Of a DNA stretch of 64,000 nt, positions 1 to 64,000 are shown in pieces. The stretch lies in the NCBI GenBank assembly GCA_030390025.1, contig CM059432.1:82710001-82774000 (forward strand). The letters are read 5' to 3'. Numbering within the stretch: the stretch's first letter is position 1; the number at the start of each line of letters is the position of its first letter. Made by a program: the position numbers and the translations under genes. The notes beneath the pieces were generated by a model. That model did no database searches. It was not told the origin of the DNA and was given only the letters and a program-made list of their open reading frames with translations. This DNA comes from Squalus acanthias (lineage: Eukaryota).

Positions 1-114
1 ACAGCTGAAGTGCCCATTCTAAGTGAGCTTAGATACTAGCCATTGAAGTCTCATCCTGTCTTCTCCCCATGCACTTTCCAATAGTAGTCAGTAGATAATA
101 AATGCATACAGGAA

Positions 115-313
115 TATAAACAGAAAATGCTGGAAATACCAGGCAGGTCAGGCAGCTTCTGTGGAGAGAGAAACAGAGTTAACGTTTCAGGTCGATGACC
201 CTTCGTCAGAACCAGTTCTCTCTCCACAGATGCTGCCTGACCTGCTGAGTATTTCCAGCATTTTCTGTTTTTATTTCAGATTTCCAGCATCCGCAGTATT
301 TTGCTTTTGTAGT
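115..313. mobile_element. Penelope-like (PLE) terminal-repeat-derived fold-back element
   Basis: Inverted arms (AAACAGAAAATGCTGGAAATA... / ...TATTTCCAGCATTTTCTGTTT). Hammerhead core on the minus strand. Flanking duplication AATGCA(T/A)ACAGGAA at 101-114 and 314-327. Confidence 0.75.
178..212 (-). ncRNA. Minimal type-I hammerhead ribozyme motif
   Basis: Minus strand reads GTT-CTGACGA-AG-GGTC-ATC-GACC-T-GAAA-CGTT-AAC: CUGANGA and GAAA cores, stem II, palindromic ACGU helix III, and a GUU/AAC helix I. Confidence 0.7.
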
Positions 314-1384
314 AATGCAAACAGGAACCCTGGCCATTTTTTATAGCAGCAAATTTGTTGACCAGCGAGCCTCTGGTCTATATAGTTTAGCGCCACACAA
401 CATAGAACATTGACCCTCTGAGTCATCAGAGAGAGCCTTTGTTTTTGTACGGTATATTGGAATATTTAACAGTCCCACATCTATGCAAAGTTAGGCAATC
501 TCTGGGCATTTCCATCATTACTTTTTTATGGCTGACTGACTTGCTTTCCAAATCAATAACTTGAGCAGAAGTGCAGGTAATGCCCTCGGTGGCTTATTAG
601 TTGGCTGAGTGTCTCATATTGTGCTTCAACATGTGACAAAAAATAAGTCAAATTAAGGTTGATTTTGCCTGCAAGAATTAGTGAGATAATTACAGCTGTT
701 GTTTTTGTCTTGGGCAAACCAGACTATATAATTTGTTTGTTACATTTTATAAAAGGAATGACCTACACGTGGATTGTCTGTGGTGAGATTTAACCCTCGG
801 AGAGATGCCTTGGGTAGAACACTTCACACTGACTCCCAGTTTCTATGAGCACGGAATTTCATGGCCATGTTAAGTGGTCAAATAAAGTTGCAAAGTTTCA
901 AATATTTATGCTCGAAGCACAAATTTATAAAGGTATTTAATTTTAAATCAGTTATAGAATTCTGTAATACAAAAATGTTCCAAAAACATGGCATGGTAAT
1001 GAAAAAAGGTCTATTATTTTGCTGTCCATTTATCGTGGCATTGCTCTGGTATTTTCCTAGACAGCATTTATATTTAACCCTTGCAGATGTATTTAGATGG
1101 GAGAATAAAACATTTACATTATGCTAGCTCTAAACTTAATGCAAATGTAGTGAAAATGTGTTTTACTCCTCTCCTCTTCTCCTTTTCTGCCCCAGTCTTA
1201 GCCAACATTTTTCACTTGTATGTTTCTCTTCACACAAAGAGTGATCAACACATGGAATGAACCTTCAGGTAGGATATTAGAGGCAAAAAGCCTAGGAACA
1301 ACGTTTTTTTCTGCAATGTGAGGAACTCCTGGATTCTACCATGTTCAAAATTGAAGCCATTCAATATTTGCTTCTGCCTCCTCC

Positions 1385-1700
1385 GGCTACCTCTCAACTA
1401 CCGCTTTCCCACAACACCAGTCACAGTCACAAATCACACCCTGTGCGGTTGTGACTGTGGTTCTCTGTCTCTCCTCATCCTCCTCTTCAACCTCTGAACT
1501 GCCTTTGACATTGTTGACCATTTCATCCTCCTTCAACATGTCTGCTTTGGTGTCCACCTCCATGGCACTGCTCATTCCTGGCTCCACTCATAGTTGTCAC
1601 AACATGATATTGTATCATCTCCAGTGACTTCTCCTTCTCTGCACACACAGTCACTTCCAGTGTACCACAGACCTCCATCTCTGGTCCCCTTCTTACAAGT
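1385..1700 (+). mobile_element. Old L2-like LINE RT fragment (5' half; continues at 7239)
   Basis: Decayed RT motifs resembling L-D-L-S-x-A-F-D-x-V-D-H and G-V-P-Q-G-S-x-L-G-P. The YADDTQLY-like continuation lies at 7260-7295. Confidence 0.55.
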
Positions 1701-1703
1701 TAC

Positions 1704-3062
1704 CACTTGGACAATCCTAGTAACTACAGGCTGGTCAGTTTAACAGTGGTGGGTAAAGTTTTAGAAACAATAATCAAGGAAAAAATTAACGGGCACTTGG
1801 AGAGGTTTAAGCTAATTAAGGAGAGCCACCATAGATTTGTAAAAGGCAGATCATGTTTGACTAATCTAACTGAATTTTTTGATGAAGTGACAGGGAGGAT
1901 CGATGAAGGGAATGTAATGGATGTTGTCTACATCGATTTTAGGAAGGCGTTTGATTTAGTACCACATAGAAGACTGGTTAACAAAATTGAGGCTCATGGA
2001 ATAGGTGGGTCAGTGGCAGCTTGGATAAGGAATTGGCTTGAAGACAGAAAATGGCTGGTAAATGGCTGTTTTTCAGACTGGAGGATGGTAGATAGTGGTG
2101 TTCCACAAGGGTCAGTGCTGGGGCCACTGCTTTTTTTGATATATATAAATGACCTGGATATTAGAATAGAATAGAATTTCTAAATTTGCCGCTGACACCA
2201 AACTTGAGGGTGTGGCAAACAGTGAGGATGATACCAATCGACTGCAACAGGACATAGAAAGGCTAGCAGAATGGGTAGACAAGTGACAGATGGAATTTAA
2301 TACAGAGAAGTGTGAGGTGATGCATTTTGGAAGAAGGAACAGGGAGAGGCAATATACATATAATGGCACAGTTTTAAAGAGTGTGCAGGGACGGAGGGAC
2401 CTGGGAGTTAATGTGCATAGGTCCCTGAAGGTGGCAGGACATATTGAGAGAGTGGTTAACAAAGCATATGGGATTTCGGGCTTCATAAATAGAGGTATTG
2501 AGTACAAAAGTAGAGAAGTTATGCTGAATCTTTATAAAGCGCTGGTTAGGCCACAATTGGAGTATTGCATCCAGTTCTGGTCACCACACTTTAGGAACGA
2601 TGTGAGGCCCTTGACAGGGTGCAGATTAGATTTATCAGAATGGTTCCGGGATGGGGGATCTTAGCTACAAGGACAGGTTGGAGAAGCTGGATTTGTTTTC
2701 ATTAGAGCAAAGGAGGTTGAGGTGTACAAGATTATGATGGGTTTGGATAGGCTAGACGGGGAAAGCTGTTCCCACTAGTTGATGGTACAAGGACTAGGGG
2801 ACACAGATTTAAGGTTTTGGGCAAGAGAGGAAAAACCTCTTTACGCAGCGAGTGGTGAGGACCTGGAACTCGCTGCTGACGGAAGTGGTGGAAGCGGACA
2901 CACTCAATGTTTTCAAGAGGAGACTGGATAGGCACTTGAGGGAAATAAACTTGCAGGGCTACGGGGATAGAGCGGGGGAATGGGACTGACTGGATTGCTC
3001 TACAGAGAGTTGGCACGGACTCGATGGGCCAAATGGCCTCCTTTTGTGCGTTATGACTCTAT
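1704..3062 (+). mobile_element. 5'-truncated CR1 LINE, (GACTCTAT)n-tail subfamily; tail completed at 7228-7238
   Basis: ORFs 1707-2174 and 2290-2664 carry NYRx[23 protein letters not shown] and LVRPQLEYC. 3' UTR hairpin followed by TTATGACTCTAT. Confidence 0.92.
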
Positions 3063-3573
3063 GGGGTAAAAATTCAGCTGGTTGCGCCTCCCGTTAGGGC
3101 CTTAAGAGGGCGCTAATGGGGCGCAAAGCCGCTAACGCCCGGGCGCAGTGATGTTTGCGCCACTCGGGAACTTAACTAGACATTGTGCGGCGGCGCTAAA
3201 CTTTACCGCTGCGACCACCTGCGCACGCAGATTGTGACGTCATTCCATGGTGCAACGCCCTTGTGGCGCCCCGGAGCAGAAATTGAGTGGCGCCCCCTGC
3301 CTTACCACCTGGCGCATCCAACGACCGGAAGACTGGAACGCTATCACTCGCTGTGGGGCTGGGGGGGGCGCTATTTAAAGGGGGCCTCTTCCTGTCTTTT
3401 TCTGAGATTGACATTTTTGCACCACTCGTTCTGAGAGAGAGAGAGAGATTCGGAGAGAGAGAAAGAGAGACTTCTGCATTGACTCAACGCTTTGTGAGGT
3501 AGTTTTGCCTACTGATCCTAACTTCGCTAGTACTTTGGTTGCTGTCCTTCATAACTTTGCTTGCCAAGAGATT

Positions 3574-4734
3574 ATGGGGGCTGCACTGATTGGGGGCGTC
3601 GTCCTGCTCCAGCTGAATCGGAGGACACAGAGACGCAGAGAGAGAGTGGCAATGATGGCCAGACGGAGGAGGGCCAACAGGTGTATGTACATGAGAGCTT
3701 ACCCTCCCAGGGTATATCGTGAACAGCTCTCCTACATTCATATGTCTGAGGAGCTGTGTTTGCGAAGGCTGCGATTCAGCAAGGAGGTGGTCACTGAGCT
3801 CTGCCACCTGCTGCAGCCAGATCTGCAGCCTCAACTGAGGTCCAGGACGTCTCTGTCTGTGGCAGTGAAGGTCACAGTGGCTCTCAACTTCTATGCTACT
3901 GGCTCATTTCAAGCTGCTGCTGGGGACCTCGCCAATATCTCCCAGTTCGCGGTGCATTGCTGCATCCGGCAGGTCACAAATGCCCTCTTTAAAAGGAGAC
4001 GAGAGTTCATCTCTTTCCCCATGACCCCAGACAAGCAGCGTGACCGCGCTCTGGGCTTTGCGAGGATAGTGGGCTTCCCCATGGTGCAGGGCGCCATTGA
4101 CTGCACGCATGTGGCTTTGCGTGCTCCACATGAGAATGCCGAGGAATTCCGGAACAGAAAGGGGTTCCATTCCTTGAATGTTCAGTTGGTCTGTGACCAC
4201 AGACAGCTGATACTCGCTGTCAATGCCCACTATCCTGGCAGCTGCCACGATGCTTTTATCCTGCGCCAGACTACTGTGGCAGAACTTTTCGAGGCACCGC
4301 ATCAGCCAGTTGGTTGGCTTCTCGGGGACAAGGGGTATCCATTGAGCACCTGGCTGATGACACCGCTCCGTACGCCCAACACCCCTGCTGAGCTGCGGTA
4401 CAATGAGAGCCATCAAGCTACCAGGAACATCATTGAGCGCACAATCGGCGTGCTGAAGCAACGGTTCCACTGTCTCGACCATTCTGGAGGAGCCCTGCAG
4501 TACTCGCCTGAGCGAGTATCCAACTTCGTAGTTGTGTGCTGCATGTTGCATAACATGGCAATCGTCAGGACCCAGCCAATGCCACCAGGCCTTGGAGCAC
4601 TACCAGAGGAGGAGGAGGAAGAGGAGGAAGAGGACGAGGAGGATGATCATCAGCAGCACCAAGGCGGGAGGGCGGCCCACAATGGTGAAACTGCAAGGGC
4701 CGTCCGTCAACGGCTGATAGCAAGCCGCTTCTAG
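3574..4734 (+). CDS. Harbinger (HARBI1-like) DDE transposase, 386 aa from the first ATG, intact ORF
   Basis: Motifs GAIDCTH, NRKGFHSLNVQLVCD, PGSCHDAFIL, LLGDKGY, RNIIERTIGVLKQRF, CCMLHN and an acidic tail. The ATG at 3574 (MGAA) is matched by MGAL in the decayed copy at 57740. Confidence 0.93.
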   Translation: MGAALIGGVVLLQLNRRTQRRRERVAMMARRRRANRCMYMRAYPPRVYREQLSYIHMSEELCLRRLRFSKEVVTELCHLLQPDLQPQLRSRTSLSVAVKVTVALNFYATGSFQAAAGDLANISQFAVHCCIRQVTNALFKRRREFISFPMTPDKQRDRALGFARIVGFPMVQGAIDCTHVALRAPHENAEEFRNRKGFHSLNVQLVCDHRQLILAVNAHYPGSCHDAFILRQTTVAELFEAPHQPVGWLLGDKGYPLSTWLMTPLRTPNTPAELRYNESHQATRNIIERTIGVLKQRFHCLDHSGGALQYSPERVSNFVVVCCMLHNMAIVRTQPMPPGLGALPEEEEEEEEEDEEDDHQQHQGGRAAHNGETARAVRQRLIASRF

Positions 4735-5045
4735 GGCCCCTGCTGTGGAAATGGCTTCTGCCATTGCTAACAACATCAATGAACCCAGCACGCAACCCCT
4801 AAGCCGGCCAAGGCACCAATAATTCCAAACACCAAACATGTATATTTTGAATACAAAAACTTATTTATTTTACAAACTCTGTGTGTGTCATTTCTCATGA
4901 CAAACTCATAGAAATAAACACAAAAAAACAGTCAATAACATAACTGGTTCTCACAACCTGGAGATAATGTCCAAAACACTAAACAAAAGTTGGACCACGA
5001 ACCTCGGCCTTTAATAAAAAAATGACCAGCATTTTGTCACACCTC

Positions 5046-6866
5046 CTACTTTTTGCCCTTCGAGGGTGATCTCCTTCCCTTGCGCACTTCCCCCCTTCTA
5101 ACCCTACTGCTCCTCCGTAATGGGACCTCAGTGGCTGCAGCAAGGCTGGTGGAAGGCTGCTGATCGTCAGACCCTGACACTGCAGATGCCCCTGAAGGAC
5201 GGCCTCGACCAGTTCTGGGCCTGGAGGGCCCGGCTGCAGACTGCACCAACTCTGCATGGGCGGCAGCAGTCTGTCCTACAGGCGGTGGCAAGTGCAGTGG
5301 AGAAGTGACAGTGTTGGCAGCAGGAATGCTGTCATCGTGAGAGAGGACAGCAACTCCCTGCTCGCCCGACACACTGGCACTCCCACGGGGCAGCACTTCA
5401 GCATCCGGAGCAATCTGCTGGAGCACAGATTGCTGGCCTGCTGCGGCGCGGTGAGAGCCCCGGGGACATGTGAACGAACCATCGAGGTTGGCAGCAGTCA
5501 GTGCTCGCGTGGCCTCAATCTGAGTCTGCATGAGAGCAGTCAGAGATGGGATCACGGCAGCCAGTGACTGAATTGCAGCACTAAGCGTTAGTGTGGCATC
5601 CGCCTGTGCTACAGCGAAGTGCTCCACACTCCTTGCCAGTGACTCAATGCATTCGGGCACCCTTCCCACTGCACCCATGAGCTCAGTGTGCATGCCCACC
5701 ACCTGGGTGTTCATTTCTGCGATCAGCCGCTCCTCCTCTGCGTCCATTGCAGTAGGAGTCTCTGGCATACTCTCCCTCTGGGGAGAAGGCCCCCGTTCTT
5801 CCCTACCCCCATGGCGTTGCTGCAGCCCACTGGGTCCTGGAGCTTCACCCTCATCAGACCCTTCCCCCCTGCTCCCCTCCAGGGAAGGCGTGTTCCCAGT
5901 GTGGGCATGGGCTTCCTCGGGAGAGGGTGGCACTGATGCTCCGGCTTCCTCTTCCTCCTCGGCTGCAGCTTCACTCCCAGTGGCAGCTTCAGGGCCCGTC
6001 TCCTCAGCTGGTGAATCACCATCTGAAAGCAGGGAGGTACAAGAGTGGCTTTAGTGTGAGGACAGGGTGGCAGTAAGGGAGGAATAAGTGCAGCGAGTTA
6101 GCAAGTTGGATTGAAAGTGTCAAAGGCTGGTGTTGTGAGGGACAAGTGGAAGGACAGAGGACAAAAAGGTGATGACCTTACCATTGCTGTCCAGAACGGG
6201 GTCGGCGTCTCCAGTGGCGACGGGACCGATCACCTGGCTTGCCACAATCCTGTGGACGCGCTCCTCAAGATCGCTGAGGGGTTGCAGCTGAGGCCGCCCT
6301 CCACCTGTCCGTTGCTGCTGTCTCCGATTATGCGCCAGCTTGGCCTGCAAGAAAAAGGACAGCATCTGAGTAAATATACAGCCATGGTCTTGCCTGATGT
6401 GCCTCCCATAGGTGAATAGCCCTTACTGTATGCAGCCATTGTCTTGCCTGATGTGCCTCCCATAGGTGAATAGCCCTTACTGTATGCAAAGTGTGGAATG
6501 TGTGTGTGTGTTTCATGAAAGGGCCATAGGTGTTGCATGAGTGTTGTTAATTGGGGTTTTAAGACCCTCTGGCCATAGAGTGAGGTTGAGATGGAGGGAT
6601 GGAGAGGTATTGAGAAAAAGCCACTCACCCTGACGACCCGAGTGAGGTCGTTGAACTTTTTCCGGCATTGTACATGGGTCCTGGGCACCATGCTCCTGCA
6701 GGAGACGCTCTGAGCCACCTCCCTCCACACTCTTCTGTACTCGCGCTGGCAAAGGCCTCCTGCCACTCTCAGGGAAGAGTATAGATCTTCTGCGCTCCAC
6801 CGCGCCAACCAGAGCATCCAAGGCCCGCTCGCTGAAGCGCTGAGCTCGTTCTCTCACCCTCTCCAA
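5046..6866 (-). pseudogene. Harbinger Myb/SANT-like (trihelix) partner gene; exons 6866-6629, 6344-6182, 6022-5046
   Basis: Motif RF..RAL..LV..VERRR..LF...W.EVA......RT..QCRKKFNDL. GT-AG introns in phase 0 and phase 1. Start codon is TTG (ATG in copy B), and exon 1 has a +1 insertion near 6746. Confidence 0.85.
6376..6483. repeat. 54-bp tandem repeat x2 in Myb gene intron 1
   Basis: Unit ATACAGCCATGGTCTTGCCTGATGTGCCTCCCATAGGTGAATAGCCCTTACTGT. Confidence 0.95.
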
Positions 6867-7238
6867 GTCCTTGGCTGCAAAATGTAATCACAGGTCTCTC
6901 CAGGTCGAGATTCAAGGCTGCAATGAGCAGGGTGTGGCTGAGAGCAAGATCGACCCCCCCCGCTTTAAGAACTGGCCGGCGCCAGTGTGTCTGTGTTCCC
7001 TCGCTAACTGGCAGCACCTGCGCTGCGCTCGCGCGCTGAGTTAGCGCCTCACTGCTCGGCCTTTGCGCCTTAAGACAGGTGTGCAGCGCCTGATTTAGCG
7101 CTCCACTCACCTCCCGGGGCGGTAAAAGTGAAGTTTCCAGTCAGTGGCGATAATTAGCGCCAGGCGCTAATATTTGCGTCCAGACGATATTTGCGCCCCA
7201 AACGGGGCGCAACCTAATTTTTCCCCCTATGACTCTAT

Positions 7239-7455
7239 CATCCAGAAGCATGGGCTCAATTTCTACATGCATGCTGATGACACCCAACTTTACCTTCTCC
7301 ATAGATCCAAAGGCTGCTGCACCCTGCTCCAACTGCCTATCCGATATCAATACCTTAATCAGCCAAATGTTAGCAAACCTAACACCATCCTCTTTAGCTC
7401 CTGCCAGCATCTATATACCTCTATTCTTGACTCCATCAACCTCCTGGCTGAGTAG
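7239..7455 (+). mobile_element. L2-like LINE fragment (continuation of 1385-1700)
   Basis: Translates to FYMHADDTQLY, a YADDTQLY-like RT motif. Confidence 0.6.
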
Positions 7456-7564
7456 CAACAAGTTTAATGGCCTTTCCCATCCATACCTATCTCATGACCT
7501 TGTAATGTAATGGTTGCACAAAAGCAGAACCATTACTCTGTCTTAGAATCAGTGATGGGATTAC

Positions 7565-7870
7565 CTGATGGTTCAGTAAATAAGTGTACAATGTGGTCTG
7601 CTGCTGAGCCATATAAACCAGGAAAGTTCCAGGTTCAATCCCTGGTCCGTGCTGAGTTTCCCCAGTCACAGTAGCAGTAAGGGCTCTGCAATTAATCTCA
7701 TTACTTAAGACTAACAAATTAAAAACCATCCAGGATTTCTGCTACTGATCGCTATCCAAATAACCCCTGTGGGAATGTGCATGTGTGAGGACCTTGGGTG
7801 AGGACAACATCAGGCTCAGCTGTCACGATGTCCACAGAAATATAACCTGCTATAACTGACAATTTTGTCT
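7565..7870 (+). mobile_element. Ancient tRNA-derived, LF-SINE-like SINE
   Basis: A/B-box-like head (GGTTCAGT...GGTTCAATCCCTGG) followed by GTGCTGAGTT. Related decayed copies near 9380, 23045, 38430-38650, 61270 and 62170-62390. Confidence 0.5.
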
Positions 7871-8654
7871 CACTCAACGTGGATAGCGATTTGGGTGAAA
7901 CACTGGAGGTTGATTAGCACCAACACAACTGTACGCCAGCAGGAGTCACTAGATTAGCCACAGGAACCCTTGCTGATCTCCTCCTTGCCTAATCCAGGGG
8001 GTGCTGAAGCCAATTGTAGTGTTCTTTTGGCATCCCGGCTGAGATCAGCTAACTCAGCATAGACTGGAAATCATCTTGGGACTTTCTGATCTGTGTGACT
8101 CCACTAGTGAAGCTACACTTCACATTCTTATTTAGGGATTGTTCCACAAGGGGTTAAGAGTGCCCACAACAACTTCACTAATCAATACTCAATAACAGTG
8201 CATTTTCTCATCTCTCTTTATTGAAAAACAAGATTTAGCAAAAGAAAATTAGCTGCATGAATAGGTTTGCCTTTTACACACATTGATTTGCTTGGCTCCA
8301 TCAGGCTTGTGGCCTTGTCTAAACCTTTTTTTTTTCTAAATGTTGAATTATACACATTTTCTCTCTGGCACTCTGTTATCAGTATGGCTACTGATAATTA
8401 AATCATTATCCATTCTTTAAAAAGTCCAACAGAGTTTACATGGATGTTACATTTCATTGCTGCAGTGTCATTTTAAGGGCATTAAACTGACTGCAAAAAG
8501 TCCAAAGGTAAAACAAATAGCAAAGCTGTTATTTTAAATTACTGTGCACTCAGAAGATGCAGGAATGTATCTTGTCCATCATATGTTCTCGTCAACAATA
8601 ATTATTTCAAATTTGCTTCTTTTGGGTTTTTTTAGCTGGTTCTTCTGCGGTGCT

Positions 8655-9033
8655 TGGGTTGCCAACACTTCAGGATTGCCCTGACGTCTCCAGGAGTTAA
8701 AGACTAAGCTCCAGGACACTGCTGCAAGCAACCCAGGAGAAAAACCATAAGGGCAATAAAAAATTGTGTTAAAAAAATTCTTTGAATACTTTTGTTCATT
8801 AGTTATAAAAATATCAGACATGGGAAAAAAAGGCTGTTTGCCTGACAGTCAAGAATCATCCAGTTGGCTAATGAAGAGTCTATTTGCTTTCCAATTGGCG
8901 TGGGAAAGGTGGTGCACCGTGTGTATGGACATATTGGGTGGCCAATGGCAGGAGTGTGGGGGCGGGGCAGTTGGAGGATGGAGGTCATGTGATGACACCT
9001 CCAGGAATATGTCCAACCAGAACTGGCAACCCT
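8655..9033. mobile_element. Non-autonomous DNA transposon (MITE), unclassified
   Basis: TIRs GGGTTGCCA (8656) and TGGCAACCC (9024-9032); no coding capacity. Confidence 0.6.
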
Positions 9034-9789
9034 ATACAGTGCACCGAATGCAGTGGAATGGACAAAAACCCGCTTAGCGAGAACGCTCCATCGACTTCAG
9101 TGGAGCATAAAATCGGAAGAGGTATAAAACGGGCGTCCGACCCAACCCCTTCCCATTCTTGCCAGGCAAGTTAGATTAAAATTGCCACCATTGTTTTTTC
9201 CCTTCCATTGCATTAGATTGAAATTACCCTCAATATGTGTAAGGGCAAGCCAACTATGGAAGGGCGGTGGAAGTGTTCAGATCTAACACAGGACAAATTT
9301 TTCTCCACCTTCCAGCTCGTGAAACGGCCCCAAGGATTCAATTTGCCAACTTTTGATAAATGCACCATGTGATGCTGAACATAGCAGCCTAAAAAGGAAG
9401 ATCTCAGGTTTAACCCCTGGTTGAAGTTGTGATCTCAATTAGGGTGCTAATAAAGGACAGCACAATTGGTCTGTGTCCCCAGGGTAGGGAGGGGGAAAAA
9501 AGTCAGCGTCTCTGTCCTGACCGTTGTTCAGTGGCCCCTTCTGAGATGTGCTCAGAGGTTGAGCTTAGTTGTATTCCTGCCAATGTCTTTGACCAGGCTC
9601 ACAAATAAAGAGGGGGCCAGCCTTAAACCAATATGAATCAGCACCTTCAGAAGAACTGGGGAAAAGGGAGAAAATTAGAAAGCAAATTGGAGGAGGAAAA
9701 AGGGCGATTTCCGAAATTAGCAGGACAATGTGAATTTCTAATATCCGTATCAATACAAAACAAGCTATAGCCCTCTAGTTATAGAGACT

Positions 9790-10148
9790 CCAGAGACTTG
9801 AGCACAAAAATCTAGGCTGACACTCCAGTGCACTACTGAGGCGCCATCTTTCGGATGAGACGTTAAACCGAGGCGCCGTCTGCTCTCTCAGGTGGATGTA
9901 AAAGATCTCAAGGCACTATTTCAAAGAAGAGCGGGGGAGATATAATCGGTGTCCTGGCCAATATTTATCCCTCAATCAACATCACTAAAACAGATTATCT
10001 GGTCATTATCCCATTGCTGTTTGTGGGAGCTTTCTGTGTGCAAATTGGCTGCTGTGTTTCCCACATTACAACAGTGACTACATTTCAAAAGTACTTCATT
10101 GGCTGTAAAGTGATTTGAGATGTCCAGAGGTCATGAAAGGCGCTATAT
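9790..10148 (+). mobile_element. Deu-domain SINE (SacSINE1/AmnSINE-like)
   Basis: Core GCC.TCTTTCGGATGAGACGTTAAACCGAGG; closely similar to 51512-51912. Confidence 0.75.
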
Positions 10149-10422
10149 GGAGTCCAAAACTAGAGGTCATTAATATAAGATAGTCACTAATAAATCCAAT
10201 AGGGAATTCAGGAGAAACATCTTTACCCAAAGAGTGGTAAGAATGTGAACTCGCTACCACAAAGATACATTTAGGGGAAGCTAGATAAACACATGAGGGA
10301 GAAAGGAATAGAAGGATATGCTGCTAGTGTTAGATGAAGTAGGGTGAGAGGAAGCTCGTGTGGAGCCAGATTGGCCGAATGGCCTGTTTCTTTGCTGTAG
10401 ACTCGATGTAACTCGATGTAAC
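10149..10422 (+). mobile_element. CR1 3' end fragment
   Basis: RNxFTQRVV-like coding end, 3' UTR GGCCGAATGGCC hairpin, and (ACTCGATGTA)2 tail. Confidence 0.7.
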
Positions 10423-10583
10423 TAGATGGTGAGGCCCATGAGTTAGTGCTTGGATTGAATTCCTCAGAGTCACTCTGGGTTTTTGTGTAAATAACAAAGA
10501 CTATGGAGTGACACCCTGAATGAGTACATTAGAGTTACTCCAAGTATCAGTGTAAATGGCACAGAGGAAGTTACTTCAAGCAG

Positions 10584-11009
10584 AATCATAGAATCATAGA
10601 ATCTTACAACACAGAAGGGGGTCATTCGGACCGTCGTACCGACCCGCTTGCCAGAGGAAACAATTTCTCCCTACTTGCTCTATCAAAACTTCTCATATTT
10701 TTGAATACCTCTATTAGGTCTCCCCTTAGCCTTCTCTGCTCTAAAGAGAAAAATCCCAGCTTCTCCAATCTCTCCACGTAACTGAAGTTCCTCATCCCTG
10801 GTATCATCCTGGTAAACCTCTTCTGTACCCTCTCCAAGGTCTTGACGTCCTTCCTAAAGTGGTGACTAGAATTGGGGACCTAACCAGTGTTTTATAGGTT
10901 TAGTATAACTTCCTTGCTTTAGTACTCTATTCTTCCAATAATAAAGCCAAGGATTCAATATGATTTTTAACAGCCTTCTCAACTTATCCTGCCACCTTCA
11001 AAGGATCTG
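10584..11009 (-). mobile_element. CR1 3' part; continues at 19813-20472 and is split by the 11010-19812 element
   Basis: ERVQKRFTRMIPG...EQRRLRGDLIEVFK; (ATTCTATG)n tail at 10584-10602; the junction GATCTG/GATTTG is continuous with 19810. Confidence 0.85.
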
Positions 11010-11577
11010 CGGGAGAGCAAGAGGAGCGGCCGGAGATAAAGGTGGGCCTGTCTTTTAAGACTTTTAGGGGTAAAAATTCACTTGGTTGCGCCTCCCGTTA
11101 GCGCCTTAAGAGGGCGCTAATGGGGCGTTAAGCCGCTAACGCCCGGGCGCAGCGCTGTTTGCGCCGCTCGAGAACTTAACTTGAGATTGTGCGGCGGCGC
11201 TAAAACTTACCGCTGCGACCACCTGCGCGCGCAGATTGTGACGTCATTCCATGGTGCAACGCCCTTGGGGCGCCCCGGAGCGGAAATTGAGTGGCGCCCC
11301 CTGCCTTACCGCCTGGCGCTTCCAACGACCGGAAGACTGGAACGTTATCAATCGGTGTGGGGCTGGGGGGGGCGCTATTTAAAGGGGGCCTCTTCCTGTC
11401 TTTTTCTGTGGTCGACATTTATGCACCACTCGTTCTGAGAGAGAGAGAGAGATTCGGAGAGAGAGAGAGAGAGACTTCTACATTGACTCAACGCTTTGTG
11501 AGGTAGTTTTGCCTATTCATCCTAACTTTGTTGCTACTTTAGTTGCTGTACCTCATTACTTTTCTGGCAAAGAGAAT

Positions 11578-12738
11578 ATGGGGGCTGCAATGATTGGGGG
11601 CGTCGTCCTGCTCCAGCTGAATCGGAGGATAGTGAGATGCAGACAGAGAGTGGCAATGATGGCCAGACGGAGGAGGGCCATCAGGCGCATGTACAGGAGA
11701 GCTTACCCTCCCAGGGTATATCGTGAACAGCTCTCCTACATCCATATGTCCGAGGAGCTGTGTTTGCGAAGGCTGCGATTCAGCAAGGAGGTGGTCACTG
11801 AGCTCTGCCACCTGCTGCAGCCAGATCTGCAGCCTCAGCTGAGGTCCAGGACGTCTCTGTCGGTGGCAGTGAAGGTCACAGTGGCTTTGAACTTCTACGC
11901 CACTGGCTCATTCCAAGCTGCTGTTGGGGACCTCGCCAATATCTCCCAGTTTGCGGTGCATCGCTGCATCCGGCAGGTCACCAATGCCCTCTTCAGAAGG
12001 AGACGAGACTTCATCTCTTTCCCTATGACCCCAGACAAGCAGCGTGACCGTGCTCTGGGCTTTGCGAGGGTAGCGGGCTTCCCCATGGTGCAGGGCGCCA
12101 TTGACTGCATGCATGTGGCTTTGCGTGCTCCGCGAGAGAATGCAGAGGAATTCAGGAACAGAAAGGGGTTCCATTCCTTGAATGTGCAGTTGGTCTGTGA
12201 CCACAGACAGGTGATACTCGCTGTCAATGCCCACTATCCGGGCAGCTGCCACGATGCTTTCATCCTGCGCCAGACTACTGTGGCAGAACTTTTCGAGGCA
12301 CCGCATCAGCCAGTTGGTTGGCTTCTGGGGGACAAGGGGTACGCATTGAGCACCTGGCTGATGACACCGCTCCGTACGCCAAACACCCCTGCTGAGCTGC
12401 GGTACAATGAAAGCCATCAAGCAACCAGGAACATTATTGAGCGCACAATCGGCGTGCTGAAACAACGGTTCCGCTGTCTGGACCATTCCAGAGGAGCCCT
12501 GCAGTACTCGCCTGAGCAAGTTTCGAACTTCGTAGTCGTGTGCTGCATGTTGCACAACATGGCAATCCTCAGGACCCAGCCAATGCCACCAGGCCTTGTA
12601 GCACCACCAGAGGAGGAGGAGGAAGAGGAGGAACAGGACGAGGACGATGATCATCAGCAGCACCAAGGCGGGAGGGCGGCCCACAATGGTCAAACTGCAA
12701 GGGCCGTCCGTCAACGACTAATAGCAAGCCGCTTCTAG
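11578..12738 (+). CDS. Harbinger DDE transposase, 386 aa, intact ORF
   Basis: GAIDCMH, LLGDKGY and IERTIGVLKQRF; same length as the copy A protein. Confidence 0.93.
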   Translation: MGAAMIGGVVLLQLNRRIVRCRQRVAMMARRRRAIRRMYRRAYPPRVYREQLSYIHMSEELCLRRLRFSKEVVTELCHLLQPDLQPQLRSRTSLSVAVKVTVALNFYATGSFQAAVGDLANISQFAVHRCIRQVTNALFRRRRDFISFPMTPDKQRDRALGFARVAGFPMVQGAIDCMHVALRAPRENAEEFRNRKGFHSLNVQLVCDHRQVILAVNAHYPGSCHDAFILRQTTVAELFEAPHQPVGWLLGDKGYALSTWLMTPLRTPNTPAELRYNESHQATRNIIERTIGVLKQRFRCLDHSRGALQYSPEQVSNFVVVCCMLHNMAILRTQPMPPGLVAPPEEEEEEEEQDEDDDHQQHQGGRAAHNGQTARAVRQRLIASRF

Positions 12739-12928
12739 GGCCCCTGCCATTGCTACAAACACTAATCAACCCAGCACGCAACCCCTAAGCCGGCCAAGGC
12801 ACCAATAATTCCAACCACCAGCCATGTATATTTTGAATACAGAAACTTATTTATTTTACAAACTCTGTGTGTGTCAATTCCTCATGATAAACTCATAGAA
12901 ATAAACACAAAAAAACAGTCAATAACAT

Positions 12929-13209
12929 CCAAAAATGTGTGGGTTAGGTTGATTTGGCTATGATAAATTGACCCTTAGTGTTAGGGGGGATTAAATATGT
13001 GGGGTTATGGGGATAGGATGGGATATGTTAGGGGGAATTAAATACGTGGGGTTACGGGGGTAGGGTGGGATATGTGCACTGTGGGGATTAAAGCAGGGAC
13101 AGGGTACTGGATTTGGATGATCAGCCATGATCGTATTGAATGGCGGAGCAGGCTCGACGGGCTGAATGGCCTACTCCTGCTCCTAGATTCTATGTTTCTA
13201 TGTTTCTAT
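12929..13209 (+). mobile_element. 5'-truncated HE1/V-SINE-like SINE inside Harbinger B
   Basis: Absent from copy A (site near 4941). V-domain-like CCAAAAATGTGTGGGTTAGGTTGATTTGGC...AAATTG, a CR1-type 3' end (ATCAGCCATGATC...GGCCTACTCCTGCTCC) and a (TTCTATGT)n tail. Confidence 0.8.
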
Positions 13210-13313
13210 AACTGGTTCTCACAACCTGGAGATAATGTCCAAAACACTAAACAAAAGTTGGACCATGAACCTCGGCCTTTAATAAAAAAATGACCAGCAT
13301 TTTGGCACACCTC

Positions 13314-15244
13314 CTACTTTTTGCCCTTCGAGGGTGATCTCCTTCCCTTGCGCACTTCCCCCCTTCTAACCCTACTGCTCCTCCGTAATGGGACCTCAGT
13401 GGCTGCAGCAAGGCTGGTGGAAGGCTGCTGCTCGTCAGACCCTGACACTGCAGATGCCCCTGAAGGACGGCCTCGACCACTTCTGGGCCTGGAGGGCCCG
13501 GCTGCAGACTGCACCAACTCTGCATGGGCGGCAGCAGTCTGTCCTACAGGCAGTGGCAAGTGCAGTGGAGAAGTGACAGTGTTGGCAGCAGGAATGCTGT
13601 CATCGTGAGAGAGGACAGCAACTCCCTGCTCGCCCGACACACTGGCACTCCCACGGGGCAGCACTTCAGCATCCGGAGCAATTTGCCGGAGAACAGATTG
13701 CTGGCCTGCTGCGGCGCGGTGATAGCCCCGGGGACATGTGCACGAACCATCGAGGATGGCAGCAGTCAGTGCTCGCGTGGCCTCAATCTGAGTCTGCATG
13801 AGAGCAGTCTCAGATGGGTTCCTGGCAGCCAGTGACTGAATTGCAGCACTAAGCTTTAGTGTGGCATCCGCCTGTGCTACAGCGAAGTGCTCCACACTCC
13901 TTGCCAGTGACTCAATGCATTCGGGCACCCTTCCCACTGCACCCATGAGCTCAGTGTGCATGCCCACCGCCTGGCTGTTCATTTCTGCAATCAGCCGCTC
14001 CTCCTCTGCGTCCATTGCAGTAGGAGTGTCTGGCATACTCTCCCTCTGGGGAGAAGGCTCCCGTTCTTCCCTCCCCGCCCCATGGCGTTGCTGCAGCCCG
14101 CTGGGTCCTGGAGCTTCACCATCATCAGCCCCTTACCCCCTGCTCCCCTCCGGGGAAGGCGTGTTCCCAGTGTGGGCATGGGCTTCCTCGGGAGAGGGTG
14201 GCACTGATGCTCCGGCTTCCTCTTCCTCCTCAGCTGCAGCATCACTCCCAGTGGCAGCTTCAGGGCCCGTCTCCTCAGCTGGTGAATCACCATCTGAAAG
14301 CAGGGAGGTACAAGAGTGGCTTTAGCGTGAGGACAGGGTGGCAGTAAGGGAGGAATAAGTGCAGCGAGTTAGCAAGTTGGATTGAAAGTGTCAAAGGCTG
14401 GTATTGTGAGGGACAAGTGGAAGGACAGACGACAAAAAGGTGATGACCTTACCATTGCTGTCCACAACGGGGTCGGCGTCTCCAGTGGCGACGGGACCGT
14501 TCACCCGGCTTGCCACAATCCTGTGGACGCGCTCCTCCAGATCGCTGAGGGGTTGCAGCTGAAGCCGCCCTCCACCCGTCCGTTGCTGCTGTCTCCGATT
14601 ATGAGCCAGCTTAGCCTGCAAGAAAAAGGACAGCATCTGAGTAAATATACAGCCATGGTCTTGCCTGATGTGCCTCCCATAGGTGAATAGCCCTTACAAT
14701 ATACAGCCATGGTCTTGCCTGATGTGCCTCCCATAGGTGAATAGCCCTTACTGTATACAGCCATGGTCTTGCCTGATGTGCCTCCCATAGGTGAATAGCC
14801 CTTACTGTATACAGCCATGGTCTTGCCTGATGTGCCTCCCATAGGTGAATAGCCCTTACTGTATGCAAAGTGTGGAATGTGTGTGTGTGTTTCATGAAAG
14901 GGCCATAGGTGTTGCATGAGTGTTGTGCATTGGGGTTTTAAGACCCTCTGGCCATAGAGTGAGGTTGAGATGGAGGGATGGAGAGGTATTGAGAAAAAGC
15001 CACTCACCCTGACGACCCGAGTGAGGTCGTTGAACTTTTTGCGGCATTGAACATGGGTCCTGGGCACCATGCTCCTGGAGGAGACGCTCTGAGCCACCTC
15101 CCTCCACACTCTTCTGAACTCGCGTGGCAAAGGCCTCCTGCCACTCTCCGGGAACAGCATGCATCGTCTGCGCTCCACTGCGTCAACCAGAGCATCCAAG
15201 GCCCGCTCGGTGAAGCGATGAGCGCGTTCTCTCACCCTCTCCAT
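13314..15244 (-). pseudogene. Harbinger Myb/SANT-like partner gene; exons 15244-15008, 14615-14453, 14293-13314
   Basis: Intact ATG and Myb/SANT exon (MERVRERAHRFTERAL...QCRKKFNDL). Premature TAA at 14135-14133, where copy A has GAA. Confidence 0.85.
14647..14862. repeat. 54-bp tandem repeat x4 in Myb gene intron 1
   Basis: Same unit as 6376-6483; four near-identical copies. Confidence 0.95.
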
Positions 15245-15654
15245 GCTTGGCAGCAAAATGGATTACAGGTCTCTCCAGGCTGAGATTCAAGGCTGCAATG
15301 AGCAGGGTGTGGCTGGGGAGCAAGTGGCCCCCCCCGCTTTAAGAAGTGTCCGGCGCCATTGTGTCTGTGTTCCCTCGCTAACTGGCAGCAGCTGCGCTGC
15401 GCTCGTGCACTGAGTTAGCGCCTCACTCCTAGGCCTTTGCGCCTTAAGAGAGGTGTGCAGCGCCTAATTTAGCGCTCCACTCACCTCCCGGGGCGGTAAA
15501 AGTGAAGTTTCCTGTCAGTGCCGATAATTAGCGCCAGGCGCTAATATTTGCGTCCGGACGATATTTGCTCCCCAAATGGGGCGCGACCTAATTTCTACCC
15601 CTTAGTCTTAAGTTTATTTCTGTTAAGTTAGTTAATAGTCTATTAAATAAAGGC

Positions 15655-16564
15655 ACGGCAGAGCACCTCAGTCCCGTGGAATGCACATCTTATGCCATGT
15701 GGGAACTCCAGGATGCTTCCCGTGTCCTGGACACCCATGTGTGCAGGAGGTATCGTCAGCTGGAGGAGCTCAAGCTCCAGGTTTTGGAGCTTGATTTGCA
15801 GCTGGCGTCACTGCAGTGCATCCGTGAGACTGAGAGCTACGTGGATAGCATGTTTCAGGAGGTGGTCACTCCACAGCGTAAGAGTGTGCAGGCAGAGAGG
15901 GACTGGGTGACTGCCAAACAGACAAGGAGGACCAGGCAGGTAGTGCAGGAATCCCCTGAGTGCATCTCACTCTCTAACCGGTGAATACTGGTGAGGGCGA
16001 TGGTTCCTCTGGGGAGTACAGCCAGAGGCAAGTCCACAGCACCAAGGGTGGCTCAGTGACACAAGGGGGGAGGAGGAAGATCGGGAAAGCAATAGTGATA
16101 GGGGATTCAATAGTTAGCATGATTCCAGGATGGTATATTGCCTCCCTGGTGCCAGGGTCAAGGATGTCACTAAGCGGCTGCAGAACATTCTGAAGGGGGA
16201 GGGTGAACAGCCAGAGGTCGTGGTCCATATCGTTATCAACAACATAGGTAGAAAGAGGGATGAGGTCTTACAGGCAGATTTCAGGGAGCTAAGAAAGAAA
16301 TTAAAAAGCAGGACATCAAAGGTAGTAATCTCCGGATTACTCCTAGAGCCACGCGTGAGTGAGTACAGAAATAGGAGGATAGAGCAGATGAATGCGTGGC
16401 TGAAGAGATGGTGCAGGAGGGAGTGCTTTAGATTCCTGGGACATTGGGACCGGTTCTGAGGGAGGTGGGACTTGTACAGGCCGGATGGGTTGCACCTCAA
16501 CAGAGCCGGGACAAATATCCTCGTGGGGGGATTTACTAGTGATGTTGGGGAGGGTTTAAACTAA
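15655..16564 (+). pseudogene. CR1 ORF1 (Cys-rich/leucine-zipper N-terminus plus SGNH esterase), disrupted
   Basis: VECTSxAMWE...LELxLASL, IVIGDS, CLPGARVKDV, VVVHIxxNxI and DGLHLN motifs. Confidence 0.85.
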
Positions 16565-17196
16565 TTTGGCTGGGGGATGGGCACCAGGATGTAGCATTAG
16601 AAAGGAGAAACAAGGTGCACAAAGGATTGGGAGAAACAGATAACACTAGAGTAAGAAATAGTACGGTATTAGGTGGGGTCAGACTAAGAGAGAATACAAG
16701 AAGGTACATGTCACACAAAGTATAGTAAATAAGGTTGTAGAGCTACAGGTGCAAATAGCCACATGGGAATATGATGTCATAGTAATGACGGAGATCTGGC
16801 TCAAAAAAGGATAGAATTGGGTACTAAATATTCCTGGATATAAGGTGTTCAGAAAAGATAGGGAAGGAGAGAAAGGAGGTGGGGTTGCAGTATTGATTAA
16901 GTGGAATATTACAGTGCTGGAGAGAGAGGATGTCCTGGAAGGGTCAAGGACAGAATCTATTTGGTTAGAGTTAAGAAACAATAGAGGTGCCATTACACTA
17001 GTAGATGTATTCTATACACCACCCCAACTAGTGGGAAGGATATAGAGGAGCAAATTTGCAGGGAAATTACAGAGAGGTGCAAGAACTATGGAGTAGTGTG
17101 AGAAGTCGCACAACACCAGGTTATAGTCCAACAGTTTTATTTGAAATCACAAGCTTTCGGAGCGCTGCTCCTTCGTTCAAGAACTATAGAGTAGTG

Positions 17197-17393
17197 TGAG
17201 AAGTCGCACAACACCAGGTTATAGTCCAACAGTTTTATTTGAAATCACAAGCTTTCGGAGCGCTGCTCCTTCGTCAGGTGAAGGAGCAGCGCTCCGAAAG
17301 CTTGTGATTTCAAATAAAACTGTTGGACTATAACCTGGTGTTGTGCGACTTCTCACATTTGCCCACTCCAGTCCAACACCGGCATCTCCACAT
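17197..17393. mobile_element. PLE-derived fold-back element with a hammerhead; preceded by a 98-bp tandem duplication (17080-17177)
   Basis: Perfect inverted arms of about 78 bp (17195-17273 / 17280-17357). TSD TATAGAGTAGTG at 17185-17196 and 17394-17405. Confidence 0.8.
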
Positions 17394-19812
17394 TATAGAG
17401 TAGTGATAATGGGTGACTTCAATTATCCTAATATAGACTGGGATAATAATAGTGTAAAGGGCAGAGAGGGGGAAGAATTTCTGAAGTGTGTTCAGGAGAA
17501 CTTTCTTGATCAGTACGTTTCTGGCCCAACAAGGAAGGAGTCATTGCTGGATCTGGTTCTGGCAAATGAGGTGGGTCAAGTGGAGCAAGAGTCAGTAGGG
17601 GAACATTTAGGGAACAATGATCATAGTATCATAAGGTTTAGATTAGCTACAGATCTGGGTAGATTGGAATCAAAGATTGGCAGGCAAAACTGTAATCAAA
17701 CAATGGGCTGCCTTTAAAGAGGAGATGGTTCGGGTACCGTCAAGGTACATTCCCACGAGGGGGAAAGGTAGGGCAACCAAAGTCAGAGCTCCCTGGATGA
17801 CGAAAGAGATAGAGAATAAGATGAAGCAGAAAAAGGGGGCGTATGACAGATATCAGGTTGAGAACACAAGTGAGAACTAGGTTGAATATAGGAAGTTCAG
17901 AGGGGAAGTAAAATAGGAAATAAGAGGGGCAAAGAGAGAGTATGAGAATAGATTGCCAGCTAACATAAAAGGGAATCCAAAAGTTTTCTATAGGCATATA
18001 TATAGTAAACGGGTAGTAAGATGAGGGGTGGGGCTGATTAGGGACCAAAAAGGAGACCTACGCATGGAGGCAGAGGGCATGGTTGAGGTACTAAATGAGT
18101 ACTTTGCATCTGTCTTCACCAAGGAAGAAGATGCTGCAAAAGTCATAGTAAAAGAGGAGGTAATTGAGATACTGGATGGGATAAAAAAATTGATGAAGAG
18201 GAGGTACTAGAAAGGCTGGCTGTACTTAAAGTAGATAAGTCACCAGGACCGATGATATGCATCTTAGGATGCTGAGGGAGGTTAAGGAAGAAATCGCGGA
18301 GGTACTGGCCATAATCTTCCAATCCTCCTTAGATATGGGGGTGGTGCCAGAGGACTAGAGAATTGCAAATGTTACACCCTTGTTCAAAAAAGGGTGTAAG
18401 GATAAACCCAGCAACTACAGGCCAGTCAGTTTAACCTCGGTAGTAGGGAAGCTTTTAGAAATGATAATCAGGGACAAAATTAACAGTCACTTGGACAAGT
18501 GTGGATTAATTAAGGAAAGCCGGCACGGATTTGTTAAAGGCAAATCGTGTTTATCTAACTTGATTGAGTTTTTTGATGAGGTAACAGAGAGGGATGATGA
18601 GGCGATGCGGATGACGTGGTGTACATGGATTTCCAAAAGTTGTTTGATAAAGTGCCACATAATAGGCTTACCAGCAAAGTTGAAGCCCGTGGAATAAAAG
18701 GGACAGAGGCAGCATGGATACAAAATTGGCTAAGTGACAGGAAACAGAGAGTAGTGGTGAACGGTTTTTTCTCGGACTGGAAGAAGGTTTAAAGTGGTGT
18801 TTCCCAGGGGTCGGTGTTAGGACCACTGCTTTTCTTGATATATATTAATGACTTGGACTTGGGTGTACAGGGCACAATTTCAAAATTTGCATATGACACA
18901 AATCTTGGAGTATAGTGAACAGTAAGGAGGATAGTGATCATCTTCAAGAGGACATAGACAGGCTGGTGGAATGGGCGGACACGTGGCAGATGAAATTTAA
19001 CACAGAAAAGTACAAAGTGGTAGGAAGAATGAGGAGCGGCAATATAAACTATTGGGTACAATTCTAAAGGGGTTGCGTGAACAGAGAGACATGGGGGTAT
19101 ATGTGCACAAATTGTTGAAGGTGGCAGAGCAGGTTGAGAAAGCGGTTAATAAAGCATACGGGTTCCTGGGCTTCATAAATAGATGCATAGAGTACAAAAG
19201 CAAGGAAGTTATGATGAACCTTTATTAAACACTGGTTTGGCCTCAACTGGGGTATTGTGTCCAATTCTGGGTACCGCACTTCAGGAAGGATGTGAAGTCC
19301 TTAGAGAGGGTACAGAAAAGATTTACAAGAATGGTTCCCGGGATGAGGGACTTCAGTTATGTGGAGAGACTGGAGAAGCTGGGGTTGTTCTCCTTAGAGC
19401 TGAGAAGATTGAGAGGAGATTTGATAGAGGTGTTCAAAATGATAAGGGGTCCAGACAGAGTAGATAGAGAGAAACTGTTCCCATTGGCGGAAGGGTCGAG
19501 AACCAGAGGACACAGATTTAAGGTGATTGGCAGAAGAACCAAAGGCGACATGAGGAAAAACTTTTTTACGCAGTGAGTGGTTAGGATCTGGAATGCATTG
19601 CCTGAGAGGGTGGTGAAGGTAGATTCAATCATGGCTTTCAAAAGGGAATTGGATAAGTACCTGAAGAAAAAAATTTGCAGGGCTACGGGGAAATGGCGGG
19701 GGAGTGGGACTAGCTGAAGTGCTCTTGCAGAGAGCCGACACGGGCTCAACGGGCCGAATGGCCTCCTTCAGTGCTGTAACCACTCTATGATTCTATTCTA
19801 TGATTCTATGAT

Positions 19813-20472
19813 TTGTGTACATACACTCCCAGGTCTCTCTGTTCTTGCACCCCGTTTAAAATTGTACCATTAATTTATATTGCCTCTCCTCATTCTTTCT
19901 ACCGAAATGTATCACATCACACTTCTCTGCGTTAAATTTCATCTGCCATGTGTCTGCCCATTTTACCAGTCTGCCTAAGTCCTCCTGAAGTTTGTTGTTA
20001 TCCTCCTCATTGTACTACATTTCTGAGTTTCGTATCATCTGCAAACTTTGAAATTATGCGTTGTATACCCAAGTCCAGGTCATTAATATACATTAAAAAG
20101 AGCAGTGGTCCTAATACTGACCCCTGGGGAACACCACTGTATATTTCCCTCCAGTCTGAATATCAACCGTTCACCACTACTCTCTGCTTTCTGTCCCTTA
20201 GCCAATGTATCCATGCTGCTACTGCCCCTTTAATCCCATGGGCGATAATTTTACTAACAACTCTATTATGTGGCACTTTATCAAATACCTTTTGAAAGTC
20301 CTTATACACAACATCAACTGCACTACATTCATCAACCCTCTCCGTTACTTCATGAAAAAACTCAATCATGTTTGTCAAACACGATTTGCCTTTAACAAAT
20401 CCGTGCTGACTTTCATTTAGTAGTCCATACTTTTCCAAGTGCCAATTAATTTTGTCCCGGATTACTGTCTGC
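19813..20472 (-). mobile_element. CR1 RT fragment (5' part of the 10584-11009 element)
   Basis: ORF 20163-20474 carries SQHGFVKGKSCLTN and DFQKVFDKVPH. Confidence 0.85.
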
Positions 20473-20474
20473 AC

Positions 20475-21078
20475 CGTTACCTCTGGAGTCCCCTAATGAT
20501 CTTTCCTTGGCCCCCTCCTATTTCTCATCTACATGCTGCCACTCTGTGACAACATCTAAAAATACGACATTTGATTCCACCTATACGCTGAGGACACCCA
20601 GCTCTATCTCACTACTACCTCTCTCGACCCCTCCACTGCCTACAGTTTGTCACGCTACTTCTCTGACATCCAGTATTGGATAAGCAGACATTTCCTCCAA
20701 TGAAATATTGGGAAGACCGAAGCCATTGTCTTCAGCCCCCGCCACAAATTCCATTCAGTAGCCACCGATTTCATCCACCTCCCTGGTCACTGTCTGAGGC
20801 TGAACCAGATTGTTCGCAACCTCGGCATCCTATTTGAACCTGAGCTAAGCTTACAACCCCATATCCTCTCCTTCACCAAAGCCACCTACTTCCACCTATG
20901 TAATATCGCCTGTCTCTACCCCTGCCTCAGCCCATCTGCTGCTGAACCCATATCCCCACTGTTGACCGTTGTGCCTTCAACTGTCCAGGCCCTAAGCTCT
21001 GGAATTTCCTCCCTAAACCTATCAGCCTTTCCACCTCTTTCTCCACCTTTAAGACACTCCTTAAAACCTACCTTTTGA
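20475..21078 (+). mobile_element. L2-like LINE fragment
   Basis: [16 protein letters not shown] and HLYAEDTQLY; L2-like 3' end (TTTAAGACACTCCTTAAAACCTACC). Confidence 0.7.
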
Positions 21079-22159
21079 GCTGAAGTTCCACTAACATTGT
21101 TACAATCACAGCAATTTATTGGAAAAGATGACTGCAGTAATTACTGGTGATTTCCCTGATAAATTCATCATTAATGAGAGATGTCAGCTTTCCACCAAAG
21201 CCAATGTATCACAAGCCTAAAGACATTTTGTTATTTACACTGTAATTATTACCTGCAAGATATATGAGTATGGCTCTCACTTGTTGTATTGATTATATCT
21301 AAAACATCAAAACAAAAATGAATATGTTCTATCAGCATAATTTAAATGTTGACTTAGTTGTTCCTTGGTAATTTACCCTGATTTATATTTTGAACATGGG
21401 CAGAAGAAAATGTAGGTTCTCTATCTTCCTTCTGCCCTCTCCTAGACCCCTCCAACTATCTAACATGCAGTCTTTTCCCTTAATTACCTTTTTTCATGGT
21501 TTGAGAGCCTTGATGACTTGATTAAGCCTTGCATGCAGTTCCAGTCCCTACCCATCTGATTCATTATCCCAGACCTTATTAACTTCCTAATTCTGATCAA
21601 TGGAGCACTGATGCTGAACACTGCAAGGGCAAAATAAGGATAGTTTTTTATATAAGTAAACATCGGTAGTGAAAGTTGTGAGGATCACATGGGTTTTCTA
21701 AGGGAACATATATGCCAAACAAAACAAAAATATTTTAATTCACAAATCAAAAGTAGGTTCATGTTTTATGATAGTAAGAATATTAATTTTCCCTTTTATT
21801 CCTTCCTGAAAGTCCTCTTTAAATAATCTTTTATTTGCATTAAAGAAACAATTGAAGCTTTACAAAGTAAAAAAGAAAAATGTTCACACTTGCCATGTCT
21901 TTGCTTCGGTATAACACATGCCCTTTCAAAATACTACTTTGATACACAGTGAGCTCTGCTTTAGTGCACATATACTTCATGCATGCTACCCAGAGATGGT
22001 TTAAGAAGAGATGAACTATATTTAGTAGAGAGAAGATATATTGTCTATTACTATTTGGAGTGAAATGTACATAGTCAGCAGACGTGTCTTCATTCTAAGT
22101 AAAGTAATTTAATTAGAAGGAAAAGTTGTATTTATGTGCACAAAATTGTTTTAAAGATA

Positions 22160-22906
22160 GGGCTAGAAATTCGCCTCCTGCTAGCGCCTCCGGGGGGTGA
22201 TAAATGGGCGCTACCAGCTTTGCGACCAGGTGCAGTGAGAGTACCGACGCCCGCAAAATTCCCGTCGAGGTTTGCGGCGGTGGTAACCCCTAGCACCACG
22301 ATCTCCTGTGCCCAGAGTTCATGACATCATTGTGCTGCACATCGCCTCGGTAGCGCCCCGGACCCGAAATTCGGTTCCGCCCCCTGCAGCATCGCCGGGC
22401 GACAACACCGACAGCTGCAGGAGGCGTTGTCAGGGAGGCCGGCCGCTTGGGGAGCGGTATTTAAAGGTGATAATGGTTGCATGAAAACAAAATCTTCTTA
22501 ATGCCTTATGTCCATTTTTCAGCATTTTCTTCGGCCACGATCAATCAGCCCTGCACTCTGCTAGAGTGCTTGGGGCTGATCGTGCCGGATCGCGACTGCC
22601 ATCGGCGACGAGGGACCTCGTTTCAATGCAGAGCCTGCAGCGATGGCCCTTCCCTTTAAGGGAGGGAAGGAGCCTCTGTTCCCGGCAGCGCTGCCCTCGA
22701 CATTGGGCAGCGCTGCACCGCTACCGCCCCTCTTGTCGGCTTTAGCACTCCAAGGGACATGGCAGCGCTTGATTTAGAGCTTCACTTCCTTCCTGGAGCG
22801 CTAGAACTGAATTTCACAGGAGCCTATCATCATTCGCGCCTGGCACTAATTTTTCAGCTTTCGGAGTTTTAGCGCCCCAAACGGGGCTTTAATGAATTTC
22901 TCTCCC
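22160..22906. mobile_element. Harbinger-family MITE
   Basis: TIRs GGGCTAGAAATT / AATTTCTCTCCC. Subterminal TAGCGCC motifs. TSD imperfect. Inverted homologue at 35860-36565. Confidence 0.8.
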
Positions 22907-23044
22907 TATATTTGGGTTGGGTTACCCGGTGAGCAAACTACTATCACAGTCACATCAAATCTAGGAAATTGTAGAATTCACAGTTGTCCCTCCCCTGAAC
23001 TTAATTACATTTACTTTAAGTAAATGTTGAATATATTTGGCCAC

Positions 23045-23345
23045 TCCCCCGATAGCTCAGTGAGTAAAAGCACCATCCAGTATAGAGACCAGTAAGGTTC
23101 CAGCTTCACTCTTTCGTCGATCCTGAGTTCGCTGATATCAGCTGGGCAGTAACAGGAGTGCTACAGTTTGTCTCAGTGTCCTGCATGGAGGAGGAAGGGA
23201 AAAATTAGTTCGGGGTTTCCATTCCTGATCATGACTGAAAATGTGCATGTGTGAATCTCAGATGAGGGCAAGACTGAGCTCAGCTGTTAAACCTACTTGG
23301 TCAAATAAACTATTTACAGCCTGGGCTCACACATGAAGAATGCTA
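23045..23345 (+). mobile_element. Ancient LF-SINE-like SINE
   Basis: GATAGCTCAGT head followed by CTGAGTT.GCTGAT.TCAGCTGGG; similar to 7565. Confidence 0.5.
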
Positions 23346-25362
23346 TTTTTGATGTTTTTGTCTTTCAGATTGCAAGAAAGTGATGCCCATACACTGGCTT
23401 CCCATGTTTACAGAGCTAAAACCGCTCTCTTATTCTGACACCTAAATCAGACCCACAAAAATGTGGGTCCACAATTCTTCTGCCAGGATAAAGGAATGAT
23501 TTTAAATGTAAGTGTGAGGAACTGTCGCATGGACATCGCTCTGCCACAATTTGAAATACGATATAATTAAATGTAAAAGCACTTTCTATGGTTGGCAACA
23601 TCCACGGAACCATAGGACTGATTTTGCAGTCCAGGCTAAGTTTAGGTTTCTCTGCCCAGTTTCTGGCACAAAGTGAGCTGATGGCACAGTGAGCTAACTC
23701 TCGCAATCTTGTAGGTTGAATTCATAATTATTCATAACTGCTTGCATAACTGTCCTTGTGTAGGGATCTAGCATAAATGGGGGGATATGCAAAATCTTGG
23801 CATCAACTCAAATTTAAAGGGCTGTGCACACTTCAAGGTAAGTGACTGCATCTGGGGACAAATATTGCTTCAACAATTATAAAGCTTCAAAATCAACTTG
23901 AAATATTTGTCAGCCTTTGCCAAGGGTAGGGAAAGAAGAGCAAGGCAAAAATGAAGTGAAAGTAAACACAATATGAAGGTACAAAACAGAGTTTGTGGGC
24001 CAGTGATGGAGTGGTAGAACACCCAAACTTCTGCTAACTGGCTGGCAAAGTGGATATTCTGCTGCCTGAGGTGGATGCGAGAAGGGCTGTACTGCTTGGT
24101 ACTGCAGAGCACCCTCCTCAAAGTACACTGTTCCAGGCAGGTCAATGCTGGTACCTTCACAACTGGCACACATTACCACCAAATGTCCCCTTGTATCTCC
24201 GTATGAGTCATTGAATTCAAGAGAGAAGTGAAAATTAGAGGATAAAGAATATACAGAAACCCCGTATTAACAAGCACCAGCTTCCCATGCAAACAATTGT
24301 TCCATGTAAGCATTTATTTAGTGTGAGAGTAACTGTTTGTAAGTGGCTTTGTTATGTACCAGGTCTCAGCGTATAAAAATTAAGTGTTAGTGTACTTGCA
24401 TTTTATATGATACTTTTAAATCCCCTATTTGATAGGAAGAAGTGATTCTTACCCTTACCCTCAGTAGTCCAGTGTATGGGAAACACAATGAGGAGCGAGA
24501 AGATGATGAGGTGGTGCAGATCGGACAGGATGATGTCATTCCACCCAGCTCCTTGCTGAGTTCAGTCCCTGCTCCAGACTCTGAATAAACTTCTTACAAA
24601 CCAGTTCATTCATTCAACAGTGCATTCCCTTGTCGAAGCTTTGAGGAAAGATGGTTGAGGGGGAAGCAGGAGCCAATGGTGATGGCTCTGCAAATGGGGC
24701 TGGTCAAGAACAAGCGAATGAGAATGGGGAGTTGTTTGCAGTGGTGTCAGGGAGGTATTGTTTCTTAAAAATTGATGTTGTTTTTATATATTCACCCTCT
24801 TTCCTTGGAGAATAGTGTGAAGTAGTGGAAGGATTCTCAGGCTGATTAACAGTCTGACTGGTCACATCATGAGCACTCCTTCTATGCCTGTAACCATTTT
24901 TATACTGGCTGATAGGGTGGTTAGTCTTATATGTCGGGAGGGTTTCATGGGCTCCCACAACTCATACAATGAGGTGGGGGCACCCACACGCACCGAACAC
25001 AAGGATGTCAACCCAGAATTCTCACCCAGAGCTCCAGTCTACACTTGCTGGGACTGTCTGGAGCTGGGTTTGAACTCAGCACCTTCTGACTTGGAGGGAG
25101 GAATGCTACCACTAAGCTGAAGGCTCTCTCAAAAAAAAAACTTGTTGTAAATGGGCAATTTGTTATAAGTGTGTAGGGTTCCATTAGATTCAATTTAACA
25201 CATTACAATCTATTTGGCAATGATTTGTTAAAAATGGCTATATGGTAAGCAGGGGCTACTGAATCTGAATAGAGTTGAAAGGTCAACAAAAACAGAGTGT
25301 ATGCTTAGTAACTGTACTGAGTGATCTAAGTTAGGATTGAATTTTAAAGTGCTCTTTTATTT

Positions 25363-25457
25363 GAAACAAAAACAGAAATTACTGGAAACACTCCAGGCAG
25401 TATCTGGAAAGGGAACAAACAAGTTAATGTTTCAGGTGTGGACCCTTCATCTTACTA
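25363..25457 (-). mobile_element. Short PLE-derived fragment
   Basis: Similar to the left arm of 115-313; flanked by a TTTTATTTG duplication. Confidence 0.55.
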
Positions 25458-28400
25458 TTTTATTTGGCAGGGTTACCCCAGACCCACCCCTCCAAAAAAA
25501 GCACTGATAATTTGAGCATTATAATAAACTGCAGCATTTAGAATTCTGTTTTAGTAAACAGAGACTCAGCTATACCTTTCAATATCAAGGCGTACTTTTC
25601 GCCATCTGGACTATCCAGAGTTGTGTCGATTTTACCTGTATTTACCTAAAATCAACAGGTCACAACAAAAACAAAAAATAGTGAATGATGATTTGATAGT
25701 CATTTTCTTCTTACTTTTATCTGTGATCTTCTAGAAATCGTAATCCCAAGAGTAAAATATAATATACACTGGCCACACAAAATGGTCCTGGTAATCAACT
25801 ATAAACTGTGTTTTAATATTGTTAAAATGATATAGGCCACAATCATTCATTCTTCTGAATTGACGTCATCATCCATCAACAACACAGAGTAAACTGATTG
25901 TTAATGTTGCCACAAAACAATCTAAAAACTGAAGAAAAGCATTCAGTAAAATGAATCATTTAGGCCTGACTGAGTTAAACAGTGTGATCTAACCTTGGGA
26001 TTGTTGTTATAAACCCCAAAATCTTCACTCTCACATATATCTGAATCCCCCAATTAGATTATCATTTAGTAATCACTGCCAAGTATCTTCTTCATTCCAA
26101 ACTTGTTTTATGCTATCAAGCTAAGTGAGCCTGTAGACTGTAACTGTCCGTCTTACTTCAATTGCACCTGTTTTATTTAGAATAATGGCTTACAAAATGC
26201 CAGCCCTTGTGTAAATGCTGTTTTTGTTAATAGCCCATGTCATAGAGATGTGGCCTCTATGACCCTCACAGCATGTTGAGGGACATGGAGATAACCTACC
26301 AGTTATGACCCATTTGAAAATGTGTGATATGTGGGCGGGTTGCTTTCGCATACAAGCTATTTAGCCCTGGGGCTTACCATTATAGTGATGACCATTATCA
26401 TAGTCATTGTCATGATTACCTGCAAATCTGCTACTGCTCTGTTTCTAGTTTCTACAGAATATATGGATCAGATTAGAGCAGCAAATGCGACATCAGTAGG
26501 AGGGGGAGGGGATCGGTTAATAGATAAACTTACCCTCTTTGTCTGTTTTTGTACCAGCTTTGTTAATTCTGCGTGACATTTATTGATGGGTTGAGTTTAC
26601 CACCCCTTCCATCCATCAACAGGACAACTGTGAGACCGGTGCATTTGTGATCAGTAGTGCAGTAATACCTTGCCATATACAAGCTCTTATCAACATATTG
26701 TGCACCAGGGACTTGATTATTAGCCTTCTGTTCCTGCACTAAGGACATCATTGCCAGCCATCCTTTCAGGCCTCCATGCATATTATCTAATCTAGTAAAA
26801 CTGCCCTCAAACCATAGACCAGGAAATCTAAATTTTTAATCGTGTATATACATAAATGCCTGTGGTGCGGTGAGTCCCAAGTAAGGTGCAGCAATCAAAT
26901 TGTTTGACCTCAGGCTTAAGGACCTGACTCTCATAAGTTCTAAGCGTTTTCTTATTGATATTCAAAGCTACAGAAATGAGGTAAGATTATTTAAGTTAGA
27001 TTATTATTGGGAATATAAAAGATATCTTTTATTAATGGGGTTGGTTGCTCATGAAATGCTGAAGGTCCATGATGAGTGTCACGAAGCTGTAGAGAAGGTG
27101 AATCGGATGATGGGATAAATAACTAGGACAGAGAAATACAAAACCAGAAATACAACATATACACTTTATAAGATACTGGTATAGAATCATAAAAATTTAC
27201 GGCACAGAAGGAGGTCATTCGGCCCATCGTGTCTGTGCCAGCTGAAAAAGAGCTATCCAGCCTAATCCCACTTTCCACCTCCTGGTCGATAGCCTTGTAG
27301 GTTACAACACTTCAGGTGCATATCCAAGTACTTTTTAAATGCGATGAGGGTTTCTGTCTCTACCACCCTTTCAGGCAGTGAGTACCAGACTCCCACCACC
27401 CTCTGGGTGAAAAAAGTTCTCCTCAACTCCCCTCTAATCCTTCTACCAATTACTTTAAATCTATGCCCCCTGATTATTGACCTCTCTGCTAAGGAAATAG
27501 GTCCTTCCGACCCACTCTATCTAGGTCCCTCATAATTTTATACACCTCAATTAAGTCTCCCCTCAGCCTCCTCTGTTCCAAAGAAAACAACCCCAGCCTA
27601 TCCAATCTTTCCTCATAGCAAAAATTCTCCAGTTCTGGCAACATCCTCGTAAATCTCCTCTGTACCTTCTCTAGTGCAATCACATCTTTCCTGTAATGTG
27701 GTGACCAGAACTGTGCAAAGTACTCTAGCTGTGGCCTAACTAATGTTTTATACAGTTCAAGCATAACCTCTTATATTCTATGTCTCAGATAATAAAGGAA
27801 AGTATCCTGTATGCCTTCTTAACCACCTTATCTACCTGTCCTGCTACCTTCAAGGATCTGTGGACTTGCACTCCAAGGTCCTTCTGTTCCCCTACACTTC
27901 TCAGTATCCTACCATTTATTGTGTATTCCCTTGTCTTGTTAGCCCTCCCAAAATCCAATACCTCACAATTCTCCGGATTGAATTCCATTTGCACTTTTCT
28001 GCCCACCTGACCAGTCCATTGATATCTTCCTGCAGTCTACAGCTTTCTTCCTCACTATCAACCACAAGGAAAATTTTTGTATCATCTGCAAACTTCTTAA
28101 TCATGCCCCCTACATTAAAGTCTAAATCATTGAAATATACCACAAAAACAAGGGACCTAGTACTGAGCCCTGCGGAACCCCACTGGAAACAGCCTTCCAG
28201 TCACAAAAAGAACCATCAACCATTAGCCTTTGCTTCCTGCCACTGAGCCAATTTTGGATCCAACTTGCCACTTTCCCTTGGATCCCATGGGCTTTTACTT
28301 TTCTGATCAGTCTGCCATGTGGGATCTTGTCAAAAGTCTTGCTAAAATCCATGTAGACTACATCAAACTCGCTACCCTCATCGACCCTCCTTGTTACCTC

Positions 28401-28491
28401 CTCAAAAAATGCAATCAAGTTAGTCAGACACAACCTTCCCTTAACAAATCCATGCTGATTGTCCTTGATTAATCCGTGCCATTTTAAATGA

Positions 28492-29095
28492 TAAGAACAT
28501 AAGAACATAAGAAATAGGAGCAGGAGTAGGCCAATCGGCCCCTCGAGCCTGCTCCGCCATTCAATAAGATCATGGCTGATCTGATCCTAACCTCAAATCT
28601 AAAGAACACAAGAAGTAGGAGCAAGACCCGGCCACTCAGCCCCTGGGCCCGCTCCGCCACCCACAGGGCCTTGACCGATCCGAACTCAGCCTCATGTCCA
28701 ATTTCCTGCCTGCTCCCCGTAACCCCTAATTCCCTTTACTTCTAGGAAACTGTCTATTTCTGTTTTAAATTTATTTAATGATGTAGCTTCCACAGCTTCC
28801 TGGGGCAGCAAATTCCACAGACCTACTACCCTCTGAGTGAAGAAGTTTCTCCTCATCTCAGTTTTGAAAGAGCAGCCCCTTATTCTAAGATTATGCCCCC
28901 TAGTTCTAGTTTCACCCATCCTTGGGAACATCCTTACCGCATCCACCCGATCAAGCCCCTTCACAATCTTATATGTTTCAATAGATCGCCTCTCATTCTT
29001 CTGAACTCCAATGAGTAGAGTCCCAATCTACTCAACCTCTCCTCATATGTCCACCCCCTCATCCCCGGGATTAACCGAGTGAACCTTCTTTGTAC
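28492..29095 (-). mobile_element. CR1 3' fragment with two tandem 3' ends
   Basis: ORF 28692-28964 (RRNFFTQRVV). (TTCTTATG)n tail at 28492-28512, and a second diverged 3' UTR/tail at 28601-28695. Confidence 0.85.
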
Positions 29096-29144
29096 TTATG
29101 ATTAATATTGTCCCTCAGAATTTTTTCCTGTAATTTGCCCACTA

Positions 29145-32006
29145 CCTCTCTCTTAGGCAGTCCCTCGGAACCGAGGATGACTTGCTTCCACATTAAAAAT
29201 GAGTTCTCAGGTGACTGATGAGTCCAATGCGGGACCTACAGTCTCTGTCACAGGTGGGGCAGGCGGTGATTGAAGGGGCGGGTGGGTGGGGTGCTTGGGT
29301 TGACGTGCGCTCCTTGCGCTGCTTGCGCTTGGCTTCCGCTTGCTCCCGGCGAAGAGACTCGAGGTGTTCGGCGCCTTCCCGGATGCTTCTCTTCTACTTT
29401 GTGCGGTCTTGGGCCAGGGATTCCCAGGTGTCAGTGGGGATGTTGCACTTTTTCAAGGAGGCTTTGAGGGTGTCCTTGAAGCGTTTCCTCTGCCCACCTG
29501 GGGCTCTCTTGCCGTGTCGGAGCTCCGACTAGAGCGCTTGTTTTGGGAGTCGCGTATCGGGCATGCAGACGATGTGACCCATCATCAGAGCTGATCGAGC
29601 GTGGTCAAAGCATCGATGCTGGGGATGTTGGCCTGAGCGAGAACACTGATGTTGGTGCGCCTATCCTGCCAATGGATTTGCAGGATCTTGCGGAGGCAGC
29701 GTTGGTGGTACCTCTCCAGTGCTTTGAGGTGCCTGCTGTACATGGTCCATGTCTCTGAGGCATACAGCAGGGCGGGTATCACTACTGCTCTGTAGACCAT
29801 GAGCTTAGTGCCGGGTTTGAGGTCCTGGTCTTCAAACACTCTCTTCCTCAGGTGACCGAAGGCTGCACTGGCACACTGAAGGCGGTATTGGACTTCGTCA
29901 TCGACGTCTGCCCTTGTTAACAGTAGGCTCCCGAGGTATGGAAAGTGGTCCACGTTGTCCAAGGCCTTGTCGTGGATTTTAATAATCGGGGGGCAGTACT
30001 GTGTGGCGGGGGCAGGTTGGTAGAGGACATTTGTCTTACGGATGTTTAGTGTAAGGCCCATGCTCTCGTATGCTTCAGTGAAGGTGTTGACGATGGTTTG
30101 GAGTTCGACCTCCGAGTGAGCACAGATGCAAGCGTCGGCTGCATACTGTAATTTGACGACAGAGGATGGGACGACCTTGGATCTGGGCTGGAGGCAACGG
30201 AGGTTGAACAGTTTCCCGTTTGTTCTGTAAATTAGCTCTACTCCAGCGGGGAGCTTATTGAGGGTGAGATGGAGCATTGCAGCCAGGAAGATCGAGAAGA
30301 GCGTTGGTGCGATGACACAGCCTTGCTTGACCCCGGTCCATATGTGAATTGGGTTTGTGGTGGAACCGTTGGTCAGGATCACGGCTTGCATGTCGTTGTG
30401 AAGCAGGCGGAGGATGGTGACAAACTTTTGAGGGCAGCTGAATTTGAGGAGGACACTCCATAATCCCTCACGGTTGACAGTGTCGAAGGCCTTTGTGAGG
30501 TCAAAGAAGGCCATGTACAGCGGTTGGTGCTGTTCCCTGCATTTCTCTTGTAATTGACGTGCGATGAAGATCATGTCCATTGTGCCCCTTAGTGGGTGGA
30601 ATCCGCATTGCAACTCTGGGAGGAGCTCTTCGGCCACTGGGAGAAGGCGATTGAGGAGGATTCTTGCGATGACTTTCCCTTTGGCAGACAGCAGGGAAAC
30701 TCCTCTGTAATTACCGCAATCGGACTTGTCACCTTTCTTGATGATGGTCACAATTACGGCGTCTCTGAGATCCCTTGGCATGCTCTCCTCCTTCCAGATA
30801 AGAGAAATGAGTTCATGAATTCGCGCCAGTAGTGCTTCTCCGCCATGTTTTAGTGCCTCGGCAGGGATTCCATCTGCTCCTGAGGCCTTGTTGTTCTTCA
30901 GTTGTCGGATGGCCTTTTCAACCTCATGCCGGGCTGGGGTTGTGCTGAAGTGGTGGCGGGTAGCATGCTGCGGGATGGAGTTGAGGACACTCGCGTCGAA
31001 GACAGAGTCTCGGTTAAGGAGACCATCGAAGTGCTCCTTCCAGCGGGCACTGACTGCCTCTCTGTCCTTGATGAGTACCTCTCCGTTCTTGGCCCGCAGT
31101 GGGGTAGGACCTTGGGTTCTTGGGCCGTAGATGGTCTTGACTGCGCTAAAGAATCCACGCACGTCGTGGTTGTCGGCAAGCTGCTGGAACTCCTGCGCTT
31201 TCTCCACCCACCATCTGTTCTTTAGGTCGCGAGTTTTTTGTTGGACCTCGGCCTTTAGGCGTCTGTAGAGCTGCTTTCTTGCTCTTGAGTTCTGTTGCTG
31301 TTTCCAGATCAGGAATGCCTTGCGCTTGCGGCTTATTAGCTCCTGGCTCTTCTGGTCGTTCTCGTCGAACCAGTCTTGGTGTTTCCTGGTCGAGTGACCG
31401 AGCGTCTCTTCACAGGTGCTGATTATGGAGGCCTTGAGTGCAGACCAGACGCTGTGGACACTCTGTGTCTCTGAATCACTGCGAGTCGTCAGGTTGTTTG
31501 TGAGGTGCAGGCTGAATAGGGCTTTCTTAGCAGGGTCTTTGAGTGCACCAGCGTTGATTTTCCTGCGGCATTGTTTCTGTTGCCGCCGCTGTTTTGGGGC
31601 TACATTGATGGAGATGACAGTGCGGATTAGGCAGTGGTCTGTCCAGCAGTCGTCAGCTCCTGTCATGGCGCGGGTGATGCAGACGTCCTTGCGGTCCCTC
31701 GCTCGGACGATGACGTAGTCCAGCAGATGCCAATGCTTGGAGCGAGGGCGCTGCCATGAAGCCTTGTACTTGTCTCTCTGACGGAACAAGGTGTTGGTTA
31801 TGACAAGGCCATGTTCTGAGCATTTCGACAGGAGGAGGGTACCGTTGGAGTTGGCTTTCCCTACCCCCTCTCTGCCGATCACACCTCCCCAGAGGTCTGT
31901 GTCCTTTCCAACTCTGGCGTTAAAGTCGCCGAGGAGGATCAGCTTGTCGCCCGTTGGGACTCGGGACAGGGATTGTTCAAGGCTGGAGTAGAATTCCTGT
32001 TTGGTC
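29145..32006 (-). mobile_element. 5'-truncated RTE-clade (BovB-like) LINE
   Basis: About 800 uninterrupted codons with APE motifs (LLGDFNARVG, ITNTLF, LDYVIV, TDH) and RT motifs (NYRGVSLL, QCGF, FDLTKAFD, GVKQGC, YAAD for YADD). 3' UTR hairpin CCTCG-GAAC-CGAGG. Confidence 0.92.
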
Positions 32007-32644
32007 ACCACCAAGGTTAGGCTGACTGGCCTGTAATTACTCGGTCTATCCCTTTCTCCCTTTTTAAACAACGGTACAACGTTAGCAGTCCTTCAGTCCT
32101 CCGGCACCACACCTGTAGCCAGAGAGAATGGGAAAATGATGGGCAGAGCCTCCGTTATTTCCTCTCTTGTTTCTCTTAACAGTCTGGGATACATTTCATC
32201 TGGGCCTGGTGATTTATCTACTTTCAAAGATGCTAAACCCTTTAATATTTCCTCTCTCATTATGTTTATCTCATCTAATATTTCAAACTCATCCTCAGTA
32301 ACTACAATGTCTGCATCGTCTCTCTCTTTTGTGAAGACAGACGCAAAGTATTCATTAAGAACTATACCCACGTCTTCCGCCTCCACACACAGGTTACCTT
32401 TTTGGTCTCTAATAGGCCCGACTCTTTCTTTAGTTATCCACTCGCTCTTTATGCATTTATAAACCATCTTTGTGTTTTCCTTGATTTTACTGCCACTATG
32501 TTTTCATGCCCTCTTGTTGCTTTCCTAATTTCCTTTTTATTTTCATCCCTGCACTTTCTATACACCTCTAGACTTTCTGCAGTATTTAGCTCTCGGTATC
32601 TGACATAAGTTTCCCTTTTTTGCCTTATCCTACCCTGTATACTC

Positions 32645-33796
32645 AATGCGGTTGATGTGGTGTACATGGACTTCCAAAAGGCGTTTGATAAAGTGCCACA
32701 TAATAGGCTTGCCAGCAAAGTTGAAGCCCATGGAATAAAAGGGACAGTGGCAGCATGGATACGAAATTGGCTAAGTGACAGGAAACAGAGAGTAGCGGTG
32801 AACAGTTGTTTTTCGGACTGGAGGAAGGTTTACAGTGGTGTTCCCCAGGGGTTGGTGTTAGGATCACTGCTTTTCTTGATATATATTAATGACTTGGACT
32901 TGGGTGTACAGGGCACAATTTCAAAATCTGCAGATGACACAAAACTTGGAAGTGTAGTGATGGACTTTAAGAGGACATAGACAGGCTGGTAGAATGGGCA
33001 GGCACGTGGCAGATGAAATTTAACGCAGAAAAGTGCGAAGTGATACATTTTGGTAGGAAGAACGAGGAGAGGCAATATAAACTAAAGGATACAATTCTAA
33101 AGGGGATGCATGAACAGAGAGACCTGGCGACACATGTGCACAAATCGATGCAAGGCAGGTTGAGAAAGCGGTTAAAAAAGCATACAGGATCCTGGGCTTC
33201 ATAAATAGAGGCATAGAGTACAAAAGCAAGGAAGTTGTGATGAACCTGTATAAAACACTGGTTCGGCCTCAACTGGTGTATTGTGTCCAATTCTGGGCAC
33301 CGCACTTTAGGAAGGATTTGAAGGCCTTAGAGAGGATGCAGAAAAGATTTATAAGAATGGTTCCAGGGATGAGGGACTTCAGTTACGGTGGATAAACTGG
33401 AGAAGCTGGGGTTGTTGTTGAGGTGTTCAAAATCATGAGGGGTCCAGACAGAGTAGATAGAGAGAAACTGTTCCCATTGGTGGAAGGGTCGAGAACCAGA
33501 GGACACAGATTTAAGGTGATTGGCAGAAGAACCAAAGGCGACATGAGGAAAACTTTTTTACGCAGCAAGTGGTTAGGATCTGGAATGCATTGCCTGAGAG
33601 GGTGGTGGAGGCAGATTCAATCGTGGCTTTCTAAAGGGAATTGGATAAGTAACTAGAGGAAAAAAATTTGCAGGGCTATGGGGAAAGGGCGGGGGAGTGG
33701 GACTAGCTGAAATGCTCTTGCAGAGAGCTGGCACGGGCTCGACGGGTCGAATGGCCTCCTTCTGTGCTGTAACCATTCTATGATTCTATGATTCTA
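32645..33796 (+). mobile_element. 5'-truncated CR1, same subfamily as 11010-19812 ORF2 and 62414-64000
   Basis: YMDFQKAFDKVPH, GVPQG and an (ATTCTATG)n tail at 33775-33796. Confidence 0.9.
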
Positions 33797-34803
33797 CTCC
33801 TTGACATCCAGGGGCTCTAGATTTGGGAGTCCCACCCTTTTTCTTTGTGGGAACAAATTTGCTCTGAACCCTCACTATCTCCTCCTTGAATGCCTCCCAT
33901 TGCTCGGACACTGATTTACCTTCAAATAGCTGTTTCCAGTCCACTTTTGCTAAATCACATCTCAGCTTAGTAAAATTGGCCTCTCCCCAATTGAGAACTT
34001 TTACTTCTGGTCTATCTTTGTCATTTTCCATAACTACACTAAATCTAACTGAATTATGATCACTACCACCGAAATACTCTCCCACTGATACCCCTTCCAC
34101 CTGCCCAGCTTCAATCCCTAAAACTAAGTCCAGAACCATTCCCTCACTTGTTGGGTTTGCTATGTACTGGCTAAAAACGTTCTCCTGAATGCATTTGAAG
34201 AATTCTGCACCTTCTGTACCTTTTACACTGATTCTATCCCAGTTAATGTTAGGTTCGTTGAAATCCCCTACTATTACTGCCCTATTGTTTTTGCACTTCT
34301 TAGAAATTTGCCTACATATTACCTCTTCTATCTCCCTCTAACTATTTGGGGGTCTATAGTACACTCCCAGCAGTGTAATTACCCCTTTTTTGTTCTTCAG
34401 TTCAACCAATATGGTTTCATTTGCTGATCCTTCTATCATATCATCCCTCCTTACAGTTGTAATTGTTTCTTTTTAACCAATATTGCGACCCTCTTCCTTT
34501 TTTATCCCTCTCTCTAACTTGTCTGAAAACCCTGTAACCAGGAATGTTGAGGTGCCATTCCTGCCCTTCTTTCAGCCATGTTTCAGTAACAGCTTCCACG
34601 TGTCTATCTGTGCCCTCACCTCATCTGCCTTATTCACTAGACTCCTTGCACTGAAGTATATACCATTAAGCACTGCCAAACCCCTATTTTTGAGCCTTTG
34701 TTTCCCCTACCTTCCAAAATCACTTACTAATTTTCTGCCTTCCATTTCCAACTTTGCTTCTCTCCCTTCTGAATCTATGCTCTGGTTCCCATCCCCTGCC
34801 AAG

Positions 34804-35752
34804 CTAGTTTAAACCCTCCCCAATAGCACTAGCAAAGCTCCCCCACACCCCGGCGAGGATATTGGTCCCGGCCCTGTTGAGGTGCAACCTGTCCGGCTTG
34901 TACAGGTCCCACTTCCCCCAGAACCGGACCCAATGCCTCAGGAATCTAAAGCCCTCCCTGCTGCACCATCTCTCCAGCCACTCATTCATCTGCTCTATCC
35001 TCCTGTTTCTGCACTCACTAGTGCGTGGCACCAGGAGTAATCCGGAGATTACTAACTTTGAGGTCCTGCTTATTAATCTCTTTCCTAGCTCCCTAAAATC
35101 TGCCTGCAGGACCTCATCCCTCTTTCTACCTATGTCATTGGTACCGATATGGACCACGACCTCTGGCTGTTCACCCTCCCCCCTCAGAATGTCCTGCAGC
35201 CGCTCAGTGACCTCCTTGACCCTGGCACCAGGGAGACAACATACCATCCTGGAGTCACGTCTGTGGTCGCAGAAACACCTGTCTGTTCCCTTAACTATCG
35301 AATCCCCTATCACTATTGCTTTCCTGATTTTCCTCCTCCCTCCCTGTACAGCTGAGCCACCCATGGTGCTGTGGCCTTGGCTCTGGCTGTACTCCTCAGA
35401 GGAGCCATCATCCTCACCAGTATTCACTGGTTAGAGTGTGAGATGCACTCAGGGGACTCCTGCACTACCTGCCTGGTCCTCCTTATCTGTCTGGCGGTCA
35501 CCTATTCCCTCTCTGCCTGCACACTCTTAAGCTGCGGGTGACCACCTCCTGAAACGTGCTATCCACGAAGCTCTCAGCCTCGCGAATGCACTGCAGCGAC
35601 GCCAGCCGCTGCTCAAGCTCCGAAACCCGGAGCTCGATCTCCACCGGCTGACGACGCTTGCTGCATATGTACTTGTCCAGGGCACGAGAAGCATCCTGGA
35701 CTTCCCACATGGCACAGGATGTGCATTCGACGGGATTGAGGTGCCCTGCCAT
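34804..35752 (-). pseudogene. CR1 ORF1 (Cys-rich/leucine zipper plus SGNH esterase)
   Basis: MAGHLNPVECTSCAMWE; a 207-aa open esterase part with IVIGDS, CLPGARV, HIGTND and DRLHLN. Confidence 0.88.
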
Positions 35753-35859
35753 GCCTCTATTTATTAGACTACTAACTAAATTCTCAGTTTAACCCACTGC
35801 CCTAAAGACAAAATTATTTACTCAAGTTTAACAAGAACCTCTGAGATACTAAACACAAA

Positions 35860-36565
35860 GGGGGAAGAAATTCACTATCGCCCTGTTTGGGGCGCTAATT
35901 TTTAAAAGTTTGAAAAATTAGCGCCAGGCACTAACGATTTCAAACTTTTGAAAAATTCGCCGTTTGCGCTCCAAGAAGGAAGTGGATGCTAAATCAAGAG
36001 CTCCACTTCCTTCTTGGAGCGCAATCGGCAGCAGGTGGGGCGGAGACTTCAGCAGCGCTGCACACTGGGCCGTGCAGCGCTGCCGCGTTCAAAGGCTCCT
36101 TCCCGTCCTTAAAGGGAAGGGCCATCGCTGCAGGCTCTGCAATAGATAAAGTACCTACCTGGACCACCAAGGCAGCCGCGATCCGCCTAGCAGGAACACG
36201 CGAAAAAAACTGGAACAAGAAAGCTAAGTATTTTTTTACTTACCTCAGCCACCTCGCCTTTAATCATCGCCCCCGAAGCAGCCGGCCACCAGATGCACGC
36301 CTCCTGCAGCTGTCGGTGTTTTCGACCGGCGCTGCTGCAGGGGGCGGAAGTCAATTTCGGGTCCAGGACGCTACCGGGGCGATGCGCACGGCGTAGTCTA
36401 ATAAATAAAGGGGTGCAACGCCATAGCGTCAGCACGAAACTCCTGCTGAATATGGCAGGAGTCGATGTCAGCGCCGCGCCCGGTCGCAAATCCATTTGCG
36501 CCCCGTTAGCGTTCCCCTCCGCCGAGGCGCTAACAGGAGGCACAAAAGCACCCAATTTTGCCCCC
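35860..36565. mobile_element. Harbinger-family MITE upstream of CR1 ORF1
   Basis: TIRs GGGGGAAGAAATT / AATTTTGCCCCC; TSD AAA at 35857-35859 and 36566-36568. Confidence 0.85.
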
Positions 36566-36799
36566 AAAGCACCTAAATATTAGGTATCTAGATACTTAAC
36601 CTAGAGTCCTCGGTTTCTGTGGCTCCACTCCTCCTTTTGAGTTGGATGTGAGAAACCGCCTTCCTCCTCTCCATCGAATTACTACCATCACCAAATTCCT
36701 CCACTCTGCTTGCGATCCACTCCGATTGCAATTCACCCAGCTCTGTCTCCAAGCTCTGTGCTCAAATTCCCAATATAACAATGTATGGCCCGATAGATA

Positions 36800-37085
36800 G
36801 AAAGAAAAAGAAAGAATTTGCATTCATATAAAGCCTTTCATGACCTCAGGATGTCCCAAAACGCTTCACATCTCATGAAGTACTTTTGAAATATAGTCAT
36901 CATTGTTATATAGGGAATATGGCAGCCAATTTGTGCGCAGCAGGGTGTCCCAAATAGCAATAAAATAAATGAAGATTATCTGTTTTAGTGATCTTGTTTG
37001 AGGGATAAATGTTGGTCAGGACACTGGGGGGAACTCCCCTGATCTTCTTCGAAACATACCATGGAACCTTTTACAGCCACCTGAG
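36800..37085 (-). mobile_element. Deu-domain SINE, 3' part
   Basis: Reverse complement resembles 9900-10148 and 51640-51912. Confidence 0.65.
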
Positions 37086-37246
37086 TACTGAGCCCAGTTT
37101 TAGTTCCCTCACATAACGCAGGATATTGAGGCCCTGAAGAAGGTTCAGACGAGGGCTACCAGAGTGATACCAAATCTCAGAACTCTTAATTAAAGGACAG
37201 GATGACTGGCTCAGGAAACCGCAGCTTTTTTCACTGCAGAAACATA

Positions 37247-37905
37247 GGGGGAGAAATTGGTCCTCGTTTATCAGGTGTAAAACGGGCGCAAAGCATACTA
37301 ATTTTGCTCTGGGACAGCCTGTGCCCAATCTGAGCAGGCGTAGGTCCCACTGCTAAATTCATAGGGTCCTTTTTTTTAGGCTTCCTGAACAGATGGCTAA
37401 AACAGGTGTTAGGTCACTTAAATATGTAAATTAGGGGCCTGTAGCCTGTTGAAGGAGCCCTTTTCAGAGTTTGTTGGGGATGAGAGGGGCAGGCATTGGG
37501 GCTCAGGATTATTCAGTGGCCCCCGTGACTACTACTAAGTAGTAAGTAATAAAAGAAATTGGTAAAAAAAAAACCCTGTGCAGCTAAGAGGAGCAGCCGT
37601 GGTCCTCTGACTCCATAGGTGTCACGATCGCCCCCCGGCCCCCCGCCTTAGCCTGCTCCAATTCAATCCCCGTCCCAGGACTTACCTGAGGGCTGCTGCC
37701 GATGAGGCAGATGGCCCGACATTGAACTCTTCGCTCAGGCAAGCTGCCTATGGAGGTGCAGCCAGTGGAAGCAGCTTGCGCCGAGTATGCTAGTGAGGCC
37801 CAAGGACCAACTTCCATCGATCTTCACACCTCTAGGTCCAGGCACACATTGGTTGTGCATCACGGAATCTGGGCCTGAAAATGCGCCCAGACCAAATCTT
37901 AACCT
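37247..37905. mobile_element. Decayed Harbinger-family MITE
   Basis: Left TIR GGGGGAGAAATTGGTC; degenerate right end GACCAAATCTTAACC. Confidence 0.55.
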
Positions 37906-39704
37906 ATGTATTAATTACAAGCATTCAAAAGGGAGCTGGACGACTTCCTGTAAGTAGAGGACTTCTCGAGTTATAGAAAATAACCGGGTCTGGCAGTGAT
38001 TAGTGTTATCAATAATAGCATCTCCAGGAACTTGCTTGTTTGCCTTTTGGGGTCGTAGACAAATCTCCTGGAGATTTCCCCCTAAATGTAAGGCTCTTTC
38101 TCTGTGTTTTTCCCTCTCCCAGGAGACTGCATGACTTGGGGTGAGTTGATGGTGCACATAGGCTGCACCATGTCTGGATAGGAAAGGCTAGATGGATCCT
38201 TTTATTTGTATGTTCTGAATTAGAACAAATCAAAAGTAACATCTCCCTGAAGCTAAATATGTATTTGTTTTCCAAATATAGATAACTCTTTCCTCCCATT
38301 CCCCTGTTCCTCTGTAAGCAGTGACTCATGCAGGTGTAAAGCCCATCAGTACCTCTCTCAAATGGCACCTCTTTATATTTGCACCTGGAGAGCGAAGATT
38401 GGCAAGCTTTTCAACCGTGAAGCACTACAGCAAGCCCAATCCTGTCCACACCCAGTGTTGACACATGCGCACTTTCCAGCTAGCGTAGAAACCCTTAACC
38501 CAGAACGTTGAAGCAAATGAAGCATCCTTATCAACGCTCCAGCTAAGATCAGCTAAGCAGCAGAATCTAGCGATCGATCATGGGATATTTCTACTCTTTA
38601 TGGCTCAGTACCGAACCAGGTAATTCATTTACCCACCAACCCATTGAGGATGCCACATCAGGCAACCTAATGCAAAGATGTACAAATTGTGGACGCAGGA
38701 CGCAATATTTTCTTTCAGACTTTCAAAGAAATCAGTAGGGTCTAAAACATGCAAATACTTGGCTTCATTTACACTATCCAGTTAATATTATTCCATTTAC
38801 TTTGCACTGCCCATTAACTGATGTTGGGTTTTGGTTCAATAGGTGCTGATAGCCCTCTGGTATCTCACCCAAGTGGCCATTATTCATAGCGAGCTGCCTC
38901 AGGGAGTGTTCACCAAATATTCACATATTTAGACTTCTAGCAGGGGTAACTTAATCAGAAGGTGGTACCGTATCCAATATTTTTCCCTTTCCTAGTCTGA
39001 GGATGCTGAAGCTAACTGCTGTCGGACCCCACCACAGCCCTGGCTGAGACACTTCAGATAAGCATTGCATCTACAATAAGTGCCGACTACAGGTAAGTGC
39101 TGTGTATAATAAACCAAATGTTACTGTGGGGAGGTCAGCTGTATAGAGTCTGAATTATACCTCAGAGAGACTCTCTATAGCTTAAAGAATTTAACAAGGC
39201 ACTATCTATTACTTGTGCTAATGCTTTACAAAAATAATTACTTCCTCTGCATTTGTCTCCCTAAATGCTTTTTAGACTGCATACCCTGGACATTGGCCAA
39301 GGGGAATGGTGGCAAGCCAACCAGGAGCAGCTCCACCTACGCACCAGGAGCACCTACATCTTTGCAGACCTATCAGGAGGTCCTCCGATCTGCTCACTCT
39401 GCAAACTGATTGACCAAAAATGAAGAATGTGGGGGAGAAGTGAAGCCTAAAATTGAAAAGTGGTCCCTTCAGCTATTGAAAGGCAGGTTGCAACCTCTGG
39501 GACCGTGTGTAAACATGGAACACAGTTTCAGCGAGGCCCTAGAATGGACACGCAGCCGGGACAGCTGTAAAGTGGCTCAATGATGCGCCATGCAACACTC
39601 TCCATCCCAGGTCCCCAATAGCACCAAAAAGGATCGCTGAATACAGAATCTTCCACTGGGGGCGCTCACCCACACCAGTTGGCAAAAGGGGAGGATCATG
39701 ATGG

Positions 39705-40278
39705 AAGATTAGAGCAGAGAAGATTATGGGGAGATTTAATGGAGGAGTTCAAAATTATATGGGGATTTGATACAGTAAATAAGGAGAAACTGTTTCCACT
39801 GGCAGGAGGGTCGGTAACCAGAGGACACAGATTTAAGATCATTTGCAAAAAATCTGGGGAGAAAATAAGGAGAATTTTTTTTACGCAACGAGTTGTTACG
39901 ATCTGGAATGCATTGCCTGAAAGGGCGGTGGAAGAAGATCCAACAGTAACTTTCAAAAGGAATTGGACCAATACTTGAAAAGGAGAAATAAAAACAGAAA
40001 ATGCTGGAAACACTCAGCAGGTGGGCAGCATCAGTTCTGATGAAAGGTCATCAACCTGAAATGCTAACTCTGTTTCTCTCACCACAGTTGCTGCCTGAAC
40101 TGCTGAGTGTTTTCTGCATTTTCTGTTTTTATTTCAGATTTCCAGCATCCGCAGTATTTTGCTTCTGCTTGTAAAGGAGTAATTTACAGGACTATGGGGA
40201 AAGAGCGGGGGAGTGGGACTAATTGGATCGCTCTTTCAAAGAGCTGACACAGAAAATATGGGCCGAATGGCCTCTTTC
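39705..40278 (+). mobile_element. CR1 3' fragment containing a PLE fold-back insertion
   Basis: LEQRRLWGDL...FFTQRVV; 3' hairpin near 40260. Confidence 0.8.
39986..40167. mobile_element. PLE-derived fold-back element
   Basis: Same family as 115-313. Decayed hammerhead CTGATGA...GAAA at 40037-40061. TSD CTTG(A/T)AAAGGAG. Confidence 0.75.
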
Positions 40279-40954
40279 TGTGCTCGATGATCTATGATAA
40301 GAAAGTGGAGAGTGTGCAACAGCAACAAATACAGGAAACGGATTGGCACAGAGCAAATTTCTGAGAGAGACTCAAGTTGTGAGGTAGACGTGCCTGAGGG
40401 GAGTTTCAGGGCAAAGTGTCAAAGGGCAATTTGCCTTCCTCAGCTATCCCTGCTAACCTCCTGATGCTGGCAGTATGCGGACATGCTGTGTCTCAGGCAC
40501 ACACTCTCAGAACAGTGATTTATCTGCTCACATGTCTTGTTCGGTGTCGAGGTGAATGATTGAACAACAGTAAAATTCACATGAAAATAGAAAGTATTTA
40601 CAGCACCAGGTCAAGCACTTTGGGATAAGCCCTTCTCTTTATTGATATGTACATTCATAAACAAAGCTCTCTGGGGTGTTTTATGTAATGGATTAAATTT
40701 AATGAATTGTAAGCTGGAGATCAGATCCTCAATAGAGAGCAAATTCAGAAACCAGTTCTTTTTTCTATAGCAACAGATTTGGTCTTGCAGAGGTTATCGG
40801 GAAGTTGCATTCAAACTGTTAACAGTGATTCTTTTCCCCTTCCAACAGCACAGTGATGCAGCAGATTAGAACCTCCTTGCAGCTAGTTACAGAGTTTTAT
40901 TTTCAGCTTTAAATGCAAGTTAGAAGCCTCGTGCTTCCTTACGTGAAAAATAGA

Positions 40955-41470
40955 GCCATAGATGGTTACAGCACAGCACAGAAGGAGGCTATTCAGCCCA
41001 TTGTGTCTGTGCTGACTCTTTGCTAAAGCAGTAATAAATAAATCCCACTGCCCTGCTCTCTTCCCCATAGTCCTGTATCTTCCTCTACTTCAAATATTTA
41101 TCCAATTTCCCCTTAAAGATGCAATGGTCTTTGCCTCAACCATTTCCTGTGGCAACACATGCCTTCTCCAACAACCCTCTGTGTTAAGAAATTTCTCCTA
41201 GCCTCTGTCATCATTCTCTCAGTGATCATTTTAAATTGATATCCCTTCATCACTGACTCCCCAAGCAGAGGAAATAATCTTTCCCTATTCACTCTATCAA
41301 AACGCTTCATAATCTTAAATCTTTTATTAACCTTCCCTGTTCCAGTAAAAATAGTCATAGGATTTCAAATCTCTCCTCATAACTATAGTTTCCCCTCCCA
41401 GGCATCATCCTGGTGAATCTACGCTGTACACCCTCTGCGGCTTTAATGACTTTCTATAATGCGATGAGGT
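40955..41470 (-). mobile_element. Old CR1 3' fragment
   Basis: ORF 41113-41358 (RRNFLTQRVV); 3' UTR near 40960-41060. Confidence 0.7.
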
Positions 41471-41594
41471 ACCACAGAGTTTCCGCTATCTGTGGAACCA
41501 GGGTCAATGAGGGAATCAATGCTTTCAGGAGAAGAGGGAAGGGCAAAAAAATAGAAAATATATTTTAAAATATAAAATAATCTTTGCTATTTTC

Positions 41595-41815
41595 CAACAT
41601 GTCCTAGCCAATATTTATCCCTCAATCAACACCTATAACAGACTATCTGGTCATTTATTTAATTGCTGTTTGTGGGAGCTTGCTCTATGCAAATTGGCTA
41701 CCATGTTTCCTACATCATAATAGCGACTACATTTCAAAAGTATGTAATTGGTTGTAAAGCGCTTTGGGACGTCCACAGGTCAGGAAAGGCGCTATATAAA
41801 TGCAAGTCTTTCTTT
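41595..41815 (+). mobile_element. Deu-domain SINE, 3' part
   Basis: Matches 9950-10148; ends GGCGCTATATAAATGCAAGTCTTTC. Confidence 0.7.
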
Positions 41816-42440
41816 TTTAAAGAGGTGAGTGAAGCGGTCTATGTAGTAGAGGATGTACATTGTTACCAAAGCCTTGACTTACCTTGGCCACCCTTGTGTG
41901 GTCAGTAAACCACTTTCTACAATGTGCGGCAGTTCTTGGAGTGGTGCAGGTTGCACTGTCTCTGTTACCTCCCTCCAGACAGCCTGCCCCACTCACCTAT
42001 GGAGCCTCGTGTCCTTATTACCCATCAGACGGCCCCTCCCAACCCTCACTTCTTCAAGCAGCACCTCCAGTGACTGATTGGAAAACATGGGGACCCTTGC
42101 AGTTGCACTCCTTCTGTCACCTTTCTGAGACATGCTGCCCTTTAACTGACTGGCTGCAGCCTTTTAAAGGCTACACCAGACCTGTATTTCCCTTCCTCCC
42201 ACTGGCAGTAAACCAACAAAGGGCAGTTCCCTAGCCTTCAAAAGCCCCTGAATGGCTCATGAAGGTTCTGGAAGGAAATTGCAGCAGGTTAGCGGTGATT
42301 TCACGTTGGCGAATGTTAGGACCGCCCTTCTACAAACTCGCCAACGAGAGGAGAATTCAGGCCAAAGTCTCCTCTGTCTGCTGACTATCAGGATATATAA
42401 CAAACGCATTTAGGCAGTCTTCAGTCGTAGGCAGTTCCTA

Positions 42441-42629
42441 CAAACAGCAAAAAACTGCAAATGCTGGAAGACTGAAACAAAAACAGAAAATGGATGAAAA
42501 CTCTCAGCAGGTCAGTCAGCATCAGAACAGTTCTGATGAAGACTCCACACTTGAAAGGTCACCTTGTCTGTTCTCTGCACAGATGCTACCTGACCTGCTG
42601 GGTGTTGCCAGCATTTTCTGTTTACAATT
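42441..42629. mobile_element. Older PLE-derived fold-back element
   Basis: Inverted arms, decayed CTGATGA...GAAA, and TSD CAGTTCCTA at 42432-42440 and 42630-42638. Confidence 0.7.
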
Positions 42630-42953
42630 CAGTTCCTAATGGGCATTGGCCTACAGCACAAAACTATCTCTAATTCAGCATCAATTGGCAATCTCACCCA
42701 GAGGCCATAGGATGACTGGTGTGAAAAATAGAAAAATGTCACATTGGTCAACAAATGAGATAAGATACAATATAAAGTTAAAAGAAGAGGGTTACACAAA
42801 TGTAAAGAAAAGTGAAATTCCAGCAGGCTGGGGAGCTATAAAAGGGCACAAATAAAGTATTAAGAGCTGCAAAAAAGAGAATATAAAATAAAAATTTGCA
42901 AAGGTAATCAAAGCTAACAGTAAAATGTCACATAAATATATTGTAGAGTCAAA

Positions 42954-43850
42954 GGGGGAGAAATTCAGTATCGCCCCATTTGGGGCGCAATTATCGGCCG
43001 GGCGCAAATATTAGCGCCTGGCGCTAATTATCGCCTCCGACTGCAAACTTGACTTTTATCGCCCCTGGAGGTGATTGGAGCGCTAAATCAGGCGGTACAC
43101 ATCTGTCTTAAGGCGCAAAGGCCGAGGAGCGAGGCGCTAACTCAGAGCGCTGGCGAAGCTCATGTGATGTCAGTCAGCAATGGAACACACACACAATGGC
43201 GCCGGCCAGTTCTTAAAGGGAAGGGTTGATCTTGCTCTCCATCCACATCCTGCTCATTGCAGCCTTGAATCTCGGCCTGGAGAGACCTCTACATCAAATC
43301 TGCAGGAAAGAACAATGGAGAGACCCAGGGAAAGAGCTCAGAGTGCAGCCCCCACAATCTCTTCTAAATCGATACAAGGAAGGGCAAATCAAAATGAACC
43401 TGCAAAGTGCTGCTCAGTACCCAAAACTCCTTCACACAGCGTTGAATCTCTCCAGAAGTCTCTCTCTCTCTCTCTCTCTCAGAATGCGTGGTGCAAAAAT
43501 GTCACCAACAAAAAATGGCAGGAAGCGGTCGCCTTTAAATAGCGCTCCCCCAGTCCCTTCCTGACTGCAAAACGCTCCCCTCAACCTGTCGTTGCTAGCG
43601 GCAGGCGGTAAGGCAGGGGGCGCCACTCAATATCCGCTCCGGGGCGTTGCCGGGGCGTTGCGCACTCGACTGACGTCACGATCTGCCGGCGCAGGAGATC
43701 GTGGCGGTAGTGTTTAGCGCCGCCGCAAAATGTCTAGTTTATTTCGCGAGCGGCGCAAACATCGCCGCGCCCGGGCGCTAGTTGCTTTGTGCCCCATTAG
43801 CGCCCTCTTAAGGCGCTAATGGGAGGCACAACCAACTGAATTTTTCCCCC
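42954..43850 (-). mobile_element. Non-autonomous internal-deletion derivative of the copy A/B Harbinger family
   Basis: TIRs GGGGGAGAAATT / AATTTTTCCCCC. TSD AAA/ATA (one mismatch). Retains about 400 bp of each end, including the Myb start ATGGAGAGACCCAGGGAAAGAGCTCAG at 43315. Confidence 0.9.
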
Positions 43851-45604
43851 ATAGAGTCATAACGACACAGAAGGAGGCCATACAGCCCATCGAGTCCATG
43901 CCGGCTCTCTGTAGAGCAATCCATCAGTCCCATTCCCCCGCTCTATCCTGTAGCCCTGCAAGTTTATTTCCCTCAAGTGCCTATCCAGTCTCCCCTTGAA
44001 AACATTGAGTTTCTCCGCTTCCACCACTTCAGTCGGCAGCGAGCTCCAGGTCCTCACCACTCGCTGCGTAAAAAAGTTTTTCCTCACATCCCCCCTGTAT
44101 CTCTTGCCCAAAACCTTAAATCTGTGTTCCCTAGTCCTTGTACCTTCAACTAGTGGGAACAGCCTTTCCCCGTCTAGCCTATCCAAACCCGTCATAATCT
44201 TGTACACCTCTATCAAATCACCCCTCAACCTCCTTTACTCTAATGAAAACAAATCCAGCTTCTCCAACCTGTCCTTGTAGCTAAGATCCCCCATCCCTGA
44301 AACCATTCTGGTATATCTCCTCTGCACCCTCTGAAGGGCCTTCACATCCTTCCTAAAGTGTGGTGACCAGACCTGGACGCAATACTCCAGTTGTGGCCTA
44401 ACCAGCGCTTTATAAAGATTCAGCATAACTTCTCTACTTTTGTACTCAATACCTCTATTTATGAAACCCAAGATCCCATATGCTTTGTTAACCACTCTCT
44501 CAATATGTCCTGCCACCTTCAGGGACCCATGCACATTAACTCCCAGGTCCTCTGTCCCTGCACACTCTAATTAAGTGTATATTGCCTCTCCCTGTTCCTT
44601 CTGCCAAAATGCATCACCTCACACTTCTCTGTATTAAATTTCATCTGCCACTTGTCTGCCCATTCTGCTAGCCTTTCTATGTCCTGTTGCAGTCGATTGG
44701 TATCATCCTCACTGTTTGCCACACCCCCAAGTTTGGTGTCATCAGCAAATTTAGAAATTCTACTTTTTATTCCAATATCCAGGTCATTTATACATATCAA
44801 AAAAAGCAGTGGCCCCAGCACTGACCCTTGGGGAACACCACTGTCTACCATCCTCCAGTCTGTGAAACAGCCATTTACCACAACTCGCTGTTTTCTGTCC
44901 TTAAGCCAATTCCTTCTCCAAGCTGCCACTGACCCACCTATTCCATGAGCCTCAATTTTGTTAACCAGCCTTATATGTGGTACTTTGTCAAACACCTTCC
45001 TAAAATCCATGTAGACAACATCCATTGCATTCGCTTCATCAATCCTCCCTGTTACTTCATCAAAAAATTCAATTCGATTAGTCAATCAAGATCTGCCTTT
45101 TACAAATCCGTGTTGGCTCTCCTTAATTGGCTTAAACCTCTCCAAGTGCCCATTAATTTTTTCCTTGATTATTGTTTCTAAAACTTTACCCACCACTGAT
45201 GTTAAACTGACCAGCCTGTAGTTACTAGGATTGTCCTTACACACTTTCTTGAACAATGGCGTCACATTTGCCACTTTCCAATCCTCAGGCACCTCCCCCG
45301 CATCTAGGGAAGATTGGAAAATTATGGCAAGCCCTTCCGCTATCTCCTCCCCCAATTCCCTTAGCAACCTGGGATGCAAGCCATCTGCACCAGGCGACTT
45401 GTCCACTCTAAGCATACCCAGCCTTTCTAGTACATCCTCTCTATCAATTTTCACCCCTTCCATTGCTTCTACCTTTTCCACTGCTACCGATATTTTGTCA
45501 GCATCCACCTCCTTAGTAAACACCGATACAAAGTACTCATTGAGTATTCGAGCCTTGCCCTGCGCCTCTAAGCATATATCACCTTCTTTGTCTTTAATAG
45601 GCGC
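43851..45604 (-). mobile_element. 5'-truncated CR1, (GACTCTAT)n-tail subfamily (as 1704-3062); tail completed at 42943-42953
   Basis: ORFs 45086-45523, 44567-45085 and 44235-44534 are nearly identical to the 1707 and 2290 peptides. Confidence 0.92.
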
Positions 45605-48283
45605 AGGGCAAGATTAGAATACTCAATACTAAGGGAAAGAGAGTGGTTAAGGGAAATGTGGACCCATTAAAGACAGATGCAGGTGATACTGTAATCAACA
45701 ATAAGGAAATGGCAGACTTGCTGAAGCAGAAAAATGGTCATGCAGAAAATAATGAGACTTAAAATCTCCAGGACCTGATAGTTTCCATACAAGGGTATTA
45801 AAACAAGTAGATGAGGAAATTGCAGATGCATTAGTAATAATCTTCCAAACCTCTCTTGATTTGGGAATTGTGCCGCTGGGTTGGAAAATTGCCAGTAGAC
45901 AGAGTGACTGAGCACTTGGACAAATTTGAGCTGATCAGAAAGAATCAACATGGGTTTGTAGAGGATCAATCACGTCTAACTGATTTGGTTGAATTTTTGG
46001 AGGTCACTCGCATGGTGGAGAAAGGAATGTCAATGGATGTTGTCTATATGGATTTCCAGAAGACATTTGATATGGTTCCACACAAAAGATTAATAGCAAA
46101 ACTGAAAGCGCATGGAATTGGAGGCAACCTTGAAACATGGGCTGGAGATTGGTTGGGAGGTAGGAGACAGAGAGCTGGGATAAAGGGTACGTACTCTGAT
46201 TGGAGGGATGTGTGAAGTGGTGTTCCCCAGGGATCTGTACTGGTGCCTCAGCTCGTCACCATATTTATCAATGACTTGGATGATGGAATGGAGAATTGTA
46301 CATCTAAGTTTACAGATGACACTAAGTTAGGTGGCACAGTATAGAGTGTAGATGGGAGCAAAACATTGCAAAGGGACATAGACAGATTAAATGAGTAGGT
46401 AAAACTGTGGCAAATTGAGTTCAATGTGGGATCATCTACTTTGGATCCAAGAAAGACAAATCAGTATATTTTCTGAATAGTGAGAAACTAGGAACTGCAG
46501 ATGAGCAAAGAGATTTGGGGGTGTCTATGTACACAAATCACTAAAAGTCAGTGAACAGGTACAAAAATCAATCAAAAAGGCTAATGGAATGTTAGCTTTT
46601 ATCTCAAGGGGGCTGGAATACAAAGTGAAGGAAGTGATGCTCCAGTTGTATAGAGTCTTGGTCACCCTCTATCTGGAGTACTATGTTCAGTTCTGGGCAC
46701 TCCACCTCAGAAAGGAGGGGATGCAGTGCAGATTTAAATTATAAGGACAAGTTGCATTAACTTGGCTTGTATTGCCTTGAGTATAGAACATTGAGGGGTG
46801 CTGTAGTTGAGGTGGTTAAAATGATAAATGAATTTGATAGGGTAGATAAAGAGAAACTTCGGTGGAGAATCCAGAACAAGGGGGCATAATCTTAAAATTA
46901 GAGCGAGGCCATTCAGGAGTGAAATCAGAAAGCACTTCTTCACACAAAGGGTAGTAGAAATCTGGAACTCTCTCCCCCAAAAGGATGTGGATGCTGGGTC
47001 AATGGAAATTTTCAAGACTGAGGTTGATAGATTGGGTAAGTGTATCAAAGGATGTGGAACATAGGCATGTAAATGGAGTTGAGATACAGATCAGCCATGA
47101 TCTAGTGGCCTACTCTTGTTCCTATGTAGAGGAGGAAGATGATGATGGTGATAGTGATGATGATGAGGAGGAGGAGGAAAAGAGAGTAACCTTCTTTCTC
47201 ATCGATTATGAGGTTGATGAAGCCAAGGAGGATGATAATGAAAAGGGAGAGGAAGTGAACATGAAGCCTATCCTTCATGGAGTTTCTGGACCAATATCCT
47301 ACCCTTATGTTCAACTGCCACAACTATAACAATTTCACCCCTTGTGTCACTTGCTTTGTCACTCCCACTACTAGCTCAGAAACTTTTACCTCGAGGGAAT
47401 TAGATTCTGTTAATCAGGATGTAATGGGGTACCGCAAGGATCAGTGCTTGGGCCTCAGCCATTCACAATCTACATCAATGATTTGGATGAGGGGACCAAA
47501 TGTAATATATCCAAGTTTGCTGATGACACAAAGCTGGGTAGGAATGTAAGTTGTGAGAAGGATGCAAAGAGGCTTCAAGGGGATATAGACAGTCTAAGTG
47601 AGTGGGCAAGAACATGGCAAATGGAATATAATGTGGAGAAATGTGAAGTTATTCACTTTGGTAGGAAAAATAGAAAAGCAGAGTATTTTTTAAATGGTGA
47701 GAGATTGGGAAATGTTGGTGTTCAGAGGGACCTGGGTGTCCTTGTACACAAATCACTGAAAATTAACATGCAGGTACAGCAAGCAATTAGGAAAGCAAAT
47801 GGTATGTTGGCCTTTATTACAAGAGGATTTGAGTATAAGAATAAAGATGTCTTACTACAATTATATAGGGCCCTGGTGAGACCACACCTGGAGTATTGTA
47901 TACAGTTTTGGTCTCCTTACCTAAGGAAGGATATACTTGCCATTGAGGGAGTGCAACAAAGGTTCATCAGACTGATTCTTGGGATGGGGGGGATTGTCCT
48001 ATGAGGAGAGATTGATTAGATTAGGCCTATATTCTCTAGAGTTTAGAAGAATGAGAGGTGATCTCATTGAAACATACAAAATTTTTACAGGGCTTGACAG
48101 GGTAGATGCAGGGAGGATGTTTCCCCTGGCTGGGGAGTCTAGAACCAGGGGTTACAGTCCCAGAATAAGGGGTCGGCCATTTAGGACTGAGATGAGGAGA
48201 AATTTCTTCACTCAGAGGGTGGTGAATCTTTGGAATTCTCTACCCCAAAGGGCTGTGGAGGCTTAGTAGTTGAATATATTCAA

Positions 48284-48551
48284 AAATGAGAAGTCGCACA
48301 ACACCAGGTTATAGTCCAACAGTTTTATTTGAAATTACGAGCTTTCGGAGCGCTGCTCCTTCGTCAGGTAAAGTGAGGGAATACGAATCAGTTACAAAGC
48401 ATAACTGATTTGTATTCCCTCACTTTACCTGACGAAGGAGCAGCGCTCCGAAAGCTAGTAATTTCAAATAAAACTGTTGGACTATAACCTGGTGTTGTGC
48501 AACTTCTCATTTTTGTCCACCCCAGTCCAACACCGGCATCTCCGCATCATG
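48284..48551. mobile_element. PLE-derived fold-back element with a hammerhead on each strand
   Basis: Inverted arms of about 110 bp around a 7-nt loop; TSD GAATATATTCAA at 48272-48283 and 48552-48563. Confidence 0.82.
48425..48461 (+). ncRNA. Minimal type-I hammerhead ribozyme motif
   Basis: TTAC-CTGACGA-A-GGAGC-AGC-GCTCC-GAAA-GCTA-GTAA. Confidence 0.72.
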
Positions 48552-49168
48552 GAATATATTCAAGACAGAGATCGATAGATTTTTGGATATTAAGGGATAT
48601 GGGGATAGTGCAGGAAAGTGGAGCTGAGGTAGATAATCAGCCATTATCTTATTGAATGGTGGAGCAGGCTCGAGGGGCCGAATGGCCTACTCCTGCTCCT
48701 ATTTCTTATGTTTTTATGTTCTTAACACTAGGTGATTCACAGAGCACCAAGGAGCCAGAGGAATGGGTGAGGATGTCTCACCTTCCCCACAGAGGCTATG
48801 GATAAAGCTGCCCATGGTTTGAGAGTTGTGAGACACAGAATCAGGGGTACTCCTCTGAAAAGCAGGATGTTCAAGAAACATAAAGTTACATGGAGGATCT
48901 GAGTGACAGTCATCCTAATGTTCTCTTCAAGGTACTTCTGCCTACAAAGCTGCCAGGGTCACTTCCCCAGGAATGTCTCATTGTAGAGCTCCTTTGCTGC
49001 TGTTTGGACCGCTCTTAGTAGGATCATTATTCATGGGAGTAGGGGTTAGACCTCGTCACCCACAAGGTATCTGTTGGCATGAATTTCTTCCCTGAAGAAG
49101 TCAGGGCTTCATTTTACAGGATGAATGCATTGTGACAACTTCCAGCAAATCTTGTGTTGACGTGCAGG

Positions 49169-49393
49169 AACCTCTGCATGTTGTCACACACAGTCTATAC
49201 TGTGAAAGAGTGAAACCTCTGCATGTTGTCACACACAGTCTATACTGTGAAAGAGTGGAACCTCTGCATGTTGTCACACACAGTCTATACTGTGAAAGAG
49301 TGAAACCTCTGCATGTTGTCACACACAGTCTATACTGTGAAAGAGTGAAACCTCTGCATGTTGTCACACACAGTCTATACTGTGAAAGAGTGG
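49169..49393. repeat. 45-bp minisatellite x5
   Basis: Unit AACCTCTGCATGTTGTCACACACAGTCTATACTGTGAAAGAGTG(A/G). Confidence 0.95.
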
Positions 49394-50329
49394 AAACTCT
49401 TCCTGTTGAGAAAGTTGAGGGGATTTTCTGCAGGAGTTCACAAAGCAATCTGGGGGCCATCTATTGCATCCTGGCCCCTGAGAAAGCCGGCAACCCCGTA
49501 ATACTGGATTTTGCCCATTAGCTATAATGCGCAATACCTGTTTTGCTACTGCCTTGCTGTGATGCCAAAGTCTACAAATTCCTCATCTGTCCAGTGATTC
49601 AGTCACTTGTCGATTGCATGTCCTTACTGTGCCCTGGCTGATATTACAGAGATTCCCCTGTGGCTGTCTGAAATAACCCTGCGCCATAAAGGTTGAATGT
49701 AGTAATCACCTTCATAGCTACAGAGAGAGCAGTGCAGGCAGATGACTGTGACTGCAGGTCCTCATGCAACAGACGGCAGGGCTGCCCTATTGGCTCTTTG
49801 GTGAAGTGCATTCTTCTAATGCATATCTCCTCACTAATCTCCTCATATAGCCTGTGTTGTCTGCATATTATTTGGGGAGGTGTAATTCATGGTGGGGTGC
49901 ATCCTCCTTAAATGCTGCCTCATTCCCTTTCCTCCATCCTCTCCTCCCCTCCTCCATGATAATGGCATATAATGGTATTCCCATAGAGGGTGCCATGCCT
50001 GCTCCTGAGGAGCCCTCACTGTGGGCAGGCGTAGAGGGAAGTCAAAAACTGCTGGTGGCCCCACACTCCCAGAAGCAAAACCAAGGCAAAGGCTGTGTGG
50101 GCAAAATGCCAAAAGAATCGCTCCAAAAAGTTGTTCCCAGCTGCAGTAATCACTCTTCAAACTTTCAGCAATCTCCAGGCTCAAAACACTGTCTGAGGTA
50201 ATCCTGGCAACAGCAATGCCTTCTATTTCTAATTCTAACTTCTCCTACTGCATTGCGAGTGTAAATCTGGAAAATTGTGGCTCCATTGTCTCTCATTAGC
50301 TTATTTTATAATGAGGTTGCTGAGGACCC

Positions 50330-50613
50330 CTAATCCTTTGTTCCTTAACCTGTCCCATTACCATCTCCTTTTGCCTTGAATATCTCTTAATGTCTCTTAA
50401 CCTCTCCTGCCTTCTATCCTATCACAGACCTTCCCTTTTGTTCTTTCATCCCCTCCCCCCTTTCCCAGCCCCTACACTTGCTTAAAAATCTGTTCCATTT
50501 CCTGCTTTTTTCCAGTTCTGACGAAAGGTCATCGACCTGAAACGTTAACTCTGTTTCTCTCTTCACAGATGCTGCCTGACCTGCTGAGTATCTCCAGCAT
50601 TTTCTGTTTTCAT
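50330..50613 (+). mobile_element. PLE terminal-repeat fragment with a hammerhead at 50514-50550
   Basis: Pyrimidine-rich tract followed by AGTT-CTGACGA-A-AGGTC-ATC-GACCT-GAAA-CGTT-AACT and the arm shared with 115-313. Confidence 0.72.
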
Positions 50614-50867
50614 TTCACTCTTTACTTTCTCTGGTTTCTTTCTCGATCCACCTCAGAAGCTTGTGTCATCTTCCATGACTTCCTATACTGTGAACTAACC
50701 ATTGTGTGGCACAATATCAAAAGCCTTGCTGAAATCTAGATATACGATATCCACAGAATTTCCTTTGTCAGTAAGGCCTGTCATTTCCTCAAAGAAGTCT
50801 AGTCATTTTTTTAGGTTAGATCTCCCTCCCATAAAACTCTCTTACCCGACCTATCCAGGCATCGATA

Positions 50868-51170
50868 GCACCTCCCAAACCCGCGACCTCTACCACCGAG
50901 AAGGAAAAGAGCAGCAGGCGCATGGGAACAGAATCACCTGCAAGTTCCCCTCCAAGTCAGACACCATCCTGATTTGGATATATATCACAGTTCCTTCATC
51001 ATTGCTGGGTCAAAATCCTGGCACTCTGTACCTAACAACTCTGTGGGAGCACTTTCACTACATGGACTGCAGCCGTTCAAGAAGGCGGCTCACCACCACC
51101 TTCTCAAGGGCAACTAGGGATGGCCAATAAATGCTGGACTTACTAACATCCCAAAAATGAATTAAAAAAA
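50868..51170 (+). mobile_element. L2/CR1-group LINE 3' end
   Basis: Homologous to 52425-52757; ends AATAAATGCTGG...ATCCC...TGAATTAAA. Confidence 0.65.
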
Positions 51171-51511
51171 CGATGCCTTCTAATGCTTAACTAACAACAG
51201 ATTTTAGGGTCACAGGTGCTATGTTATCTATTTTACAATCCTCGGGCACTACTCCCATTTCTAATGATTCCCTAAAGATAGTGGTAAGGATGTGACTGAT
51301 TGATTTTGCTTGCCACTGTTTTAAGCACCCCTGTCCATAGGGGCCAGGTTCCTTGTCTTCCGTTAACTTCTTTTAGAGCCGATAGTACTTCCTCTGTTCC
51401 TCCTGGAAATTTAATTTCCATGCTGAAGAGACTGCCCGTGGTCTCCTCTGTGAACAGAGAAAAGAATAATTCCCTTGGTTTATTTGCTGTCCCATGATCC
51501 TTGATATCATT

Positions 51512-51912
51512 GCCAGAGACTTGAGCACAAAAATCTAGGCTGACACTCCAGTGCTGTACTGAGGGAGTGCTGCACTGTCGGAGGTGCCGTCTTTCGGATG
51601 CGATGTTACACCGAGGCCCCGTCTGCTCTCTCAGGTGGACGTAAAAGATCCCATGGCACTATTTCGAAGAAGAGTAGGGGAGTTATCCCCGGTGTCCTGG
51701 CCAATAGTTATCCCTCAATCAACATCACTAAAATAGATTATTTGGTCATTATCACATTAATGTTTGTGGGAGCTTGCTGTACACAGATTGGCTGCCGCAT
51801 TTCCTGCATTACAACAGTGATTACACTTCAAAAAGTATTTCATTGACTGTAAAGCGCATTGAGACATCCTGAGGTCATGAAAGACAAGTATAGAAATACA
51901 AGTCTTTCTTTT
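51512..51912 (+). mobile_element. Deu-domain SINE (SacSINE1-like)
   Basis: GGTGCCGTCTTTCGGATG core; colinear with 9790-10148. Confidence 0.75.
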
Positions 51913-52424
51913 TATTGTCACCTTTGGGATCTTCCAACGATCCCACCATTTCCTTTTCACCTGCTTGCTGCAAATATATTTATAGAAATGCTTGACATTT
52001 CTTTTAATATTCCTCGCTATCCTCAGTTTTTTCTATTTTAGCTCTCCTGACCGGTTTCCTAACCACCGTCACTTTGATTTTGTATTCATCTAAGTTCACT
52101 GTGCTACCCAATAGTTTTATCTTTTAGGAACAAATTTTTTTTCCCCTGTATCCCCGATATTTTTCCATCGTTGCTCCCAGCAGCCTTATCTGTCTGTTAT
52201 CCTTCTTCCTTAGTGGCATGTCTCTGTTCTATACTCTGTGTACACTCTTCCTACATGCACAGGGATACAGATTACTTCATAGAGATAGAAAAGACAAACT
52301 GGCAGGGGTTGTAACTTCTTCCAAACTTTTCCCATTTCATTGTGCTGTCCAGTCTAGCTTTCTTAGCTCACATCTAATCGATTCAAAATCTGCCTTTTCT
52401 AAAGCAGGAGATTTTCTACTTGGG

Positions 52425-52757
52425 CGCCAAAGGTTTCTTCGGCAGCACCTCCCAAACCCGTGACCTCTACCACATACAAGGACAAGGGCAGCAGGTGCAT
52501 GGGAACACCACCACCTCCAAGTTCTCCTCAAAGTCACACAACATCCCGTCTTGGAAATATATCGCCAGTCCTTCATCGTCGCTGGGTCAAAATCCTGGAA
52601 CTCCCTCCCTAACATCACTGTGCGAGTACCTTCACCACAAGGACTGCAGCGGTTCAAGAAGGCGGCTCACCACCACCTTCTCAAGGGCAATTAGGGATGG
52701 GCAATAAATGCTGGCTTCGCCAGCGACACCCACATCCCATGAGCGAATTAAATAAAA
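52425..52757 (+). mobile_element. L2/CR1-group LINE 3' end
   Basis: Homologous to 50868-51170. Confidence 0.65.
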
Positions 52758-54269
52758 GGCGCAATATCAGCAGCGTCTGCCCAGTACGGCAGTTGGGAGA
52801 TTTGGACCTCATTAACATTCTTCCAGTGAGCTGCAGGCGTTAAATGGGAGCTCCGCTGCAGTTCACCAGTATCCTGCGGCAGACAATAGGCCAGATGTAG
52901 CACACAGCTGGCCAGCAGGTAAGACCTGTTTCGGGGGGGTGGTGGTGTGCAGTGGACGCCGAGGGGTGGGTGGGCGGAATGAGATCGGGCCGGCGGTGAG
53001 CCGGAAATTTTTTCTGGGGCCTGGAAGAGCACTTCCTGGCCCCACAAAATCTTTAAAATAACAATATATTTACCTTTTTAGAAAGGCCTTCTTTAAGGAC
53101 CACCTGTTATCCTCTCAACACCTGGAGAAAGTGGGACTGGCATGTACCATGCATGCTCCATCCATTTGTCCAAGAAAATTGCAATCAGGGTCCTACAACA
53201 GGCATTGAACCCCGATTTGTATAAACAGCCTTTTGTCTGTTTTGGCAGGTGTCCATTTAAAGGCCTGCCTGAAAATTGATTCAAGTGAGTTAATGGGTGC
53301 ATAAAGTCCCCACCAGATTTTCCTCTGCTGATATCCTGTTTTCCAGATGAGAAACAGATGGCTGGCAGTTAAAAAATTCCCTTCATTGTTTCAATTGTAC
53401 TCATCCTTTGTCCAGCATAACCCTGACCTTAAACCTTACCATATTATGGTCACTGTTGCTAAGGTGATCTCTGACTCTGACCTGCTCTACCATCGCCTGG
53501 ATATTATTTAATATCAGGTCCAATAGCACTGGCTCAAATGGTTTCCTTGACTAATTATTCCGTGTAGCGATCAAATATTGTGTCCAGGATCACATTTTAA
53601 CCCATTATAGATTTTTCAATCTTTGCTGGTAATTTTCAGTCACCCATACTACTGGAACACGCTTCCCTTACTTGATTACAAAGTTCTTAGTCCAATCGCT
53701 CCTCCTGACCTGGTGGCCTATGGTAGACACTCATTGTTAGTTTCCGTCCCCTCATGTCTCTCATCACCATAAAAAAGGTTTCCACCTTATCCACGCCCAG
53801 ACCAAAGAGAGCCACCACCATTATAATCAAATCCTCTTTCATGTAAAAAGTTACACCCCCTCCCAGTTTGTCATTTCTATCTCGCCGAAGTAATCTGTAT
53901 AATTGTGCATTGATCCAACATTTTTGAACCACTTCCTCCAATGGCTCACTGGGGGCTAAATTGGATAGCCCCCGAAAATGGGCGCAGAGATCCCAATGCG
54001 TGATTACCCCATGCCCATTCAGTGTAATGCAGGCATCATGCCAACTTTGTTCTGCCTGCTTATTATAATGGTTGTTGTGTGTAGCCAGCGCTCCCCGCGC
54101 TGTTCATTGGCTGCAAACATCGGCAGAGGGCCCAATATCATTACTTGCTAGCACTACTTAAAGCTAGCCTGCACTGCTTAAAGCTAGCCTGCACCTCTTA
54201 AAGGCCAGCTGCATTGTGGCTGCTGAAGATCCTGAGATCATTCAGAATAGTGCTGTGCTACAAAGAACA

Positions 54270-56139
54270 ATGGCTGACCATGGGAGCAAGCAGGCTCCAA
54301 GGTTTTCCGACACTGCACTGGAGATCTTGGTGGAGGAGGTGGAAAGGAGGAGAGATGTCCTGTATCCGTAGTGGGCCAGGAGGCCCTCCAGAGACATGAT
54401 GAGAAGGCAGTGGGAACAGATGGAGTTTAGCTTTGAGGAGCTGGATGCAGTTCCGCAAGAAGTTCAATGACCTCACATGAGTGGTCAAGGTCAGTGAATG
54501 CAGCTTCAAATGTCATATCCCAGAAACTGCACCACTAGCCTCAGCCACTGCTCAATTCACCTCACCCCCATCACTCACCTACCAGCAATCTCCATCAATC
54601 AGGACTCCGACCTAATATTCACAGCTTCACCTCACCCTCACACTGTTGCAAGCGTCAAAGCCACATCTCACACCTTGCACACACTGTCAGCTATTCAACC
54701 ATGACAGCCACATCACACAAACATATTGCACGACACTCACTGACACACTTCCCTCTCTCTTGCAGGAGAAAGTGGCATACAACCAGAAGCAGCAGGAACT
54801 AACCGGAGGGGGAGAGGTGTGCATGTTCTAACCCCCATGGAGGAGACCGTGTTGGCCATTATTGGAATGGCCATTGCTGAGTCCGTGGCCAGCGGTCATT
54901 GAAAATTATGGTATCCTCATTTCTAATCCTCCTTCTCACATCCCACTTCCCCCTCATCCACAATCTCTTCTGATTTAAAAGCTGCAGATGGTGTAACAAT
55001 GCACTTCTTCTTTCCCCTCTCCCCTCACCACAACCTTACCCTTGTCCCTTTTTCCTTTCAGATACCCAAGAACTGCAACCTGCCCAGGCAGTGGAGGAAG
55101 AGCAAGAAGACAGTGAAGATGAAGACACACCGTCACCCGATTTCACACTCACAACCATCAGCTCAGATACTGGCACTGCACGTATCTTAGAGGATAGCAT
55201 AGAGGCAGGATCTGCTCATGGTGAGACACCAGGCACGATTGCGCTGCAGCCAGGGCAAGGGGCAGGAATAGCACAGGTGCCAGCTTGCCAGAGGGTGAGG
55301 TCGCACACGAGTTTTGCTGCAGAGGACTCAGATGAGCACTTCAATGGGGCGGACTACAGAAGAAGGCTGATGGGTCCACTCACCAAAATGCTTGGGGCAT
55401 TGGAAAGCCTGTCAGAAAGCCTGCGTTCAATGTCACGGAGCATGGAGGAGTCCGGGACCAACTTGGCACAGAGCTTTGCGCCTTGGAACCCATCCTTTCC
55501 AGCATGGAACTGGTGGCCAACTCCAACAACACACTTGTGCACCCAACCATGATGCAGTGTCTGATAACTGATGTCTCAGCTTCCATTGCAGCACAATCAG
55601 CTTCCACCAAAAGTCTGAGTGCTGCAGTGGAGGCTCAGACTGAAGTCATGCAAGGTCAGCTTGCTGTTGTGCAAGCTCAGACTGATGCCACCACGGCTGT
55701 GGATACCAGTGTTCAAAGGGGCTTGCAGTGTGTCACAGCAGTCCAGCAATCTGTCCTCCAACAGAGTACTAGGATTGCTGAGGCGCCTCCCCGGGGGAGT
55801 GGCAGTGGCTCCATGGAGCATGAATCTGCTGGCCTCTCTCAGGATGACAGCATTTGTGCTCCCATCCCTGCCACTCTGCTAGTGCCCTTGCTGTTGCTTG
55901 TCAACCAGCCAGCCCAGACTGCTGCTGTCCATGCCGAGATGGTGCAGTCTGAAGCCAGGTCTTCTAGGCCCAGAGCTACTTGAGGTCATCCTCCAAGGCC
56001 ATCTGCAGTCTCCTCCACTGAAAGTCAGCAGCCTTCCACCAGCCATGCTGCAGCCACTGGGGTAGCACTGCGTAGGAGCACGAGGACAGGCAAAGACACA
56101 CAAAAGACAAACACTAAGGGAATGCATGAGGGTGATTAG
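54270..56139 (+). pseudogene. Myb/SANT-like partner gene of Harbinger C (exons approximately 54270-54489, 54766-54910, 55062-56139)
   Basis: APRFSDTALEILVEEVERRRDVLYP...RKKFNDLT; EKVAYNQKQQELTGGG; LSQDDSI. Contains stops and frameshifts. Confidence 0.8.
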
Positions 56140-56310
56140 TTTATGTTTGTAAGCAATATGGCATGATTTCATTTATAAATTTGGTTTGGAATGTTTATAT
56201 TGTGTTGGCTTTTATTTTTGCATTGTGGCCAAAAGGACGATATGATGATCAGTGACAGAGGGAAAGTAAGGAGTGTTGGACTGTTGGTGGATGGGGAATT
56301 GGGATTCAGG

Positions 56311-57740
56311 TTACTGGTATTGCACTTGAGTTAGTTCTTCATGTACAGCCCGGGCAGAAAGGGGCTCTCTAGGTTGCAGCCTCCTTTCCTCTTCCTCCTT
56401 TTCTGCCTCCTCCTCTTCCTCTTTTTCCTCCTCCTCATGCTCCTGCTCCTCAGCCTGATAGGTGGTGGCAAGGGCAGTTCCCTCATGATGGCAAGGTTGA
56501 GACCCACTCAGCCGAGTACTACAGGGCTCTTCCAGCGCGGTCCTAGCAGCGGAATCATTGCTTCAGCATGCCAATTGTCTGCTCTATCACATTTCTTGGT
56601 GCAGCATGGCTCTTATTGTATGCATGCTGCACATGTGTGTGTGGGTTGCGAACTGGTGTCATGAGCCATGTCGTCAATGGATAGCCCTTGTCACCCACTA
56701 GCGACCCTTTGGTTTGCCGTGGTGGCTGAAATACAGCTGGCACAGCCAACTGCCGCAGAATGAAGGCATCATGACTGCTGCCAGGATACCGGGCATTGAC
56801 CTGCATGATGCGCTGCGTATGGTCACACACCAGCTGCATGTTGAGGGAGTGGAATCCTTTTCAGTTCTGGGACATGACAGAATTGACATGCGGCTCCCAC
56901 AAAGCAATGTATGTGGAGTCAATGACATCCTGCACCATGGAGATGCCTGCAATCCTGGAAAATCCTCATGCTCCCTCCACCTGCTTCTCTCCGGCAAGAG
57001 GGAATGAAATGAAGTTATCTCTCTTTGAATATAGCACCTCAGTTACCTCCCTTATGCAACAGTGAATGGTAACCTGTGAGATGTTGCTAATATCTCCAGC
57101 ACCAGCCTGGAAGGAGCCAGATGCTTAAAAGTTCATAGCCACGGTCACCTTCACAGATACTGGCAATGCAGTCCTTGCTCTTCTCTGAGGTTGCAGTTGT
57201 GGCTGCAGCAGTTGGCAGATTTCAGCCCTTGCCACCATCTATCAGGCGAGAAGCTGAGGAGCAGGAACACGAGGAGGAGGAGGAGGAGGAAGAGCAGGAG
57301 GCAGAAGAGGAGGAATAGGAAGAGGAGGAAGAAGAGGAAGAGGAAGGGAGGCTGCAACCTAGACAGCTCCTTTCTGCCTGGGCTGTGGGTGAACAACTAA
57401 CTCAAATGTGATACCAGTAACCTGAACCCCAATTCCCCATTCACCAACAGTCTCACACTCCTTACCTTCCCTCTGTCACTGACTATCACATTGTCCTCTT
57501 CAACATAATGCAAAAATAAAAGACCTCCTTAGTGAAGCACAGACTTCTCAAACATTGGTCGTCGCTGAGGTTCAGGTAGGAGAATTGCTCCCTGAACACC
57601 CTGGGCAGATATGGCCACCTGCTGAGAGCCCTTCTCCCCCTCCTCCTCCTTCCTCTAGCAGCTTGACCTGCTCTGTGTGGCCTCTGGCCATTCTCCCAGT
57701 CAAGCTCTATTCCAAGAGGAAGGCCTACTAGTGCACCCAT
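56311..57740 (-). pseudogene. Harbinger C transposase, frameshifted
   Basis: [35 protein letters not shown] and [10 protein letters not shown]. Confidence 0.88.
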
Positions 57741-58296
57741 GTCTGGGAGTAACTAGTTTGTGTAGAAGCCTTGAAGTCAACAAAAAGTACTTCAGCACCT
57801 GCCATTTACACTTTTGAAACTTGAAACAACTATGGAAAGCATCAAAAACATGTAGAATTGTAGCAACAGCCAGAAGAAATCAACCAGCAACTAACCTGTA
57901 AGTAGTTGATGATCCCTTTAAGTAGCGCTGCTGGGGGTGGGGGGGGGGGGGGGGGGGGGGCGGGGAGGTGTCCTTCCTGCTGCTTAATACGTGTTCAGCT
58001 GTGCAAGCTTAAGAGACGGTGTTGGCTGGAGCATCGAGCTCCAAAATGGCAGCGCTGGCATTAAATTAGAGTTGCACGCTGATTGATGTCATGATCTGCC
58101 TGCTCTGCATACTTCCGGCAGACGTTAAGTGCACACGCTCGAACCCCTTTACCAAGATGGTGCCTGGCGCGCTTTGCATCAGAAGTGTTCGCGCACGCGT
58201 GCCACGGACACCATTTTGGATCCCTAACGGCACTCGTAGCGCCCAAAAAACAAGTGCTACGATGCCCAATTTCTCACTCACTGAGTTTATCCAATG

Positions 58297-61257
58297 AGAA
58301 GCTAAGCTAACGGTAGCATTGCAGCAGAGAATAAGGTCAAAGCAGGGAATAATGGTAAAAAAATTAAATTAAAGGCTCTTTATCTGAATGCATGAGGTAT
58401 TCGTAACAAGATAGACGAACTAGTGGCACAAGTAGAGATAAATGGGCTTGATCTAATAGCCATTACAGAGATGTGGTTGCAAGGTGGCCAAGGTTGGGAA
58501 CTAAATGTTCCAAGGTACATGGCATTTCGAAAAGACAGGCAGAATGGAAAAGGAGGGGGAGTAGCCCTGATAATAAAGGATGACATAAGGACAGTAGCGA
58601 GAAAGGATCTCGGCTCGGTAGATCAGGAAGTGGAATCAGTGTGGGTGGAGATAAGGAATAACAAGGGGCAGAAAACACTGGTAGGAGTAGTATATAGGCC
58701 CCCTAACAGTAGCTATACTGTTGGACAAAACATTAATCAAGTAATAGTAGGAGCTTGCAACAAAGGTAATGCAATAATCTTGGGGGACTTTAATCTTCAT
58801 ATAGACTGGACAAATCAAATTGGCAAAGGTAGTCTGGAGGATGAGTTCATGGAATGCATTTGCGACAGTTTCCTAGAACAATATGTCATGGAACCAACCA
58901 GGGAACAGCTTGAGGCTATTTTAGATCTTGTATTGTGTAATGAGACAGGGTTAATTAGCAATCTCATAGTAAAGGATCCTCTGGGGCAGAGTGATCATAA
59001 TATGATAGAATTTCACCTTAATTTTGAGAGTGACTTGCCTAAGTCCGAAACTAGAGTCTTAAACTTAAATAAAGCCAATTACATAGGTATGAGGGGTGAG
59101 TTGGCTAAGGTAGATTGGAAAAATAGATGAAAAGGTATGGCGGTAGATAAGCAGTGGTTAGCATTTAAAGATATATTTCATAATTCTCAACAAAAATACA
59201 TTCCATTGAGAAACAAAAACAAGTGATCCAACCGTGGCTAACTAAAGAAGTTAAGGATAGCATTAGATTGAAAGAAGAAGCTTATAATGTTGCAAAGAAC
59301 AATAGTAAGCCTAAGGATTGGGAGAGTTTCAGAAACCAGCAAAGGTTGACCAAAAAATTGGGAAAAAAAGGGGGAAAATAGTATACAAGAAAAAACTAGC
59401 AAGAAATATAAAAGCAGATTGTAAGAGCTTCTACAAGTATGTAAAAAGGAAGAGAGTAGCAAAAGTAAACTTTGGTCCCTTAGAGGCTGAGACAGGAGAA
59501 ATTATTATGGAGAATAAGGAAATGGCAGAAACGTTAAACAAATATTTTGTATCTGTCTTCACAGTAGAAGACACAAAAAACATACCAAAAATGGTGGGGA
59601 ACCAAGGGTCTAATGAAGGTGAGGAACTTAACGTAATTAATATAAGTAGAGAAAAAGTACTAGAGAAACTAATGGGATTAAAAGCTGACAAATCCCTTGG
59701 ACCTGATGGCCTACATCCTAGGGTTCTAAAAGAGGTGGCTGAAGAGATAGTGGATGCATTGGTTTTGATCTTCCAAAATTCCCTAGATTCTAGAATGGTC
59801 CCAGCGGATTGGAAGGTCGCAAATGTAACACCGCTATTCAAGAAAGGAGGGAGAGAAAAAACAGGGAACTGCAGACCAGTTAGCCTGACATCAGTCGTCA
59901 GGAAAATGCTGGAAACCATTGTTAAGGAAGTGGTATCAGGGCACTTAGAAAATCATAACTTGATTAGGCAGAGTCAACATGGTTTTATGAAAGGGAAATC
60001 ATGTTTCACAAATTTATTAGAGTTTTTTGAGGATGTAACTAGCAAGGTAGATAAAGGGGAACCAGTGGATGTAGTATATTTGGATTTCCAAAAGGCATTC
60101 GATAAGGTGCCACACAAAAGGTTATTACACAAGATTAGGGCTCAAGGGGTTGGGGGTAATAGAGTAGTATGGATAGAGGATTGGTTAACGGACAGAAAAC
60201 AGACAGTAGGGATAGACAGATCTTTTTCAGGTTGGCAGACACTAACTAGTGGGGTGCCGCAAGGATCAGTGTTGAGGTCTCAGCTATTTACAATCTATAT
60301 TAATGACCTAGATGAAGGGACTGAATGTAATGTATCCAAGTTTGCTGATGATACAAAGCTAGGTGGGACAGTAGGCTGTGAGGAGAACACAAAGAGTCTG
60401 CAAAGGGATATAGATAGACTAAGTGAGTGGGCAGTAAGGTGGCAGATGGAGTATAATGTAGTGAAATGTGAGGTTATTCACTTTGGTAGGAAGAATAGAA
60501 AAACAGAATCTTTTTTAAATGGTGAGAAACTTTCAAATGTTTGTTTTCAGAGAGATTTGGGTGTCCTCGTGCAAGAAACACAGAAAGCTAGCGTGCAGGT
60601 ACAGCAAGCAATAAGGAAGGCAAATGGCATGTTGGCCTTTAATGCAAGGGGGTTGGAGTATAAGAGTAAGGAAATCCTGCTACAATTGTACAGGGCCTTG
60701 GTGAGACAACACCTGGAGTACTGTGCACAGTTTTGGTCTCCTTATCTAAGGAAGGATATACTTGCCTTGGAGGCGGTGCAACGAAGGTTCACTAGATTGA
60801 TTCCTGGGATGAGAGATTGTGTAGAATGGATCTATACTCTCTGGAGTTTAGAAGAATGAGAGGTAATCTCATTGAAACATACAAGATTCTGAAGGGGATT
60901 GACAGGGTAGATGCTGAGAGGTTGTTTCCCCTGGCTGGGGTGTCTAGAACTAGGGGGCATAGTCTCAGGATAAGGGCTAGGCCATTTAAGACTGAGATGA
61001 GGAGGAATTTCTTCACTCAGAGGGTTGTGAATCTTTGGAATTTTCTGCCCCAAAGGGCTGTGGATGCTGAGTCTTTGAGTATATTCAAGGCTGAGATAGA
61101 TAGATAGATTTTTGGACTCTAGGGGAATCAAGGGATATGGAGATCAAGCAGGAAAGTGGAGTTGAGGTTGATGATCAGCCATGATCTTATTGAATGGCGG
61201 AGCAGGCTCGAGGGGCCATATGGCCTACTCCTGCTCTTATTTCTTATGTTCTTATGT
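58297..61257 (+). mobile_element. CR1 LINE with nearly complete ORF2
   Basis: Endonuclease at 58423-59130 (ITEMW, GDFN, SDH); RT at 59318-60859 (FADDTKLG); (TTCTTATG)n tail. Confidence 0.93.
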
Positions 61258-61644
61258 CCTCCACATTAGAAAAATCCCAGGTTTAACCACCAGCCTGTGT
61301 TTCAGCTAGGGTGGCATTAGGAATAGTAAAATTGGGTCAGCCAAGGTTCCATTTCTGATACTTTTCCAAGAAAGCCTACTGGAAATGCAAAAATTCTCCC
61401 CTGTTATTTATTTACCACAAATCACAATCAGCAGCTATAATCTGTTTAGGAGTAGGAGGAGTTAGTGAGTGCAGAAAATGGGTCAAACACTGGTGGACAG
61501 GGGAAAGAGGAATAGTGTTCGAGCTTCATTTTTTTCATTGCTCTCTGAGGAATTTCCAGGAGCATTATTAGGAAGTGACAGACATTTGAAATTTACAAGT
61601 ATACACCTAAGGGTTCTCAACTAACATTAGGCCATAGCTGCAAA

Positions 61645-61650
61645 TGAGAG

Positions 61651-61723
<73 letters not shown>

Positions 61724-61741
61724 GATAGAGAAAGAGAGAGA
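61645..61741. repeat. (AGAT)n/(AG)n compound microsatellite
   Basis: Read directly from the sequence. Confidence 0.95.
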
Positions 61742-62413
61742 CCTTGAAGATAATCTGCCCTCCTACAACATGAGAAAGTACCTGTCTCCTACTATTTCCT
61801 ACTATAATACAGAGACGATTAACTTCTTATATTACAGTATCACCTGATGATAATTTTTACATGTAAACACATTCACTATTGAAGACAGCAATTGGCGTCA
61901 CCCCCTTCAGCAGTGCCTGGTACCTGAACAAGGCAGATGATATCATTGTTGTAGCTGTTGAGACTGCGCACTGTAGCAATGTCATCCGAAAGGTACAGAG
62001 AGTTAATGCTTAACTAAGTTAATGGTTAACTCAATAGTGATTTTAAAAAGTTTTTGCTCTGCGAGGAGAACAGCTGTAGTTAAGAACTAGTTAATTATAC
62101 CTTTAGAACTACTTACGTTTCTGTGCGTGAGCTTAAGAGTATTGGCAGACTATTCCATCACGCAGGGCATCAGAACCAACCCCAATCCTGTCCTCACCCA
62201 ACATCCACATTTCCAGCACTGGACAACATTCAGGAATGAAAAACTTTGCAGACTTTCGCCTCCCTAACCCAATGTTGCTCAAGTTGATTGTAGAACTTCT
62301 ACTGCTGCCCCAGATGAGATCAGTTAACTCATTATGGACTTAATCTGCATGGCTCAGGTATTGACTGAACAAATTAGCTGAGCCATGAGAGGTCTGACTT
62401 TCATCTCCTAATG

Positions 62414-64000
62414 TAGAATCATAGAATCATAGATTGGTTACAGCACAGAAGGAGGCCATTCGGCCTGTCGAGCCCATGCAGTCTCTCTGCAAGAGCACTT
62501 CAGCTAGTCCCACTCCCCTGCCCTTTCCCCGTAGCCCTGCACATTTTTTCTCCTCAGGTACTTATCCAATTCCCTTTTGAAAGCCACGATTGAGTCTGCC
62601 TCCACCACCCTTTCAGGCAGTGCATTCCAGATCCTAACCATTCGCTGTGTAAAAAAGTTTTTCCTCATGTCGCCTTTGGTTCTTCTGCCAATCACCTTAA
62701 ATCTGTGTCCTCTGGTTCTCGACCCTTCCGCCAATGGGAACAGTTTCTCTCGATTTACTCTGTCTGGACCCCTCATGATTTTGAATACCTTTTATCAAAT
62801 CTCCTCTCAATCTTCTCTGCTCTAAGGAGAACAACCCCAGCTTCTCCAGTCCATCCACGTAACTGAAGTCCCTCATCCCTGGAATCATTCTCGTAAATCT
62901 TTTCTGCACCTTCTCTAAGGCCTTCACATCCTTCCTAAAGTGCGGTGCCCAGAATTGGACACAGTTGAGGTCGAACCAGTGTTTTATAAAGGTTCATCAT
63001 AACTTCCTTGCTTTTGTACTCTATGCCTCTATTTATGAAGCCCAGTATCCTGTATGCTTTTTTAACTGCTTTCTCAACCTGCCCTGCCACCTTCAACGAT
63101 TTGTGCACATATAACCCCAGGTCTCTGTTCATGCACCCTCTTTAGGCTTGTACCCTTTAGTTTATATTGCCTCTCCTCGCTCTTCCTACCAAAATGTATC
63201 ACTTTGCACTTTTCTGCGTTAAATTTCATCTGCCATGTGTCCGCCCATTTCACCAGCCTGTCCATGTCTTCTTGAAGTCTATCACTATCCTCCTCACTGT
63301 TCACTATACCTCCAAGTTTAGTGTCATCTGCAAATTTTGAAATTGTACCCTGTACTCCCAAGTCCAAGTCATTAATATATATCAAGAAAAGCAGTGGCCC
63401 TAGAACTGACCCCTGGGGAACTTCAGTCTGAAAAACAACAGTTCACCACTACTCTCTATTTCCTGTCACTTAGCCAATTTCGTATCCATGCTGCCATTTG
63501 TCCCTTTTATTCCATGGGCTTCAACTTTGCTGGTAAGCCTATTATGTGGCACTTTATCAAAGGCATTTTGGAAGTCCATATACACCACATCAACCGTATT
63601 GCCCTCATCAACCCACTCTGTTACCTCATCAAAAAACTCGATCAAGTTAGTTAAACACGATTTGCCTTTAACAAATCCATGCTGGCTTTCCTTAATTGAT
63701 CCACACTTGTCCAAGTGACTGTTAACTTTGTCCCTGATTATCATTTTCAAAAGCTTCTCCACTACCAAGGTTAAACTGACTGGCCTGTAGTTGCAGGGTT
63801 TATACTTACACCCTTTTTAAAAAAAGGATGTAACATTTGCAATTCTCCAGTCCTCTGGCACCACCCCCATATCTAAGGAGGATTGGAAGATTATGGCCAG
63901 TACCTCCGCACTTTCTTCCTTAACCTCCCTCAGCATCCTAAGATGCATCTCATCGGGTCCTGGTGACTTATCAACTTTAAGTTCAGACAGCCTTTCTAGT
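62414..64000 (-). mobile_element. CR1 3' portion, runs off the window
   Basis: RT ORFs 63466-63768, 63074-63385 and 62504-62776; (ATTCTATG)n tail at 62414-62432. Confidence 0.92.

Follow-up and report, generated by a model that had tools for sequence, protein, structure and literature searches.

Harbinger DNA transposons of Squalus acanthias have probably landed singly in the tails of one CR1 LINE subfamily through a match between the tail and their target motif, neither travelling with the LINE nor seeking it out. The case comes from a 64-kb stretch of DNA, hereafter the window, for which a preliminary description had reported Harbinger elements at the same position in two CR1 tails. When the sequence was re-read, both junctions proved real and in the same register. 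In copy A, the CR1 reads ...GTGCGTTATGACTC-TAT, followed by the Harbinger start GGGGTAAAAATT (3063); at the other side, the Harbinger end AATTTTTCCCCC (7227) is followed by TAT-GACTCTAT. In copy C, on the minus strand, the CR1-side junction reads ...GTGTCGTTATGACTC-TAT, then GGGGGAAAAATT (43850), and the far junction AATTTCTCCCCC (42954), then TTT-GACTCTAC. The features of the window are as follows.

1709..3062, plus strand: CR1 copy A, 5'-truncated, with RT region, 3' end and the first unit of the tail (GTTATGACTCTAT); RVT_1 E=4e-21 on 1710-2171; 94.2% identical to copy C.
3060..3062 (left) and 7228-7230 (right), plus strand: target site duplication (TSD) of copy A, 3 bp long (TAT), from junction comparison.
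3063..7227, plus strand: Harbinger copy A, 4165 bp, with imperfect terminal inverted repeats (TIRs) GGGG(T/G)AAAAATT, from end comparison.
3505..4734, plus strand: open transposase ORF of copy A, 409 aa counted from a TTG, with the first ATG at 3574; DDE_Tnp_4 E=6.6e-40.
5046..6866, minus strand: Myb/SANT-like second gene of copy A, split over exons and frames, with putative exon limits; from ORFs and a Myb_DNA-bind_4 match in a partial frame (E=6e-5, short of the Pfam cut-off).
7231..7238, plus strand: what remains of the tail of CR1 copy A (GACTCTAT), which makes up the target site's right half, with the L2-like host beyond; from junction and flank reading.
11067..15601, plus strand: Harbinger copy B, same family as A, outside tails; TSD TTA in TAAGACTT-TTA-GTCTTAAG, 10.9 bits; from end comparison and matrix score.
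42943..42953, minus strand: right TSD of copy C (TTT, with one mismatch) and what is left of the tail, GACTCTAC, from junction comparison.
42954..43850, minus strand: non-autonomous Harbinger (MITE) in copy C, 897 bp, of a subfamily older than that of A; from ends and subfamily comparison.
43851..45600, minus strand: CR1 copy C, 5'-truncated (5' limit approximate), terminating in GTTATGACTCTAT; RVT_1 E=1e-22 on 44570-45085.

The six further 3' ends recorded for CR1s in the window (ATTCTATG, TTCTATGT and TTCTTATG types and one short tail) were all empty, as previously claimed for the other tail types. Copy B, which the preliminary description had missed, is 92% identical to A and lies in no tail; it contains a younger CR1-type 3' end near 12930-13207.

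The DNA transposons carry the traits of PIF/Harbinger elements: a DDE transposase (PF13359) in copy A, imperfect GGGGNARAAATT termini in all three copies (A, B and C), and an exact 3-bp TSD in 77 of the 90 elements with both ends found (absent in 13). The second gene gave partial Myb/SANT matches on the minus strand (Myb_DNA-bind_5 at E=3e-4 besides Myb_DNA-bind_4), which fall short of the curated cut-offs since the coding sequence is broken up among frames. Transposition in this superfamily requires both proteins. Comparison of the copy A transposase with solved structures returned no match. Both LINE copies contain the non-LTR reverse transcriptase domain RVT_1, and we take them to belong to the CR1 clade from the ORF2 C-terminus and the tail. 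Like other CR1-clade LINEs, they are 5'-truncated and carry short octamer repeats after the 3' end, but their tail unit is GACTCTAT, in contrast to GATTCTAT or TTTCTATG in other subfamilies of the same genome.

The two window loci could derive from one segmental duplication, as both lie within one 45-kb stretch in inverted arrangement. However, no BLAST match was found between their outer flanks at E<1, the CR1 truncation points differ, and the elements themselves differ (4165 vs 897 bp, ends 82-88% identical); moreover, junctions of the same sort number hundreds on many chromosomes. The duplication was rejected on the lack of flank homology, and its probability is close to nil. Hosts also differ: an L2-like MHADDTQLY motif lies downstream of copy A and an old antisense CR1 precedes copy C. 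The earlier view of two independent retrotranspositions, drawn from truncation points and hosts, is upheld.

We then considered the GACTCTAT tail genome-wide. Among 100 sampled GACTCTAT tails of the same CR1 subfamily, 29 held a TIR element, always at the first TAT. The occupants were 11 members of the copy-A family, 7 relatives with similar ends and 11 GGGCTGGATTTT-type elements, one of which encodes a Harbinger transposase 62% identical to that of copy A. Filling depended on the second tail unit, which began with GACTC in 19 of 27 filled tails whose far end could be resolved, compared to 9 of 71 empty ones (Fisher p=7e-8). As to a candidate greater age of filled-tail CR1s, filled- and empty-tail copies diverged by 3.9% (21) vs 3.6% (58) over the last 130 bp (p=0.27) and by 4.8% (9) vs 3.4% (36) in an upstream window (p=0.04), after an alignment filter that removed copies too short or interrupted. 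Across the genome, we counted 2,107 tail+GG junctions vs 1,023 empty intact tails, so that about 58% of intact tails are filled. The enrichment on which the original proposal turned was confirmed, with 315 tail+left-end junctions vs ~0.03 expected with random insertion. Its constant register also held, with about three in ten sampled tails filled, but its single orientation did not: 315 tail junctions presented the left end first and 360 the right end first. The like orientation of the two window copies is correctly described and is a coin toss.

These counts bear on the proposal that a CR1-Harbinger composite moves as a unit, by insertion into a master tail, read-through and target-primed reverse transcription (TPRT) from the leftover tail. 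The register, constant everywhere, and the tail remnant after the element would fit such a unit, and an age-corrected Mantel test over all 40 pairs gave a weak overall signal (p=0.037). However, instead of the fixed orientation and single cargo lineage of a composite or 3' transduction, we observed near-equal orientations and many families, ranging in length between 139 bp and 4.5 kb. Congruence between LINE and Harbinger ancestry, proposed as the mark of co-mobilization, was not found within MITE subfamilies (Mantel p 0.19-0.78, 40 loci), nor within subfamily and orientation combined; MITEs only 0.6% apart sit in opposite orientation inside CR1s 6.6% apart. All seven elements found from the tail-distal end were full length with both TIRs, none showing a 5' truncation inside the Harbinger; past their far end, six had the 3' end of a CR1 and one had another tail-inserted element. 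The MITEs are also younger than their CR1 hosts: GACTCTAT CR1 divergence is 3.6-3.9% and that of the MITE subfamilies 3.0% and 1.3%, and therefore the ages fit insertion after the CR1. A composite is refuted as the main source and is very improbable overall. The preliminary description had disfavored it since the Harbinger ends were more diverged than the CR1 bodies. The values are 81.9% identity (left, 390 columns) and 87.5% (right, 338) for the ends compared to 94.2% over 1339 aligned columns for the bodies; the conclusion was correct, but the difference reflects two different Harbinger subfamilies.

To describe target choice independently of the tail, we used a matrix built from 59-61 non-tail sites in the initial 24 Mb of a single chromosome, after dropping 4 duplicate-flank sites and excluding 12 tail-like ones. 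The non-tail insertions gave a ~19-bp palindromic preference, TWARASWC-TWW-GWSTYTWA, symmetric over positions -9..+9 (61 sites), with weak information out to 19 bp. TSDs (n=77) were mostly TWW/WWA (ATA 10, TAT 9, TTA 8, TTT 7). Extended palindromic targets are a PIF/Harbinger trait, given as 9 bp in plants and 15 bp in vertebrates in PMC2836001. On this matrix the tail scored 11.2 bits, the best site of CR1 copy C, whose top seven also include the internal sites 1612-1615, 1502 and 1171, positions at which insertions were observed. The GACTCTAT tail outscored GATTCTAT by 2.4 bits (95% range 1.3-3.6), and the TTTCTATG tail scored 1.4-5.6 bits. The zebrafish Harbinger3_DR consensus AAACACCWGGTCTTT reached 13.5 bits out of a maximum of 16.8, more than any 15-mer in the window. 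None of 30 GATTCTAT tails was filled, although a complete second unit is present in only ~3 of them, and insertions do occur in tails of the GATTC type (loci L156, L166, L168, L397). No TTTCTATG tail observed was filled.

We compared the tail with a non-tail site in the ORF2 of another CR1, scoring 11.6 bits (tail minus comparator -0.3 bits, 95% range -2.7 to +2.1). This comparator was filled in 832 of 7,062 copies genome-wide (12%). Of 30 occupants inspected, 28 were copy-A family members or close relatives, inserted forward in 16 cases and in reverse in 12. A large tail bonus, suggested by a first comparator sample (0/30 filled), was mostly removed by the whole-genome count. For the young Harbinger subfamily alone the non-tail site was equally hot, with ~5.8% of tails vs ~4.1% of comparator sites filled, rates resting on hand counts of 31/100 tail rows and 10/30 comparator rows.

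A genuine tail bonus added to the motif, through repeat shape, the upstream stem or young-LINE chromatin, would make the tail a self-renewing safe harbour. Over all families, intact tails are ~58% filled vs 12% for the comparator; 12 of 73 deduplicated, TSD-confirmed sites fall in a CR1-type tail; and, for junctions of intact tails with the left end first, the matrix underestimates filling more strongly (9% observed against ~0.9% predicted) than for the comparator (5.9% against 1.2%), an excess of ~10x vs ~5x, about twice as large by hand arithmetic. In addition, an internal site was also filled in 11 of 86 CR1s with a filled tail vs 2 of 69 without (p=0.04), which sequence alone did not predict. 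The tail and internal elements of these double-filled CR1s were mostly of different families, and local hopping was rejected as their main cause on this ground. Against such a bonus stand the near-equal young-subfamily rates and scores, the mostly empty short tails in the same upstream context, the absence of filled tails among the GATTCTAT and TTTCTATG tails seen, and the position of 95 of 100 unselected Harbinger insertions outside this tail. We infer that age accounts for the difference between ~58% and 12%, the comparator CR1 being 2.0-2.7% diverged. A modest bonus over and above the motif may exist, but a safe harbour of this kind is unlikely. This subfamily's tail accounts for only 5 of 100 unselected insertions and for 315 of the 28,957 exact left ends. 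Because of this 5/100, the known motif and the filling of the ORF2 site, safe-harbour targeting is unsupported; from the first option of the preliminary description, a DNA transposon targeting the LINE tail, independent sequence-directed insertion stands and the safe-harbour family does not.

Harbinger target choice could also select on LINE tails, poor-target lineages outlasting one whose tail drifted onto the motif. With ~60% of its intact 3' ends interrupted, such a lineage would have its masters cut off from their reverse-transcription repeats. The GACTCTAT subfamily predates the Harbinger bursts, and a younger CR1 (2.0-2.7%) has the low-scoring TTTCTATG tail, in agreement with such selection. 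However, this is a single comparison; the younger CR1 belongs to a distinct lineage that has an ORF2 hot spot of its own, and ordinary mutation would inactivate a master at several times the speed. We give selection on tails little credence.

Overall, these results favor single, motif-directed insertions. The CR1 would insert first, and Harbingers of several families would reach its first TAT individually later. The transposase, with its Myb partner, may read the ~19-bp palindrome directly, as in Harbinger3_DR, and two adjacent tail units, TATGACTC-TAT-GACTCTAT, nearly spell this target. The match is probably coincidental, arising from the tail sequence that one CR1 lineage happens to have, and not an adaptation. 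Such insertions widen the known target preference of vertebrate Harbingers to a further lineage and saturate a motif-matching multicopy repeat; nested filling provides a relative clock for TE subfamilies, and junctions of this kind will lead repeat finders to assemble spurious CR1-Harbinger 'composite' consensus sequences. Tail bonus or tail selection, if true, would be a novel way for a DNA transposon to interact with a LINE replication signal. We found no literature on Harbinger insertion in CR1 tails; Repbase, Dfam, subscription papers or supplements may describe these families.

The closest known system is Harbinger3_DR/Harbinger3N_DR of zebrafish, with target consensus AAACACCWGGTCTTT and a CWG TSD according to the citing papers (Sinzelle et al. 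2008, cited in PMC3016246 and PMC2836001). Both systems combine a transposase, a Myb-like gene, a 3-bp TSD and an extended palindromic target, but TSDs are mostly TWW/WWA in Squalus, weak information reaches out to 19 bp, and copies number tens of thousands, so that motif-matching multicopy repeats are visibly saturated. Nested insertions in human Alu, hAT, ERV1 and MaLR were described by Levy, Schwartz and Ast as piling up where the host TE bears the inserter's preferred motif (PMC2836564); the Squalus case differs in being a Harbinger in a CR1 tail, with much greater filling (~58% of intact sites) and no clear orientation bias. Dada elements (Kojima and Jurka) likewise place DNA transposons at one position of a multicopy target and are strictly specific for snRNA/tRNA genes (PMC3706591), whereas the specificity of the Squalus Harbingers is a degenerate motif, with 95 of 100 unselected copies off the tail.

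Two Harbinger elements, A and C, had been placed by the preliminary description at the same point of the tail (the short-repeat 3' end) of two copies of the GACTCTAT CR1 subfamily, and both junctions were confirmed in the window. An RVT_1 domain was found in each of these CR1s, and each Harbinger directly followed the CR1 3' end, at the first TAT of the tail.

Harbinger elements and associated features in the window
3063-7227: Harbinger A, with an open 409-aa transposase (DDE_Tnp_4) and, on the strand opposite to it, a split Myb-like gene
6378-6481 (A) and 14646-14867 (B): 54-bp unit in the Myb-gene intron, present twice and four times, respectively
11067-15601: Harbinger B, a third copy, 92% identical to A in the window self-comparison
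12929-13207: short insertion between the two genes of B, with a TTTCTATG-type CR1 3' end
42954-43850, minus strand: Harbinger C, 897 bp, non-autonomous relative of A
54040-58300, minus strand: decayed older Harbinger of a different family, transposase DNA 68% identical to A, middle part rearranged

As also described, identity between the A and C loci was higher in the CR1 bodies (94.2%) than at the Harbinger ends (82% and 88%). The sequences flanking the two loci on the outside were unrelated. B occupies a non-tail target, TAAGACTT-TTA-GTCTTAAG, and the CR1 3' end that it contains shows activity of the TTTCTATG tail type later than the insertion of B.

We then counted exact patterns in the 3.7-Gb assembly. 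The left end of the A family had 28,957 matches, the 22-letter tail-end word 6,844, the tail followed by GG 2,107, and the empty tail with a second GACTC 1,023. The tail was joined to a left end 315 times and to a right end 360 times. Since about 0.03 tail-left-end junctions were expected under random insertion, the enrichment is around ten-thousand-fold; the tail preference is real, genome-wide and striking in degree. The identical orientation of A and C relative to the LINE holds in the window but not as a rule: the left-first share of tail junctions was 46.7% (p=0.09, with patterns slightly unequal in stringency), so that the agreement of A and C is a one-in-two coincidence.

Among the first 100 tails listed on contig C1 of the assembly (G000), 29 carried a GG-ended TIR element right after the first TAT, two further candidates (L264 and L278) being counted as empty. 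By eye and BLAST, 11 of these occupants were assigned to the A family (2 forward, 9 reverse), 7 were classed as related elements with similar ends, and the other 11 were of the GGGCTGGATTTT type, one of them encoding a Harbinger transposase 62% identical to that of A. For 27 of the 29, the far end could be resolved; lengths ranged between 139 bp and about 4.5 kb. A GACTC start followed the element in 19/27 filled tails, compared to 9/71 empty tails (p=7e-8), and the median site score was 11.2 bits for the first 12 resolved filled tails against 5.3 for empty ones. Filling therefore requires a second repeat unit, which is the right half of a palindromic target. Scaled to the genome, the sample gives about 58% of intact tails filled. 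Since Harbinger excision is described as usually perfect in PMC2836001, part of the empty sites may have been vacated. In multi-unit tails, two different Harbinger-type elements were seen in successive TAT units with one GACTC or GATTC between them (L026, L053, L100, L127, L130, L156, L391, L401, L409).

From the transposon's side, the first 100 left ends listed on C1 were analyzed. A right end lay within reach for 90 elements, with an exact 3-bp TSD for 77 and none for 13; 5/100 insertions were in the GACTCTAT CR1 tail (2 forward, 3 reverse). After removal of 4 duplicate flanks, 12/73 sites lay in a CR1-type tail of any kind, and the remaining 61 non-tail sites were used to train a target matrix. 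This matrix was symmetric (TWARASWC-TWW-GWSTYTWA), strongest at A -5, C -2, A -7 and their mirror positions, and 16 TSD-confirmed sites among 30 GGGCTGGATTTT elements yielded the same core. At 11.2 bits, the tail was the top site of CR1 copy C, near the 90th percentile of held-out true sites; the next-ranked sites were 1615/1613, 1142, 80, 1502 and 1171, some with independently observed insertions. The GATTCTAT (8.6-8.8 bits), TTTCTATG (5.6) and TTCTTATG (about 0) tails scored lower, in agreement with their being unoccupied in the window and with 0/30 filled GATTCTAT tails inspected, only about 3 of which had a full second unit.

Mismatched TSDs with flanks from two target sites were observed at L115 (G000:C2:13562861-13565894; CR1 5' part inverted beyond the MITE), L037, L057, L184, L196 and L217, the arrangement that two Harbingers within one CR1 would be expected to leave after recombination or alternative transposition between them. 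Two 35-bp-period tandem arrays (G000:C1:119566379-119567599 and C1:129304908-129305113), built from the GGGCTGGATTTT Harbinger end, are a minisatellite arisen from a TIR.

We compared the tail with a word in ORF2 of a different CR1, TAAGACAC-AAA-GCCTTCAG, repeatedly met among the unselected sites and left out of training. This comparator scored 11.6 bits (tail minus comparator -0.3, 95% bootstrap -2.7 to +2.1). The first 30 copies listed were all empty; genome-wide, it was followed by GG in 832/7,062 copies, and of 30 such copies inspected, 28 held a member or near relative of the A family (16 forward and 12 reverse), one held a GGGCTGGATTTT-type element and one was a point change. With divergences from the column majority of 2.0-2.7% for the comparator CR1 and 3.6-3.9% for the GACTCTAT CR1, and of 3.0% and 1.3% for the older and young MITE subfamilies, the comparator CR1 is younger than the GACTCTAT CR1 and the older MITEs, and older than the young ones. 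Left-first filling by the young subfamily, from hand-counted inputs uncertain by about a third, was about 5.8% for intact tails at risk and 4.1% at the comparator; the tail is thus about as hot as an equal-scoring non-tail site. By hand arithmetic, the additive matrix under-predicted absolute filling about 10-fold at tails and 5-fold at the comparator. This difference would fit a modest tail bonus beyond the motif score, which may exist, but flank decay, the small training set and subfamily pooling would each flatten the matrix and could produce the shortfall. That Harbinger insertion pressure shapes CR1 tail evolution, an idea based on one age comparison, seems very improbable.

At L217/L218 (G000:C1:23882770-23888301), insertions occupy both the comparator site and another target about 30 bp away in the same CR1, TAACACTC-TTA-GTCCTTTT. 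Besides its tail, the GACTCTAT CR1 has another hot spot at position 1612-1615 of copy C (window ~44006-44009, minus strand), about 155 bp upstream, occupied in L014, L027, L103, L115, L116, L133, L150, L223, L240, L242, L268, L427 and L440. It was filled in 11/86 filled-tail and 2/69 empty-tail CR1s (p=0.04), and this joint filling suggests greater accessibility or greater age at some loci.

The preliminary description had set homing of a transposon family to the LINE tail against retrotransposition of CR1 and Harbinger as a unit, to be separated by comparing their ancestries. A whole MITE was present in 56 filled tails, 40 of which had at least 290 bp of CR1 and were aligned. The MITEs formed two subfamilies, each with both orientations. 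CR1 and MITE distances were not significantly correlated within subfamilies (Mantel p 0.19-0.78), and over all 40 loci p was 0.087 raw and 0.037 age-corrected. The two most similar MITEs (0.6% apart) were oppositely oriented in their host CR1s, which differed by 6.6%; for the eight closest MITE pairs (at most 1.1%), the hosts differed by 4.4-8.1%. Both TIRs were present in 7/7 elements found from the tail-distal end.

Our literature search, with repeat databases outside its scope, returned no paper describing Harbinger insertion into a CR1 tail. Harbingers are reportedly absent in elephant shark, other cartilaginous fish being untested in that report (PMC9179366). Of two reviews, one (PMC2836001) puts the extended Harbinger target preference at 9 bp for plants and 15 bp for vertebrates, and the other (PMC3016246) attributes to Harbinger3_DR a high degree of specialisation for the palindromic sequence AAACACCWGGTCTTT. 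The Harbinger3_DR consensus scored 13.5/16.8 bits on our matrix, above every 15-mer in the window; a distant fish element thus shares the preference, and this tail need not be what gave rise to it. Dada transposons are described as strictly targeting multicopy genes (PMC3706591), a strictness that these Harbingers do not show, and human repeats as having position-specific TE-in-TE hot spots from motif matches (PMC2836564). Overall, tail filling is best explained as a known Harbinger target preference meeting a matching multicopy repeat.
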